IMG/VR virus record: IMGVR_UViG_3300026097_001084
Coordinates: 1 to 52,697 of that record
Reading direction: 5' to 3' (one strand)
DNA: 52,697 nt
DNA from: a virus
Taxonomy: Duplodnaviria > Caudoviricetes
Shown: positions 1 through 52,697 of the stretch, in pieces
Position numbering within the stretch: the first letter of the stretch is position 1
Layout of the letters: the number at the start of each line of letters is the position of its first letter
Notes under the pieces: generated by a model
What the model saw: only the letters and a program-made list of their open reading frames with translations
The model's database searches: none
What the model was told of the DNA's origin: nothing
Program-made: the position numbers and the translations under genes

Positions 1-762
1 CATCAAATCTCTATATTGATTGGTTGTTCTGTTTACTCTGAGTAAGTATTTGGTTGATTTTTTTAAATTTTCAATATGCTTTTCAAAAGAGTAGTTAACA
101 TCAATTGTATTAGTAGCTCTTGTAAAAGTTTCATATTCAGTAACATTATCAAATATACATGTTGTTAATGGAGTATCATCCCCATATTGAATACGTTCTT
201 GTTCATATCCCAACATATTACTTGATAAAATAATCATAGAAGTATTTGGTAAACCATAATCTATAATAACATTATCAAACAACTCATAGTAATTTTTTAA
301 ATTACCATCTACATTATTATAATCATTATAATAAAAACTATCCGCCTCAAATCCAAAATATAAAAATAAATAAGCATTACCTAATTTCATTTCAGATAAT
401 AGTTCAGGATAATCTTTAAATAAATTATCAAAAAAGTTATTACGTATTATATTAAATGACCTACTACCTGGATGAAAATCTAATTGAATTATTACCTTTT
501 TATTTAAACTTAATGAAGTTTTTAAATCATAGTTTGGTATGTATATGTTATTATTAATATAATAATCAGTCAATTCCCGATTATGATAGAACTCAGAACT
601 ACCGGATATAGAATAAACATATTGGTTTAGTAAATCATTAAAATATTTAGATGGTCTATTTATGATATGTGAATCATCTCTAGCGGATTCTTTATATTCA
701 TCGGTAATTGTTGTAAATATAAAATTATCAATTAAATATTTTACGGATTCTAAATAATTCAT
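1..762 (-). CDS. partial hypothetical protein (3' end beyond window), probable member of a glycosyltransferase-like family
   Basis: Read manually: ATG at 762, frame open to the edge (MNYLESVKYLIDNF...KSTKYLLRVNRTTNQYRDLM); the last motif resembles 'KHKTLISVRKQSHNRDYLF' of 13904..14872. Not in the ORF track. Confidence 0.75.
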   Translation of the reverse strand, partial: MNYLESVKYLIDNFIFTTITDEYKESARDDSHIINRPSKYFNDLLNQYVYSISGSSEFYHNRELTDYYINNNIYIPNYDLKTSLSLNKKVIIQLDFHPGSRSFNIIRNNFFDNLFKDYPELLSEMKLGNAYLFLYFGFEADSFYYNDYNNVDGNLKNYYELFDNVIIDYGLPNTSMIILSSNMLGYEQERIQYGDDTPLTTCIFDNVTEYETFTRATNTIDVNYSFEKHIENLKKSTKYLLRVNRTTNQYRDLM

Positions 763-766
763 ATTA

Positions 767-1660
767 TTATATCTTTTCTAATTCTTTACCAAAGTTTGAT
801 TCGGCTATTTGTTGGAAATGTTCTTTTCTATCAAAAACTGACATATTGTTTAAATAGTGGGCGTTGTTTCTGTATTTGTAATTTTCACAAATAACTACAT
901 TTTTCATTTTGAATTGTTGAACTTTGATATCAGTAGTTTGAGTTAGTTTTTCACTTGCCCACATTAAAAAGGTATCATCATATCCATAATGTCCAAATGA
1001 TTCAGGTATACCAACTCGTTTGAGTAAGGGTTTACTGATACAAGTAAACATACCTCCTAAGAATTTATACCGAGGTTGTCTTTCTAATGTATTTTTTACT
1101 TCTACTATTTCTACCTCACCATAAATACCACTATCCACATAAGGATTACAGATACTTTGATAATTGAGTTTTTTATCTTTAAAGTTTTCATTTACTAAAT
1201 TATCCCAACTTTCATCCCACATTCTTACCATTTCAGGAGTTACGATGTGATATGGTGTAAATTCACTTGCCTGTTTTAGGGATTGTTCTAAATAAAATAA
1301 AGTTTTCTCTGGAAAAACTATATGAGTATTTAACCAAATAAAATGAGATGCGGATTTGAAATGAGTTTCAAAACTATCTCTACGATGCGAAACCTCACCT
1401 AAAATATCGGTTGAGGTTCTCATATACTTTACACACCAATCTGCGTGTGCTGATAGTTTTAGAAGTTTTTCTTCAAAGTATGGTTTGGGTATAGATGATT
1501 TTTTCCAATTGACCATATTTTCAGATAAACATAGAGTTATATCCAAAACAAGTTCAACATCATCTGATAAGTGATATGAAGATAATCGAAGTTGATGAAG
1601 TAGGATTTCCAATTCATCAATTTCATGCGGTAAAGTGAAGATTGAAACCACTATTCTCAT
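767..1660 (-). CDS. GT-A fold glycosyltransferase-like protein, paralog of 1662..2552, with degenerate DxD
   Basis: HFIWLNTHIVF (DxD position reads NTH) and GHYGYDDTFLMW; colinear similarity to the adjacent gene. Confidence 0.6.
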   Translation of the reverse strand: MRIVVSIFTLPHEIDELEILLHQLRLSSYHLSDDVELVLDITLCLSENMVNWKKSSIPKPYFEEKLLKLSAHADWCVKYMRTSTDILGEVSHRRDSFETHFKSASHFIWLNTHIVFPEKTLFYLEQSLKQASEFTPYHIVTPEMVRMWDESWDNLVNENFKDKKLNYQSICNPYVDSGIYGEVEIVEVKNTLERQPRYKFLGGMFTCISKPLLKRVGIPESFGHYGYDDTFLMWASEKLTQTTDIKVQQFKMKNVVICENYKYRNNAHYLNNMSVFDRKEHFQQIAESNFGKELEKI

Positions 1661-1661
1661 A

Positions 1662-2552
1662 TTATAATTTATCTATTTCGGAGTTGAATGCACTATGTGC
1701 TATTTGTAAAAATTCATCTTTACGATTTATTCGTTTAATTAATAAATCATATTCACTTTGATTTCTGTAATAGAAGTTTTCACAAACTACATAATTTTTT
1801 AATTTAAACTGATAGATATCCTCACCTCTTCTTTTTAACTTTTCCATTCCCCACATTAAGAAGGTATCATCGGGTCCATATGCCCCCATTGATTCTGGTA
1901 AAGGAATACTATCTAATAAGTATTTTGAAACTACCACTAACCAACCTGCTCCGAACTTAAATTGTGGTTGGCCATAAACATTGTTAGATACACTTTCGAT
2001 TGAAACATCTCCCTTAACACCACTTTCGGTGAATGGATTACATGTTTTACAATAATCTAATTCGTTATCTAAGTAATTTTCATTTACTACACAATCCCAA
2101 GTGGTATCCCAATACTTAACCACTTCAGGTGTGATGATATACTTTTGGATATTGTTAGATTCAATTGTATTGATTCCATTTTCCAAATAAGCTAGTCCCA
2201 TTTCATCAAATACAATATCAGTATCTAACCAAATGAAATGAGTTGCATGAGTAAATTCTTTATGGGTTATTCTCTTTGCTTGTAACGCACCCATGATATC
2301 TTCTCTGATTTGAAAAGTAGAATTACTTGCCCAATCTGTAAGTTTTTTGAGTTTATTAAATTTGTGAATGAAAAATTCTTTATCTATCAATGATTCTTCC
2401 CAATTGATAAGATAGTCTGAAATAGACATTGAGATAGAAAATTCATAATTCTCTCCTTTGATGTATTTAGAAGAACGATTTAATTCAATCAGAACTCTTT
2501 CTAAATCATCCAATTCGTGAGGCATTACGAATGATGTTATAACTATTTTCAT
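1662..2552 (-). CDS. GT-A fold glycosyltransferase (GT2/GT7-like)
   Basis: HFIWLDTDIVF DxD motif; GAYGPDDTF resembles the GT7/GT2 C-terminal 'GGED' motif. Confidence 0.65.
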   Translation of the reverse strand: MKIVITSFVMPHELDDLERVLIELNRSSKYIKGENYEFSISMSISDYLINWEESLIDKEFFIHKFNKLKKLTDWASNSTFQIREDIMGALQAKRITHKEFTHATHFIWLDTDIVFDEMGLAYLENGINTIESNNIQKYIITPEVVKYWDTTWDCVVNENYLDNELDYCKTCNPFTESGVKGDVSIESVSNNVYGQPQFKFGAGWLVVVSKYLLDSIPLPESMGAYGPDDTFLMWGMEKLKRRGEDIYQFKLKNYVVCENFYYRNQSEYDLLIKRINRKDEFLQIAHSAFNSEIDKL

Positions 2553-3325
2553 TAATATTGGTTTGTGATTACTTCATTTAAAGATGGAATTCTATCATAC
2601 TGGTGAACTAATACATAAGGAGTATCTCCATTCATTACAATTCCATCTTTAATTTCTACTTCAGCTTTTTCAAATCTTTTTGGATTTTTTATAGAATCAA
2701 CCTGTAAAGCGAAATCTGAGTTTAGTTTTATTTTATCAGATACCAAAGAATTGTTTAATAAAAGGTTTAGTGCTGATTGGTCTGTAAAGTGAGTAGTATC
2801 GCCACCCTGAGATATCAACCAATTTACCATTAGTAAATCTTTCATTGATTGGTATTTACCTGCCATGACACCAACGTTAGCAACTACGTTTGATTTTATT
2901 GAATCCCAAAATATAGGTCCATATCCTTCGTGAATATTTTTCCTTGCCCAAGGTTCATCTTCATTTTTAATATTTTCAGATGCGACTATGATTTCTGATT
3001 GTAGATTTTTACTCAACCAATCTGATGGGTTAGTTTGCCAGACAATATCACGAACATCGGTGGTGATTATATGATTCCATTTACGAGAATCGTTTTCAAG
3101 GAAATACCACATATCAATCAATCTTCTCATATGAGGATGCCCGTGAAGTTCCATACCATAACATTCCCAACCATTTGATTTTAGATAATCAACTGTTTCT
3201 GTTGGTATATTATAACATATCATAACTTTATCACCACTAAAACCAGAATTATTTAAAGATTCAATATAAATTTTTATTTTCTCTGGTAAGTAATTTGCTA
3301 TTGCTGATATTACTAAATCTTTCAT
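2552..3325 (-). CDS. putative GT-A glycosyltransferase
   Basis: IITTDVRDIVWQ, NVGVMAG, DQSALN and VHQYDR motifs typical of GT8/GT34-like folds. Confidence 0.6.
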   Translation of the reverse strand: MKDLVISAIANYLPEKIKIYIESLNNSGFSGDKVMICYNIPTETVDYLKSNGWECYGMELHGHPHMRRLIDMWYFLENDSRKWNHIITTDVRDIVWQTNPSDWLSKNLQSEIIVASENIKNEDEPWARKNIHEGYGPIFWDSIKSNVVANVGVMAGKYQSMKDLLMVNWLISQGGDTTHFTDQSALNLLLNNSLVSDKIKLNSDFALQVDSIKNPKRFEKAEVEIKDGIVMNGDTPYVLVHQYDRIPSLNEVITNQY

Positions 3326-3900
3326 CTTTTGAAGAATTTAAAATTAAAATAATTTATTTCTTCTTTGAATAACTCATCTACCTTTTTACGAGTTTCCTCA
3401 TCGTAATATTCACGTGCATTATAAGAAAATGTAGTTTTTTGTGATTTTCTATGAGCCGGTTTTGGAATAATTTTATTTAACTCAACTGGATTTTCAATAT
3501 TCAATTGATTACATACTTCCAAATAATCTTCTTTTATATTTTCAAAGAAACCAATAAAATCTACATCAATTTTACCTTCTTTATTTTTTAAATATATCAT
3601 CTGGTCCATTGGATTATTATCTTGCCATGAGGCAATCCAATCAACATCCCACCCAACATTACACCCACCATGAACCCATTTTCTAAATCCTTTTATTTCG
3701 TGTCCATATTGATGTCTATACCAAGAAACTAAACGAGTGTAGGTATTTCTTACAAATGCAAAAGAATAATCATAATCAATATTTTTTTCTTGAAAATATC
3801 CAAGAGTGTGGTGGCCATTTGGTGTTTTTAAAGCAGTACCAATTGATGTACTACCTGTTTTTGGTATTCTTATGAATAAAACTTTTTGTTTATTTTCCAT
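3322..3900 (-). CDS. sulfotransferase (Sulfotransfer_2-like)
   Basis: 5'-PSB loop FIRIPKTGSTSI, 3'-PB FAFVRNTYTRLVSWY, and DFIGFFENIKED. Confidence 0.85.
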   Translation of the reverse strand: MENKQKVLFIRIPKTGSTSIGTALKTPNGHHTLGYFQEKNIDYDYSFAFVRNTYTRLVSWYRHQYGHEIKGFRKWVHGGCNVGWDVDWIASWQDNNPMDQMIYLKNKEGKIDVDFIGFFENIKEDYLEVCNQLNIENPVELNKIIPKPAHRKSQKTTFSYNAREYYDEETRKKVDELFKEEINYFNFKFFKR

Positions 3901-4630
3901 ATTTTTTCCAATCGTTATGCTTAAACAACCCCTCTCCGTGTGCTACTTTGAAATCTTGTTTAACCCACCACTTACCAATATTACCTTCTAATGCAATACC
4001 ATCACCTGCGAAGTTCTGAACCACATCTAAGTAAAATTGTTTTTTATACATAGTAGGATTATTTGTCCAATTAGCCCAACGTGAGGTGGTTGTAAAATAT
4101 TCTCCTTCTTTTTTAATTTTATCACCAAATTCTACATCAGGTTCTAACCAATGTAATGAATCCAATAAGTGAGGTGAAGTTGCCCCTATTTCTTTATCAA
4201 AATAAGTCAATTCCTCTCCTCTATGTCTGAATGAAAAATGAGGTACACCTGGATTTCTGCGATGTCTGTATCGTACTGCAGATGTTCCATTATTCAATAA
4301 ATCAATACCACTTTGTAACCTTTCTAAAGTAGTTGGTAAATCTTCTATCAAGTTCCAATCATGTTCTAATACTAAAACATTATCAGTTTTTGCATTCTTG
4401 GTTAGTTCAATAAAAGCCTGTCCTATTCCAATATTATTCTTATAAGGTAAATATGGTATATTAAAATGTTTAGCTATTTTTAAATCAGTTTCTGAGAATT
4501 CTTGGAAAAGAATCGTAACATCATTTACATGATGTAGAAAGCTTCTATCAAAATAGGTCTGTAAAGTATCAATTAAAACTTGATTACTTTTCCATGATAA
4601 AATACCAATACTTAGTGGAAGTTTTTCCAT
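3890..4630 (-). CDS. putative GT2-like glycosyltransferase
   Basis: NIGIGQA...VLVLEHDW GT-A signature; WTNNP. Confidence 0.65.
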   Translation of the reverse strand: MEKLPLSIGILSWKSNQVLIDTLQTYFDRSFLHHVNDVTILFQEFSETDLKIAKHFNIPYLPYKNNIGIGQAFIELTKNAKTDNVLVLEHDWNLIEDLPTTLERLQSGIDLLNNGTSAVRYRHRRNPGVPHFSFRHRGEELTYFDKEIGATSPHLLDSLHWLEPDVEFGDKIKKEGEYFTTTSRWANWTNNPTMYKKQFYLDVVQNFAGDGIALEGNIGKWWVKQDFKVAHGEGLFKHNDWKKYGK

Positions 4631-4632
4631 TT

Positions 4633-5487
4633 TTATAATGAATCAATATATTCTTTTAATCTATCCTGAGGTTTCCAACCTAATCTATTTAAACTATCAT
4701 CATTTTCACGAAGAGTTTTGCGATAGTTTCCTGGCTGGTCTGGTAAATACATTGCATCAGAACCAAACTTTTCTTTAAACATACCATAAACTTCATTTAT
4801 AGAATAATTCACACCAGTACCAAGTTCCCATGCATCTTCATGTGATTCTGAACTCATACCAACCTTATATAGTGCATCTACAATATCATCTATATGAGTA
4901 AAATCTCTTCTTTGTTCACCATCACCAACTATTGTTATAGGTTGATTATCCCTAACCTGTCTCCTCCATATACCAATTACTGCAGCCCAATCACCATCTA
5001 CGATTTCATGTGGCCCATATACATTATAAAAACGAGTTATCTCAACATCCAAATTATAAACTTTTCTATATAATTTAAATATTTCCTCACCCATATGTTT
5101 AAATGCTGCATAAGGGGATTTCATCGGGTCATGCCATCTTGAGGATGAACCGGCATAGATTACTTTTACATTACCATGCCTTGCAAATTCAGCAACTGCT
5201 CTACTTCCTATTGTATTTACTCTAAAAGTTTCAGTTGGGTCATCAAAAGATGGTTGAATACGAGATAGGGCAGCTAGATGATAAACTATATCAAATGATT
5301 CACCTTTAATATATTCAATCTGCTCTATATCACCTGTGATATAATTACACCCCTCTTGTTCATTTTCTTTTAAACCACTATCGTAGTTATCCAATGAATG
5401 AACTTCATGTCCTTCTGATAATAATCGTTTGATTAAATTGGTACCAATAAATCCAGCTCCGCCAGTTACTAATATCTTTTTACTCAT
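4633..5487 (-). CDS. NAD-dependent sugar epimerase/dehydratase (extended SDR)
   Basis: ILVTGGAGFIG, HLAA, SPYAAFK (YxxxK), RFYNVYGP, GDGEQRRDF. Confidence 0.95.
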   Translation of the reverse strand: MSKKILVTGGAGFIGTNLIKRLLSEGHEVHSLDNYDSGLKENEQEGCNYITGDIEQIEYIKGESFDIVYHLAALSRIQPSFDDPTETFRVNTIGSRAVAEFARHGNVKVIYAGSSSRWHDPMKSPYAAFKHMGEEIFKLYRKVYNLDVEITRFYNVYGPHEIVDGDWAAVIGIWRRQVRDNQPITIVGDGEQRRDFTHIDDIVDALYKVGMSSESHEDAWELGTGVNYSINEVYGMFKEKFGSDAMYLPDQPGNYRKTLRENDDSLNRLGWKPQDRLKEYIDSL

Positions 5488-6367
5488 GTGAATTCCACTT
5501 ATTAAATTTCTCTATTATAAATTCTACTCTTTGTTTTTGGGTATGATTTTCTAAAACTTTATTATAACCATTCTGAGCAATTCGTTCTCGTTCTTCTGAG
5601 TTTTCTTGGTAATAATTTAGTTTGTTTATACAATCTACGATATCATCATAAAAGATAATATCTTCACCTTCAATAAATAGTTCGTGTAATTTTTTTGATT
5701 CTTTTAATCTATCACATAATACCAACTTTTTACAAGCCATCCCTTCGAAGATTCTGCGAGTAACTTCTCCCCAACGTGAATTTTGAATTACCATTAATCC
5801 TTTGTTCAAAAATTCAGTATGTTCTTTAGGACCTAAACCATTTTTATTTCCAATCGTACCATTACCATGGTCAGTTAGTGTATTTAGAAATTGTGAATTT
5901 CCATAACCACGAGTAGTTACTCCTACAAACTCTGGTTGTATATCCAATGGAACCTGAACTTTAGTATCTGCGAAGTGTGTCCACCAATATGCATCTCTAC
6001 CACGTTTTTTATATTCTTCAGTTGAATCCGAATCAGGTGAAAGTGTAATATGAAATCGTTCTGATTTTGGAAAGTTTCTTTCGAAGTTCTGTGGGTCATC
6101 TCCACTTTCTTGTACCCAAAATGCATCCACTAAATTCTTATCTAAAAGAGGTGAATCAAACCTACCCCAGTCAAGATATATAACAATATCGGTTTGTGGT
6201 TTAGAGTATATCCATTCTTGTAAATCTCTACCATGGTATTGATTTTTTCTATTAGAACCAATAGAAACGATATCAACTTCCCAACCTAATTCCTTGAACT
6301 CATTTACAAGGGCAAGAGGAGTAGACCATTCTTCGTTTTCGTATGCATAGATAAAGGTTACTTTCAT
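5480..6367 (-). CDS. glycosyltransferase, Glyco_trans_1_2/CgeB-like
   Basis: C-terminal RIFEGMACKKLVLCD...ERERIAQNGYNKVLENHT; start placed at ATG 6367, which overlaps the upstream TGA (ATGA coupling). Confidence 0.85.
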   Translation of the reverse strand: MKVTFIYAYENEEWSTPLALVNEFKELGWEVDIVSIGSNRKNQYHGRDLQEWIYSKPQTDIVIYLDWGRFDSPLLDKNLVDAFWVQESGDDPQNFERNFPKSERFHITLSPDSDSTEEYKKRGRDAYWWTHFADTKVQVPLDIQPEFVGVTTRGYGNSQFLNTLTDHGNGTIGNKNGLGPKEHTEFLNKGLMVIQNSRWGEVTRRIFEGMACKKLVLCDRLKESKKLHELFIEGEDIIFYDDIVDCINKLNYYQENSEERERIAQNGYNKVLENHTQKQRVEFIIEKFNKWNSHE

Positions 6368-7179
6368 GATACTGCTCTTCCTTTCATTTCTTCCCAATCT
6401 CTATTAGTACGAACTTGAGTATTTGTTTGTTCTGCTGCACTTAGAACATTATCTATAACATTTAAGTTTTCTGCTAGGTGAATCAATGCGGCTAAATCTT
6501 TAGGGAAACAATGACCACCAAACCCAAAATCACCATCATGACCTGGTACATTCCAATGTGATTTTCCTAATCGTTCATCGTAAGTTGCATACTCAACTAC
6601 TTTATCGTAATCAACATTTAATCCTTCGCAAATTTGATATATCTCATTTGCAAATGATACCTTTACCGAAAGGAATGTATTGGTTAGATACTTCACCATC
6701 TCTGCATGAGTTGAATCGGTTTTGATGATATGTGCTTTTGGGAATACCTTAGAGAACACCCCTTTTAATTCAGTTGTTGTTGGTCTTGGTCCTCCCAAGA
6801 TAATACGAGATTGATTCTCATAATCTTTAACCGCATTTCTTTCAGTTAAAAATTCAGGGTTAAATACAATGTTTGTTTTGTATTCATCATTCCATCCTTG
6901 GGTAGTACCCGGTACAATAGTTGACTTAACCACAATACCTTTTGCTTTTCCAATATCATCTATTTGTTTGATTACATCTTCTACAATATCAGTATTACAA
7001 CTACCATCTTCGTTCATTGGAGTTGGTAAACAAGTGAATACATAATCACACTTAGCTACCTTATCGAATGTTGAGTTGCATTTAGTTTCATCTAAATCAT
7101 ATGTGAGTACCTGATAAAATTCTTTGAATTTCTGATACACTGCGTTTCCTACAAAACCTTGCCCTATTATTCCTATCAT
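6364..7179 (-). CDS. ugd: UDP-glucose/GDP-mannose 6-dehydrogenase (short phage-type, lacks C-terminal domain)
   Basis: GIIGQGFVG, CLPTP, KSTIVPG, NPEFL, AEMVKY, GFGGHCFPKD catalytic Cys motif. Confidence 0.92.
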   Translation of the reverse strand: MIGIIGQGFVGNAVYQKFKEFYQVLTYDLDETKCNSTFDKVAKCDYVFTCLPTPMNEDGSCNTDIVEDVIKQIDDIGKAKGIVVKSTIVPGTTQGWNDEYKTNIVFNPEFLTERNAVKDYENQSRIILGGPRPTTTELKGVFSKVFPKAHIIKTDSTHAEMVKYLTNTFLSVKVSFANEIYQICEGLNVDYDKVVEYATYDERLGKSHWNVPGHDGDFGFGGHCFPKDLAALIHLAENLNVIDNVLSAAEQTNTQVRTNRDWEEMKGRAVS

Positions 7180-7385
7180 TATTTAATTTCTTTTCCGTAA
7201 TTTATATTATTCCATAATCTCTCAAATCCATAAAAAAATACCAATCCACTTACATTCATTATAATCGCATTCCAAAAATTAGAATCCACTAAACTCAAAG
7301 ATAATATAGTCCAAGAGTTTGTAACCGCAACTAATCTCCATGAGATAGTTTTAAATAAAGTTCTTTTTTTGGTTTCCTTAAACAT
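7179..7385 (-). CDS. small membrane protein, DUF2061-like
   Basis: ETKKRTLFKTISWR...FFYGFERLWNNINYG; start at ATG 7385 abutting the upstream stop. Confidence 0.75.
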   Translation of the reverse strand: MFKETKKRTLFKTISWRLVAVTNSWTILSLSLVDSNFWNAIIMNVSGLVFFYGFERLWNNINYGKEIK

Positions 7386-8008
7386 TATATTGTTTCGTAA
7401 AATTTGTTTTGTTTTTCTTGTCTTTGGATTTCCTTTGGGTGATATAAAGACCATTCTTCTTCTGAAGGAAAGTTTGAAAATGTATCATAACCAGTTAGAG
7501 TTTCATGTACTTTATTTTTCCACTCCACCGCTTCGGTTCTACGATATATTCTTAATTGATAATCTGGAAAGTTTACCCAACCCTTTTCATTTACATTCCA
7601 TCTCCATTTTTGAATATGTTCTTCAGTTAATCCATCAACTGTATTTACTCTTGGTACGAATACTACATCGACTGGATTATCTTCCAATACTTGAGGTAAC
7701 CAATTTACCAAATTTTCGTGTGGTAGTTCATCTGCATCAATTTGGAATACATAATCTTTGGTACAATGATTCTTTAGGTTGTTTTTAAATGTACCAAAAT
7801 CCTTATTGAGTGGAAACCCTACTATGGTGTAAGAATGCATCTTAGACATGATATCTAAGTATTCCATAACTTCTTGAGTAACAGATGTTTCATCATATTG
7901 AACTACGATTTCATCATCTTCTCTAATATTATTTTGTAAAAAATTGAGAAGTTTAGTTAACTCCTCAATCTCATTACATACGGTTATTGCGTAACTAATC
8001 GTTTTCAT
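7385..8008 (-). CDS. glycosyltransferase family 2
   Basis: ISYAITVCNE, DYVFQIDADE, PDYQLRIYR, WKNKVHE. Confidence 0.9.
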   Translation of the reverse strand: MKTISYAITVCNEIEELTKLLNFLQNNIREDDEIVVQYDETSVTQEVMEYLDIMSKMHSYTIVGFPLNKDFGTFKNNLKNHCTKDYVFQIDADELPHENLVNWLPQVLEDNPVDVVFVPRVNTVDGLTEEHIQKWRWNVNEKGWVNFPDYQLRIYRRTEAVEWKNKVHETLTGYDTFSNFPSEEEWSLYHPKEIQRQEKQNKFYETI

Positions 8009-8510
8009 CTACTTCTTGTTCTATATCTGCTTGTCTTGTTGATGCGGTTGAACCTTCTTTAAATAATTCTTGTAAGAAATCTTGTTCAAAACGAATTTCA
8101 TATACATTCTGAATATTATTTAAAAAGTAAGTTCTGTAATTTCCAAGTGCTTTGGAATATATTTTAGAATTGTTTTTTACATAGGTTTCAAATAAACTTT
8201 TTCCATCTACCGAAAACTTTTTTAGAAATAACCATAACATCTGGTCTGAACCTAATGGTATTCTTTTATCTCTTAGTTTGTTAATAAAGTTGGTAAAATC
8301 AACCGGTCTAATATCATTGAGTTTCAAAGCATGCACCTTCCCATCAACGATACCAATTACAAAAATGTATCTTGCATCTTCACCACTTTTAGTAATAGGA
8401 TTACCACCTTTGTAGGTGGTAATTCTATATATGTTTCTTGGTTTGATTAGAGATTTTGCAATTCTTTTCTCTGGTTTTAAAAATTGTTTATATTGTCTTG
8501 TAAATGCCAT
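7995..8510 (-). CDS. hypothetical protein
   Basis: 171-aa ORF coupled to neighbours; no recognised motif. Confidence 0.7.
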   Translation of the reverse strand: MAFTRQYKQFLKPEKRIAKSLIKPRNIYRITTYKGGNPITKSGEDARYIFVIGIVDGKVHALKLNDIRPVDFTNFINKLRDKRIPLGSDQMLWLFLKKFSVDGKSLFETYVKNNSKIYSKALGNYRTYFLNNIQNVYEIRFEQDFLQELFKEGSTASTRQADIEQEVDEND

Positions 8511-8511
8511 T

Positions 8512-9771
8512 CTATAATTTGTTTATAGTTGGTAGTTTTAATTCTACTTTTTTCTGAACTTTTACGTACTTATCAAGTATTCCTTTCAGAACTTCGGTTT
8601 GTTTCTCTATGGTAAAGTTCTTTTGGATATTAGTTTTTAATCCCTTAGATTTGGTTAAGTAAGTTTTGTAGTTCTTATGTACATCAAAAATCTTTTGGGC
8701 TGCTTTAGAATAATCTACTGTAAACCATTTTGCTTCTTCTAACAAAAATTTATTTGCTGCTGATTTATGAATTGGAGTCAACTGCCCTTCTAAATAAACT
8801 GTGTTTTCTTTTGGTAAGAAATCCTTGAATCCACTCCAATCTGAAACTAGAATTGGTTTACCTGTTGTTGCAAACTCTGCAAGTGGTCTACCATATCCTT
8901 CTCCTTTGGTAAACATTAAAAAGGATTTAACTTTATCATCATTGTAAAGTGAGTTTAATTCACTTTCTGATAAATCACCAAATACTAAATGAATAGGAGG
9001 ACACTTATCACCATATTCATTGGTAACTTGTTTAATCTTATCTGCAATTACTTCTCGCTCACCTACTGAAAATCCTGCAGCAGATGTTTTTAAAATAAGA
9101 CCTGGTTGTTGTTTCTTTGGTAAATCTTTGAAAACAGTACAAAATGTTTTAATCATCATTCCAACATCTTTTCTATCTTGTCCCAAATCTCCTGCTAACC
9201 AATGTCCTACAAAGAGGAAGTTGAAATCAGTATCAACTCCTTCTAAAATAGAAGAAGAAGATTTACCATTGAATACATCTAAATCCACTCCTTCAAATAA
9301 AACTTCTACGGGTGTATTTAGTTTTAATTCTCCAATTGGTTGTTTGGTATTTTTATCAACTTGATTGAATGAAGTTTTTACTAAAACATCTTTGGTAAAC
9401 TGAGATGGTGTTATAATCAAATCCATTTGATTACCTCCTTGTAAAAATTCAGAAGGTGAGATGGTAGATTCTACCCCTGCAGTTATGCCAATGTTATACT
9501 TACCAAGTTTTCTAAACTCATTGGCAACTGATATTTGAATATAAACATCAGGTTGTTGAGTTAGTTGGGTTACAATACGTTCAAGTACCATTCTACCAAA
9601 ATCAGTTTGTGGGTCTAATTGGTCTTGTGGAGTATTTCCCCATCTCGTTGGTATAATTTTAATATCATACATATCCAACTCGAAAAGTGATTTGAGAATA
9701 TCTCTACTATGGTCACCATATCCACTACGAGTTGCGATTGGTGATTGAAATACTAATGTTGGTTTACTCAT
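8512..9771 (-). CDS. GT-B (GT4-like) glycosyltransferase
   Basis: SGYGDH, FLFVGHW, RKDVG, KGEGYGRPLAEF. Confidence 0.9.
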   Translation of the reverse strand: MSKPTLVFQSPIATRSGYGDHSRDILKSLFELDMYDIKIIPTRWGNTPQDQLDPQTDFGRMVLERIVTQLTQQPDVYIQISVANEFRKLGKYNIGITAGVESTISPSEFLQGGNQMDLIITPSQFTKDVLVKTSFNQVDKNTKQPIGELKLNTPVEVLFEGVDLDVFNGKSSSSILEGVDTDFNFLFVGHWLAGDLGQDRKDVGMMIKTFCTVFKDLPKKQQPGLILKTSAAGFSVGEREVIADKIKQVTNEYGDKCPPIHLVFGDLSESELNSLYNDDKVKSFLMFTKGEGYGRPLAEFATTGKPILVSDWSGFKDFLPKENTVYLEGQLTPIHKSAANKFLLEEAKWFTVDYSKAAQKIFDVHKNYKTYLTKSKGLKTNIQKNFTIEKQTEVLKGILDKYVKVQKKVELKLPTINKL

Positions 9772-10042
9772 TATCTAATTCTTTTAATCTGTTTTCTTCC
9801 TCATTTCTTAAACATCTATCGATGGATAATTGAGTGAGTTTTGTTATATTTTCTAATTTTTCTGGTTCGTGTGGGGAATTAAAACATTCAAATTTGGTAG
9901 TTTCAATTTCATTATCTTGTAAAACAATGATATGATAATCTTCATTCAAATCCTTCATACCATGAATCGCCTTACGAGATTCGTTTACTTGATTTGATGT
10001 CCAATAACCCGGTACACGAATTATGAATATTGGTTTACTCAT
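9764..10042 (-). CDS. hypothetical protein
   Basis: 92-aa ORF overlapping both neighbours. Confidence 0.65.
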   Translation of the reverse strand: MSKPIFIIRVPGYWTSNQVNESRKAIHGMKDLNEDYHIIVLQDNEIETTKFECFNSPHEPEKLENITKLTQLSIDRCLRNEEENRLKELDNE

Positions 10043-11430
10043 TATCTAAGTTTATATACGTTGAACTTTTTCTTTGGTTTCCAATTCTTAAAGGTAGTTT
10101 CAATTCCTTCAACAAGTGTATCACACATGTTCTGACGATTTAATCCCATTTCTCCCATGAATTCTTTTCTACCTTCTAAACCGGCTTCTTTTCGTTCTTG
10201 TGGTGTTTTATCGTACCAATATCTAATTGCATCAGCTACTTCATAAACATCCACTTTATCATCAATGATATAAGGAGTAGGAACTGACCCAACCATAGTT
10301 TGAACTCTCGGCCATACTGGTTTTACCCAAGAACCATGGGTTACTTTATCTTCCCAATCTCTGTAATTGTGAAGTGAACCTATTTCAATATAATCGTCTG
10401 CCGTTAAATACTTACCATCTACTTTAAATCCACATTGGTCTTGTAATCCACCTGTAACATTTACAATCGATGGAGTACCTGCCATAACTGATTCTGCAGT
10501 TACTAAACCAAATCCTTCATTACCAGCGATGTTGATTGTACAATCTGATAAATTGTATAGGTAGTTTAATTGTTCTTGTGATACCCTATCTGTTGAGAAT
10601 TTGATATCACAATCAGGTGCGAGGGTTTTTTGTACTTCAATTAAATTTGTACCATTTTGGTCTACTGGTGCAGTATGCATTATCAAACATACTTTATCTT
10701 TATCTTCTTCGGGTAGAGAATCTCTAAACTTAGAGAATGCCCAAATAACATCTGATGGTTGTTTACGTTTGATATTTCGGTTCATCCAAAAAAGTACGAA
10801 CTTGTAATCTTTATCACCTAAAACCTTTTGTCTGAAATCATGTGGTACTTCAGTTGGTTTGTATAAATCTGGATTAATTCCATGTGGTACATATGATACT
10901 TGCCAATCTTCCAATGGTTTTATTGTTTCTGATTCAATCTTACCAACACGATTGACAATACCATAAGTTTGTCTTGAAATACACCCTAACCAATCACATG
11001 ACTCGTAGTAATCTCTATTATATTTTGGGTCTGGTAAATCATCCCAAATATGGTAGAAAAGGATTGGAATATTCTGTCTTAACTCGGCCTCCATTTCATA
11101 TAACCATCTCCAATATCTTGGGTCTGTAAAGTGTAGGATTGCATCAGGTTGATGTCTCATGATTAATTCACGAAGAATATTTGCATCACCATATCCACTC
11201 CAAGGAATTAGTTTAAGAGAGGCATCTTCAATACCACTAATCTTACGAGCATCATTACCTAAATCTATTTCTTTACCTTTTTCTGGATGTTCTACTGCAG
11301 CTGCTAATTGAACCCAATCATAATGTTCAAGGGTTCCGAACACTAAATCTTTAGATACTGTTGCGATACCAGATGACATACGTAAATCATCTGATAATAA
11401 AAGAATCTTTTTCTTTTTTATTTCTGACAT
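10042..11430 (-). CDS. GT-B (GT4-like) glycosyltransferase
   Basis: SGIAT, VPHGI, NRNIKRK, NEGFGLVTAESVMAGTP. Confidence 0.9.
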   Translation of the reverse strand: MSEIKKKKILLLSDDLRMSSGIATVSKDLVFGTLEHYDWVQLAAAVEHPEKGKEIDLGNDARKISGIEDASLKLIPWSGYGDANILRELIMRHQPDAILHFTDPRYWRWLYEMEAELRQNIPILFYHIWDDLPDPKYNRDYYESCDWLGCISRQTYGIVNRVGKIESETIKPLEDWQVSYVPHGINPDLYKPTEVPHDFRQKVLGDKDYKFVLFWMNRNIKRKQPSDVIWAFSKFRDSLPEEDKDKVCLIMHTAPVDQNGTNLIEVQKTLAPDCDIKFSTDRVSQEQLNYLYNLSDCTINIAGNEGFGLVTAESVMAGTPSIVNVTGGLQDQCGFKVDGKYLTADDYIEIGSLHNYRDWEDKVTHGSWVKPVWPRVQTMVGSVPTPYIIDDKVDVYEVADAIRYWYDKTPQERKEAGLEGRKEFMGEMGLNRQNMCDTLVEGIETTFKNWKPKKKFNVYKLR

Positions 11431-11441
11431 TTAATTAAAAT

Positions 11442-11645
11442 TTAAAATTGTGAACCACTATCTTGTAGTTTATCGTAGTTATTTATCTCGTTTCTATAAT
11501 CCTCATCTTCAATATACTTAGTAACCGAACGGTTAACTAATTTCTGTAATGTGATGTTTGAATCAAACGAAATTCTTTTGAATTGTGAGTAAAGATTGTG
11601 AATAATCTTTACCGTTGTTAATTTTGTTTCGGACTTATTTGCCAT
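11442..11645 (-). CDS. small putative ribbon-helix-helix DNA-binding protein
   Basis: N-terminal beta strand (LTTVKI) then two predicted helices (LYSQFKRI; LQKLVNRSV). Confidence 0.5.
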   Translation of the reverse strand: MANKSETKLTTVKIIHNLYSQFKRISFDSNITLQKLVNRSVTKYIEDEDYRNEINNYDKLQDSGSQF

Positions 11646-11679
11646 AACTTTCCTATTGGGTTTTTATTTTATATACAAA

Positions 11680-11687
11680 TATAAATA
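11680..11687 (-). promoter_or_regulatory. TATTTATA element (putative phage late-type promoter)
   Basis: Recurrent intergenic TAYTTATA on the coding strand upstream of 11645. Confidence 0.45.
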
Positions 11688-11712
11688 TATATGAATAGGA
11701 AAAACGGAAAAA

Positions 11713-12570
11713 TTATTTCCAAATAGGACAAAGTTTTCTAGTCTTGAACTCACACCAATCACATGCTTTACCTTTGTTAGTTGGAAACTCAGTTTGAATT
11801 ATCTCACCATTATCACCATAAACCGAATCTACAAATCCTTTGAAATCATTCCATGCTCGATTTATAGATGGTTTACCATTTGCAGGTACAAACTTAGAGA
11901 TTCGTGGGATTGGGAAATCAGCTCCTTCAAATATCTTTCTTTTAAGAATCTGATATTCTACTTTAATTTTATCTAATGGTATATCGTACTTATCTGAATA
12001 GAATTTCTTATACAATAACATTTGAGATAATTTAACCTTATCAGCTTTCTGATACTTACTCCACCCACGAGTAGATGTTTTTAAATCAATGATAATATAT
12101 TCGTTAGTAGATAAATCTTCTAAAAGTACATCAATAAAACCGATGAAGTGAACACCAGGTTTTATCTCAGCATTCAATCTTTGCTCAATTGCAACTAACC
12201 TATAACCAGTCTTAGAGTATAACTTATCTAATTTATTTCTGAAATATTGTAATATCAATTTACCATCTTCATAAAACTCACCAAGTTCTGCTTGAGTACA
12301 TGGTGTACCCTCATCCATCTTTTCTTGTTCTTTCTTAAAATGTTCTACGAGTTTATCGAATAACATTTGTTCGAGATTGAGTTGAAGGGCTTGTTTTTTG
12401 GTTACATTATACATCACATCTAAGAAATGTTGAATGACTTCGTGCATTGCAGAACCAAAAATGAGGTGAATGTTCGCATTAAACACTCCTAACTTATCTA
12501 TGTAATTTAATTTGAATTGTTGTTGACACGATGAATACATGCCGAATTGTGAGTAACTTACTCTTGCCAT
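11713..12570 (-). CDS. PD-(D/E)XK nuclease, Cas4/AddB-like with putative Fe-S cluster
   Basis: SSC near the N-terminus, GSAMHE, GFIDV, IIDLKT, QMLLY, C-terminal CDWCEFKTRKLC. Confidence 0.88.
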   Translation of the reverse strand: MARVSYSQFGMYSSCQQQFKLNYIDKLGVFNANIHLIFGSAMHEVIQHFLDVMYNVTKKQALQLNLEQMLFDKLVEHFKKEQEKMDEGTPCTQAELGEFYEDGKLILQYFRNKLDKLYSKTGYRLVAIEQRLNAEIKPGVHFIGFIDVLLEDLSTNEYIIIDLKTSTRGWSKYQKADKVKLSQMLLYKKFYSDKYDIPLDKIKVEYQILKRKIFEGADFPIPRISKFVPANGKPSINRAWNDFKGFVDSVYGDNGEIIQTEFPTNKGKACDWCEFKTRKLCPIWK

Positions 12571-12590
12571 ATTTTTTATCTTTTACTATG

Positions 12591-12622
12591 TAAAGATACA
12601 AAAAAAGTTTGGGGTATCCAAA
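12591..12622 (-). promoter_or_regulatory. Bacteroidota sigma-A type promoter
   Basis: TTTG-N20-TATCTTTA on minus strand upstream of the nuclease. Confidence 0.75.
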
Positions 12623-12635
12623 CTTTTTATAATAT

Positions 12636-12881
12636 TTATTCTTTTTTCTTTAACTCTTCTGGTAAGAGTTCTTCCACAATCTCACCACAATCTCCACATA
12701 GGAAAAGTTCTACTGGTATGATTGCATCTTTGGGTGTTCCTGTAATAATCTTTGATACCTTTAGAAATTTATTTCCGGGTATAAATACAGTTCCGCCACA
12801 TTCTTTACATGCGATTTCCGTTGCCTTTGATAAATCAATTTGTGGTTGCTTTGGTTGATTTTCTCCAATAATTTGTGCCAT
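12636..12881 (-). CDS. small zinc-ribbon protein
   Basis: CKECG...CGDCG. Confidence 0.75.
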   Translation of the reverse strand: MAQIIGENQPKQPQIDLSKATEIACKECGGTVFIPGNKFLKVSKIITGTPKDAIIPVELFLCGDCGEIVEELLPEELKKKE

Positions 12882-12900
12882 AACTTTTTAGTTGTTTAAT

Positions 12901-13254
12901 TTAATCGAACCATTGAGAACGATTTGTTTTTATATTCTTTATTCCCTCATCTTTATATTTGGGATTATTTTTTTCGTATTCATCTACTCTATCTTTGATA
13001 ATATCAAATGCATCTTGTTCATTCTTCTTACCAATTTTTTCAGCAGATTTTAGTTCTTCATCGGTAATTTTCTTACCACTCGATGCTGCTGCAACTGATG
13101 CGAATCTCTTTGTATGATAAGAAGATAGTGGTTTGGTAAATTTCTTTAGGTATTCAGCTTTACCATCTAAATATTCTAGCATAGAATCAAAATCTTCGTT
13201 ACCAAGATTTTCTAATTGTTCATCAGTTAATTCGTTATTTGGGTCGTATATCAT
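12901..13254 (-). CDS. hypothetical protein
   Basis: 117-aa ORF with its own promoter. Confidence 0.7.
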   Translation of the reverse strand: MIYDPNNELTDEQLENLGNEDFDSMLEYLDGKAEYLKKFTKPLSSYHTKRFASVAAASSGKKITDEELKSAEKIGKKNEQDAFDIIKDRVDEYEKNNPKYKDEGIKNIKTNRSQWFD

Positions 13255-13274
13255 ATCTCTTATGCTTTACTATG

Positions 13275-13306
13275 TAAATATACGAAATTAATTTTAATTA
13301 TCCAAA
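13275..13306 (-). promoter_or_regulatory. Bacteroidota sigma-A type promoter
   Basis: TTTG-N20-TATATTTA. Confidence 0.7.
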
Positions 13307-13911
13307 TTTTTTATAATATATTTATAAAATTCTTGGTGACCTATCCAAGACCAATGTGAATCGTTTATATCAGTATATTCATCAGATATTATTGGATACA
13401 TAACTCTACCATCATTGGTTAAGGTATGTTCATCCACATTCCATCTTATACATTTTATATTATTTGAGTCAAAATATTCTACAAAAGAGTTAAATAAATA
13501 CTCATACCTATTTGTGACCCCCTCAAAATTAGGAAATAAAATAAATTTTACATAATCTTCAATAGTTTTATAATAATCCCTCCATTCAGAATTATGCTGA
13601 TATTTTAATGTAGGTAATATATCTATGAAGTGGTTTTTGTGAGGAATTTGCAATCTTTCATCATGTGTTCTAGACAAGAATACTACATCGTTCGGTTTTA
13701 TGTTTTTTAAGTTACCAATAACCGAATCCAAAATCTTATCATTACCTATACCAGGTTTAGCATGATTCACATAATCTAATCCAATACGTTCACTAATCAA
13801 ACTTACCCAAGTTTTTTGAGTACCATCATATGTTCTATCATAGTATTCTTCACCACTATTACACCCTTGACAATATGTAAAGGAGTCACCAAAAAAATGT
13901 ATTTTACTCAT
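13294..13911 (-). CDS. SGNH/GDSL-like hydrolase or acyltransferase
   Basis: FFGDSFT (block I), NHAKPGIGN, DSHWSWIGH (DxH). Confidence 0.8.
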   Translation of the reverse strand: MSKIHFFGDSFTYCQGCNSGEEYYDRTYDGTQKTWVSLISERIGLDYVNHAKPGIGNDKILDSVIGNLKNIKPNDVVFLSRTHDERLQIPHKNHFIDILPTLKYQHNSEWRDYYKTIEDYVKFILFPNFEGVTNRYEYLFNSFVEYFDSNNIKCIRWNVDEHTLTNDGRVMYPIISDEYTDINDSHWSWIGHQEFYKYIIKNLDN

Positions 13912-14872
13912 TTAAAATTAATTCAGAAATTATATCATAGTTAGATTGAATATGTTTGTAATTTTTATTCCAAATATCAATACAATCATCCATGTTTAAT
14001 TTTGATATGATATTAATACATTCGGAATAAATATCAATTTTATGTTTAGTAGACATGGTCATTACATCGGCTTCATTAAACATAAAATCATTATTGAAAA
14101 CTTTTAAACCTAAATTTTCTATATTTTTTATAAAGTTTTTAGGTCCCAATATAATTGGTAATGTACCATTCATAAAAGCCAATAAAGTTTTTTCAGAAAG
14201 TTGTGATGGTTGTATTTCATTACCGGTTTCGGTTTCTACTATGAAAGTAAAAAAACTCAAAGAGTATTCCTTTTGTAGCTCTGGCCAAGTTGGGAACTTC
14301 TTTGAATATTCAATATCACTATTTGTTTCCTTGTTAGCATCGTTTATATACTTAACATATCTCTTGATATCTAAGTCAATATTAGATATTTTTTCAAATA
14401 AATAATCTCTATTATGGCTTTGTTTTCTAACAGAAATCAATGTTTTATGTTTTCTATTATCAAGTTTCATCTGTTTACCTATGTAATAATCTCCAGATTC
14501 CCACATTGGATATGAATCATTTTGATTCCATGCAATAGTATGTCGTTGATATGCTGAACTCCAATGAATAAAAATATTAGTAAGTGGGGAATATTCAATA
14601 TTACTTTTGGATATATTACATGTGGTTATTAATATATTCAGTCCACGTAATCTCAAATCACGGACAATATAAACTATAAAATCAAAAAATATATCAGATT
14701 TTATAATTTCATGATAATATTCAAGAGTTATGTTTAAATTATCAGTCTTTTCTTTTATATATTCATAGAATTTATCAGGACTATTCATAATAGTTGTAAA
14801 TTCATGTTCATTTATTGATATTTTATAACTATTTTTATAAAACTCAATTTCAGATTTTATAACATCATTCAT
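13904..14872 (-). CDS. GT10 (fucosyltransferase)-like protein
   Basis: FIVETE...LSEKTLLAFMNGTLPIILG resembles the GT10 motif. Confidence 0.6.
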   Translation of the reverse strand: MNDVIKSEIEFYKNSYKISINEHEFTTIMNSPDKFYEYIKEKTDNLNITLEYYHEIIKSDIFFDFIVYIVRDLRLRGLNILITTCNISKSNIEYSPLTNIFIHWSSAYQRHTIAWNQNDSYPMWESGDYYIGKQMKLDNRKHKTLISVRKQSHNRDYLFEKISNIDLDIKRYVKYINDANKETNSDIEYSKKFPTWPELQKEYSLSFFTFIVETETGNEIQPSQLSEKTLLAFMNGTLPIILGPKNFIKNIENLGLKVFNNDFMFNEADVMTMSTKHKIDIYSECINIISKLNMDDCIDIWNKNYKHIQSNYDIISELILNE

Positions 14873-15411
14873 ATCAATTTAACTATTTTTTTAACCACAC
14901 CTTTACCAACTTTAACTTTATGGTAAGGAATATTATACTTTATTAAAGTATTCTCAATTTCTCTATCTAATTTTTTAGATTCTTCTAAACTTTGGTATCG
15001 TTCTTTATCATTATGAACTCCATCATCGCTACGTTCCAATAAAATGTTGATTGAATCGTACTGATTATGGATATCTAAGACTAACTTATCAAAGTGTTCT
15101 GAATTATATAAAGTGGCTGGATATGAAGTTCCTTGATACACACTACGATACACGAGAGAAAGAATTATAGGTGAATCCAATACAATGTAATCAACTTTAC
15201 CAAAACTCTTTACAATCCCTCTATGTTGGTTTGCAAGGACATACAATTGGTCTTGAATTGCCGAATGGTTTTCATCCCATGCTAATGCTTTGGGAAACTC
15301 ATAAGGATTATCACAATTGATATGTTTCTTTTTAAGTTTGTAAGTTAGACCAGATGCAATTGATGATTTACCAATACCAGGTCCTCCAAATAAATTGATT
15401 ATCTTACTCAT
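14869..15411 (-). CDS. P-loop NTPase/kinase (AAA_28/NadR-like)
   Basis: NLFGGPGIGKS Walker A; IVLDSP; RYQ. Confidence 0.8.
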   Translation of the reverse strand: MSKIINLFGGPGIGKSSIASGLTYKLKKKHINCDNPYEFPKALAWDENHSAIQDQLYVLANQHRGIVKSFGKVDYIVLDSPIILSLVYRSVYQGTSYPATLYNSEHFDKLVLDIHNQYDSINILLERSDDGVHNDKERYQSLEESKKLDREIENTLIKYNIPYHKVKVGKGVVKKIVKLI

Positions 15412-15424
15412 GTAACTTTGTTAT

Positions 15425-15457
15425 AAAAAAAGAGGGAGGTGTTATCCTCCCCCTCTT
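15425..15457 (-). terminator. intrinsic terminator after the TonB-dependent receptor
   Basis: Minus strand AGAGGGGGAGG-ATAACA-CCTCCCTCT followed by a T run. Confidence 0.85.
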
Positions 15458-15476
15458 ATATTAAATATAAATTATC

Positions 15477-18182
15477 TTAGAATCTATACTTCAATGAAGC
15501 GTTCCAAGTTCTTCCAAATCCAAACCAAACGGAATTATTTACATCAATACCATTCCAAGTTGTTGAACCTGCAGTAGCATGGATGTTAGAGTTTGATTCA
15601 GCGATGTAAACTGTATCAAATAAGTTATTGATGTTTACACGAGCACTAAACTTACCTAAGTAAAGAGTAGCACCTAAATCAGCTAAACCGAATGATGGGA
15701 GTTTAAGGGCACCATCGTTGTCTGGTTGTGTGAAAGCTGAATCTGTAATAGAGTAATCTGCGTAAAGACCATCTACGAAACGATATCCAAAGTCAAGGTT
15801 TAGTTTTCCTAAACGATATGCAATTTCACCAAATGAAGTGAATTGTGCAGCATCACCAACTTTAGCACCTTTGGTATAAAGTGTTCCAGTTCCAATAGAT
15901 TGTTGGTTCTCATCGAATAACTCTGCTTCGAAATCTTTAGTATATTCCCAATCACCGATTGATAACATACCACGAAGTGTTAAACGATTAGTTGGACGAA
16001 ATTCTCCTTCTACCTCAACTCCATTGTGTAATACATCAATGTTACGGAACTGAGCGAATCCATCAACACCTTGTTGGTTAGTTAATGAACGAGTTACGAA
16101 ACGATTACCCCAGGTTGTAGAGTAAGCATTCACTTTAACATCTAACTTACGAGATGTGTATCCATATCCAAGTTCTACTGAACGAATCTCCTCATTTTGT
16201 AAATCAGTATTGATTACGTTTGCGTAGTTAGGGAATACAGCATCGAATAAAGGTTGGCGAGAAATGATACCTGTGTTAAAGAACACATTTGATTTTTCGT
16301 TAAAGTTGTAGTTTGCACCACCTTTAACATATCCACCACCTTGGTTCTGAGTTTCAGAAATAGGATTTCCTGGTTGGTCAAAGTAATCGATTCTTTGGAA
16401 AGCTTGGTTTGATAAACCACCTTGTAATACTGCGGTTAGTTTTTCTTCATCGTTATACTCGATTAAACCATTAACACCTTGCCATCCAACTTTACCAATA
16501 TTGTAGTAATCAATCTTTGGGCCACGAATACCAGTATCGCGGAATGGATTAGCAGATACAGTTGTTTCAATGATTTGACCAGCAGAGTTCTTATTACCAG
16601 TTGAGTAATAACCATCTAAACCAAGTAAATCATTTAGAACACGATAGTGGTAACCTGTATAAGAACGAAGGTCTACACCAATCGAATACTTGAACTTACC
16701 GCTTTGGATATCTAATGATGAAATAGCACCAACCCAATCGTGTGAGTTCATTGAAGCTCTACGAACAAGAACTTCACGAGATACTCCATCTTCGCGGAAA
16801 CCATTTGAACCAATAAGTAATCCATCGTATTGACCTCTACCAATATCACCAGTGTAAGGAGAAGGTGATTGTTGGTTTGCAGCAACTACTGCATCAAAGT
16901 CAATAAATCCATTTGCTAAACGAGAACCTCTACCATTTTCTAAGTAATGTTCTGTTAAGTCTTTACGGAAAGGTAAAAGGTCAAGGGCACTGTTACGATA
17001 GTTGTTCCCACGAGGACCAGTTCCTCCACCACGACCTGCTGAACCATATAAAGAGGTTGCAAGTGTTACATTATCTGAAATTTTGTAATCCCAGTTAATA
17101 GTAGCAAGTGGTTTGTTGTAGAAGTTTCTACGAAGGTTGTATTCTTCACCATTTAGAACACCACCATTTGAGTTCCATCTTCTATCAATACCTGCTTCAC
17201 CGAAGTTTTGGTAATCACGAATAGAAACCCAAACATCTCTTTGGTGGTGCCATTGTCCAGCTCCTAAGAAAGAGAAGTTTAGTGAGTGTTTCGAATCATC
17301 AGGTGCATAACCCAATGCGAAGAAGTAAGTTAAACCTTCACCACTTGTGTTATAGATGTATCCATCACCTTGCCATCTTGATAATAAGATAGATGATGCC
17401 CATCCATTTTCATTTTTACCACTATTATAAACAACAGCAGTTTTTTGGAATCCATCGTTACCAACTGTTTGTGTAAGTGAACCACCCTCGGCCACATCAG
17501 CAGTTTTGGTAAAAATAGAAACAGTTCCCCCAACTGAAGGAACTGCAAGACGAGAAGCTCCTAAACCTCTCTGAATTTGGATACCACTAGCAACATCTGT
17601 TAAACCCTGCCAGTTAGACCAATAAACCCATCCATTTTCCATGTCGTTGACAGGTTGTCCGTTGATAAGGAATGAAGTGTTTCTTTGGTCAAATCCACGA
17701 AGTGAGATACGAGAATCACCATAACCCCCACCTTGCTTCGTTGCGTACACACCAGGAGTACGGTTCATAATCTCAGGAAACTCTTGGTTTCCTACTTTGA
17801 GTGCAATCTCACTCGCCTTAATAGATGATACTGCAATTGGAGTTACTCGTTCTTTCGCAACATCAATTACACCAGATGTGAGAATAACCTCATCTAATGT
17901 TTCTGCTGATAATACTAAGGAAACTGTAATTCCTTGTTTTGCAGTAACCTCTTGTGTCAAGTATCCAAGATACGAAATCACAAGTGTGTTTCCTGCGGTT
18001 GCTGAATCAATAGTAAAGTTACCATCAAAATCAGTTACAACTCCATCATTCGTTCCTTTAACGAGAATGGTTGCACCTGGTAATGGGTCATTACTATTGG
18101 AATCAACTACTTTCCCACTAATCTGTGCGAAAGTCATAAATGATGATAACATCATTAATCCAACTAATAATAGTCTTTTCAT
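15477..18182 (-). CDS. TonB-dependent outer-membrane receptor (Bacteroidota type)
   Basis: Signal peptide; N-terminal CarboxypepD_reg-like domain (PLPGATILVKGT...TDFDGNF...SYLGY); plug (TPGVY, ISLRGF, LINGQP, IQIQRG); barrel end NINNLFD...GRTWNASLKYRF with terminal Phe. Confidence 0.95.
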   Translation of the reverse strand: MKRLLLVGLMMLSSFMTFAQISGKVVDSNSNDPLPGATILVKGTNDGVVTDFDGNFTIDSATAGNTLVISYLGYLTQEVTAKQGITVSLVLSAETLDEVILTSGVIDVAKERVTPIAVSSIKASEIALKVGNQEFPEIMNRTPGVYATKQGGGYGDSRISLRGFDQRNTSFLINGQPVNDMENGWVYWSNWQGLTDVASGIQIQRGLGASRLAVPSVGGTVSIFTKTADVAEGGSLTQTVGNDGFQKTAVVYNSGKNENGWASSILLSRWQGDGYIYNTSGEGLTYFFALGYAPDDSKHSLNFSFLGAGQWHHQRDVWVSIRDYQNFGEAGIDRRWNSNGGVLNGEEYNLRRNFYNKPLATINWDYKISDNVTLATSLYGSAGRGGGTGPRGNNYRNSALDLLPFRKDLTEHYLENGRGSRLANGFIDFDAVVAANQQSPSPYTGDIGRGQYDGLLIGSNGFREDGVSREVLVRRASMNSHDWVGAISSLDIQSGKFKYSIGVDLRSYTGYHYRVLNDLLGLDGYYSTGNKNSAGQIIETTVSANPFRDTGIRGPKIDYYNIGKVGWQGVNGLIEYNDEEKLTAVLQGGLSNQAFQRIDYFDQPGNPISETQNQGGGYVKGGANYNFNEKSNVFFNTGIISRQPLFDAVFPNYANVINTDLQNEEIRSVELGYGYTSRKLDVKVNAYSTTWGNRFVTRSLTNQQGVDGFAQFRNIDVLHNGVEVEGEFRPTNRLTLRGMLSIGDWEYTKDFEAELFDENQQSIGTGTLYTKGAKVGDAAQFTSFGEIAYRLGKLNLDFGYRFVDGLYADYSITDSAFTQPDNDGALKLPSFGLADLGATLYLGKFSARVNINNLFDTVYIAESNSNIHATAGSTTWNGIDVNNSVWFGFGRTWNASLKYRF

Positions 18183-18254
18183 AATAAATTTCTGTTTAAA
18201 TTAAATTAATTGTGTAATATACAATGAGCACCCCTACATGCCCAAGGTATTCGG

Positions 18255-18554
18255 TTAAAGGATACCTATCAATTCATGTTCTCTAAATAACATAAATTCT
18301 TCACCTCCTAATTTTATTGTTTCACCTCCACCATCTTTTTTAAATAAGATAGTATCACCTACTTTTACTGTCATGGGAATCTTATCACCTGTTTGAGAAA
18401 AGATACCCGCTCCTACCGAAACTACTTTTCCTTCTACGAGTTGACCTCGCATTACAGAATCATTTAAGATAATCCCACCACTTGATTTTTTTTCTGTATG
18501 TGATTCTGTTTTTACCAAAACTCTATCACCTAATGGTCTAAAATTATTCATCAT
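18255..18554 (-). CDS. groES: co-chaperonin GroES
   Basis: FRPLGDRVLVK, GGIIL mobile loop, VKVGDTILF, REHELIGI. Confidence 0.95.
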   Translation of the reverse strand: MMNNFRPLGDRVLVKTESHTEKKSSGGIILNDSVMRGQLVEGKVVSVGAGIFSQTGDKIPMTVKVGDTILFKKDGGGETIKLGGEEFMLFREHELIGIL

Positions 18555-18672
18555 TATCTAATTTATCGTTTGTACTTGTTTGTGTAAATTTCCCAAAATT
18601 GGGAGTAAGTGTAGTATTACAACTTTCGTTGTTTATATAATCGTATAGATTTTTAGTGTAAACTTTTTTCAT
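18544..18672 (-). CDS. small hypothetical protein (42 aa)
   Basis: Manual translation MKKVYTKNLYDYINNESCNTTLTPNFGKFTQTSTNDKLDNDE*, overlapping the groES start. Confidence 0.45.
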   Translation of the reverse strand: MKKVYTKNLYDYINNESCNTTLTPNFGKFTQTSTNDKLDNDE

Positions 18673-18725
18673 CGTTTAATAACTATGGTATATTTTAAAA
18701 ATAAATGTTAAGAAATTGTAATTTT

Positions 18726-19046
18726 TTATTTATAAGTGTTTAGTTGACTCTCAATCTTTTTTACAAGTTCATTATCATTAATAAATGGTAAAACTTCTTC
18801 TAACAATTCTGTCATCTTTTGTTTACCTTTATATTTTGAGTATCTTTGATTTTCTCGTTCAACTTGATAAAGATGAAACGCAATTTCATCTAACCCTTTA
18901 AGTTTATCTTCGTATTTAGAAATTCTAACATCCACTACACGATTGTTATGAGATTGCTTACTTGGTGTGTATGATTTATACAACTCATCTAATCTACCTT
19001 TAAGGTATTGAATTTCCATTAACTTACGTATTTCCGAATTTGTCAT
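18726..19046 (-). CDS. hypothetical protein
   Basis: 106-aa ORF coupled (ATGA) to the upstream gene. Confidence 0.7.
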   Translation of the reverse strand: MTNSEIRKLMEIQYLKGRLDELYKSYTPSKQSHNNRVVDVRISKYEDKLKGLDEIAFHLYQVERENQRYSKYKGKQKMTELLEEVLPFINDNELVKKIESQLNTYK

Positions 19047-19492
19047 AACTTTAATTTTAACTTAGTTATTTCTTTTTTATCAGTTCCATAATCTTCACAC
19101 AATTCCTTAATTCGTACTTTACCACTTCTGGTTGAATAAAGTATTTTTGTATATTCATGTGCATCGGTTAAAGAAACCTCATAATGTTTTGCAACCAATT
19201 CTACCAACCATTTTTCATATTTATCAGCAGTTGCTGGTTTCATATACTTTAAAAACTGTCTACCTTTTGGTAAAAAATCTATTAAAGCAAGATAAAGTGC
19301 TTTAGGTGGTACCTCTTGTAAAGCTGGTTGTAATGCAGCGATGGTTTCTACCCAATCTGGATTCATAGAAAGGAAACGAAATACCATATAGTTAGACCAA
19401 GTTTTCTTATCACTTTCATCTAACTTATCCCAATACTTAGGGTCTTGGGTATTGGTAATTGCCTTTATGTGGTCAAATAGGGTTGCTGCCAT
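19043..19492 (-). CDS. clamp loader small subunit (T4 gp62-like)
   Basis: KKTWSNYMVFRFLSM and LPKGRQFLKY resemble gp62; directly downstream of the gp44 homolog. Confidence 0.75.
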   Translation of the reverse strand: MAATLFDHIKAITNTQDPKYWDKLDESDKKTWSNYMVFRFLSMNPDWVETIAALQPALQEVPPKALYLALIDFLPKGRQFLKYMKPATADKYEKWLVELVAKHYEVSLTDAHEYTKILYSTRSGKVRIKELCEDYGTDKKEITKLKLKL

Positions 19493-20439
19493 TATATCAT
19501 TCTGTTAATTTCAGTTAAACACCCAGCCATTGCAATCTCTTTATCAATTGAATGGAAGTGGTTTGTCTGTCCTTGTGATAATGCAATTATAACATTACCA
19601 ATATTATCACCACCAAACTCATCAACTTTATCATAAAGTAGTGTAAACAAATCTGTAAAATCGGTTACTTTACTATCAATCAAAGTTTGTCTTAATTTCA
19701 TGTAACGATTTCTTGGGTCATCTTTGGATTTAAGAAGTTCCAATATCTTTACCTTATAGTCATTTTCCAATAAATCTTTGGTATCTACTTGAAGTTTGCC
19801 TTTGTTAGAATTTAATTGACAGGTATTGATTATTTTACGAATATCAGGATATCCTGCATCTATAATTGGTACCAAATCTTTAGGTTCAAATTCGATACCT
19901 TCTTTTGTAAGTATCTTGGATATCTGAACTGCTACATCTTTTTTAGTTGGAGGTACAATCTGAAATGATTGACAACGAGATTGGATTGGGTCAATTACTT
20001 TCTCAACATAGTTACAAGTTAAAATAAATCTACAATGTCCACTAAACGTTTCCATCAAGTTACGAAGGATAGCTTGTGCATTTTGAGTCATGTAATCGAA
20101 CTCATCAAGTATGATAATCTTCCATTTCTTAAATCCTTGTGATGATGCGAAGTTAGTAACTTTGTTACGAACTGTTTCTACATTGTTTTCAGATGATGCG
20201 TTTATAATCATATAATCACAATCAACCGATTTAACAATTAGTTTAGCTAATGTAGTTTTACCGGTACCTGCTCTACCATATAATAAAAGATGAGGTACAT
20301 CACCCGTTTCTAAGTAACCCTCTACTTTAGATTTTAAATGTTCGTTACCTACATAATCTTCTAACTTGGTGGGTCTGTATGATTCCACCCAAAGGGAGTT
20401 ATCCACTTTTTCTTCTTGGGTTTGTTCAAAAAATGCCAT
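19492..20439 (-). CDS. clamp loader AAA+ subunit (T4 gp44/RFC-like)
   Basis: LWVESYRP, GRAGTGKT, ILDEFD, SRC motif, PDIRK. Confidence 0.95.
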   Translation of the reverse strand: MAFFEQTQEEKVDNSLWVESYRPTKLEDYVGNEHLKSKVEGYLETGDVPHLLLYGRAGTGKTTLAKLIVKSVDCDYMIINASSENNVETVRNKVTNFASSQGFKKWKIIILDEFDYMTQNAQAILRNLMETFSGHCRFILTCNYVEKVIDPIQSRCQSFQIVPPTKKDVAVQISKILTKEGIEFEPKDLVPIIDAGYPDIRKIINTCQLNSNKGKLQVDTKDLLENDYKVKILELLKSKDDPRNRYMKLRQTLIDSKVTDFTDLFTLLYDKVDEFGGDNIGNVIIALSQGQTNHFHSIDKEIAMAGCLTEINRMI

Positions 20440-20440
20440 A

Positions 20441-20662
20441 TTATACTCCTGAATTTTTTACATCTTTAAGAAAATCTACTAACTTTTCCATTTTTGTTAC
20501 GATGGATTGTTTTCTATTTTCATCAATACCACGAATTGCCGATGTATTGATTTCGTTAATTAAATCTTGAATAGATGATGCTGCCACTAATAACCCATCA
20601 TCTTTTGAATTCAGATATGCATCTGAAATTCTGTACTTTGCACATACTTCTTGTAAGTTCAT
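20441..20662 (-). CDS. hypothetical protein
   Basis: 73-aa ORF in operon. Confidence 0.65.
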   Translation of the reverse strand: MNLQEVCAKYRISDAYLNSKDDGLLVAASSIQDLINEINTSAIRGIDENRKQSIVTKMEKLVDFLKDVKNSGV

Positions 20663-20672
20663 AATTTATTGT

Positions 20673-21890
20673 TTATCTTCCTACTTCTTGTAGGTATTTT
20701 TGTTTCATTTCTTCCCAACTCATTCCAATTGCATCTATATAATACAAATGGTCTGGTTTCAACCTACCCTCATCATGTAGTTTTGAGTAACGTTTGATTG
20801 CTTGCCTCTTCCACCACTTATTGATGTAACCAGTACCTTCTTCAAACTTTTTCTTCATAACCAATTTATCTTCTTCTATTTCAGAACGAAGAAACTCTGG
20901 TCCATTTTCGTACATCATTGCAAGATATACTCCACGTTTAAATCCATGGTGATATGCGGATTGTTTAATACCACACTCTTTGAATATCTGCCCAAGGATT
21001 TTTTGTTTAATACCACTCACAGGTCCACTAGCACCTTCACCAGTACCCATACTTTTACCATTACGGATTCGTTCGTTAGTGATGGCACTTTTATACCAAT
21101 CAGCACGATTTTCTTTTAACCATTGATGCCAAGGGTCATAAAATTCATCATCTGGTTTTAATGATATTTTACCAGCGGATTCACCTAAAGTTTTGAAATG
21201 AGGAATACCATTGTACTGAGAATGAATTCCATAAAGAGAAGTTGTACCAACTGCAATTAGAGTTTGTCCATATTTCTCTTTCCAAAAGTTTCTAACTTCA
21301 GGTACAGTAGTCATCATTGCGGTAAGTTTACCACCTAAAAAGTTGTATCCCAATGGCTGGGTACATACAATTGTAGAAGCGATAGTTGTATAATTCAACT
21401 TACCCTTCTTAAATTTATCATCTTTAGTCCAACCAATGTAGTTATCTCTAACTCCCATTGATGTAACATCACTAGCAAGTGATACTAATCCTAATAATTT
21501 ACCTGATGTTCTATCCTTGATTGTAATTTTAACATTACGACCTGGGTTAGCAGTCCAACTCATTGTATGAATCATTCTACGAAGATGGGTCCACTTTGTT
21601 GATGCAGCGGCATCATCAACTATTTCAACATAGGGGTCTAACGATTCAATTTCTTGAATCGTTAACTCCTTATTGTTTATATCAGTTGGTTTCCATTGTA
21701 AATCATAAAGGGATGCAATCGTGGATTTATCACGAATCATAGAATCTTCTTGCAATTCAACCCACTTCTTATATAATGTCTGTTCTTCAACAGTCATTGT
21801 CATAAGGTAATCCATATTCTCAATGAGTTTTTTCTTCTCATTTTCGAATATAAATTCAGGTTTAGCTGATTCTGTTTCCCAAAAACTCAT
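20673..21890 (-). CDS. DUF4338 (DruA-like) protein, putative Mom-related GNAT-fold enzyme
   Basis: PGRN, RDNYIGW, QPLGYNFLGGKL, TTSLYG-x-HSQYN, HGFKRGVY motifs. Confidence 0.7.
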   Translation of the reverse strand: MSFWETESAKPEFIFENEKKKLIENMDYLMTMTVEEQTLYKKWVELQEDSMIRDKSTIASLYDLQWKPTDINNKELTIQEIESLDPYVEIVDDAAASTKWTHLRRMIHTMSWTANPGRNVKITIKDRTSGKLLGLVSLASDVTSMGVRDNYIGWTKDDKFKKGKLNYTTIASTIVCTQPLGYNFLGGKLTAMMTTVPEVRNFWKEKYGQTLIAVGTTSLYGIHSQYNGIPHFKTLGESAGKISLKPDDEFYDPWHQWLKENRADWYKSAITNERIRNGKSMGTGEGASGPVSGIKQKILGQIFKECGIKQSAYHHGFKRGVYLAMMYENGPEFLRSEIEEDKLVMKKKFEEGTGYINKWWKRQAIKRYSKLHDEGRLKPDHLYYIDAIGMSWEEMKQKYLQEVGR

Positions 21891-21891
21891 A

Positions 21892-22587
21892 TTACTTAAT
21901 CTCTACTAAATAATAATTAGAAACGTAATCACCTTCTGTAAATGCAAGATGTGCTAACCCTTGAGATGAAATCTTCAAGGATGAAGTATTTGAACCTTTA
22001 TTAGCAACTAAGATTGCTTTAAGGTATTTTGCTGAGAATTGAATTGGTTCAACATCACCATCACAGGTACAATCAACAGTGATTGAAATTCGGTTAGAGT
22101 TAATTGAAGAATACCCTAAAATGATTTCTCCTTTATTATCCTTACAGGTAAATGTAAATGTATCAGCATCTGCCAATGCTCCCTTAGATTTGATAAATTT
22201 GTTTATAAACTCATCATCCAATGTAACATCTACATTAAATGGTGGTAATGCTTTCAAATCAGGTACCGCTGGGATAACTGAAGGTGCTGCCAACATATAC
22301 TGCATCTTAGTTCCCTTATCCGAGAATTTAAGTGCACCTGGTGTTTCTTCTACTTTAATTGAAGTATCCAATACACTCATCAACCCTTTTAACTGAGAAG
22401 TTGTGTAAATACCGAATTCACCATTTGGGAATTCCATATCTGCAACAGATACATCACCTAAAAGTGTCTTGTCATCAGATATCATACGAACTGTAAGATT
22501 TGTACCTTCTGATTTAATCATAACCGATTCTACTTCACCACCGAGATTATATCGATTGATGAAACCATCTAATTTTTGTTTTTCCAT
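21892..22587 (-). CDS. DNA polymerase sliding clamp (T4 gp45-like)
   Basis: 231 aa, EFGIY motif, C-terminal KISSQGLAHLAF...NYYLV; adjacent to the clamp loader. Confidence 0.85.
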   Translation of the reverse strand: MEKQKLDGFINRYNLGGEVESVMIKSEGTNLTVRMISDDKTLLGDVSVADMEFPNGEFGIYTTSQLKGLMSVLDTSIKVEETPGALKFSDKGTKMQYMLAAPSVIPAVPDLKALPPFNVDVTLDDEFINKFIKSKGALADADTFTFTCKDNKGEIILGYSSINSNRISITVDCTCDGDVEPIQFSAKYLKAILVANKGSNTSSLKISSQGLAHLAFTEGDYVSNYYLVEIK

Positions 22588-22625
22588 AATTTAAATTTAA
22601 TATAACTTTATTTATTTTGTTCATA

Positions 22626-22657
22626 CAAAGATACGAAATACTTTGTTGGGTTCCAAA
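22626..22657 (-). promoter_or_regulatory. Bacteroidota sigma-A type promoter
   Basis: TTTG-N20-TATCTTTG, perfect consensus, upstream of the clamp gene. Confidence 0.8.
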
Positions 22658-22675
22658 TCTTTTTAGATTTATTTA

Positions 22676-24432
<1,757 letters not shown>

Positions 24433-24495
24433 GTTATTTTTATTTATTATTATATGTTATTGTATGTTCAATATCAGTACCACAAGTGGGTAACC

Positions 24496-24508
24496 TGACA
24501 TATTGTCA
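24496..24508. promoter_or_regulatory. palindrome TGACA-N3-TGTCA, candidate operator at the groEL promoter
   Basis: Perfect inverted repeat immediately downstream of the -7 element. Confidence 0.5.
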
Positions 24509-24510
24509 TA

Positions 24511-24542
24511 CAAAGATAAGAAATTTATTTGGATTATCCAAA
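24511..24542 (-). promoter_or_regulatory. Bacteroidota sigma-A type promoter
   Basis: TTTG-N20-TATCTTTG upstream of the groEL unit. Confidence 0.8.
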
Positions 24543-27059
24543 TTAAAAGGAGAAAAACTTTTCTGCTGTCTTTTGGTCACTCATAACATCACCCCAATCC
24601 AATGCTCCATAAAAATCTTCAAGTTTCTTTAATAACTCTCGTTCAAAGATTTTATCATGATTAATATAAGTTTTAATTAAATCCATGATTTGTGGTGGGT
24701 CATTATAACCATTAAAACCAACTGCATCTAATCCAAATGGATTTTGTTTAAGATATACCCACTTAATCTTATCACCATCCTTTAAAGGTTCAAATTGATT
24801 TTCAACCCCAAAGTGTTTTAATAATTGATTATATGCGATTGATGCTTTTACGTGTGCGGGTGTACCACTAGCAAATTGGAACATTGCCGTTTGGTCTTTT
24901 TTCTTAGGCATGTACTTTGATAAGTTTTTAACTGCTCCAGCTTTTGCAATCTTAACAACATCCATGTTTACCAAATCTTTTTTGAATGCATGAACTTTAT
25001 CGGTAAGTTGTTCTTCAGTATCACCTCTTAGGATTTCAATCAGAACTTCACTCATAAACTTTCTAAAAGCGGCTGGGTATGATGAACGTACAACATCCAA
25101 TCCCTTTACATCTAACTTATCAACAGGTACACCATTATCTGAAATAATCCATTGTGCGTATCTTTTCTTTGCAATCCATATACCAGCTTTAGAAACGAAT
25201 TCCTTTTTAATCTCCAATCTATGTTTATCTATATTGAAAACTTTTTTGGCAAGAATATTATAAAAGTTATTTAGATAATCTTGCATCTCACCTGCTATAT
25301 CATTTACATAACCAGCGATAACATCTTGTTCGTTATCTTTCCAATTTGGAATTCTATGGTCTAAGAGAGGAGCTGCGGAAAAGAATACAGAATCAGTATC
25401 AATATATATGTTAGAGTCAGCATCAGGAGTACCCAACTCCTTGTTGTACTTGATGTTAGCCATATCAGCCGTGCTTTTAATAACCGTCTGACCGGTTGTG
25501 GTAACAGCGGTAGCATTATCAACATCATAGAACCGAAAGGCAGGAAGACCAAGCACCCCATATAAAGAGTTAAGAAGAATCTTTTGTACCAACTGTCTTT
25601 TTTTGTAAAAAGCGTATTTCTCTTTTTCACCACTATCCCCATATTGTTTTTCTAACTTTCTAAATTCTACCCTTTGTTTAAACCAAGTATCTAATATATC
25701 AGGAATACACCCAACTACATCGGTTCGGTATAATACACCATTTGATGCTATTGAGAATTTAGATTTATCTAAATATTCTTTTAGATTTTCTTTGGAGATT
25801 GCATCTTCTCCGATATAATAAGTATCAACTTCACCTTTAATGAATTTCTGTGCATCCCAATCTTTAATCTTACCAACTTTCGTTTCTGGTGAGATATTAA
25901 TACTCATAATAATGGATGGATATAGGGAAGTTAAATCCAAATCATATATCCATTCATACTTACCAACGATTGGTGCTTTTACATATGCTCCAATAAACTT
26001 TTCTTCGTTATTATCACGAAGTGCTTGCATTCTCTCCTGTCTATCTGCTGGTTTATTTGGTGCTACAATATTCTTACGTTTAAGATAAGTTAACATTGCT
26101 CCTTCAAGATACTTTGATGAATAAACAAAATCTTCATAAGGTACATGTCCTGCGTGACAGATACCACGAGCAGTATCAATGAATTGTAATTTTTCATCAA
26201 ACTGAACTACCAATTCAACATCCACTAAGTTATACTCAATGAATTTTTCAATATCATCTCTAAATAAGATATCCAAGTTACCATCATATTCAATCTTACC
26301 TTTACCCAATTCTCGTTGAGCAATAGAATCCAATCTATATGAATCTAATTCAGAGTAGGTAAAGTTCTTGTAAAGGGATAGGTAATCTAAATAAGATACA
26401 CCAGCCATAAAATATCTTTTACGATAAGGAGACCAGAAACATTGTCCGATTGGTGATAATCTATTTGCATGTTTCTCACCTAATAATCGTTTTATACGAT
26501 TGTATAACATAGGTGTATCGAAATAATCAATATTCCAACCCGTAACGATTGTTGGATTAATCATTTCGTAGAGTTCCAAATACTTCATCAACATATCTCG
26601 TTCATCCTTAAATGGAATTACGATTGCTTTATCAGTAGTTTTCTCTACCATTAACCCGTCTTTATCCATTACCAATACCCAGTATTGATTGGTAGCAGAA
26701 TCATGGAGTGCGATTGATGTTAATTCGTTTGTAGCTTCTTCTGGATTTGGCAATCCACTTGTCATCTCACACTCAATATCGTAAGTGAGTATAACATGTC
26801 CTTCTGAAGGTAAATCCGAATCAGTATAAATATCTACTAAAACTCTTGTAGTTTCTGGTACATCAGATTCAAACAAGTTTTTATCATCTTTACTATATCT
26901 ATGAATTTTAGTTACCTTATCCCCATATAAAGTAGTATATTCACCTCGTTCTGCTCTTTCATAGGCATATCGAGTATATGGAAATGTTCTGTAACCTTGC
27001 TTATCATCCCAAAGATGGACAAGATTCTTTTCTCGCTGGTAATATACGTTCTTGTACAA
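24543..27059 (-). CDS. polB: family B DNA polymerase (T4 gp43-like), TTG start
   Basis: Exo motifs YDIE, GWNIDYFD, YNLVD; pol motifs DLTSLYPSII, KILLNSLYG, YIDTDS, KKRY. Confidence 0.97.
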   Translation of the reverse strand: MYKNVYYQREKNLVHLWDDKQGYRTFPYTRYAYERAERGEYTTLYGDKVTKIHRYSKDDKNLFESDVPETTRVLVDIYTDSDLPSEGHVILTYDIECEMTSGLPNPEEATNELTSIALHDSATNQYWVLVMDKDGLMVEKTTDKAIVIPFKDERDMLMKYLELYEMINPTIVTGWNIDYFDTPMLYNRIKRLLGEKHANRLSPIGQCFWSPYRKRYFMAGVSYLDYLSLYKNFTYSELDSYRLDSIAQRELGKGKIEYDGNLDILFRDDIEKFIEYNLVDVELVVQFDEKLQFIDTARGICHAGHVPYEDFVYSSKYLEGAMLTYLKRKNIVAPNKPADRQERMQALRDNNEEKFIGAYVKAPIVGKYEWIYDLDLTSLYPSIIMSINISPETKVGKIKDWDAQKFIKGEVDTYYIGEDAISKENLKEYLDKSKFSIASNGVLYRTDVVGCIPDILDTWFKQRVEFRKLEKQYGDSGEKEKYAFYKKRQLVQKILLNSLYGVLGLPAFRFYDVDNATAVTTTGQTVIKSTADMANIKYNKELGTPDADSNIYIDTDSVFFSAAPLLDHRIPNWKDNEQDVIAGYVNDIAGEMQDYLNNFYNILAKKVFNIDKHRLEIKKEFVSKAGIWIAKKRYAQWIISDNGVPVDKLDVKGLDVVRSSYPAAFRKFMSEVLIEILRGDTEEQLTDKVHAFKKDLVNMDVVKIAKAGAVKNLSKYMPKKKDQTAMFQFASGTPAHVKASIAYNQLLKHFGVENQFEPLKDGDKIKWVYLKQNPFGLDAVGFNGYNDPPQIMDLIKTYINHDKIFERELLKKLEDFYGALDWGDVMSDQKTAEKFFSF

Positions 27060-28205
27060 TTAACTTAATTTTTTGTGAAGTTCAACAATCATTTTATCTT
27101 CATTGGAAGATAACTCATGAGCTCTTTGAATTGCTTTAATAGATTGTTCATTTTTAAATATATCATCATCTAAAAATTTATCTAACAATTCAAAGAATTC
27201 TTTTTTCTTTGTAAAGAATAAACCATTAGGGTCTATCTCTTTATAACAATCAGATGATTGCCATAACATAGGAGTTCCATTCATCATACAATCAGTACCA
27301 CTTACTGACCAACCATGATTAGTTTGTTTCATCTGAACACCAACTGTACAATCTTGTAATCGTTTGTAATATTCATGTTTAGGTACTCGTGTATTATCAA
27401 TCCAAGAATGAGGAACCCTTCCAGTTAATTGAGGTACCCAAACCACAAAATCTTGTCGTTTAGTGTAATATTCCTCCATTAATTTAATGAATTTAGGATA
27501 TCCCTTATAAGCAGCTGGTCTATGATTGAATACAATAATCTTTCTTTTATCATTGGATGGGGTTGGTACTATCTTATCTTTTGGTAATCCTAAATTCCAG
27601 ACAGTAAGAATATCATCTAACTTATTTACAAATTCATCATTAAACATTTCCTTTGCTTCCAATAAAACTCTATTCTTTTGGTCTTGTGTATTTAGATAAC
27701 AAGTTTCCATTTGCGAAATACCCAATAACTCAATAGGTAACCACATCCATTTTGCTTTACCTTCTCGTCTATCTATCCCATTACATGGTAGGTGTTTACT
27801 ACCCTCAAACCAATGAGAATAACCAATGATTTTAGTCCCAAATTTTGCATATCTACCAACTTGTGGCCAATCAGGCAAATGGGAATATATTACATCATAT
27901 TCAGTATCCTTTAATACTTTAATTAAATCAACCGATGGGAATGCCCGTTGATTCATCATATCACCGGGTATATGAATCCCAATTTGCTTTACATTGTGTT
28001 TAGGTAGGGTATTTAATTTTTTAGTAACATTACCCTTTGGTACCAATACAGTAAAATGATATTCACCATGATTATCCAATGCCTTAATATGATTATAAAT
28101 TACATCTATAAATGAATCTTTTTCAATGTTAGATGAGTTTGTAATATTTGGTATTACCAACACTTTCCTAGCGTTTTTGTAATCTATTGCTTCCCAAAAA
28201 TTCAT
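27060..28205 (-). CDS. GT-B glycosyltransferase, candidate DNA-modifying
   Basis: YDVIYSHLP, IVFNHRPAAYKGY, GWSVSGTDCMMNGTP; directly upstream of polB. Confidence 0.7.
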   Translation of the reverse strand: MNFWEAIDYKNARKVLVIPNITNSSNIEKDSFIDVIYNHIKALDNHGEYHFTVLVPKGNVTKKLNTLPKHNVKQIGIHIPGDMMNQRAFPSVDLIKVLKDTEYDVIYSHLPDWPQVGRYAKFGTKIIGYSHWFEGSKHLPCNGIDRREGKAKWMWLPIELLGISQMETCYLNTQDQKNRVLLEAKEMFNDEFVNKLDDILTVWNLGLPKDKIVPTPSNDKRKIIVFNHRPAAYKGYPKFIKLMEEYYTKRQDFVVWVPQLTGRVPHSWIDNTRVPKHEYYKRLQDCTVGVQMKQTNHGWSVSGTDCMMNGTPMLWQSSDCYKEIDPNGLFFTKKKEFFELLDKFLDDDIFKNEQSIKAIQRAHELSSNEDKMIVELHKKLS

Positions 28206-30253
28206 TATTCAGCTCTCCTTTTCCATTTAACAAAAGTATCAATAGATTCTTGATAATCAAGAACTTTGTCACGGTTATCACTTTTTTGATACTTTTTAAT
28301 CTGCGCTTCACATAACTTAATCATAACATCACAAGCATCTACAAATGTCCCACCATCATCAACTAAATTTCTATCAAATGAATCACTTATGTAGTTATTA
28401 TACTTTTTAGATAATGGAAACCAAAACTTAAATTCTTTTTGTGGATTTTTACTTCTAAATGATAGGTGATGACTTTCATAATTACCAATTTCTACCCACT
28501 CACCACTACTTGGACACAAATACAATTTAGTATCGGTGTGCTTTAATTTATCAGTAACATACTTCATTGAATCAGTCCTACTCCATAAAGAAGTATCGGT
28601 TGCTGATGCTTGTTCGTTAACTTCAGTTACAAATGCTTTAGTAGTAAACAAACCATTAAATACTTTGTATCTATTCAATGAAGTTGCTTTTTCATCTCCA
28701 ACAAACTTATCTGAATTATTTAAGAAGTATTTTTCAAAGTTATTGTTAAATACATCCATAACTGCATTAGCCCAATCGCCAACCGATTGAGAAGATGGTA
28801 GAGTATCTAATATAACATGAGATAAATTAATAAGTTGATATGGTGTGCTGAATCTCAAATCAGCTACACACCCTCTATTGTAACTTATTAACTTATATTG
28901 TTGTTTATCAACTACGTTTAGTTGTTCTGAATCAATTACATTTGCATTTTTTAACAAATTACTTAATTCATCTTTGAATTGTTGCTCCCACATTTTTCTC
29001 TTTTCATCAAATATCATCAATCTTTTAATAAAATCAACGTTAGTAAAATGATATGCAAGAGAAATTCCGTTTTGGATATATTGGATTGTGGTTTTATCAT
29101 CTTCAATTACTAATGAACTAAATAGATTTAAATATCTGTCTCTAACACTATCAACCAGTCCATAAGTTTTCCACATTTCATTTTGCCAATATGGACCAGA
29201 GCCATATCCTCTAGCAACTGATTCAATTGAATTTTTCTTTAATGGTTCTAAGTGATAACTAACAACACCATCATTATTATGCGAATGTATTCTTGAAATA
29301 AGAAGGTTGTTAATAAAAATCAAATACTGGTCATAGTTCATTTCAGTATAATCTTTACTAGTCAAATCATATGAAAATGTCTTTGGTAAGTATTTTGAGA
29401 AATTAAAACCAGTTCTATTAAATAGTGGAATATTTGGTATTAAATTGGATAGTAATCCACGCTCGTTATCTAATTCATACTCAACATCATACAATAAAGA
29501 GTTTAATTTACTACCATCTAATTCAGTTTTTACACGTTGAGTTACTGAGTGAGATGAAATGTGTTCATTCAACTTTTTCATTAAAGTACTTGCACCCTTT
29601 GATGTAGTGAAGTGAACCTTACCGGTTAATTTAGTTTTATTTGTATCAGATACATAAGTTTGAAACTTTGGGTAATATTCAATAATATCATTGATATCAA
29701 ATTCAGATTGTGTTAGATTTACGGAAAACTCTTTAAGTATAGACCATACTTTGGAATATTCAAAATCAAATCCATCAGATTCACGTCTGATAATAACATT
29801 CTCCAAATCATCCGATTTGAATTTTTTATTATTAAGAATAGTATCTGAAAATGAAAATGTTTGATGCTGACCATCGTAACAATAAATTAATCCATTAAAC
29901 TCTTTATCAATTAACACGACAATATGTGCATTTGGAGCCGTATTACCATCAAGAATATCAAATATTTGTTCTAATTGATATTCACCAGTTTGTCTTTCTG
30001 CTTTGGTTTGTTGTTTTGGTCTAACCAATCTCAATCGTTTTGTATTCAATTTCTCAGCCTCCAATGGGTTATCATAGAACTTAATAAGTTCAGATACACC
30101 AGTATCGATGAAGTTTAATGAAAATTGAAATGTTGATTTTTGTTTGGTTTCCGATGCCAATTTCCAGGTGGAATAAAATCGGTTGTAGGTTTTTTCAACA
30201 TCCGTATCGGATAAGTTGATTAATTCATTTCCGTAAAATTCGTTTTCTTTCAT
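28205..30253 (-). CDS. divergent DUF262/ParB-like plus C-terminal HNH-like protein (GmrSD-like)
   Basis: RPKQQ...IFDILDG...YCYDGQHQ...MKKLN; C-terminal CPSSG...YESHH...PLSKKYN. Confidence 0.5.
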   Translation of the reverse strand: MKENEFYGNELINLSDTDVEKTYNRFYSTWKLASETKQKSTFQFSLNFIDTGVSELIKFYDNPLEAEKLNTKRLRLVRPKQQTKAERQTGEYQLEQIFDILDGNTAPNAHIVVLIDKEFNGLIYCYDGQHQTFSFSDTILNNKKFKSDDLENVIIRRESDGFDFEYSKVWSILKEFSVNLTQSEFDINDIIEYYPKFQTYVSDTNKTKLTGKVHFTTSKGASTLMKKLNEHISSHSVTQRVKTELDGSKLNSLLYDVEYELDNERGLLSNLIPNIPLFNRTGFNFSKYLPKTFSYDLTSKDYTEMNYDQYLIFINNLLISRIHSHNNDGVVSYHLEPLKKNSIESVARGYGSGPYWQNEMWKTYGLVDSVRDRYLNLFSSLVIEDDKTTIQYIQNGISLAYHFTNVDFIKRLMIFDEKRKMWEQQFKDELSNLLKNANVIDSEQLNVVDKQQYKLISYNRGCVADLRFSTPYQLINLSHVILDTLPSSQSVGDWANAVMDVFNNNFEKYFLNNSDKFVGDEKATSLNRYKVFNGLFTTKAFVTEVNEQASATDTSLWSRTDSMKYVTDKLKHTDTKLYLCPSSGEWVEIGNYESHHLSFRSKNPQKEFKFWFPLSKKYNNYISDSFDRNLVDDGGTFVDACDVMIKLCEAQIKKYQKSDNRDKVLDYQESIDTFVKWKRRAE

Positions 30254-30307
30254 AACTTTTCCTTTAGTTAATTAATTAATCGAGGTACTCAGACCTCCTT
30301 TGTTATA

Positions 30308-30339
30308 CAAATATACGTAATTTATTTTAATTATCTAAA
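30308..30339 (-). promoter_or_regulatory. Bacteroidota sigma-A type promoter
   Basis: TTTA-N20-TATATTTG. Confidence 0.65.
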
Positions 30340-30408
30340 TATTTTTTTAAATATTTATCACTATCTAAATAAATTAATTATGTCATATCTCTCATCTTGA
30401 TTACATAG

Positions 30409-30439
30409 TAAATATACAACAATATTTGAGATATTCAAA
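30409..30439 (-). promoter_or_regulatory. Bacteroidota sigma-A type promoter (second, tandem)
   Basis: TTTG-N19-TATATTTA. Confidence 0.55.
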
Positions 30440-30467
30440 ATTTAAAATGTTAAAGTTTTGTTAAAAT

Positions 30468-31262
30468 TTACCAAAAATTTACTTTATTTTCTGATTCGAT
30501 AGTTTCATAGTGTTCTATCTTTGGTAAATAATCTTCTAAGTTCTTTGGATAAGGATAAACTTTGTGTTTCAATTTTGATTTCAACTTCTTAGTTTCTCCT
30601 TTAGTTTGACCTAATATCTGAATGTATCTATTCTTAGGTGCTTCTTTCTTTCTCCAAAATTCTTTATAACCATCTTTACCAACTGCCTCTTTTAGTTTTT
30701 CTATATTATGTGAACCCCACTTAGAAAATACAGTTCTTGAATGTATCCACTTATAAGGGTCTTTAGTTAATGATATACTAAAGTTTGGCATCAGTTGTAT
30801 TTGTGATGTATCTTGGAATAACCAATTTGTTGCTTGGTAAATTCCACCAAGATGTCCTTGCTCAGAATCAGAATAAGAAATCAACATCTTTATATTAGGT
30901 GCATTTTCTTTTAACCACTTAAAAGATTGTCCCATTGAGTATGATTCAATATTAGAACCATAACCATCGTGTATGAACAATCGTGTTAACTCTAAACACT
31001 CATCTTTGCCCAATCCATCAATTACCGAAGTTACTGCTGACCTACCCACTGGATATCCATAAATAAGACAACCTATGAGTTGTTCAGTATTACCCAATAC
31101 ATCTTCGGTATCGGTTTCGTAAAATATACCAAGTGCATACCTACACATTGAAAATGCGTGTGTATAATGATACTTTACAATCATATCCTTACCAGCTGCT
31201 TTACTGATTTCTCTGATTGTAATTTTGGATGTATCCACGTAATGTTTATTCTCCTCCTTCAA
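30468..31262 (-). CDS. Mom-like adenine modification enzyme (GNAT fold)
   Basis: IVKYHYTH, LELTRLF, LISYSDSEQGHLGGIYQATNW. Confidence 0.85.
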   Translation of the reverse strand: MKEENKHYVDTSKITIREISKAAGKDMIVKYHYTHAFSMCRYALGIFYETDTEDVLGNTEQLIGCLIYGYPVGRSAVTSVIDGLGKDECLELTRLFIHDGYGSNIESYSMGQSFKWLKENAPNIKMLISYSDSEQGHLGGIYQATNWLFQDTSQIQLMPNFSISLTKDPYKWIHSRTVFSKWGSHNIEKLKEAVGKDGYKEFWRKKEAPKNRYIQILGQTKGETKKLKSKLKHKVYPYPKNLEDYLPKIEHYETIESENKVNFW

Positions 31263-32007
31263 TTGGTTCTAATTTGCGAATTTCCATTTCTTCAATTTCA
31301 GTATTCTTTGAATATGGTAGTGATGGATGTTTTAAATTTTTCAATAACTTTCTTCTCTCACCACCCTTTGAAAGAATATAAACGTATCTATGCTTTCTTG
31401 GTTCTTTTCTAATCCAAAATGGCTTAGTTACCTGCTTCTGAATTTCTGTGGGGTTATTGGTACCATAGTATGGAAATATAGTTCTACCATGTTGCCACTC
31501 ACCATTTTCATCAAACTTAAATGACCAACTATCATTAAATCGTAAAGAGTTTCCTTGGTAAATCCAATTGGTTGCTTGATATATAGTTCCAGCGTGTCCT
31601 TCTTTCGGGTCTGAATATGATATCAATCCCTTCACTTGTGGTACATTTTCTCGTAACCAATCAAATGTCTTTCCTAAGAACCAACTTTCTATATTAGAAC
31701 CATACCCATCAAAAACAAATAATCTTACCAATTCCAAAACTTCGGTTCTATCTAACATTTCAGATATAGATTGTCCACTCAACCTACCAATTGGGTCACC
31801 ATAACATGCAACTCCAATTAATTTATCTTCAACACCACTAAAGAATGGGTGTTCTTCTATATCGGAAGTAAATAAACCAATAGCGTAAGAAACCTTTGTC
31901 CACAATCCACTATAATGATTATTGATAATGATATCTTTCGCTACCGATTTGTTTATAGCTCTTATTGATAATTTAGAAGTATCACAATATACCTTATCCT
32001 CTTTCAT
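31246..32007 (-). CDS. Mom-like adenine modification enzyme (GNAT fold), paralog
   Basis: IINNHYSG, LELVRLF, LISYSDPKEGHAGTIYQATNWIYQG, KHRYVY. Confidence 0.85.
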   Translation of the reverse strand: MKEDKVYCDTSKLSIRAINKSVAKDIIINNHYSGLWTKVSYAIGLFTSDIEEHPFFSGVEDKLIGVACYGDPIGRLSGQSISEMLDRTEVLELVRLFVFDGYGSNIESWFLGKTFDWLRENVPQVKGLISYSDPKEGHAGTIYQATNWIYQGNSLRFNDSWSFKFDENGEWQHGRTIFPYYGTNNPTEIQKQVTKPFWIRKEPRKHRYVYILSKGGERRKLLKNLKHPSLPYSKNTEIEEMEIRKLEPIEGGE

Positions 32008-32207
32008 AAACTACCAGACCAAAATTCGTTTAGATGTTGCCATGTTTGCATCCTAACTATTTTGATAACGTTGGCAGGAGATACTCTATTATTACGAGCT
32101 ATTACAGCTACATTACGATGTCCCATCGCCCATAACTTTCTTATTTGTATAACCTGCTCATCCGTTAGTTTAGCGCTAGGATGAGACTGACCTCTTAATA
32201 TTGGCAT
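32004..32207 (-). CDS. stand-alone HTH resembling the C-terminal DNA-binding domain of HNH homing endonucleases
   Basis: RGQSHPSAKLTDEQVIQIR...IARNNRVSPANVIKIVRMQTWQHL. Confidence 0.7.
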   Translation of the reverse strand: MPILRGQSHPSAKLTDEQVIQIRKLWAMGHRNVAVIARNNRVSPANVIKIVRMQTWQHLNEFWSGSL

Positions 32208-32222
32208 TTTATTTGTTTTATG

Positions 32223-32254
32223 TAAAGATACGAAATTTATTTGGATAAACCAAA
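32223..32254 (-). promoter_or_regulatory. Bacteroidota sigma-A type promoter
   Basis: TTTG-N20-TATCTTTA upstream of the HTH-mom-mom unit. Confidence 0.75.
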
Positions 32255-32258
32255 TATT

Positions 32259-32525
32259 TTATGCACTTTTTATTTCATTTAGTGCATTGGTGTAAGCCAT
32301 TTCAGATTGTAATCCAGCGAATCTCTGAACTTCCTTACCATCTACTTCTACCACTACAGTAGGTACCGAACGAATTGAATATTTTTGAGCAATTTCAAAA
32401 TCTTTATCAACATCTACATCTAAGAATGATATTTCATTGAATTTAGATTTTACATTTTCCATAACAGGTGTTAACATTTTACAAGGTCCACACCACACTG
32501 CGTAGAATTTTTTTACTTCAATCAT
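32259..32525 (-). CDS. trxA: thioredoxin
   Basis: WCGPC and SVPT. Confidence 0.95.
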   Translation of the reverse strand: MIEVKKFYAVWCGPCKMLTPVMENVKSKFNEISFLDVDVDKDFEIAQKYSIRSVPTVVVEVDGKEVQRFAGLQSEMAYTNALNEIKSA

Positions 32526-32550
32526 TTTTTTCTCCTATTAAATTAATATT

Positions 32551-34332
32551 CTACCCATCACATGCTAAACAATCAGGATCCATTGCTTTGGTTGCAATAT
32601 CACCTCTTAACACAGATTCGGTTCTCATATAGTAAAGTGTTTTCACACCCTGTTTCCAAGCTTCCATCGTTACTTGATTAATCCACTTCGGAGTTGCCGT
32701 AGATGGGAATGCCAAGTTAAGTGATACTGATTGGTCTATATATTGTTGCCTAATACCAGCTTGTTTTACTAAATCTAATTGGTTAATTTCTTTGAAAGTT
32801 TTAAATACATCTTTAATGTTAAATGATTTATCATAATCCATTTCTGATATATCTTCTTTCTTTACCAACTTCCCATCCAAGTATCTAAATTCATCTAATT
32901 GTTGTAAATCTTGAATAGAACCACCATCAGCCATAATCTTATCCCAAGTTTCTTTGGTGTTGATTCCAATTTTTCTTAGAACTTTTTCTAATTCTTTATT
33001 CTTACGAATGAAAGTTCCTTTAGATGTTTGTTCAGTAAATACGTTTGCAGCCCATGGTTCAATACCAGCAGATACATCACCACTTAATTTAGAGTTAGAT
33101 ACTGTTGGTGCGATTGCACGTAGGTGAGTATTTCTCATACCACTATCTCGACACCACAAAGGTTCACCATATTCAACTGCCATATCTCTTGATGCTCTTT
33201 CTGATTCAATCTTTAATTGAGAGAAAATCTTACGAGTTTCAAATTGTGCCTCCATTCCTTCAAATGGAATACCATTTTTCTGTAAGTAAGTGTGCCATCC
33301 TAATACACCCAATCCTAATGCTCTACCTTTTTCTGCAGAACGAACTGAGTTTTCGAATCCTTTTAAGTTCTTAGCTTTTTGGATAAATTCTGAAAGAACT
33401 CCATCTAAGAACCAAGTTGCGGTATAAACTAAATCTGTATCTTTCCATTCATCATATTTTGCCAAGTTGAGTGAAGAAAGACAACATACGAATGAATGAG
33501 ATTCATCAGTATGTAAAGTGATTTCAGAACAGATGTTTGTCATATGTACCTTCAAACCATTTACTTTGTACATCTCTGGGTTTTGTTTATTAACATTCCC
33601 CTTGTACATTATGTAAGGTTCTCCTGTAGCTTTTCTCTTTTGAAGTAGTTTACCCCACTTTCTTCGTGCGGTTTCATCCCCGTTCTCCAATTTCCTCATA
33701 AACTTATCACCTACTACTGCACATTGGTGAAGGTTAAGCGATTGTCTATTTACATCTCCCTTTGGTTCTCTGATTTCTAACCACTCTTCGAAATCACCAT
33801 GTTCGATGTTTAAGTTTACTGATGCTGCACCTCTACGAACTGAACCTTGATTAGTTGCAAGAATAGTAGAATCGTAAATCTTTGCGAATGGTACTACACC
33901 ATCCGATGTTCCATTGCCAGTAATTGGTGCACCAGCTGGTCTGATTTGGTTGATACCAATACCAACCCCACCACCATGTTTTGCAAGTAACATTAGTTCT
34001 AAGTTTTTAGAACCAATATCGAAGATTGAATCTGCAACATCGATACCAAAACAAGAGATTGGTAAACCTCTATCAGTACCGGTGTTTGAAAGTACAGGTG
34101 TTGCCAAGTTTAACCAACCTTTCCAAATGTAATCAAAAAACTTTGATGCCATCTGTGGTTTGTTTAATCTTTGTGCTACCTTTGTTGCTACTCTCCAATA
34201 GGCATCTTTGGGTTTTTCTCCATTTAATAAGTAACCTTTAGATATAGTTTTCACATATATCTCAGTATTACCCCATTCTGGAAAATCAACTCCCAATTCC
34301 CAACCCAATTCTTCTCCGTAATTTTTTGCCAT
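32551..34332 (-). CDS. nrdA: class I ribonucleotide reductase alpha subunit (no ATP cone)
   Basis: ATPVLSN, SCF, TNICSEI, APTVSNS, KTLYYMR, C-terminal CLAC. Confidence 0.96.
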   Translation of the reverse strand: MAKNYGEELGWELGVDFPEWGNTEIYVKTISKGYLLNGEKPKDAYWRVATKVAQRLNKPQMASKFFDYIWKGWLNLATPVLSNTGTDRGLPISCFGIDVADSIFDIGSKNLELMLLAKHGGGVGIGINQIRPAGAPITGNGTSDGVVPFAKIYDSTILATNQGSVRRGAASVNLNIEHGDFEEWLEIREPKGDVNRQSLNLHQCAVVGDKFMRKLENGDETARRKWGKLLQKRKATGEPYIMYKGNVNKQNPEMYKVNGLKVHMTNICSEITLHTDESHSFVCCLSSLNLAKYDEWKDTDLVYTATWFLDGVLSEFIQKAKNLKGFENSVRSAEKGRALGLGVLGWHTYLQKNGIPFEGMEAQFETRKIFSQLKIESERASRDMAVEYGEPLWCRDSGMRNTHLRAIAPTVSNSKLSGDVSAGIEPWAANVFTEQTSKGTFIRKNKELEKVLRKIGINTKETWDKIMADGGSIQDLQQLDEFRYLDGKLVKKEDISEMDYDKSFNIKDVFKTFKEINQLDLVKQAGIRQQYIDQSVSLNLAFPSTATPKWINQVTMEAWKQGVKTLYYMRTESVLRGDIATKAMDPDCLACDG

Positions 34333-34342
34333 TACTATAATT

Positions 34343-34489
34343 TTATTTCTTTCGTTTAAATCTAATACAATTGTATTTTATACCTCTAATAAGCATATCC
34401 ATCAAAATAGATGTTCCACTTGGATAATGTTTAATAGAATCACCATGTGTAATTACATTTCGTTTGTAATACTCTCTTTTAGTTTTCAT
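34343..34489 (-). CDS. small basic hypothetical protein (48 aa)
   Basis: Manual translation MKTKREYYKRNVITHGDSIKHYPSGTSILMDMLIRGIKYNCIRFKRKK*, filling the gap between mazG and nrdA. Confidence 0.5.
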   Translation of the reverse strand: MKTKREYYKRNVITHGDSIKHYPSGTSILMDMLIRGIKYNCIRFKRKK

Positions 34490-34784
34490 CTTTTACAAAA
34501 ACCCCACCTTGGGTTTTGCCCCGTCGGTCTTTAATTTCGTTCCATGCAGCTTCTAAACATTCTTGTGGAGATAATCCCAATTGTTTAGAAAGGATAATTA
34601 GAGTTACAAAAGAATCACCTATCCCATCCTTGATTTCTTCCTCGTTTGACTTTAGAAGTGCTCCAGCGGTTTCACCTACTTCTTCTAACACCTTTAACAT
34701 TTGTTTTGGTGCGTTCTCTGGTTTCAATATGTCTTTATCCTCGGCCCATTGGGTTACGGATTGTATTAATTCATCAAATGTCAT
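34479..34784 (-). CDS. MazG-like nucleotide pyrophosphohydrolase
   Basis: KVLEEVGE...IKDGIGD...AWNEIKDRRG. Confidence 0.88.
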   Translation of the reverse strand: MTFDELIQSVTQWAEDKDILKPENAPKQMLKVLEEVGETAGALLKSNEEEIKDGIGDSFVTLIILSKQLGLSPQECLEAAWNEIKDRRGKTQGGVFVKDEN

Positions 34785-34796
34785 ACTATTGTTTTT

Positions 34797-35810
34797 TTAA
34801 AATAAATCCCCCCAATCTTCACCTTCACCTGCTTTTGAATAATCAGTTGAACGAATAGCGAAGAAATCGGTATGTGTTGCTCCACCAGTTAAATGATAAA
34901 ACCAATCTAATTCTGCTGCTGAATCTTTATCAAATTTAAAGTAATCATCAGTTCCTTCAGTTGGAGAATAACCCAACTCTTGTAACTTTTCATTTACTCT
35001 TTTGATGATAAAGTTTTTTAAATCTTTCTTTTTGAGATTTTCTAAATCTCCCAATTCAAACATTTTATCAATAAAGTTGGATTCTAAATTTATGATAAGT
35101 TTTGCTGCTTCGTAGATACCTTCTTTTGCATCTTCTAATAGTTCTGGAAATTCTTCACACATATGTCTGAATAATTGACATCCCATTTTAGAGTGTAATG
35201 ATTCATCACGAACAGACCATTTCATTTGTTGTCCTATACCTTTTAGAAGATTTCTCATTTGGAATGAGTAAAGAACTGCAAAAGATGAGTATAAAGATAC
35301 TCCCTCACTAAATGCCGAGAATATTGCTAATGAACGTCCTACTTCTTTTCTTGCGATTGGATTTGTTGCCAAATCTTCATGAGTCCATTGGTTTGTAGTT
35401 TGTGTTAAGAGTTCAAACTTTTCAGCTGTTGCAGGTTCATGCAAAAATGCTGAAAAGTCATCCAACCCTAATGTTTCATTTAAATATGAATATGCAGTTG
35501 CGTGGATTGTTTCTTGGGAACCAAACATCATTGCCATCTGTCTTATTTCGTGTTTAGGAAACCAATCGGTTACCATATTTGTCCAATAATCAGAAACTGC
35601 ACATTCGGTTTGAGCAAATCCCAATAGGATATTACCAACCAAGTGTTTTTCTTCTTTGGTAAGATTCTCATTCCAATCCTTAACATCCCCTTGCATAGAG
35701 ATTTCAGTATGTAACCAAAAGGCCTGTGCTTGTTTCAACCAACCTTCGGTATAGTATATTGGATATTCAAATGGTTTGAAAGGAATTCTTTCTTGGAATA
35801 ATTTGCTCAT
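34797..35810 (-). CDS. nrdB: class I ribonucleotide reductase beta subunit
   Basis: FW, QETIHATAY (tyrosyl radical site), EGVSLYSSF, RDESLH, DFF. Confidence 0.96.
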   Translation of the reverse strand: MSKLFQERIPFKPFEYPIYYTEGWLKQAQAFWLHTEISMQGDVKDWNENLTKEEKHLVGNILLGFAQTECAVSDYWTNMVTDWFPKHEIRQMAMMFGSQETIHATAYSYLNETLGLDDFSAFLHEPATAEKFELLTQTTNQWTHEDLATNPIARKEVGRSLAIFSAFSEGVSLYSSFAVLYSFQMRNLLKGIGQQMKWSVRDESLHSKMGCQLFRHMCEEFPELLEDAKEGIYEAAKLIINLESNFIDKMFELGDLENLKKKDLKNFIIKRVNEKLQELGYSPTEGTDDYFKFDKDSAAELDWFYHLTGGATHTDFFAIRSTDYSKAGEGEDWGDLF

Positions 35811-35823
35811 AGTGTTATCTTTC

Positions 35824-35994
35824 TTACTTGTTTTCTTCTACTGATACTTTTCTGTAATCTGTAACAAGTTTCTTGATTTCACCAATTGCTTTTCTTGCTC
35901 TTGATTTAGCAGCTTTAGTTGTTCCATTGTGTTCTGCTTCGAACTGGATGTACAACTCTTTAATTTGTTCGAAAATTTCTTGTGAATTTGCCAT
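35824..35994 (-). CDS. Hc1-like (histone H1-like) small nucleoid-associated protein, 56 aa
   Basis: Manual translation MANSQEIFEQIKELYIQFEAEHNGTTKAAKSRARKAIGEIKKLVTDYRKVSVEENK*; KAAxxRARK motif of the Hc1 family. Confidence 0.8.
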   Translation of the reverse strand: MANSQEIFEQIKELYIQFEAEHNGTTKAAKSRARKAIGEIKKLVTDYRKVSVEENK

Positions 35995-36200
35995 AAAATT
36001 TAATTTTTAATTGTTAGTATTACCCACCTTTAGTTAGTGGGGTGTTTATAATTATCATATATATCCAAAAACGAAATGGATTTTTGATAATTTTTTTTTT
36101 AGTTTTGTATTATTCTATACACTACTGATTTTTTATTGAGGGTGTGATAATTTTTTGATACACTTACCCATATTTTCTATATACTAATACCCACTAGCCT

Positions 36201-37544
36201 CTACATACTTTTTTGTAAAAGTTTTTTCGTTTCTAATGCACCACTTGCGGCTTCTTTGGTTGCGATTACTCCATCTGGTGAATTTCCATCATAGATATCA
36301 ATCGTTCCAGTCCAAGTATCCATTTTACAAGGGAAAGTAATTCCATCGGGCCCAAATCTGTTTTTCATTACGTGTGCCCTAGCAGTATTATTTAATTTAT
36401 CCTTAGATTTTCTACTAAAACTCATAATGAAATCTGCATTCATTACCTTTGCATACGAATCAGCAATCTTATCAGCTTCGATAACTTCCGAATCAATTGC
36501 TGAACGGTTGGTTTGAGATGCGGTCCAAATTGGGATTCCCAATTCACCACTCATACCACGAAGGTCTATGTAAACTCCCCCCTGTTCCGCATAAGTAGAG
36601 TCAGTCTTATTAGAATGGGATAGTAAAAGGTCTGCATAATCTACAATGATAACATCGGGCTTGTTACCCATCGAGTTCATTTTCTCAATATGTTGTTGTA
36701 ACTTTTTTACTGTAACACCTTTTGGTGGAAAATACTTAATAAGTAAGTTCCCCTTGAGTCCTTTTACTTTTTGTTTAACTTCTTCGTGTTTTGATTTTAA
36801 ATCAGCGGTTGGTATATGTGAGAATAGTACATCATATCTCTGGCCCACATAGTGTTCAGATAATTCCATACTATAATGCACCACATTCAAACCTTGCCGT
36901 ACAGCAGATGCTCCCATTGCTGAGAGTATCCATGTTTTTCCTACACCAGATGGAGCAACTACTACTCCAAGTTCTCCTGGCCCTAATCCACCACCCATTA
37001 AATCATTAATGGGTTCCCAATCAGTACCAACAACTACTCGTTCTACTTCATCTGCACGTAAATCAAAATCTTCAATGTAATCATGTCCCAAGTTAGTATC
37101 ATTACCAACTTTCATTGCAGCATCTACCAAATCCTTGATTCTATCATACGAACCGGCTTTGAGTAAATCTACTGATTGGAGAATTACATTTTTAAGATTT
37201 TGGTTTTTACAGAAATCTGTAAACTCGTTTTTAACGTACTCAAAATCTACTTGTCCTACTTGGGTATAGATGTGCCGTAATTGTTCCACTACGGTAGTTT
37301 TAATCACTTCATTATCTACCTTTGTAAGAAGTGCCTTGAATACATCTAATGTAGGTGGTTTCTTATATTCTGAATGATAATCTAATATTTCACCAACAAT
37401 CCATTTATTTGCCTCGTTCTCAAAGAACTTTGTATGTGCAATATCTGATATTGTATCGAGAAATTTGTTATCAGTTAGAAGTGCAGAAACTACTTTGGAT
37501 TGAAATGACTGCCCGTATTTCGCTAAAGTATCTATTTCTTGCAT
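36201..37544 (-). CDS. replicative DnaB-like helicase (T4 gp41-like)
   Basis: APSGVGKT, HYSMEL, IIVDYAD, TASQTNR, KNRFG. Confidence 0.95.
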   Translation of the reverse strand: MQEIDTLAKYGQSFQSKVVSALLTDNKFLDTISDIAHTKFFENEANKWIVGEILDYHSEYKKPPTLDVFKALLTKVDNEVIKTTVVEQLRHIYTQVGQVDFEYVKNEFTDFCKNQNLKNVILQSVDLLKAGSYDRIKDLVDAAMKVGNDTNLGHDYIEDFDLRADEVERVVVGTDWEPINDLMGGGLGPGELGVVVAPSGVGKTWILSAMGASAVRQGLNVVHYSMELSEHYVGQRYDVLFSHIPTADLKSKHEEVKQKVKGLKGNLLIKYFPPKGVTVKKLQQHIEKMNSMGNKPDVIIVDYADLLLSHSNKTDSTYAEQGGVYIDLRGMSGELGIPIWTASQTNRSAIDSEVIEADKIADSYAKVMNADFIMSFSRKSKDKLNNTARAHVMKNRFGPDGITFPCKMDTWTGTIDIYDGNSPDGVIATKEAASGALETKKLLQKSM

Positions 37545-37570
37545 TTATGACTCTGTTTATAACTTTGATA

Positions 37571-37602
37571 CAAAGATACGATTATTTCATCATATCTCCA
37601 AA
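37571..37602 (-). promoter_or_regulatory. Bacteroidota sigma-A type promoter
   Basis: TTTG-N20-TATCTTTG upstream of the helicase. Confidence 0.8.
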
Positions 37603-37603
37603 T

Positions 37604-38659
37604 TTAATCGGTAATAATATTTCCAAAGGTTGATTTTAACCAATCATTAATATCGCCGAAATTATTCACTACTTTGTATTTTAATAATATTTTCATGAAG
37701 TTCATTTTATTAATTGGTTTAATTGGTTCATTAAACCTATCCAATGCGTTCATTTTAACTATACCCGATATATCTACATTATCAAGTTGCATTAGTTCTC
37801 TATTTAAAAGAATTTGTTTTTTGGCTTCTATGATATCATTGTATATCTTAATCTTACCTTTGGTTTCTTCTTTCTTTTGTTCTGCTAATTGTAATAAATC
37901 ATCTACCGAAAGTTTAACATCTTCGGTAAGTTCTGGAAATCGTTTGATTACAGTCTTAATACCACACCCATAAACGCCAGGTATATTATCTGATTTATCA
38001 CCATCCAAAACTCTGTAAAGAAGTAAGTTTTTGGATTCGATACCAAATTCTTCCTTTACCACTTTTTTATTATACATCTTCTTTTTGGTAGGTGACCAGA
38101 CGATGGTTTTATCATCAACCAATTGTAAGAAATCCTTATCAGTTGACATAATCACCGCCTGTTCATCTTCCTTTAAGATGTTGGTGGTGATATAAGCCAT
38201 GATATCATCGGCTTCAACACCATCGTATATCATAGTTGTTAAAGGTAATCCATCCAACAGTTCGTTTAACCAAACGAACTGTCTTTTCATAGATTCTCTT
38301 TCATCCTCATCGTTCATCAAATCTGCATATTGTCTATTGACCCTAAGTTTATTTGAATCACGTTGGGCTTTATATCCACCAAACTTCTTTTTACGAGAGG
38401 TAGAACCTCCCTTACCATCGAACACTACAACAACACGAGTCGGTTGAGTTTGTCTGATTGCATACCCTATTGATTTTAACACACCGGTTACTCCACCAAC
38501 ATGGTCACCATCATCATTCATCGTTGGTATTGATGACCAACATCTGATAAAGGTATTTAACCCATCGATAATCAACACACGAGAATTCTTGTGTTTATCG
38601 ATATTATAGGTTCTTTCAGTTTTAACTGACTCTAAAATGTTCTTGTATAGTTCTTTCAT
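37604..38659 (-). CDS. 5'-3' exonuclease/flap endonuclease (T4 RNase H / PolI N-terminal-like)
   Basis: IIDGLN, VVFDG, YKAQR, EADD, STDKDFLQL, GDKSDNIPGVYGCGIKT. Confidence 0.95.
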   Translation of the reverse strand: MKELYKNILESVKTERTYNIDKHKNSRVLIIDGLNTFIRCWSSIPTMNDDGDHVGGVTGVLKSIGYAIRQTQPTRVVVVFDGKGGSTSRKKKFGGYKAQRDSNKLRVNRQYADLMNDEDERESMKRQFVWLNELLDGLPLTTMIYDGVEADDIMAYITTNILKEDEQAVIMSTDKDFLQLVDDKTIVWSPTKKKMYNKKVVKEEFGIESKNLLLYRVLDGDKSDNIPGVYGCGIKTVIKRFPELTEDVKLSVDDLLQLAEQKKEETKGKIKIYNDIIEAKKQILLNRELMQLDNVDISGIVKMNALDRFNEPIKPINKMNFMKILLKYKVVNNFGDINDWLKSTFGNIITD

Positions 38660-38720
38660 TATAACCTGTGTTTTTCTGTTGGGAAGTATTTATCTAATAC
38701 ATCAATCTGGTCTTGGTATT
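38619..38720. repeat. 102-bp direct repeat, copy 1
   Basis: Identical by eye to 38932..39033 (offset 313 bp). Confidence 0.92.
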
Positions 38721-38922
38721 GTTCGCGATGCCAGAGGTCATATTCAACACTAAACTCACCAACTGCTTTTTGAAATGGTATCACATCCTCATTACCACAA
38801 GAGTTATATTGCCAACATTCAGCTTCATTAATACCTTTACCAAACCATTCCCATGCTTGGAATTTCTCAGGATTGTTCTCTTTCCAATCCACTACTGCTT
38901 CTAGTGCTTGTGTGTAAGTCAT
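38659..38922 (-). CDS. hypothetical chimeric protein whose C-terminus is copied from the upstream gene
   Basis: Ends YQDQIDVLDKYFPTEKHRL, identical to the end of 38972..39190. Confidence 0.6.
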   Translation of the reverse strand: MTYTQALEAVVDWKENNPEKFQAWEWFGKGINEAECWQYNSCGNEDVIPFQKAVGEFSVEYDLWHREQYQDQIDVLDKYFPTEKHRL

Positions 38923-38931
38923 CTCTATTTG

Positions 38932-39033
38932 GTTTTAACTGACTCTAAAATGTTCTTGTATAGTTCTTTCATTATAACCTGTGTTTTTCTGTTGGGAAGT
39001 ATTTATCTAATACATCAATCTGGTCTTGGTATT
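38932..39033. repeat. 102-bp direct repeat, copy 2
   Basis: Identical to 38619..38720; contains a truncated copy of the exonuclease start (MKELYKNILESVKTK*). Confidence 0.92.
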
Positions 39034-39190
39034 TAGCGATGTGTTCTAATTCTAATTCGATTGCCTCGATTATATCAGAATGTTCACCAATACCAACTGA
39101 TTGATTTAAATACACCTCAACATTTGCCACATGTTTTGCAACGTGCCCTTCGGCATGTTTTTTCGTTGCCTCTAATAAAGTATTTCTCAT
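38972..39190 (-). CDS. small hypothetical phage protein
   Basis: KHVANVEVYLNQSVGIGEHSDIIEAI, a motif recalled from T4-like phage small proteins. Confidence 0.75.
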   Translation of the reverse strand: MRNTLLEATKKHAEGHVAKHVANVEVYLNQSVGIGEHSDIIEAIELELEHIAKYQDQIDVLDKYFPTEKHRL

Positions 39191-39200
39191 TGTTTAAGTT

Positions 39201-40331
39201 TTAATCATCCATACCAGCACCACTGGTAGAGACTTCCATGTTATCTATATCAAGAGTATCTGATTTATATTGTAAGATTTGTGATTCACATATCTTTTTA
39301 TAAATCTGGTCTCTCAATTCTTCGTTTTCATCCATCATTGTGATGAAATCCTTAGATTGGAATTTGTGTTCTTCACCAGTTTCGGTATCTACATAGGTAT
39401 ACCATGCACCGGCTTGTTTAACAAGTTTCTCATCTTTCATTACCTTTAACCATGAACCATAATTATCGATTCCTCTATCAAAGAATATTTCAAAATCAGT
39501 AGAACGTAATGGTGGTCCCATTCTATTCTTTACAACTTGTGCACGAACTTTCATTCCTACAATCTTATCGTTTCCACCAACCTTCATTTTGATTTGTCCA
39601 GTACCTTTTAATCTTAATCGTACAGATGCATGGAAAGCCAGAGCTTTACCACCACTTGTAGTCCAAGGGTCACCGAACGGCATCGCGTTCATCTTCTGAC
39701 GAAGTTGGTTTGTGTAAACTAATAAGATTTTCTGTCTACCAATCATGTTGGTAATTTTTCTCATCGCTTTCGAGATGATGATTGCTTTGTCAGTAGCATA
39801 TCCATCTTTACCATAATCAGATGCAAGTTCAGCTTTGGTTGAGGCAGCTGCAACTGAATCGGTTACAATAGTTACTAACTTGTCTTTTGATGTTTCTCGA
39901 ACTTTCTCTATAATAGATTCTGTTATATCGAAAATCTGTTCTACTGAATCTGCTGATACATAAAGTAATTTAGAAACGTCCACACCGATTGCTTCTAAAA
40001 ATTCTCTACTTACCGCAGTTTCTGTATCTATGAGTACCGCAACTCCTCCTAGCTTTTGTGTTTCAGCTAAGAGGTGTGCTGATACTAATGATTTTCCACT
40101 TTGTTCAAGTCCCGTTAATTCAACGATTCTACCAACAGGCAATCCACCATACGGGCGGTTAGAAATTGCAACATCTAACATTGCACATCCAGTCGATACC
40201 CAACCATCCACATTCGTAGGTGCAGTATCATCATCCAAGAAGAATGCAACTTTGTTTTCTTTGGATTCTTTGTTCAAAGTATTCGCTAGAATACTTGCCA
40301 AGTCCAAATCTTGTTCTTTTTTCTTTGCCAT
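39201..40331 (-). CDS. recA: RecA/UvsX recombinase
   Basis: GGLPVGRIVELTGLEQSGKS, IDTE, DSVAA, NQLR, TSGGKALAFHASVR, KNR. Confidence 0.95.
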   Translation of the reverse strand: MAKKKEQDLDLASILANTLNKESKENKVAFFLDDDTAPTNVDGWVSTGCAMLDVAISNRPYGGLPVGRIVELTGLEQSGKSLVSAHLLAETQKLGGVAVLIDTETAVSREFLEAIGVDVSKLLYVSADSVEQIFDITESIIEKVRETSKDKLVTIVTDSVAAASTKAELASDYGKDGYATDKAIIISKAMRKITNMIGRQKILLVYTNQLRQKMNAMPFGDPWTTSGGKALAFHASVRLRLKGTGQIKMKVGGNDKIVGMKVRAQVVKNRMGPPLRSTDFEIFFDRGIDNYGSWLKVMKDEKLVKQAGAWYTYVDTETGEEHKFQSKDFITMMDENEELRDQIYKKICESQILQYKSDTLDIDNMEVSTSGAGMDD

Positions 40332-40344
40332 AAGTTTGGTCTAT

Positions 40345-41169
40345 TTACGAGTTGAATAAGTCATCAAATGCAGCAGCTACATCATCTGTTTTCTTTTCTG
40401 ATACTTGTTGAGAAACAGATTGAGAACCACCCATATCTTCAGATACAGCTTCAGTTGATTCTGCTTTTTGATTAAAGATAGGTTCTGAGTTTGATACTTG
40501 TCCAGCTCCTTCATCTGTTGGATTCAACCATCCCTCTAATACACCTTTTAATTCATCGTAAGATAACTCTGAATATAAATCGGTAATTTCAGTTTGATTT
40601 TCAATGAAATCTTTTGCACGAGTTGCATCTTCTGAAATTGGAGATTCTTTTGGTTTTACTCTAATAGTAGTTGTTGGATAAGAAGTACCCGCATCTTCTG
40701 CTGATGTGTACTCGATAGTTAAATCTCTACCACTTGTTGGGTCAGTAATATCACCATAGTCTGGATCCGCAATATAACCAAGAATTTCTTGATATACAGT
40801 TTTACCGAATCCCCAAAAACGAACTCCTTCTCCTTCTTCACCTCTTACGATAACAGGTACGAAAGTTCTCAACTTTGGCTCCATCGCTTTTGCGGCTTTC
40901 CAATCCTCTTTATCACCCATTCTTTTAAGTTTTTCAGCAAACTCAACAATAGGGTCAGGTCTACCGAAAGACATCGGAGAAAGATAAGTTTTGTTGTTAA
41001 TGTTGTAGTGGAAATAAAGTTCGATGAAAGGGTTATCTTTGTTGAACTTGTAAGGTGCAATCCTAACTTGGTGTTTACCTGGAGTTGGTTTCCAGAGGTT
41101 ATCGGATTTGCGTTGTGTGTTTTGTAGTTTGTTCAGTCTACCTCTGATTGCGTTAATGTCTAAAGCCAT
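40345..41169 (-). CDS. single-stranded DNA-binding protein (gp32-like)
   Basis: WKPTPG, PFIELYFHY, DITDPTSGRD, acidic tail AFDDLF; adjacent to recA. Confidence 0.85.
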   Translation of the reverse strand: MALDINAIRGRLNKLQNTQRKSDNLWKPTPGKHQVRIAPYKFNKDNPFIELYFHYNINNKTYLSPMSFGRPDPIVEFAEKLKRMGDKEDWKAAKAMEPKLRTFVPVIVRGEEGEGVRFWGFGKTVYQEILGYIADPDYGDITDPTSGRDLTIEYTSAEDAGTSYPTTTIRVKPKESPISEDATRAKDFIENQTEITDLYSELSYDELKGVLEGWLNPTDEGAGQVSNSEPIFNQKAESTEAVSEDMGGSQSVSQQVSEKKTDDVAAAFDDLFNS

Positions 41170-41247
41170 CTTGTTTAAATTTAAATGTTAATTATTAAGT
41201 GTTTTACGGTTTTATTTACGAGTCTTTTCCTACTCGCGGTGTGTACA

Positions 41248-41255
41248 TATAAGTA
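41248..41255 (-). promoter_or_regulatory. TACTTATA element (putative phage late-type promoter)
   Basis: Recurrent motif, upstream of the SSB leader hairpin. Confidence 0.45.
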
Positions 41256-41314
41256 TAAGATTTACCGATTTTCTTACACTTTTTTTGTTAAAGTTATTAA
41301 CTATTTTATTGATA

Positions 41315-41346
41315 CAAAGATACGAAAGTTTATTCAAACTTCCTAA
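41315..41346 (-). promoter_or_regulatory. Bacteroidota sigma-A type promoter
   Basis: TTAG-N20-TATCTTTG. Confidence 0.7.
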
Positions 41347-41357
41347 TATTTTTTGAA

Positions 41358-41801
41358 TTATTTTCCCCACTTACCACTCTTGACAATTTGGGCAATGATT
41401 CCATATACTGAAAGGTCTTGATAAGTATCATTTATAGATTCTCCTACATTATCTTTACCACCTAAAACTACGAGTTGTTTTAATCTCATAATTTTATCGT
41501 TCATTCTGAACCAAAGACCGGTGAGTGATACTTTCTGTTCTTCATCAGTTTCTAATTTAGAACCCAACGAAATATTTTCTGGACCGTAATTACTTTGTTT
41601 TTTACAGAACAGCTCATATTGGTCGAATAGAATTCGTTTGAATTCCATTGTCATTTCAGGATAAAGTTTTTCCACCTCATCCACTATTTCAGGATTATCA
41701 TATCTGATAACCTCATATTCTTGTTCACCAATAGGTTTGATGTTTAATTTATGTTCCCTCTTATTTGTTACAGTTGGGGAGGGGGTAGTTTTTTTAGCCA
41801 T
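41358..41801 (-). CDS. DUF1599 / nucleotide-modification-associated domain protein
   Basis: FCKKQSNYG...RMNDKIMRL...ESINDTYQDLSVYGII (MazG/dUTPase-like all-alpha fold). Confidence 0.8.
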   Translation of the reverse strand: MAKKTTPSPTVTNKREHKLNIKPIGEQEYEVIRYDNPEIVDEVEKLYPEMTMEFKRILFDQYELFCKKQSNYGPENISLGSKLETDEEQKVSLTGLWFRMNDKIMRLKQLVVLGGKDNVGESINDTYQDLSVYGIIAQIVKSGKWGK

Positions 41802-41825
41802 ATATAACTTATTTATTTTGTTTTA

Positions 41826-41857
41826 CAAAGATACGATATTTTTTTGAAGTATCCAAA
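41826..41857 (-). promoter_or_regulatory. Bacteroidota sigma-A type promoter
   Basis: TTTG-N20-TATCTTTG. Confidence 0.8.
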
Positions 41858-41862
41858 TATAA

Positions 41863-42525
41863 TTACATTAAAGTATTGATTATTTTTACTTCATAATCCG
41901 ATTTATGATAAAAATTACCTGAAAATGATATACGTTCTTCATCGGATGTGTAAAATGGATACACACAATGTCCTAAATTTGCTGGAAAAATTAATAAGGT
42001 ACCCTCCATGGTAGTATCACCTGGTATTATTTTCGTATCAACTTTACCTGGTGCAATATCATAAATAAATGCAAAGCTACCATTAGTTTTTAAGTTATCA
42101 TTTTTTCCTGGTCCTATTTTATCTTCATTTTCTTTCTTATATGGAATTTTATACCAGATAACAAATGAAAAATCTCCACTATGATGGTGTATTGGATTAT
42201 ATTCTAATTTCTTTTGAAAGTTTACCCAAGAATCTTCCCTAAATCTAAATTCAAAATTAGTATATGATTTTGGGGTTGTGTAAGTGGATTCTATATTAGT
42301 AATCTGAGGTTTATATTTTCTCAACGTATCAAACAAAAAATCTTTTATTTCTTGTGGATATTCTATATTATACTCATCATCTATTTGACCAGCTAGTTTA
42401 TGATTTAAATCTAACGATGAATCATCTCTATTTAATTTACTTAAAACATCACCCAACATCTCCATTTGAGATTCAGATAATTTTTCCATAATTGCCCAAT
42501 CGGTAGGCGATAATTGTTTTATCAT
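41863..42525 (-). CDS. 2OG-Fe(II) oxygenase
   Basis: WVNFQ...NPIHHHSG, IFPANLGHCVYP, RISFSGN; start set at ATG 42525 just after the upstream small ORF. Confidence 0.88.
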   Translation of the reverse strand: MIKQLSPTDWAIMEKLSESQMEMLGDVLSKLNRDDSSLDLNHKLAGQIDDEYNIEYPQEIKDFLFDTLRKYKPQITNIESTYTTPKSYTNFEFRFREDSWVNFQKKLEYNPIHHHSGDFSFVIWYKIPYKKENEDKIGPGKNDNLKTNGSFAFIYDIAPGKVDTKIIPGDTTMEGTLLIFPANLGHCVYPFYTSDEERISFSGNFYHKSDYEVKIINTLM

Positions 42526-42526
42526 A

Positions 42527-42661
42527 TTACTCTTCTTCAAAAATTGAATCTAAAGATTGTTGTAGTTTTTGGATTTTTAATTTGTCATCCACCGAAGGAG
42601 TTTTTATAGTCTTTAACTTTAAAAGTTCTTCTGTCATTTGTTTTAATTGGTCTGATAACAT
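42527..42661 (-). CDS. small hypothetical coiled-coil protein (44 aa)
   Basis: Manual translation MLSDQLKQMTEELLKLKTIKTPSVDDKLKIQKLQQSLDSIFEEE*. Confidence 0.55.
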   Translation of the reverse strand: MLSDQLKQMTEELLKLKTIKTPSVDDKLKIQKLQQSLDSIFEEE

Positions 42662-42672
42662 ATAGATAATTT

Positions 42673-43038
42673 TTAAATAAATGATTTCCAATTTTCTTCT
42701 TCGTTGAAAGCAGCTACTTCATATGGGTGGTCATTATAATTATAACCCATGTTATAATATCGTTTCATCCAAGAAGGAGATTGTAAGTAATGCTGATACT
42801 CGTGAACTAAGGTACGAATAAGGACTTCTAAGGAAGGAATGTTCTTCCAATATAAAGTTACCTCGTTCATCATAGAACAATACTCCCCATAGAGGTCTTT
42901 CGGTACTTCCTCATCAGAAAAGGGAGTATCTTCGATTGCAATATAAGGTGGGGTTTGATGATGTTTAGATTCACCATAGTGATTTATAACTTTGTTATAA
43001 ACATCTTCTGTAACTTGTTGAATTTCTTTACGGGTCAT
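42673..43038 (-). CDS. zincin-like metallopeptidase
   Basis: TLVHEYQHYLQ (HExxH) plus PYEVAA third ligand. Confidence 0.8.
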   Translation of the reverse strand: MTRKEIQQVTEDVYNKVINHYGESKHHQTPPYIAIEDTPFSDEEVPKDLYGEYCSMMNEVTLYWKNIPSLEVLIRTLVHEYQHYLQSPSWMKRYYNMGYNYNDHPYEVAAFNEEENWKSFI

Positions 43039-43056
43039 ATCTTATCTTTTACCATG

Positions 43057-43088
43057 TAAAGATAGTAAAAAGATTTCAGATATCCAAA
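43057..43088 (-). promoter_or_regulatory. Bacteroidota sigma-A type promoter
   Basis: TTTG-N20-TATCTTTA. Confidence 0.7.
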
Positions 43089-43099
43089 TCTTTTTAAAT

Positions 43100-43131
43100 A
43101 AAAACCCATATAAATTATTACATGGGTTTTT
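43100..43131 (-). terminator. intrinsic terminator (possibly bidirectional) closing the halogenase/ATP-grasp unit
   Basis: Minus strand AAAAACCCATGTAA-TAAT-TTATATGGGTTTTT, 14-bp stem with one G-U. Confidence 0.85.
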
Positions 43132-43149
43132 GTTTGTATTTGTGTTTGA

Positions 43150-43287
43150 TTAAGATAAATGCTTTTCCTTAATTCTATCCACCACTTCAGCAAAAGCAGT
43201 ATTTAATTTTAAATTTAACTCAGCTGAAACTGGAGTTATTCTTGATTTAATTAATTCGTCTGTTCTACTTTCTCTTGTATTTTCCAT
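43150..43287 (-). CDS. small hypothetical protein (45 aa)
   Basis: Manual translation MENTRESRTDELIKSRITPVSAELNLKLNTAFAEVVDRIKEKHLS*, between the ATP-grasp-Hint gene and the terminator. Confidence 0.6.
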   Translation of the reverse strand: MENTRESRTDELIKSRITPVSAELNLKLNTAFAEVVDRIKEKHLS

Positions 43288-43307
43288 TATAATATACCTT
43301 TTTTAAA

Positions 43308-44813
43308 TTATTTTTGTCCACCACTACCAAATCCACATCCGATACATGAGGAATCACACCAATAGTTACCACATGCTGACCAAGAACACCCCGTACATAC
43401 GTTGTGCATGATAGTAAAATCATCATTATCAATATCAACTAAGAAATAATCGAATGGTTCAAAATCTAAGTTATAGATACTTTGATTTTCACTATATACA
43501 ATATCTAATGAAGTGATTTCTTTTTTAGAAAGTTCACCATTTGTTTTGTTGTATGTTAAAATTTTATCACCAACTACAAATTTATTAACCGCCTCAAAGT
43601 AAGTCATATCAGAACCAGAAGCCTCAATATAATACATACACGTGGCAGTATCTAACCATTTTTGACCAGTCTCTAATCCAACTTCAATCATAAGTACATC
43701 TGTTACCTGTGATTGTGTTGAAATCAATTCAGAGTTAACTTCTTGTAAAGATGAACTCGTAAAGTCAATGGAGCCATAGTGAGTTTCAAACTCTTCGGTT
43801 ATTTTAGAACCTGATTCAGGTCCACCTGCAATAAAATCAAAAGTTAGTGTTCTGATATTATCACCGATATTCAAATCAACTACATTACTAATTGTACCAT
43901 CTGCCATCAATATATCACTCTCAATATCCGTGTGATATGTCATTTTAATAGACCTTACAACATTTTTAGTAATATACTTTGCTCTTGTTTTGTTATTATA
44001 TTCTTTGGTAGCTTCCAAGAGTGTACTTGGTGTAAAATCCATATCAACTACACTTGATATTTTATATGCACCCAAATTAAGTATATCCAATGTAGAACCA
44101 AATATTACATCATAACTACGAATAGTTGAATAGTAATTATTAATAACATTAGCATCATCATAAATAAATTCTTGAAGTAAGTTATCTTGACTATCTAGTA
44201 ATTCTTTTTGAGTAGATACTTCTTCATCACTATTCACTTTAAATATCTTAGGTAATGAATTTAAATCATAGTTTGGATATCTACTTTTTTCCAATAAGTT
44301 AGGATGATTTCCTAAAGTATAATCAACATCAGATAATTCATCTAAAAATAACTCATCATCCGATGATGAAAAATATGTTTTAGGTATATGAGATGAACCA
44401 CTCATTAAACTAAAAAATTCAAATTTATCTGCGGTGTATAATGAATCTACAATTGCAGAAGTATCAAATGCTTGTCTTAAAATAAATTTATTATCAGAAT
44501 CTTCAATTACAGGAACTGTAATTGAATTTTTTGGAACTATATATTCGTTATATGAAATATTATTATCGTTACATAGTTGTTTCAATTTACTAACAACACT
44601 ATTTTCCGTTTTTCCAGATGGTGCAACTGATGTTAATTCAGTATATATGTAATGAAATTCGGTAATGTTATTTGATACCATAGTATCAAATAGTGGTTGA
44701 AAATTTAAATAATCTACACCATCATGATATATAGCAGTGTTAGTATTTATTTCTAATATTTTTACCGAATCCCCTTGTTCGAGGTAATCGGTTCCAATTA
44801 GTGTTCCTTTCAT
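43308..44813 (-). CDS. circularly permuted ATP-grasp-like domain + Hint (intein-like) domain + C-terminal Cys-rich peptide
   Basis: N-terminal GTDY...KILEINTN, DKFEF...IPKTY, LLEK, LLQEFI; Hint ILMADGT...DLNIGDNI, VGDKI, YNLDFEPFDYFLV...IMHN; then VCTGCSWSACGNYWCDSSCIGCGFGSGGQK. Confidence 0.75.
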   Translation of the reverse strand: MKGTLIGTDYLEQGDSVKILEINTNTAIYHDGVDYLNFQPLFDTMVSNNITEFHYIYTELTSVAPSGKTENSVVSKLKQLCNDNNISYNEYIVPKNSITVPVIEDSDNKFILRQAFDTSAIVDSLYTADKFEFFSLMSGSSHIPKTYFSSSDDELFLDELSDVDYTLGNHPNLLEKSRYPNYDLNSLPKIFKVNSDEEVSTQKELLDSQDNLLQEFIYDDANVINNYYSTIRSYDVIFGSTLDILNLGAYKISSVVDMDFTPSTLLEATKEYNNKTRAKYITKNVVRSIKMTYHTDIESDILMADGTISNVVDLNIGDNIRTLTFDFIAGGPESGSKITEEFETHYGSIDFTSSSLQEVNSELISTQSQVTDVLMIEVGLETGQKWLDTATCMYYIEASGSDMTYFEAVNKFVVGDKILTYNKTNGELSKKEITSLDIVYSENQSIYNLDFEPFDYFLVDIDNDDFTIMHNVCTGCSWSACGNYWCDSSCIGCGFGSGGQK

Positions 44814-44841
44814 ATCGTAAAAATTCCCTTTTTGTTATGTT

Positions 44842-44849
44842 TATAAATA
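44842..44849 (-). promoter_or_regulatory. TATTTATA element (putative phage late-type promoter)
   Basis: Recurrent motif upstream of 44813. Confidence 0.45.
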
Positions 44850-44858
44850 TATAGTTTC

Positions 44859-45146
44859 TTAAAATAAAGTACTTGTATTTTTTTTAGATGGGTTTAAACC
44901 ATGAGTTTTATCTATATTTTTCCATTTTTCTTTTGGACATGGGTTAGTTGCGGTTGAATATATTTTCTTTTTTAAAGGACACCCACATGCACCACATACC
45001 AAAGACCAATCTTTACTGGATATGGTTTCTCTCTTAAATTCACATTGTAAACAAACTTCAAATCTAGCATTTGCAAGAGATAATTGTTCATCCGTTGGAT
45101 TAATGGAACGAACCCATGAATTAAATATATCCTTTACATCTATCAT
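44859..45146 (-). CDS. small Cys-rich metal-binding protein (DUF6171-like)
   Basis: RFEVCLQCE...CGACGCPLKKK...CPKEKW. Confidence 0.7.
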   Translation of the reverse strand: MIDVKDIFNSWVRSINPTDEQLSLANARFEVCLQCEFKRETISSKDWSLVCGACGCPLKKKIYSTATNPCPKEKWKNIDKTHGLNPSKKNTSTLF

Positions 45147-45766
45147 ATTAGTATTTTCTTTTCAGAATATTCAGATAAGTTTATGGTTAAATTAGAACAA
45201 ACCGCAATTCTTTCTTCTTTTGAATGATGAATAAAGTTTGGTTTATGTAAATAAGTAGGATTAAAAAATAAAATATCACCAGTTCTTGGCAAAATGGATA
45301 CTTCTTCTCCGTTTTTATCTTTAAAAACCAATTTACCATCTTCACCATTTAAATCACTTGGTACATTTAAATAAACACAATAAGATATATCTGTTTTTAT
45401 ATTAGGAATTGGTACTGAATTAGATGTTGTTATTGTAATTAGATGATTATGAAATATTTCCGCTTCACCTAAATTTATATTAGTATTTCTATTAGAAGCA
45501 TATATCCAATGTTGTTCTACATAATTTGATAATGAATCAAATGTATGACCGAGAACTTGAATAGCTAAATCTCTACAATATGATTTTAATGAATTAATTT
45601 CCTTACTTTGAATTACAAAGTTACTTGTAGTAAAATCCGATAAAGAAGCATGTGATAGATTTTGCTTAACTCGATTTATCAGTATATCTTTTGGATATCT
45701 CCAATTGTATTGAGAACGATGTATTGTTATGTTATCGTTAAGTTTTATTTCTTCTATATTACTCAT
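45143..45766 (-). CDS. 2OG-Fe(II) oxygenase
   Basis: FHNH, YCVYLNVP, GKLVF, GDILFFNPTYLH, RIAVCSN. Confidence 0.85.
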   Translation of the reverse strand: MSNIEEIKLNDNITIHRSQYNWRYPKDILINRVKQNLSHASLSDFTTSNFVIQSKEINSLKSYCRDLAIQVLGHTFDSLSNYVEQHWIYASNRNTNINLGEAEIFHNHLITITTSNSVPIPNIKTDISYCVYLNVPSDLNGEDGKLVFKDKNGEEVSILPRTGDILFFNPTYLHKPNFIHHSKEERIAVCSNLTINLSEYSEKKILI

Positions 45767-45767
45767 A

Positions 45768-46991
45768 TTAAAATAATTGATTTTTTATTCTTTTAAAATT
45801 TCCCTTACTTAAAATCAGATAACTTGGAACCGAAAATACATTATCGATTACAGGTATTTCTAATATTTTTCTTAATTTATTTTCATCCAACACTTTCAAT
45901 CTATTATTAGAATCTAATAAATTCTGTAATTTAAGTGGTAAATCATGTGTTTTGTAATCTTGCCAAAATTTAGTATCGTTTCTATCACATACATAATGAT
46001 ATTTGATAAAGTTTAAAACTTGTTCATTTACATTTCTAATATGAGTGTTATAAAAATCCCTCTCATCATTTATCAATTGTTTACCATACAAAGCCTCTAA
46101 TTGAATTATAATTGTCATAATTGAAGTTGCCTCTAATGGTTCAAAGAACCCCCCACTTAATCCAATTGAAATACAATTTCCTTTCCACACTTCTTTAAAG
46201 TAACCAGATTCAAATGATATACGTTTTTTAAAATCAATTGATTTACCCAAGTATTCTTCAACTTCTTTTTTTGCATCATCATCTGATACATAATTTGAAT
46301 CAAATACATATCCACATCCCATTCTATCTTGTAATGGTATTCTCCACAACCACCCATATTTCATGGTTATTGCATCGGTTCGTGTATTTGAATTTGAAAA
46401 TAATGGAGTATCGTTTGGTAAATAAAATGGTAGTGCGGAATTAAGAGTAAGATATTGTTTAACTGATATCCATTCTGATTTCATTTGTTTATCCAATACT
46501 AAACGAGAAAACCCACTACAATCAAATATAAAATCAGTATCAACTACACCATTATCTTTTAAATATATTTGGTGAATATTTTCTCCTTTAAATTTAAAAT
46601 CAATAACATCATCTTGAATATAGTTTATACCACGTTCTTTAGCTATATTTTTAAAGTACTCACCCAATGTGTAGGTATCAAAGTGATATGCATAATTTGA
46701 ACTATTGGTGGTGTAGAAATCATGGTTAAAGAAATTATCATCTCCACACCAATTTTTAAAGTGAATACCCACTTTTCTAGTTGAATTAGTATTTTTCTGA
46801 AAATCTTGTTCGTTAATTCCCAATCTATCAAAAAATCTACGAATTACAGGAGTGGTTCCCTCACCAACACCTACAATTCCGACTGATTTACTTTCAACTA
46901 AAGTTACATTGGATTTAGAATGGAATTTGCTCAAAAATATAGCAGTTAACCAACCCGCGGTACCTCCTCCTATTATATAAATATTTTTCAT
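45768..46991 (-). CDS. flavin-dependent (tryptophan-type) halogenase
   Basis: GGGTAGW, GVGEGT, catalytic Lys position in RKVGIHF, FDCSGF, WLWRIP, FFEPLEATSI. Confidence 0.92.
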   Translation of the reverse strand: MKNIYIIGGGTAGWLTAIFLSKFHSKSNVTLVESKSVGIVGVGEGTTPVIRRFFDRLGINEQDFQKNTNSTRKVGIHFKNWCGDDNFFNHDFYTTNSSNYAYHFDTYTLGEYFKNIAKERGINYIQDDVIDFKFKGENIHQIYLKDNGVVDTDFIFDCSGFSRLVLDKQMKSEWISVKQYLTLNSALPFYLPNDTPLFSNSNTRTDAITMKYGWLWRIPLQDRMGCGYVFDSNYVSDDDAKKEVEEYLGKSIDFKKRISFESGYFKEVWKGNCISIGLSGGFFEPLEATSIMTIIIQLEALYGKQLINDERDFYNTHIRNVNEQVLNFIKYHYVCDRNDTKFWQDYKTHDLPLKLQNLLDSNNRLKVLDENKLRKILEIPVIDNVFSVPSYLILSKGNFKRIKNQLF

Positions 46992-46992
46992 A

Positions 46993-47601
46993 TTAAAATA
47001 ACCCTTTGGGGTTTGTCTTTATTACACTATTAAAGTTTACCACATATCTATCTTGTTGAGTTGGATAAGATGAATGATGAAAAATAGAACCATCAAATAC
47101 AACAACTCTACCTTTTTTTGGGGAACATGATTTTTTATGTTGAAACCTATGATATTCATTATTCTTTATATAATTCATCCATTGAAATGTATCGCCATTG
47201 ATTAAATCATAAAAATGAGTATCACCATCGGTATCATTTATATAATAGACAATAGATATATGCGGTTCATACCTATCAATATGCATTACTTTCTTATTAT
47301 CAAAGTTTTCAGGAGTATCTGAAACTCTTAACCAATTTACTTTATATCTGTAATTAGTTAAAATATCTGTATCTAATTTAGATAATGTATTATTTTGAAT
47401 TTCATTTATTAAATTATCAATACTATCATTACCAATGTTTTCAGGCCTTAGAACAGATTGTGGAGATTTTTCCGATGTTTTTAAATATTCTAAATTATTA
47501 CCATAATCCCACTTGAGATTGGTATTTTTTAAATACTTTTCTAAAAAATTTTGGTTATCTTTTGATATTATATCATCAAAAATATGAATACTATCTAACA
47601 T
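46993..47601 (-). CDS. 2OG-Fe(II) oxygenase
   Basis: MHID, VYYINDTDGDT, PKKGRVVVFDGSIFH, RYVVNFN. Confidence 0.88.
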   Translation of the reverse strand: MLDSIHIFDDIISKDNQNFLEKYLKNTNLKWDYGNNLEYLKTSEKSPQSVLRPENIGNDSIDNLINEIQNNTLSKLDTDILTNYRYKVNWLRVSDTPENFDNKKVMHIDRYEPHISIVYYINDTDGDTHFYDLINGDTFQWMNYIKNNEYHRFQHKKSCSPKKGRVVVFDGSIFHHSSYPTQQDRYVVNFNSVIKTNPKGLF

Positions 47602-47616
47602 ACAATATTATTTATA

Positions 47617-47624
47617 TATAAATA
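47617..47624 (-). promoter_or_regulatory. TATTTATA element (putative phage late-type promoter)
   Basis: Recurrent motif upstream of 47601. Confidence 0.4.
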
Positions 47625-47647
47625 TATAGATATTAAAAAGATTATAT

Positions 47648-48049
47648 TTATTTTGAATTAAATTCTATCACTTCGAAAATTCTGGTAGATATTTTCTTTG
47701 TTCCTTCGGTATTGGTTACGATGATAGAATTTTTAAATTTTTTCCAATCAATAGAAAAGGTTTTATCTAATACACCCCCATTTTCTTCCTTAACTAATTC
47801 ATTAAGGGCATTGATAGTGTATAGAGTATTACTTTCTTTTTTTCTATGAACCAAAATCGTATCACGAAGTGGGTAAGTTGGCTTATATGATGTATCTATA
47901 TTATAAGTTACAAAAAGTTCATCCAAATTACCCTTATTCTGTAAGACGTAAATATAGTTATATACTATATGATAATTTTCACGAATATTTTGGAGGGTAT
48001 TTTGTAACTCTTCTTTTGTGGTAAATGTACAAAGTAGTTGAGTACGCAT
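47648..48049 (-). CDS. hypothetical phage protein
   Basis: LLCTF...TILVHRKKESNTLYTINALN; TATTTATA element at 48079..48086 upstream. Confidence 0.75.
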   Translation of the reverse strand: MRTQLLCTFTTKEELQNTLQNIRENYHIVYNYIYVLQNKGNLDELFVTYNIDTSYKPTYPLRDTILVHRKKESNTLYTINALNELVKEENGGVLDKTFSIDWKKFKNSIIVTNTEGTKKISTRIFEVIEFNSK

Positions 48050-48173
48050 TTATATAGTCCTATTCTATTTAGTTCCTATATAAATATAATATACCTTTTT
48101 GTAAAACTATAAAATTACACTATATTCAAAAATATAGGAATGATAGTATTAATACATTAATAGTATTTAGTTT

Positions 48174-50393
48174 TTATTTAGAATCAAAACAGGTCTGCAT
48201 CTCTTTAGACCATTGTATTGTATTTGATGTTTTACCTGTTGGTCCTTGTTTTGAACGATATCGTTTTTCCCCTATAAATTTACGTTTACCTCCCTTAGAT
48301 ATAGCGTATATATAAACTACTTTTCCTGTGGTATATTTCTGTGTTTCTTTATCTTTAATTACTTGTTCATCAGTAACTACTTCAAAATTATCCTCATAAT
48401 CAGATAAGTCATCTACACCCAAGCAATCTTGTATATTGCTTGGTGGTATATCCACACCACCCATTACTAAATGCGTATTTCTTTTTAATATGGATTCAAA
48501 GTCGTTTTCGTTTTTTGGTTTATTTATTTTATCCAAATGTAAAAAATCTACCGTTTCTTGAAATCCTATCAAATCACCCAATCTTTTTGCTTTACCTGAT
48601 TTTGTTTTTCCTTCCAACTGATTGAGTTGTTCTATTGTATCTTTTTGTAATTTTAATGCAGAATCCCTAGCATTTGATAAAATAAGTTGAGTATCCAATC
48701 CCGGTGGTAATATCTCCTCATTAGATTGAATATAAACTTTTTCCATTTCAGCTACCCTAGTAATAATCTTAGCTCTATCGTTTGATAACTTACCGGAATC
48801 AGCTTCTTCGAATAATCTATCCAATAATTCATCATAATTGTTAACATTATATAGTTTCATAGCAGTTTGAATATGATTGGTTGTACCAGCTTTATCATAT
48901 CCTTCATCTTGTTTTTTAACAAAATCAACTAATCTCTCTCTACTACTACCTTTATATGTTTTTAAATAAGATGCCTCTTTTAAAGGTGCTTTCTTATAAT
49001 TAGATTCAATCTCATCACTTTTTTTCTTAGCATCTGATATAATAACCTTTGCCGAATCCGCAACTGAACTACTCAATTTACCATCAGATACCATTTCATC
49101 TACTCTTTGATTTGATTTTGTATAATCATCATTTAATGTAGAATTTCCTTGTATATCATTAAATCCCTTTTTATCGGACCAACCATCATAAATAAGATTA
49201 CCATTTTCATCTTTCGTAATTACTGCGGTATCTGCTGCATTTTCACCACCACCTGAACTTTGTACCCACTTACTCATAATATCTTTTGGAACTTCATATA
49301 AAGTATCTGTACCAATATCATAAGTGAATATTTTATTAGCTGATTCTATTTCTGATTTTAGATTAGATAAATCCGATGTAGTTCCACCATATACCTTACG
49401 TTCGGTGTTATTTCCAAAATTTACCTCCTCTTGAGCTCTCCGAGTCCCCTTAGTAGCTCTATCATTTTTAGTTTTTCCAGAACGAGCTGATATTATACAT
49501 GAACGGTATATATCTTTTTGATTGGAGGGGATTCCTTTGGGAACCATTCCTCTATCTTTTTTAGATGGAGATTCAATCGTAGTACCTTTTTGCTGTTTTC
49601 CTAATTTTGTATTTTTAACTTTTTCAAAAAGTATTGCTGCTAATTCATTTTCAGATAAATCAGGATATTTTTCTAATATCAATGAGGCTTCATTTGAAAT
49701 ATTTTCATTAAAATTAGAACCAGCGTTTCCAGGAGCAACATAATCTTTACCTTTTACATATCCATTTTTCAATGCAGCATCGGAAGTTTCTGAATTTTGT
49801 AATAATTTATCTGAACCATTTTCTCCATATAGTTCTGTACTAATAGTTTTTACTTTTTCAATATCATACCCATCCACATCATCGGATTTACCATCAAGTT
49901 TTTTACGAGTTTCCGTTTCCTTCTTAACTTGCTGTTTAACCGCTGGGTCAGAAGCAAATTTCTTATCTTGTTGTTTTTTAACTTCTTCCGGCGATATTCC
50001 ATTATCCCCACCTTGTTGATTTTGAGTAGTATTTGCTGCTGCTTTCTCACCAGCATCACCTTGAGCATTTTTTATTTTATTGGCTTCATCATCCGATATT
50101 GCTCGTAATGAACCACCATCATCTTTCTTATATTTCTGAGCGGTTTCTTTATCTTCATCACCTCTACGAACATAAATACCAGCACCCTTGTGTACATAAT
50201 CTTTATCATCACCCTCAGTATCATTTGGATTTTCAGTTAAAAATTCCATAATGATTTTCTTAGCCTCGTATTCATTCCATTCGGAAAGAATTTCGGATAT
50301 AATAGAATGTTGGTTCTTGTTTTTTAAATCAACAATACCAACTCTATAAGAAAGTTCTCGTAATAATTTATCTATAAGTTCTGAATGATTCAT
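48174..50393 (-). CDS. large hypothetical protein (possible virion/internal protein)
   Basis: 739-aa ORF; short helical N-terminus (LLRELSYRVG), charged low-complexity linker, globular C-terminal part. Confidence 0.75.
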   Translation of the reverse strand: MNHSELIDKLLRELSYRVGIVDLKNKNQHSIISEILSEWNEYEAKKIIMEFLTENPNDTEGDDKDYVHKGAGIYVRRGDEDKETAQKYKKDDGGSLRAISDDEANKIKNAQGDAGEKAAANTTQNQQGGDNGISPEEVKKQQDKKFASDPAVKQQVKKETETRKKLDGKSDDVDGYDIEKVKTISTELYGENGSDKLLQNSETSDAALKNGYVKGKDYVAPGNAGSNFNENISNEASLILEKYPDLSENELAAILFEKVKNTKLGKQQKGTTIESPSKKDRGMVPKGIPSNQKDIYRSCIISARSGKTKNDRATKGTRRAQEEVNFGNNTERKVYGGTTSDLSNLKSEIESANKIFTYDIGTDTLYEVPKDIMSKWVQSSGGGENAADTAVITKDENGNLIYDGWSDKKGFNDIQGNSTLNDDYTKSNQRVDEMVSDGKLSSSVADSAKVIISDAKKKSDEIESNYKKAPLKEASYLKTYKGSSRERLVDFVKKQDEGYDKAGTTNHIQTAMKLYNVNNYDELLDRLFEEADSGKLSNDRAKIITRVAEMEKVYIQSNEEILPPGLDTQLILSNARDSALKLQKDTIEQLNQLEGKTKSGKAKRLGDLIGFQETVDFLHLDKINKPKNENDFESILKRNTHLVMGGVDIPPSNIQDCLGVDDLSDYEDNFEVVTDEQVIKDKETQKYTTGKVVYIYAISKGGKRKFIGEKRYRSKQGPTGKTSNTIQWSKEMQTCFDSK

Positions 50394-50394
50394 A

Positions 50395-51084
50395 TTATCC
50401 TATTCTTACTATGTTTGCGATTATTGAAGGAGTTTCAGGCACCACACCATTTGTAGGTGTTTCTTCTAACTGAATAGTATTACTATCTCCTGTCCAATAT
50501 AATTCTATATAATCACCATCATTTTGAGCAACACCCACTATACTTGTAACCATTAGTTGAGCAGATGATTGACCTGATGATTTTCGTGGTAGTAATGTCA
50601 TTTCGGTTGTTGAATTTGGAAAATTATTTCCATTATATTTTACCCAAAAATACGATGAATGTGTTTCATTATCTGGATTTGTAACTTGAGCTGCAAAGTT
50701 AAATTTATAAACTCCGGCAGATTCCATTACAAGTTGAGAACCTGATACTAAATTTACTCCACGATTTGTCCAAAGACTTGAAAAGATAACAGGTTGTTCA
50801 GAGCCAGATGTAGTTAGTTGTTGTGATGAAGTAGAATAACATGAAATATATGCAGGTTCTACAAAAGTACCACCCAACTCAATATCAAAAGTAGATGAAT
50901 CTCCTTTGGTAAACGTTAAAGTACTATCGTTTAAGGAACCACTTACCACTACATCATCTTGGATTTTTTGTTTTAAACTACCATATGAAACTTTTTTGGT
51001 TTCATTATCATTAACAATAGGTAAAACATCACTCAATTCAGGTGATGTATGTAAGTTTAATTCGGTGATTCTTTTATTTGCCAT
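50395..51084 (-). CDS. putative virion structural protein with C1q/TNF-like C-terminal domain
   Basis: N-terminal KRITEL...DVLPIV...TKKVS; C-terminal AGVYKFNFAAQV...GDYIELYW...SIIANIVRI. Confidence 0.6.
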   Translation of the reverse strand: MANKRITELNLHTSPELSDVLPIVNDNETKKVSYGSLKQKIQDDVVVSGSLNDSTLTFTKGDSSTFDIELGGTFVEPAYISCYSTSSQQLTTSGSEQPVIFSSLWTNRGVNLVSGSQLVMESAGVYKFNFAAQVTNPDNETHSSYFWVKYNGNNFPNSTTEMTLLPRKSSGQSSAQLMVTSIVGVAQNDGDYIELYWTGDSNTIQLEETPTNGVVPETPSIIANIVRIG

Positions 51085-51090
51085 GACTAC

Positions 51091-51354
51091 CTATAAGTAT
51101 ATCTTATCTCCATTCTCTTGTAAAATATAATCTCCGTTTTCTTGTAAAAGAAATCCACTATATGGTTTGGTAATGGATTCTACTATACCACCATTCTTAT
51201 GATTTTGTAAAAAAAAGTTTAATAAAAAACTATAAGAATATTGAGGTAGTTGTTCGGTCTGAAGTTGGTATAATTCATAATCACGTACTAACTCTTGTAA
51301 AGGTTTAGTACCTTCGTTAATTGATAAATATTCTTGCCAACTTAATTGTTTCAT
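51091..51354 (-). CDS. hypothetical protein with LQENGD repeat (possible virion protein)
   Basis: C-terminal FLLQENGDYILQENGDKIYL. Confidence 0.65.
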   Translation of the reverse strand: MKQLSWQEYLSINEGTKPLQELVRDYELYQLQTEQLPQYSYSFLLNFFLQNHKNGGIVESITKPYSGFLLQENGDYILQENGDKIYL

Positions 51355-51355
51355 T

Positions 51356-51955
51356 TTATTTTACCAAATAATCAATCCAATCAGTTCCTTTAGTATTAGA
51401 ATTAGGAAAATTGAATTTTACAGTTTTATCACCCCATTGAATTATTTTTATAAACCCTTTAGGAATTGCAGCACCACCACTTACTCTTTCAGGTTCATCA
51501 TCGAATAAAACTTCAATTCTAACTTTAACTTCGTAGAAGTTTGCTAAATTTCTTTCAAACTCCTCTAAACGATTCCAAATACCACGATTTAAAGATTCAT
51601 GTTGTAATGCAGAGTTTAGGAAACTAAAAGTTTTTTTAAGAGTTTCTTTATCACAATTAAAGGCTGCTGCAGGAGCTAAATGTCCTTTATCCCACACATT
51701 ATTTTTATAATCACCATCATCAGAAGTTTTTACTCCTTCTGGTTTCCAAAAATCCATTGAACCCCTATCAGCATCACCATCAGGACATAAAACCGTATAT
51801 TCAACCCAAAGAGGTTGTTCAAGTGTTTCTGAGTATTCTACTTTAAAGATATCTGTTTGAACGATTACCGATTCTCTTAATTGTTGTGAGAATGTCGGTT
51901 CGGTTGTGCAACTCCAAAAAATGAGTGCAAGAGCAAAAATGTTAACGTATTTCAT
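51356..51955 (-). CDS. DNA/RNA non-specific endonuclease (NucA/EndA family), predicted lipoprotein
   Basis: WDKGHLAPAA, TFSFLNSALQHESLNRGIWNRLE, AIPKGF; signal MKYVNIFALALIFWSC with lipobox-like Cys. Confidence 0.9.
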   Translation of the reverse strand: MKYVNIFALALIFWSCTTEPTFSQQLRESVIVQTDIFKVEYSETLEQPLWVEYTVLCPDGDADRGSMDFWKPEGVKTSDDGDYKNNVWDKGHLAPAAAFNCDKETLKKTFSFLNSALQHESLNRGIWNRLEEFERNLANFYEVKVRIEVLFDDEPERVSGGAAIPKGFIKIIQWGDKTVKFNFPNSNTKGTDWIDYLVK

Positions 51956-51982
51956 TATATTCCTTTATTAATTGTATTAGTA

Positions 51983-51990
51983 TATAAATA
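51983..51990 (-). promoter_or_regulatory. TATTTATA element (putative phage late-type promoter)
   Basis: Recurrent motif upstream of the nuclease. Confidence 0.45.
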
Positions 51991-52697
51991 TTAAATAATA
52001 TTATTTGGAAGTTTTATCAACTCATCTAATAAACTATTTCGTGTATTAACGGATTCTAAAAAACATTTCCTAATATACTCCAACCACTCTCTTAATTTAA
52101 ATTTTAAATCACTCCACTTTACATCATCATCCATCTGCTCTCGTAACCATGGAAATATATTTGTAATGTCATCATACTCAGGTAAAGGATATTCGGGAAC
52201 TTCATATCCAAGTAATTCAATAACTTTGTGTATTTTTTGAATAGTTCTATAATGTACATCTATAAAGAGTTTACCTGCTAAAACATGACATATAGTTTTT
52301 TCTGAGAAACACTGTACCATTGGATTTTCATGAATAAGATTTACTTCAGCTATACCAAACATCTTCCACATACCCTCTTCCATATTATTTGGCATCCACT
52401 CTCCACCAAAATCTTCTATGTTATAACCACGTTTATTTATTTTTTTTAAATTAGGTAGTTTTAAAAATTCATTATAATTATCTTCATACTGATGTTTCCA
52501 TATATAATGGTCGGATTCGGTAAAAGATGAGTAAGTAATTACTACATCATCTTCGTTCAATTCTTTTTTAATAGCCTTGGAAACATATAATTTAGAATCA
52601 TATATACGTCTTGCAGGATATAATAATTTAGAATCATACTCAGTTTTTAATTTTAACCAATCATAAAAAAAGTAATATTCACGAGTTGCTGTTGTAT
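51991..52697 (-). CDS. partial GT10-like hypothetical protein (5' end beyond window)
   Basis: Frame stays open upstream of the track's TTG to the edge; VNLIHE...FSEKTICHVLAGKLFI resembles the motif in 13904..14872. Confidence 0.65.
   Translation of the reverse strand, partial: TTATREYYFFYDWLKLKTEYDSKLLYPARRIYDSKLYVSKAIKKELNEDDVVITYSSFTESDHYIWKHQYEDNYNEFLKLPNLKKINKRGYNIEDFGGEWMPNNMEEGMWKMFGIAEVNLIHENPMVQCFSEKTICHVLAGKLFIDVHYRTIQKIHKVIELLGYEVPEYPLPEYDDITNIFPWLREQMDDDVKWSDLKFKLREWLEYIRKCFLESVNTRNSLLDELIKLPNNII

Follow-up and report, generated by a model that had tools for sequence, protein, structure and literature searches.

T4-like phages gather accessory genes in the gaps between their core replisome genes, and replisome proteins of T4 and RB69 carry clamp-binding tails, such as the C-terminal tail of gp43. 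For Mom of phage Mu, residue roles have been described (Silva et al., 2026; PMC13219725), and in the portions of that study on which we draw, R151 is essential for activity, the HTH-like insertion that includes W181 is needed for activity on DNA, and the enzyme is a tight dimer whose monomeric W48A form is nearly inactive. The same portions report that the metagenomic Mom homologues assayed were active on DNA and that, in the authors' view, the substrate of a GNAT is not predictable from structure.

Here we describe a pair of Mom homologues and their neighbors in a 52,697-nt stretch of viral DNA (positions 1 to 52,697 of IMG/VR record IMGVR_UViG_3300026097_001084; hereafter the window). The window probably derives from a large uncultured T4-like phage of Flavobacteriaceae with a genome of roughly 190 kb, of which it represents about 28%; the host flavobacteria are marine. 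All genes that a first-pass annotation had named as a hypermodification set were found, on the minus strand and at the positions given there. Along that strand, a 67-aa HTH-like gene (s67), two Mom genes, a 682-aa orphan (X682), a GT-B glycosyltransferase (GT) and the family-B DNA polymerase (PolB) form one block, and a DruA/DUF4338 gene sits between the sliding clamp and clamp loader genes on the same strand:

32004..32207, minus strand: s67, 67-aa HTH-like gene, first in the Mom operon (weak PHROG match)
31246..32007, minus strand: MomB, Mom-family GNAT, 253 aa (PF25680, 1.4e-42)
30468..31262, minus strand: MomA, Mom-family GNAT, 264 aa, ending ...NFW-COOH (PF25680, 2.6e-44)
30254..30467, minus strand: AT-rich spacer of 214 nt behind the Mom operon (sequence reading)
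28205..30253, minus strand: X682, 682-aa orphan between the Mom pair and the GT (without family match)
27060..28205, minus strand: GT4-like GT-B glycosyltransferase, 381 aa, N-terminus MNFWE (fold comparison of the AF2 model)
24543..27059, minus strand: PolB, ending ...KFFSF-COOH (PF00136, PF03104; phrog_262, 3.9e-188)
21892..22587, minus strand: sliding clamp, gp45-like (phrog_223 'DNA polymerase processivity factor', 3.8e-14; no match in a Pfam search)
20673..21890, minus strand: DruA/DUF4338-family protein, 405 aa, N-terminus MSFWE (PF14236, 6.5e-19)
19492..20439, minus strand: clamp-loader AAA+ subunit, N-terminus MAFFE (PF00004, PF13177)

A 73-aa ORF lies between the DruA-like gene and the clamp loader. 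This layout is a trait of the clade and far beyond chance, because it is kept in dozens of related viral contigs. We favor, with some confidence, reading the block as a conserved module for DNA modification that is built into the replication operon of this large T4-like flavobacterial phage; both synteny and residues support the earlier proposal of a conserved set of candidate DNA-modifying enzymes embedded in the replisome genes, with the Mom pair as its core. The absence of tRNA genes from the window counts against this reading, and so do several results given below: the low identity to Mu Mom, the changes at R151 and W48, the weak fold matches of the DruA-like protein and its absence from one near-complete relative, the small-molecule and lipid enzymes nearest to the GT, its subthreshold Pfam matches, its absence near PolB in some loci and the many GTs without a tag, the lack of Mom and DruA in the nearest isolate, the low tree support for the B lineage in one analysis, and the unconserved N-terminus of the clamp loader. 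Our literature search retrieved no paper describing the module.

The call of two tandem Mom-like paralogs was upheld by PF25680 scores of 151.7 and 146.1 bits (cut-off 27.1), confirmed in a six-frame search, and by matches of both genes to the PHROG 'Mom-like' family. MomA and MomB share 43% identity over 257 aa, MomB matches the Mu Mom structure 8bv8 at 2.8e-9, and identity of the two to Mu Mom is only 27-30%. Both retain Mu residues H58, Y59, R111, S124, D149, Y159, W181 and H183. Six of these (H58, Y59, R111, S124, Y159 and H183) are invariant among unique sequences of the B (58/58) and A (54/54) lineages, while D149 is kept in 57/58 and 49/54, and W181 in 57/58 and 51/54, respectively. A region that aligns with the HTH-like insertion of Mu Mom (residues 175-209) is present in both window proteins. 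Since H58, Y59, R111, S124 and Y159 are kept in every sequence, MomA and MomB both look catalytically competent. At the position of R151, MomB has K and MomA has E; across the B lineage the residue is K, N or V and across the A lineage G, E or F, with Arg in none of the 112 A/B-lineage sequences; Arg is also absent from 6/7 isolate Moms, and R151 is therefore not family-wide. In place of the dimer residue W48, both lineages have S, N or A.

The pair is a stable unit in related phages. MomA follows MomB in 60 of 63 assessable related viral loci, mostly as overlapping genes, with small ORFs intervening in 27 of the 60 pairs, and in each of five near-complete relatives (92-100% complete) there are exactly two Mom matches. 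A FastTree analysis of 61 of 137 rows placed the A lineage on one branch (support 99) and the B lineage on another (support 98); a quick IQ-TREE run on all 137 rows gave the B lineage a support of only 68.6. The duplication is old. Some relatives carry a third Mom lineage, and in loci L077-L085 the Moms stand apart, one in the gap between clamp and clamp loader and another before DUF1599.

Ahead of the Moms, the first-pass annotation had placed a small HTH gene with a promoter of its own. Its position is as described: the stop of s67 and the start of MomB share 4 nt, and s67 is directly upstream of MomB in 61/66 assessable loci, with an overlap of -4 nt in 34 of the 61, -1 in 14 and -17 in 7. 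Its identity as an HTH protein is by likeness only, given that its sole match, to phage HNH-endonuclease PHROGs (phrog_20467, 6e-6), was confined to their C-terminal part; a Pfam search gave no match. The protein contains no cysteines, which rules out a Com-type zinc finger. The dedicated promoter found no backing, as neither sigma-70-like sites (35 versus 36.3 expected) nor the Bacteroidetes-type motif TAnnTTTG (88 observed versus 80.7 expected) is enriched in the window. In the 214-nt spacer behind the Moms, we noted the minus-strand motif TATATTTG (30308-30315), which precedes the next gene by 55 nt. The spacer might hold a promoter, but this is a suggestion only, because the motif is not enriched across the window.

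The GT gene ends where PolB starts, as annotated, and linkage of the two in relatives, set beforehand as a test, was found in 32 of 41 loci, with no GT near PolB in 7. The AF2 model (pLDDT 83, pTM 0.79) has a two-Rossmann GT-B fold, for which Foldseek returned at least 500 matches at E <= 0.001, led by MshA (3c4q; E 1.7e-11, TM 0.71) and then PglA, PimA/B and BshA; biopterin glucosyltransferases also are among the nearest folds, and the substrates of the best matches are small molecules and lipids. A search of the sequence against the PDB gave no match, and Pfam matches fell below the cut-off (19 bits versus 28.5; 17.1 versus 25), with 7, 6 and 3 of 16 family members weakly matching three GT-B families. 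A comparison with T4 AGT and BGT had been suggested. Neither enzyme is among the 50 fold matches listed, where GT4 enzymes (MshA, PglA, PimA) were found instead and the GT chain of phage HY126 (9iqz) ranks 30th (E 2.5e-9, TM 0.60); judged by its model, the protein is GT4-like and not T4 AGT/BGT-like. A sugar acceptor was sought among pyrimidine enzymes. The window, roughly 28% of its genome, holds no hydroxylated- or hydroxymethylated-pyrimidine enzyme, and 4/5 near-complete relatives have a single thymidylate-synthase homologue, in which PFN and L-P-P-C-H are retained; the Asn and Leu that mark true thymidylate synthases in the part of PMC13326640 that we cite are in place in the ThyA of the relatives. 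In the near-complete relatives we saw no hydroxymethyl-pyrimidine route and no thymidylate-synthase-like hydroxylase or hydroxymethylase. As the relatives carry an ordinary ThyA, no hydroxymethyl-pyrimidine acceptor is in sight.

The gene between clamp and clamp loader was confirmed as a member of PF14236 (now DruA, formerly DUF4338) at 68.6 bits against a cut-off of 27, and it matches the PADLOC DruA1 model at 2e-17. Its AF2 model (pLDDT 93.8, pTM 0.90) had no PDB match at E <= 0.001; the weak matches listed (E 5e-3 to 6e-2) are all acyl-CoA transferase folds, a general fold likeness that weakly suggests an acyltransferase-like core. A comparison with Mom, which the annotation had suggested, detected no specific kinship, with hhalign probabilities of 0.45% and 1.7% and a Mom model only at Foldseek rank 33 (E 0.11). 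A Druantia system also was rejected: the neighbors are the clamp, the 73-aa ORF and the clamp loader, and the protein is a DruA-family member only. No function for DruA itself was found in the literature searched. The DruA-like gene is present in 4/5 near-complete relatives and missing from one, and its position in the block varies, adjoining MomA, GT or PolB in nine loci (L029, L034, L035, L058, L061-L064, L068) and following the clamp in four loci and the window; the cultured cyanophage S-SM2 has it between gp44 and gp62. Cyanophages, pelagiphages and giant viruses all include carriers of relatives, and two of ten long homologues scanned are ParB_N-DruA fusions. DUF1599 and MazG genes, which the annotation had added to the set, gave weak matches (24.5 bits versus a cut-off of 25; 22.5 versus 22), and we saw no tie between them and the set.

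X682 had no match in Pfam, PHROG, PADLOC or the PDB, none of its 33 database relatives has a Pfam domain, and a language model gave a weak hint of HNH/GmrSD nucleases (0.91). The slot after MomA is hypervariable, filled among relatives by at least 18 BLAST-unrelated families, including a GHKL ATPase and a match to the defence-database model NsnA. X682 fills a cargo slot with rapid turnover, and it may have no part in the chemistry.

Short aromatic tags recur at the chain ends of the block's proteins. MomA ends in -FW in 56/59 orthologs, an ending found in 0/67 MomB sequences, and an N-terminal M-x-FW is present in 13/14 DruA-like orthologs and in 15/15 GTs of the window's subtype, the tag being absent from 22 of 41 GTs overall. 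The window PolB ends in an FFxF pattern (FFSF), and all 21 full-length PolB orthologs have a C-terminal F (FF in 8, AF in 7, GF in 5, SF in 1). A terminal aromatic pair occurs in only 7/64 window ORFs, five of them in the block, and the FW dipeptide occurs 19 times in the window; the MAFFE start of the clamp loader was not seen in distant loci holding a clamp loader. These patterns suggest that the tags serve in clamp docking, with the sliding clamp as putative partner. Since the tags of MomA, the DruA-like protein and the GT resemble the polymerase tail, the three may act on DNA being copied.

We propose that the core of the module is the operon of the small HTH-like protein and the two old Mom paralogs. 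Going by homology to the Mu enzyme, from which substrate and donor are taken over by analogy, each Mom would be a dimeric GNAT that flips adenine out of double-stranded DNA and moves an amino acid from a charged tRNA onto adenine N6, and the modified adenine would shield phage DNA against host restriction. DNA modification by the Mom pair is in our judgment likely. Both proteins would be active, either with different sequence contexts or donors or paired as a heterodimer, the alternatives that the first-pass annotation had raised. The FW tags would dock MomA, the DruA-like protein and the GT on the sliding clamp, with PolB and its Phe-rich tail as the reference clamp client, and enzymes so docked would mark new DNA right behind the fork. 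It is possible, as that annotation also had it, that the genome carries more than one unusual base; that the GT or the DruA-like protein makes a second one is a tentative idea to which we give the smaller share of our belief. A bolder version, which we consider improbable, is a replication-coupled decoration line in which two Moms differing in aminoacyl-tRNA donor or sequence context, a DruA-family acyltransferase and the GT are all clamp-tethered by a minimal Phe-Trp tag and build one or more compound adenine adducts on nascent DNA, for example amino-acyl and then glycosylated. If true, DruA would gain its first biochemical role, which in turn would hint at what type I Druantia does or detects.

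Rather less probable than the favored module is that only the HTH-Mom-Mom operon modifies DNA, the DruA-like protein, GT-B and X682 being unrelated accessory cargo in plastic replisome gaps, for example for counter-defence, for superinfection exclusion, or for glycosylating small molecules or the surface of the host. Microcystis phage Mel-JY01, which is the nearest isolate by PolB, shows an identical core order (thioredoxin, PolB, clamp, clamp loader) without any of the genes in question, and a search found neither Mom nor DruA in it, so that these genes are accessory inserts amid core genes, and a GroEL gene occupies the same kind of gap. The unrelated families in the slot after MomA, the small-molecule and lipid enzymes nearest to the GT in fold, the canonical ThyA of the relatives and the variable, once missing DruA-like gene also fit cargo. 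Hard to square with it are the terminal FW common to MomA, the DruA-like protein and the GT subtype, the conserved abutment of GT and PolB, the loci with DruA directly beside MomA or GT, and the ParB_N fusions, which point to DNA.

Within the favored reading, the Moms might form an obligate heterodimer in which tagged MomA brings the pair to the clamp for a single modification and one unusual base. The tight Mu dimer described in the cited portions of PMC13219725, the constant pairing of the genes, the exactly two Moms of the near-complete relatives and the tag on MomA only are consistent with this, but the catalytic set is complete in both lineages, which means that neither Mom is a mere scaffold, and a third lineage or separate sites in some relatives, together with small ORFs between many of the pairs, also speak against it; we regard this arrangement as rather unlikely. 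We give very little credence to the Moms acting, like many GNATs, on RNA or protein, for example by acylating tRNA or a protein of the replisome. The low identity to Mu Mom and the wide, structurally unpredictable range of GNAT substrates would allow it, whereas the region aligned with the HTH-like insertion, the retained W181 and H183, the DNA activity of metagenomic homologues in the same portions of PMC13219725 and the placement among replication genes favor DNA.

Compared with described systems, the DruA-like protein matches PF14236 and PADLOC DruA1 above threshold as DruA of type I Druantia does, but it has a phage setting and an N-terminal FW tag, with no DruB-DruE partner genes, such as the large DruE helicase, nearby. 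The GT shares the GT-B fold with T4 AGT and BGT and with the arabinosyl-5-hydroxycytosine system of RB69, DLP3 and HY126 (PMC13326640), and its gene lies beside that of the DNA polymerase, like T4 b-gt and gene 42 beside gene 43; it differs in its best fold matches, which are cell-metabolism enzymes of the GT4 type. The tags resemble the clamp-binding tails of T4 and RB69 as short aromatic peptides at free chain ends of replication-block proteins and differ in consisting of Phe-Trp alone, at one chain end or the other, on modifying enzymes for which docking is predicted. The Moms share with Mu Mom the PF25680 family, the direct match to 8bv8, the active-site residues and W181/H183, as well as an overlap of the mom start with a small nucleic-acid-binding gene, which in Mu is com. 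In contrast to the single gene of Mu, located at the end of a transposable phage and partnered by the Com zinc finger, two old paralogs (three in some relatives) that have not kept R151 and W48 lie here behind a cysteine-free HTH-like partner within a lytic T4-like phage's replication operon, and MomA bears a terminal FW tag.

The window spans the whole of an IMG/VR virus record (52,697 bases), which has a completeness rating of 28%; its long ORFs all lie on the minus strand, and its G+C content is ~31%. A search of phage records found no near-identical record. By PolB, the nearest isolate is Microcystis phage Mel-JY01 (190 kb, 50.6% amino-acid identity), with T4-like cyanophages and pelagiphages next at ~30% identity. 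The replisome block comprises, in reading order:

RNR large subunit, minus strand, first in the block
32259-32525, minus strand, thioredoxin
32004-32207, minus strand, 67-aa gene (s67)
31246-32007, minus strand, MomB
30468-31262, minus strand, MomA
214-nt spacer between MomA and the 682-aa orphan
28205-30253, minus strand, 682-aa orphan (X682)
27060-28205, minus strand, GT-B glycosyltransferase (GT)
24543-27059, minus strand, PolB
22676-24292, minus strand, GroEL
21892-22587, minus strand, sliding clamp
20673-21890, minus strand, DruA/DUF4338 protein (DruA-like)
73-aa ORF, minus strand, between DruA/DUF4338 and the clamp loader
19492-20439, minus strand, clamp loader
19043-19492, minus strand, clamp-loader subunit A

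The corresponding backbone of Mel-JY01 consists of thioredoxin, followed by two small genes, PolB, a 250-aa gene, HolB and clamp-loader A. Since no Mom, GT, orphan, GroEL or DruA gene is found within it, these genes are taken to be accessory inserts between core genes. The GroEL/Cpn60 gene between PolB and the clamp is full-length (PF00118, 6.8e-76; phrog_5725, 1.3e-177). All the genes that the first-pass annotation had named here are present, namely the Mom pair, the small gene before it, the DUF4338 gene between clamp and clamp loader and the GT-B gene at polB, but its interpretation of them as a multi-enzyme DNA hypermodification set holds only in part. It had counted DUF1599 and MazG genes with the Moms; no tie was seen, the DUF1599 match (24.5 bits) is below the cut-off, and both genes sit among gp32, RecA and RNR genes, as in many T4-like phages. 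Nor was the proposed separate promoter for the Mom operon supported, as neither promoter scan exceeds its shuffles.

The element that stands firmly is a conserved operon (HTH-MomB-MomA) with two Moms that look active, located within the replisome block of an abundant flavobacterial T4-like clade. MomA and MomB, which share 43% identity, each score ~150 bits against Pfam Mom, with MomB also matching 8bv8, the solved chain of Mu Mom, at 2.8e-9. According to Silva et al. (2026, PMC13219725), Mu Mom is a tightly dimeric GNAT that takes glycine from Gly-tRNA(Gly) and attaches it to the N6 position of adenine in dsDNA, the product rearranging to N6-carbamoylmethyl-adenine; residues H58, Y59, R111, S124, D149, R151, Y159, W48 and W181 are important for activity, as is an HTH-like insertion. 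No tRNA gene, a candidate phage-encoded donor, was found in the window. Aligned with Mu Mom, both paralogs retain H58, Y59, R111, S124, D149, Y159, W181 and H183; at the R151 position MomB has K and MomA has E, and W48 is not retained.

We examined conservation of the pair in an alignment-seeded scan of IMG/VR, which confirmed 539 candidate stretches; the best 80 were retained and, with the related viral locus L007, gave 81 loci. A MomB ortholog of at least 59% identity is present in 70 of these 81, and among the loci of this best-80-plus-L007 set with at least 300 b downstream, 60 of 63 also have MomA (absent in L067, L069 and L078). MomA is the next gene after MomB in 33 loci, mostly with a 17- or 14-nt overlap, and one or two small ORFs intervene in 27 of the 60 pairs; these encode 50-175 aa (for example, L040:6793-7062 and L045:4770-5024). 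Across the unique sequences of the B lineage (58) and the A lineage (54), H58, Y59, R111, S124, Y159 and H183 are invariant, while D149 is retained in 57/58 and 49/54, respectively. Judged by these residues, neither paralog is a dead copy and both look active.

In a FastTree of 61 rows (17 loci sampled at every third position, together with the 25 other Moms and the pair from the window), A and B each form one branch, with support of 99 and 98, and a third Mom lineage lies apart from both; in a quick IQ-TREE of all 137 rows, support for the B branch is 68.6. Five relatives (176-245 kb, completeness ratings of 92-100%) each have exactly two Mom matches, and of the 272 isolate phage records that match Mom, none has two Mom places. 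Comparing the near-complete relatives with the isolate records, we conclude that the pair is characteristic of this uncultured clade and is rare in isolates. The more distant loci L076-L086 have one Mom in the gap between clamp and clamp loader, where the window has DruA, and a third-lineage Mom before DUF1599. Three Moms occur in some genomes, and third-lineage sites include L038:10058, L063:2664 and L068:2055.

Several proteins of the block carry an aromatic pair, mainly Phe-Trp (FW), at a chain end.

Aromatic chain ends of proteins in the replisome block
MomA: ends ...NFW; -FW in 56/59 orthologs, -YW in 2
MomB: no tag; 0/67 end with an aromatic pair
DruA-like: starts MSFWE; M-x-FW in 13/14 orthologs
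GT-B: starts MNFWE; tag in 15/15 of the window's subtype, 4/26 of the other
PolB: ends KFFSF; 21/21 full-length orthologs end in F after FF or F-x-F
Clamp loader (window): starts MAFFE; not seen in distant loci holding the gene

Such a pair occurs at a chain end in 7 of 64 window ORFs, 5 of them in the replisome block, and the FW dipeptide occurs only 19 times overall. Free aromatic chain ends bind the T4-type clamp, and we infer that the tagged ends do so here. Complex prediction for the clamp and the last 60 residues of MomA, run without controls, gave a score of 0.24 (mark 0.32), which counts neither for nor against docking. Clamp-tethered action is likely but putative, and the DruA-type acyltransferase and GT4-like transferase are candidate additional clients. 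The literature searched contained no description of twin Moms or of the end tag; multi-Mom contigs may already be present in the supplements of PMC13219725.

The first-pass annotation had proposed a structure comparison of the DUF4338 protein with Mom. The protein matches Pfam DruA (6.5e-19) and PADLOC DruA1 (2e-17), and its family is very large in metagenomes, with 3171 matches at E ≤ 0.001 (7998 candidates scored) and 1377 clusters at 50% identity. Kinship with Mom was not borne out by BLASTP (E 0.74), by profile comparison (hhalign probability 1.7% and 0.45%) or by fold search, where Mu Mom 8bv8 is not among the best 50 PDB matches. The AF2 model (58-row alignment; pLDDT 93.8, pTM 0.90) has no PDB match at E 0.001. 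Because the weak PDB matches listed are all acyl-CoA-transferase folds (p300/CBP HAT, GNATs, malonyl-CoA decarboxylase and TmcA), the modelled core is probably GNAT-like. Against BFVD, five strong matches are DruA-like proteins of phages and giant viruses, weak GNATs follow, and the first Mom in the match list stands at rank 33 (E 0.11). The giant-virus proteins are from Faunusvirus, Yasminevirus and Dasosvirus (A0A3G4ZXG3, A0A5K0UAJ3 and A0A3G4ZRA1).

In relatives, the DruA-like gene lies after MomA, beside GT, before PolB or after the clamp, a context that favours action on DNA or at the fork. Pointing the same way, an N-terminal ParB_N domain is present in 2 of 10 long DruA homologues scanned, the fusions being metagenomic proteins P0126 and P0135. 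Homologues were found in 31 isolate records (25 Synechococcus phages, 3 Pelagibacter phages, 2 'Marine virus' and 1 cyanophage), including the cultured phages S-SM2, S-SSM7 and HTVC008M. In the T4-like cyanophage S-SM2 the gene (L178:5806-6864) sits between gp44 and gp62, both clamp-loader genes, a placement that likewise favours action on DNA or at the fork; its product is without the FW start. The Phold preprint notes DruA-like proteins in six Synechococcus phages, and the literature searched yielded no function for DruA.

The GT has only below-cut-off Pfam matches, and its profile gave chance matches only against PDB sequences; its model (pLDDT 83) is a clear GT-B fold. The best fold matches are retaining GT4 enzymes, namely MshA (TM 0.71), PglA, PimA/B, BshA and GlgM. 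Neither T4 AGT nor BGT, with which a structure comparison had been proposed, is among the fold matches listed, and a chain from the phage HY126 DNA arabinosyltransferase context ranks 30. The linkage to polB, whose absence from relatives had been held to count against a role on DNA, is found: GT-B abuts PolB in 32 of 41 loci drawn from the best 80 of 539 plus L007, DruA abuts PolB in 6, and 3 differ. Some relatives also have a PLOD-type GT in the slot between MomA and GT (four loci, for example, L012:10164-10853). Four of the five near-complete relatives have one thymidylate-synthase homologue each. The enzyme of one relative retains PFN and L-P-P-C-H, which we take to be the segments bearing a diagnostic Asn and Leu. 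These residues are marks of true dUMP methylation according to PMC13326640. Judged from the near-complete relatives, no sugar acceptor for the GT is in sight. The thymidylate synthase of a 245-kb relative (L174:191-1261) has 356 aa, ~90 aa beyond the usual, with an insert before the conserved RSVDTFLGLPFN segment.

X682 has no family or PDB match, and none of its 33 relatives has a Pfam domain. The place between MomA and GT is a hypervariable swap slot, with 51 ORFs of at least 150 aa falling into 18 BLAST-unrelated groups across loci L007-L074 (group sizes 16, 8, 5, 4, 3, 3 and singletons); in L007 itself a 595-aa gene unrelated to X682 is found there. We do not count X682 in the chemistry. 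Slot contents include a GHKL ATPase (L028:7624-9144), and the 16-member group matches the PADLOC model NsnA. A GmrSD-like DUF262 plus HNH nuclease is only a lead for X682: language-model features give 0.91 with few features in common, and the family alignment has conserved YDGQH and ESHHLxFRS motifs, presumably GmrSD-like/HNH, but neither a profile search of the PDB nor a Pfam scan covering 24 family members gave a match.

Elsewhere in the window, a SusC-type TonB-dependent receptor gene (15477-18182, minus strand; CarboxypepD_reg, Plug and barrel), also present in the relative L022, is a host-derived outer-membrane transporter gene. Given its G+C content (0.39 vs 0.31 for the phage) and 74-79% identity to Flavobacteriaceae genes, the host is probably a marine flavobacterium. 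A glycan block (767-11430, minus strand) encodes a sulfotransferase, an NAD-dependent epimerase, a Glyco_trans_1_2 protein, UDP-glucose dehydrogenase, a GT2 and two 'GT4-conflict' type transferases. A flavin-dependent tryptophan-halogenase family gene (45143-47601, minus strand; PF04820, 3e-96) lies between 2OG-Fe(II) oxygenase genes, with a further 2OG oxygenase gene at 41863-42540. The product of a DNA/RNA non-specific endonuclease gene (51356-51955, minus strand; PF01223, 1.4e-24) could break down host DNA that is not modified.

Until recently, Mom was a one-gene curiosity of phage Mu, and it was not until 2026 that its tRNA-dependent chemistry was solved (PMC13219725). Here an abundant clade of large aquatic phages has two active-looking Moms as a fixed pair within the replication operon; if the tags dock on the clamp, DNA would be modified as it is made, with the nucleotide pool unaltered. 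Testable leads concern the role of DruA, a defence-system protein, the determinants of donor and target choice in Mom enzymes, and the restriction systems of marine flavobacteria against such phages. Part of this work is feasible at the bench because cultured phages with DruA-like genes exist.

The small gene s67 lies directly upstream of MomB in 61 of 66 loci from the best 80 of 539 plus L007, with overlaps into the start of MomB of 4 nt (34 of the 61), 1 nt (14) and 17 nt (7). Its consensus is strongly conserved (52 unique sequences). The protein has no Pfam match, and as it has no cysteines it is not a Com zinc finger. Its only matches are to the C-terminal portion, presumably DNA-binding, of two HNH-endonuclease PHROGs; it may be a regulator or DNA-targeting helper. 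In Mu, com overlaps mom, as the small upstream gene overlaps MomB here. In Microbacterium phage BarnCat (L093:2085-2953), an annotated HTH gene overlaps a Mom-family 'acetyltransferase' gene, which overlaps DNA polymerase I. This is the same gene logic of HTH, Mom and polymerase as in the window, although the HTH protein itself is unrelated to s67 (no similarity, E 0.21). From Mu com, the BarnCat HTH gene and s67, a small nucleic-acid-binding gene overlapping mom is seen to recur with unrelated proteins.

Follow-up and report, generated by a model that had tools for sequence, protein, structure and literature searches.

The window analysed here, a 52,697-nucleotide stretch from an uncultured T4-like phage (IMG/VR record IMGVR_UViG_3300026097_001084), carries six genes, all on the minus strand, encoding a 2OG-Fe(II)-type oxygenase, a halogenase, a second oxygenase, a six-Cys protein, a fusion protein and a 45-aa ORF (Table 1). 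This is the order given in the original prediction, and the coordinates bear it out.

Table 1 Coordinates of the cluster features within the window
Feature	Position	Strand	Remarks
Putative second element, exact 13-mer copy	47617..47629	-	before oxygenase 1
Oxygenase 1, 2OG-Fe(II)-type, 202 aa	46993..47601	-	ends ...PKGLF (tag)
Short flavin-dependent halogenase, 407 aa	45768..46991	-	ends ...KNQLF (tag)
Oxygenase 2, weak 2OG-Fe(II) match, 207 aa	45143..45766	-	ends ...KKILI (tag)
95-aa six-Cys protein (CxxC...CxxCGC...C)	44859..45146	-	floppy tail, ends ...TSTLF (tag)
Promoter-like element CTATATATTTATA	44842..44854	-	28 nt 5' of fusion start codon
501-aa fusion protein	43308-44813	-	ligase-like domain + Hint + tail
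Fusion residues 1-290, ligase-like N-domain (GspS/YjfC-type ATP-grasp fold)	43944..44813	-	Foldseek
Fusion residues ~295-471, Hint domain	43401..43931	-	ends in invariant His470-Asn471
Fusion residues 472-501, 30-residue tail VCTGCSWSACGNYWCDSSCIGCGFGSGGQK, proposed core peptide	43311..43400	-	disordered; contains Trp, Tyr
45-aa ORF, untagged, conserved	43150..43287	-	immediately 3' of fusion
Terminator-like hairpin, then U-run	43100..43131	-	dG -16.1 kcal/mol, z -5.7
121-aa HExxH protein	42673..43038	-	ends ...WKSFI (tag-like); possible island member
Oxygenase 3, 2OG-Fe(II), 225 aa	41863..42540	-	ends ...INTLM (tag)

The cluster had been described as bounded by a strong terminator and a sequence element. 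The hairpin is indeed strong (equally stable in 0 of 200 shuffles), but it does not mark the boundary, as two further tag-bearing genes, those of the HExxH protein and oxygenase 3, lie on its 3' side and the island extends down to 41863. Across other loci, no conserved hairpin was found after the 45-aa ORF (median MFE -11.0 vs -10.6 for shuffles). Both proposed sequence elements are present, each as the octamer TATTTATA (coding strand, 47624-47617 and 44849-44842) inside an exact 13-mer, CTATATATTTATA, but the octamer is no more frequent in the window than expected by chance (11 seen vs 12.7 expected). In 45 of 55 distinct related loci, ATATTTAT was found upstream of the fusion gene, mostly 18-34 nt from the ATG with three occurrences further out; the corresponding counts before other genes were 0/47 for oxygenase 2, 0/31 for the halogenase, 0/56 for family c4 and 10/50 for the Cys protein. 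The second 13-mer adjoins TATAAATA (47616-47609), 7 nt before the oxygenase 1 ATG.

Halogenase, oxygenases and small proteins

The assignment of the halogenase was confirmed by its match to Pfam PF04820 (E 3e-96, 323 bits; cutoff 21). Its best PDB matches were Trp halogenases (6e-66), and VirX1 (6qgm) was matched with an E value of 1e-46. The protein aligned to Trp halogenases as residues 1-93 and 95-359, retaining GGGTAG, WLWRIP, the aligned Lys and EPLE while lacking approximately 65 internal and 80 C-terminal residues. Part of the lacking sequence forms the small-substrate pocket in Trp halogenases, and its absence would suit a large substrate. Six halogenases from cultured phages without the scaffold are 464-530 aa long.

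The scores of oxygenases 1 and 2 against PF13640 (26 and 22.5 bits, respectively) were under the cutoff of 27, yet the proposed identities are backed by PHROG 274 (4e-25 for oxygenase 1), by invariant residues and by the matches of relatives. The oxygenase 1 family has an invariant H107-x-D109...H175...R185 (18 relatives), and the oxygenase 2 family shows an unusual invariant pattern, H106-x-H108...H174...R186, with 18 of 35 relatives matching PF13640 at E <= 1e-3. Oxygenase 3 matched PF13759 (2e-9, 38 bits; cutoff 27) and PHROG 81 (2e-24), and in one related locus, L002, its homolog (E 9e-124, ending ...INTLI) is encoded directly 3' of the 45-aa ORF. As marine phages commonly carry 2OG oxygenases, and in several copies, with e.g. 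four annotated within 12 kb in HTVC008M, the adjacency of these genes alone is weak evidence.

In the Cys protein, C32, C35, C51, C54, C56 and C70 are invariant among 44 sequences. Its AF2 model (pLDDT 76) comprises two helices and a hairpin and is of low confidence over the final 10 residues, and a PDB fold search gave no match at E <= 0.001; in the nearest Atlas clusters, the few members with a taxon record are all (100%) viral. The 45-aa ORF follows the conserved pattern ..ERP..IK....P.S...K.K.A.AF..VV..IK.KHL. The HExxH motif of the 121-aa protein is retained in all five homologs found, of which three (identical copies) end in ...KLFI and are placed after the 45-aa ORF, and the other two are distant and untagged.

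The fusion protein

The claim of a fusion combining ATP-grasp, Hint and peptide agrees with the fold comparisons and with the disordered six-Cys tail, although neither the N-domain nor the Hint domain matched a Pfam family. The N-domain was most similar to YjfC (7uk6, E 1.6e-6), GspS (2io8, 5.8e-5) and YgiC (7uk8, 1e-4), in matches that are partial (TM 0.29 on the query and 0.36 on the target). Residues E21, N23, R113, K130, K176, Q214, E215 and R232 are invariant in 34 sequences, and the catalytic-looking residues are invariant in both the main clade and a sister clade of scaffolds. When 1.84 billion proteins were searched with the N-domain, only 318 representative clusters matched; among the best 150 matches listed, 136 start at their own residue 1.

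For the Hint domain, structural matches were Hedgehog (6tyy), BIL2 (6y75) and BIL (2lwy), with TM 0.75-0.78 on the target, and a comparison to PDB profiles gave no sequence-level match (best E 1.1). In an alignment of 106 sequences, H470 and N471 were invariant; between 294 and 470 no His is invariant, and a conserved N-terminal nucleophile is missing. The domain thus resembles type-A BIL and Hedgehog Hint domains (2lwy, 6y75, 1at0/6tyy) in its fold and terminal His-Asn, for which cleavage and not splicing is expected. In contrast to these, it has neither the conserved N-terminal Cys/Ser nor the block-B His, so that only C-terminal cleavage is plausible, and it is fused behind a ligase-like domain and before a short cargo. 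The residue following Asn471 is not Cys, Ser or Thr, which counts against release; Asn cyclisation without such a +1 nucleophile is putative here.

Residues 475-501 of the tail have pLDDT below 50. The alignment of 106 sequences has C473, C476, C481, C490 and C493 as invariant columns, whereas the sixth Cys, C486, is absent from the invariant and near-invariant columns. Related tails contain six Cys in 55 of 60 cases and eight in the remaining 5, and Trp was found in all 60 tails examined; the sequence is otherwise hypervariable, with fixed Cys spacing. Some relatives have a further domain after the tail, either a canonical second Hint or a module with its entry at 'GK|SERHLK', the latter of which would yield the same ...GK end as the stop codon in the window. 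Some long scaffold forms match PF07591 (Pretoxin-HINT), and these matches fall in the second Hint, not in the domain preceding the tail.

Recurrence of the cassette and a shared C-terminal tag

Homologs across 80 viral loci were found for the 45-aa ORF in 78, the Cys protein in 72, oxygenase 2 in 63, the halogenase in 46 and oxygenase 1 in 25. The gene-neighbourhood check suggested in the original prediction came out clearly: of the 62 distinct loci, 28 extend 5 kb or more upstream and 2.5 kb or more downstream of the fusion homolog, and of these 27 have the 45-aa ORF, 27 the Cys protein, 27 oxygenase 2, 22 the halogenase and 12 oxygenase 1. Strand and gene order are the same from locus to locus, with scaffolds just 42-58% identical and contigs of up to 333 kb, and the phage backbone is not conserved (UvsX and ssDNA-binding protein in only 5 of 80 loci). 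The six-gene neighbourhood is a conserved module and not a product of chance. The system occurs almost exclusively in viral contigs. The cluster in the window is a reduced version of a larger cassette, which at other loci also encodes additional 2OG oxygenases, proteins of radical-SAM-like and SGNH-like type, APS kinase and unnamed families.

The tailoring proteins end alike, in a tag of the form K-x-x-[LI]-[LIF], counted here as a pair of hydrophobic residues at the C-terminus, in most cases with K/N/S/T before them. In ten enzyme clusters the distinct members carry it in 124/124, 62/62, 55/56, 55/55, 50/50, 41/41, 37/40, 17/17, 16/16 and 10/10 cases, and it is rare or absent in the scaffold (1/62), the 45-aa ORF (0/54), DUF2061 (0/20), family c12 (0/19) and APS kinase (2/16). 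Halogenases in cassettes are tagged in 41 of 41 cases, as compared to 0 of 6 in cultured phages without the fusion. Within 41863-47601, six of the seven window ORFs are tagged vs 12 of 59 overall (hypergeometric P 1.3e-4). Through the shared tag, the enzymes are linked to the cassette that contains the fusion.

In the sister clade, the cargo is cut to 0-12 residues between tandem Hints, in some cases to 0-2, and the enzymes are still tagged (141/153, 33/40, 31/32, 23/24 and 11/11). The 45-aa ORF was found in none of its 84 loci, the Cys protein in 17 and the halogenase in one, L132, where a single Trp lies between the two Hints (...THN-W-CFPAGT). With Trp in every tail examined and the halogenase all but missing from a clade whose cargo is tiny and non-aromatic, this distribution points indirectly to the aromatic tail residues as the halogenase substrate. 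Outside the main clade the link between Trp and halogenase consists of that one locus, and neither L169 (W-containing linker) nor L088/L089 (W-rich tails) has a halogenase in the available DNA. As 6 of the 28 well-flanked loci are without a halogenase despite Trp in their tails, halogenation would be optional.

Proposed pathway and alternatives

We favour, with moderate confidence, a pathway in which the tail is modified by the tagged enzymes while still tethered and is afterwards released by the Hint. By sequence and fold, the tail is synthesised as the C-terminus of a large scaffold, and the flexible tag may bring the halogenase, two or three 2OG-type oxygenases and the Cys protein to it. 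The likeliest tag receptor, reached by elimination, would be the scaffold N-domain, since the sister clade keeps tagged enzymes without the 45-aa ORF and mostly without the Cys protein; binding of peptide C-termini is a property of the structural relatives of this domain. While the tail is tethered, the enzymes would halogenate its Trp/Tyr and oxidise further residues in it, Asp/Asn hydroxylation being a guess. The Hint, with its N-terminal catalytic residues lost and His-Asn kept, would free the modified peptide through Asn cyclisation, with the cut at the C-terminus of the Hint itself, a step suggested by the conserved residues and by relatives in which another self-cleaving module follows the tail. 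One ATP-dependent amide bond is probably formed by the ligase-like domain as well, and the promoter-like element before the scaffold gene would allow an excess of scaffold over enzymes.

Our literature search found no paper describing the cassette system. Like RiPP clusters, it encodes a ribosomal, hypervariable, Cys-rich C-terminal segment next to genes, in a fixed order, for a halogenase, oxygenases and, in relatives, radical-SAM-like proteins, and the precursor gene has its own promoter-like element. Unlike in RiPP clusters, the 'leader' is a 470-residue two-domain protein instead of a short peptide, release would use a built-in Hint and not a separate protease, and the cassette is almost confined to viral contigs; recognition is apparently reversed, with a common tag on the enzymes in place of a common leader read by each, and no RiPP-recognition-element families were detected in any cluster protein. 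In scaffold-peptide ('pearlin') pathways, e.g. that of ammosamide, an amino acid or short peptide is built on a carrier and then cut off, and conotoxins bear bromo-Trp, hydroxy-Pro and sulfo-Tyr. Decoration while tethered followed by cleavage recalls this logic by analogy only, as do halogenation, hydroxylation and, in relatives, possible sulfation of a six-Cys peptide; unlike pearlin pathways, the cassette has no tRNA-dependent ligase, its carrier is a self-cleaving protein and its context is viral. The halogenase shares its family and viral origin with VirX1 and other cyanophage flavin-dependent halogenases, but in contrast to VirX1 (531 aa) is without the internal segment and C-terminal part, and it bears the tag that the six cultured-phage enzymes lack. 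In a review, the table gives no natural product for VirX1, and its active site is noted to be large and accessible (PMC8407142). Glutathionylspermidine synthetase and the E. coli peptide-spermidine ligases YgiC and YjfC, the best fold matches outside the Hint, are described as binding a peptide C-terminal carboxylate and coupling an amine (PMC12568646); the N-domain differs from them in having no sequence-family match, a partial structural overlap and a fusion to Hint and cargo.

The scaffold could instead organise or catalyse a pathway on another substrate (a small molecule, a polyamine conjugate, or a host or virion component), with the tag serving complex assembly or a common location and the Cys tail being a metal-binding or regulatory appendage and not a core peptide. 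This we consider possible but unlikely. CxxC...CxxC-like spacing can bind metal, and the sister scaffolds keep many tagged enzymes with cargo as short as 0-2 residues, so these enzymes may act on a non-cargo substrate. The invariant catalytic-looking N-domain residues of both clades, the ligation of peptides to polyamines described for structural relatives (PMC12568646), and the APS kinase and carbamoyltransferase in related loci, which typify small-molecule or glycan chemistry, are also in keeping with it. However, a hypervariable tail with fixed Cys spacing that has a self-cleaving module at one end or at both is more readily understood as a released product than as an appendage, it is precisely the cofactor-making enzymes that are untagged, and aromatic cargo and halogenase presence track together.

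A polymorphic-toxin-like module, in which the Hint frees a small Cys-rich toxic peptide as in pretoxin-Hint proteins, the 45-aa ORF provides immunity or an antidote and the oxygenases and halogenase are merely co-travelling auxiliary metabolic genes, appears improbable. The position of the 45-aa ORF directly 3' of the scaffold in 78 of 80 loci, the PF07591 matches and the differing tails of relatives would suit such a module, but immunity proteins normally co-vary with their toxins, whereas this ORF is highly conserved while tails vary and is missing from the entire sister clade. Passive co-travel also leaves the common tag on all neighbouring enzymes unexplained, and the Pretoxin-HINT matches lie in the wrong Hint. 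Chance gathering of common auxiliary genes beside an unrelated protein in a hyperplastic T4-like phage region is very improbable: HTVC008M, P-SSM2 and others do have halogenases and 2OG oxygenases together without the scaffold, and backbone context varies, but the idea is contradicted by the tag statistics, the locus co-occurrence and the recurrence of one order and strand with such divergent scaffolds and on such large contigs.

The tailoring of a peptide, as originally proposed, is partly supported, through synteny and the shared tag; the cluster boundaries given with it did not stand. With moderate confidence, we assign the cluster to a RiPP-like pathway confined to viruses, in which it would serve as the tailoring arm and the 30-residue Cys/Trp/Tyr-rich tail as the substrate. 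The cassette looks like a virus-only route to a modified peptide.

Gene order and genomic setting

Between 41.8 and 47.6 kb of the window every gene lies on the minus strand, centred on a 501-aa fusion protein, here called the scaffold, that comprises a ligase-like N-domain, a Hint domain and a short C-terminal tail or cargo. The original prediction had placed a compact tailoring cluster beside this peptide fusion and had let it end at a strong terminator; that boundary did not hold, as two genes whose products carry the shared C-terminal K-x-x-[LI]-[LIF] motif (the tag) lie beyond the hairpin. No conserved terminator was found after the 45-aa ORF in the other loci, and the hairpin, strong in the window, is not conserved among them.

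Features of the tailoring cluster in the window, in order of transcription
Feature	Length (aa)	Position	Strand	C-terminal end	Folding
Oxygenase 1	202	46993-47601	-	...PKGLF	
Halogenase	407	45768-46991	-	...KNQLF	
Oxygenase 2	207	45143-45766	-	...KKILI	
Six-Cys protein	95	44859-45146	-	...TSTLF	
Fusion (scaffold)	501	43308-44813	-	...GSGGQK	
45-aa ORF	45	43150-43287	-	...KEKHLS	
Hairpin		43131-43100	-		dG -16.1 kcal/mol, z -5.7
HExxH protein	121	42673-43038	-	...WKSFI	
54-aa ORF	54	42527-42691	-	...SIFEEE	
Oxygenase 3	225	41863-42540	-	...INTLM	

The genes around this island match the families of UvsX-like recombinases, ssDNA-binding proteins, DnaB-like helicases and DNA polymerases, and we take the window to be a contig of a T4-like phage, whose assembly coincides with the window. 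At the DNA level, the sole relative in 50,697 phage records was a 102-base stretch in the halogenase gene of pelagiphage HTVC008M (Kyanoviridae), and a search of sequencing runs found the window in one DNA run, possibly its source, and in no RNA runs. Elsewhere in the window, two adjacent small ORFs (38659-38922 and 38972-39190; 87 and 72 aa) share their last 12 residues, LDKYFPTEKHRL, which looks like a local duplication. Two further pairs of adjacent ORFs of similar size, 767-1660 and 1662-2552 (N-termini MRIVVSIFTLPH and MKIVITSFVMPH) and 30468-31262 and 31246-32007 (MKEENKHYVDTS and MKEDKVYCDTSK), have similar N-termini and are likely tandem paralogs.

The TATTTATA elements named in the original prediction were recovered on the coding strand, within an exact 13-mer occurring twice. 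Counts of TATAAATA (11 in the window, 12.7 expected) and of the 13-mer with mismatches were not above chance in the window. The element before the scaffold gene reads ATATTTATA and not TATAAATA, the T4 late consensus, and so differs from a T4-type late promoter; one coding-strand copy of TATAAATA lies 7 nt before the start of oxygenase 1. Of 55 distinct related loci, 45 have ATATTTAT ahead of the start codon of the scaffold gene, mostly 18-34 nt upstream. The motif is nearly absent before other cassette genes, a comparison that is not entirely fair, since the majority of these genes overlap the preceding one.

Halogenase, oxygenases and the six-Cys protein

The halogenase is a clear member of the flavin-dependent (tryptophan-type) family (PF04820, 323 bits against a cutoff of 21, E 3e-96; PHROG 2928, 6e-101). 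It contains both GGGTAG (GxGxxG motif) and WLWRIP (WxWxIP motif), the lysine in TRKVGIHF aligns with that in TYKLAIRF of the solved structures 8fov and 5lv9, and FFEPLEAT aligns with their FVEPLEST. The roles ascribed to such motifs are flavin binding, the catalytic lysine and the conserved glutamate, and the passage on K79 in PMC8407142 bears on these residue roles. A complete module for binding free tryptophan was not found in the window halogenase, which, compared with solved tryptophan halogenases, is without about 65 residues internally and about 80 at the C-terminus (its residues 1-93 and 95-359 align with 3-96 and 162-433, respectively, in a 516-aa enzyme). It is a family member of a shortened subtype, and the halogenases of the related cassettes (the scaffold with its tagged neighbours) are 404-432 aa long. 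All 41 distinct cassette halogenases carry the tag; six halogenases examined in five cultured phages (HTVC008M, P-SSM2, S-H38, syn9 with two, and S-SCSM2R) are 464-530 aa long and none is tagged. A 196-aa neighbour of the untagged P-SSM2 halogenase (L082:2327-2917) ends in ...NTPPLI, which may be chance. The review PMC8407142 gives no known natural substrate for phage halogenases, VirX1 included, and no natural product for VirX1.

The three oxygenases differ in how closely they approach the 2OG-Fe(II) Pfam cutoff of 27 bits. Oxygenase 3 lies above it (38 bits) and oxygenase 1 just below (26 bits), the latter with H107, D109, H175 and R185 invariant in its family (n=18), i.e. the HxD...H...R pattern of the iron triad and the basic residue for 2-oxoglutarate; a PDB profile search with oxygenase 1 gave a single match, at E 0.98. 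Oxygenase 2 scores 22.5 bits, with matches at E <= 1e-3 for 18 of 35 relatives. In this family H106, H108, H174 and R186 are invariant, an HxH...H...R pattern in place of HxD/E...H, so that the acidic iron ligand is not evident and the metal site may be atypical; its PDB profile search returned spurious repeat-protein matches only.

The 95-aa protein has six invariant cysteines and is modelled as two helices and a hairpin with a floppy end. No solved structural relative was found at E <= 0.001 in a fold search, and its nearest Atlas clusters are viral, counting members with taxa. A complex prediction with the scaffold (score 0.07, mark 0.32) carries no weight either way.

Conservation of the cassette and the shared C-terminal tag

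Linkage of the fusion to halogenase and oxygenases, which the original prediction had proposed to check by co-occurrence, was borne out in the best 80 of 202 confirmed viral loci with a fusion homolog. As many of these 80 loci are cut short by contig ends, counts are also given for a well-flanked subset: of 62 distinct loci, 28 extend 5 kb or more upstream and 2.5 kb or more downstream.

Viral loci with homologs of the window genes
Gene	Best 80 loci	Well-flanked loci
45-aa ORF	78/80	27/28
Cys protein	72/80	27/28
Oxygenase 2	63/80	27/28
Halogenase	46/80	22/28
Oxygenase 1	25/80	12/28
UvsX, ssDNA-binding protein (each)	5/80	

Gene order and strand are constant across loci even though scaffold identity is just 42-58%, on contigs of up to 333 kb. 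The usual cassette adds further 2OG oxygenases (PF13640), two unnamed families, an SGNH-like protein, a weak radical-SAM match, APS kinase and DUF2061, and the window thus holds a reduced cassette. A ribosomal precursor with a variable core is found beside conserved tailoring genes, as expected for a RiPP cluster, and we consider a plain functional linkage of the cluster genes highly probable.

Upstream of the cassette in 14-16 of the 28 loci (L005, L006, L019, L021 and others), untagged genes for APS kinase (PF01583), an unnamed 126-aa protein and DUF2061 were observed, which suggests product sulfation in those phages. Two neighbour families considered as sulfotransferase-like candidates (c4 and c5) gave no Pfam match, and that label is therefore a guess from a P-loop-like motif.

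The tag is the feature shared by the tailoring enzymes. In ten enzyme clusters the last two residues are hydrophobic, typically as K-x-[S/T/N/K]-[LI]-[LIF], at frequencies from 37/40 to 124/124 distinct members per cluster. It is rare or absent in the scaffold (1/62), the 45-aa ORF (0/54), DUF2061 (0/20), neighbour family c12 (0/19) and APS kinase (2/16); the tag thus sits on those enzymes for which contact with a macromolecular substrate would be expected, and the makers of cofactors are untagged. Within the window island (41863-47601), six of the seven ORFs of at least 60 aa are tagged, all except the scaffold, vs 12 of 59 overall (P 1.3e-4). At the window edge, a 189-aa ORF (51991-52560) has the tag-like end ...KLPNNII and a weak match to one member of neighbour family c14 (E 1.2e-4), and may be a further tagged protein beyond the island.

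The tag extends to a sister clade of distant N-domain members, whose scaffolds of 600-900 aa have a first Hint followed by one to three canonical Hints, with linkers of 0-12 residues (none, AP, SP, DP, RF, RY, KF, FKYGGGF, LGISGS, RMPPGGVPQT). Most scaffolds of L092-L171 (e.g. L092, L097, L100, L107, L121, L155) end in ...VHNK. Across 84 sister-clade loci, five neighbour clusters are tagged in 141/153, 33/40, 31/32, 23/24 and 11/11 distinct members, among them 2OG oxygenases, radical-SAM-like proteins and DUF6734; a carbamoyltransferase family also occurs, with the tag on 5 of its 17 distinct members. A homolog of the 45-aa ORF was detected in none of the 84 loci, one of the Cys protein in 17 and one of the halogenase in a single locus. 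The scaffold is the only phage gene always found with tagged enzymes, so that, if the tag receptor is phage-encoded, it would be the scaffold.

Scaffold architecture, cargo and proposed product release

An AlphaFold2 model of the scaffold (106 sequences; pLDDT 86, pTM 0.81) has a predicted disordered tail (residues 475-501) with Cys, Trp and Tyr. Five of the six tail cysteines are invariant in the 106 relatives, the exception being C486. Foldseek matched the C-terminal half to Hint domains of inteins, Hedgehog proteins and BILs (6tyy, 6y75, 2lwy; E 1.7e-7 to 1.4e-6, target TM 0.75-0.78). The N-terminal half matched E. coli YjfC, YgiC and glutathionylspermidine synthetase at a probability of 1.00, but with a query TM of only 0.27-0.29 (7uk6, 7uk8, 2io8). 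In PMC12568646, where it cites Pederick et al. 2023, YgiC and YjfC are described as peptidylpolyamine synthetases. The N-domain gave no Pfam match, RimK appearing in only 1 of 20 members (E 0.089), and has E21-x-N23 and several Lys/Arg invariant among its sequences.

A PDB profile search with the scaffold gave nothing meaningful (best E 0.77, nanobodies), and tblastn found no match in a cultured-phage collection of 50,697 records. The scaffold family appears to be viral: it occurs on viral contigs of up to 333 kb, and the genomes of 185,579 species contained only one partial match. In 1.84 billion proteins the N-domain profile recovered no more than 318 representative clusters; 136 of the best 150 of these match from their own residue 1.

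How the tail could be released was considered from the Hint motifs. Self-processing Hint domains have an N-terminal Cys or Ser nucleophile and a block-B Thr-x-x-His. Neither was found in the scaffold, where no Cys, Ser or His between H294 and H470 is invariant and the candidate first position varies (T/V/S), which leaves the C-terminal end of the Hint itself as the one plausible cleavage site. There, H470 and N471 are invariant in the 106 sequences. In some relatives the tail is followed by a canonical Hint (Cys start, His-Asn end), and in others by a module entered at GK|SERHLK, which we take to resemble the self-cleaving S74 chaperone domain; cleavage at this site would give a ...GK end matching the ...GGQK stop of the window scaffold. 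These modules are the best sequence evidence that the tail may be excised as a peptide, and together with the His-Asn pair they are all that favours its release. A Lys occurs in the last three scaffold residues (43311-43316 in the window) in 56 of 60 main-clade scaffolds, i.e. those with the Cys-rich tail, and in 47 of 56 in the sister clade, against 131 of 575 neighbouring proteins, and may supply the amine for the ligase-like domain.

Whether the tail is what the enzymes act on was weighed against a rival reading, in which they act on something other than the cargo and are organised by the scaffold. Sister-clade cargo can be nearly nothing, which speaks for the rival, and the enzymes may have such another target. 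Speaking for the cargo, the halogenase goes with aromatic cargo when the clades are compared, in about two independent contrasts that do not amount to a statistic. All 60 main-clade tails contain Trp, and the sole sister-clade locus with a halogenase (L132, 1/84) has a scaffold (L132:8001-9827) reading ...THN-W-CFPAGT, where the entire cargo is a single Trp between two Hints; its 408-aa halogenase (L132:14271-15497) ends in ...NTTLI inside a run of tagged genes. Counter-examples are L169, whose linker contains W but for which the DNA covered has no halogenase, L088 and L089, with W-rich long tails and no halogenase, and the 6 of 28 well-flanked main-clade loci in which the halogenase is absent. 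A dependence of the tail Trp on the halogenase was rejected, Trp being present also in those six loci; with Trp in every main-clade tail, a per-locus test is uninformative within that clade.

Taking the tail as the substrate, we lean slightly towards the full chain, in which the enzymes dock on the scaffold through the tag and modify the tail, the Hint domain releases it and the ligase-like domain is active. For the tandem-Hint relatives, one Hint that frees an amine and another that makes a thioester would allow the linker to cyclise, and short Hint-flanked linkers could yield cyclic dipeptides or small cyclic peptides.

The broadest reading is tentative and, taken whole, rather doubtful: large phages would possess a virus-only system of general use for producing modified amino acids and peptides. 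A ligase-like domain and a crippled Hint would carry a short C-terminal cargo, and interchangeable enzymes of unrelated folds would plug in through one C-terminal tag, either by non-covalent docking or by ligation of the tag carboxylate to the Lys conserved at the scaffold end. The product would be freed by self-cleaving modules that flank the cargo on one side or on both. Scaffold-tethered Trp would be the missing native substrate of viral flavin halogenases, and the tandem-Hint relatives, whose linkers include AP, RF and a single W, would serve for the ribosomal production of modified amino acids, cyclic dipeptides or cyclic peptides.

The closest known kind is the RiPP cluster, from which the window system differs in its protein-sized, putatively self-cleaving carrier, in a putative recognition tag that sits on the enzymes and not as a leader on the substrate, and in its viral-only distribution. 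A literature search (Hint domain, bacterial intein-like, ATP-grasp, halogenase, RiPP, phage) found no description of such a system. The new elements are the contrast with the sister clade, the locus with a single Trp as cargo, the halogenase comparison with cultured phages, the promoter-like element and the terminal Lys conserved in scaffolds. The cluster offers a concrete candidate substrate for phage halogenases and suggests a new mode of recruiting tailoring enzymes, with a shared enzyme tag replacing the substrate leader. The Hint domain would free the product without a protease, and an enzyme tag combined with built-in release would serve peptide engineering. The distribution of the scaffold suggests that viruses have a secondary metabolism of considerable extent that has gone unstudied.
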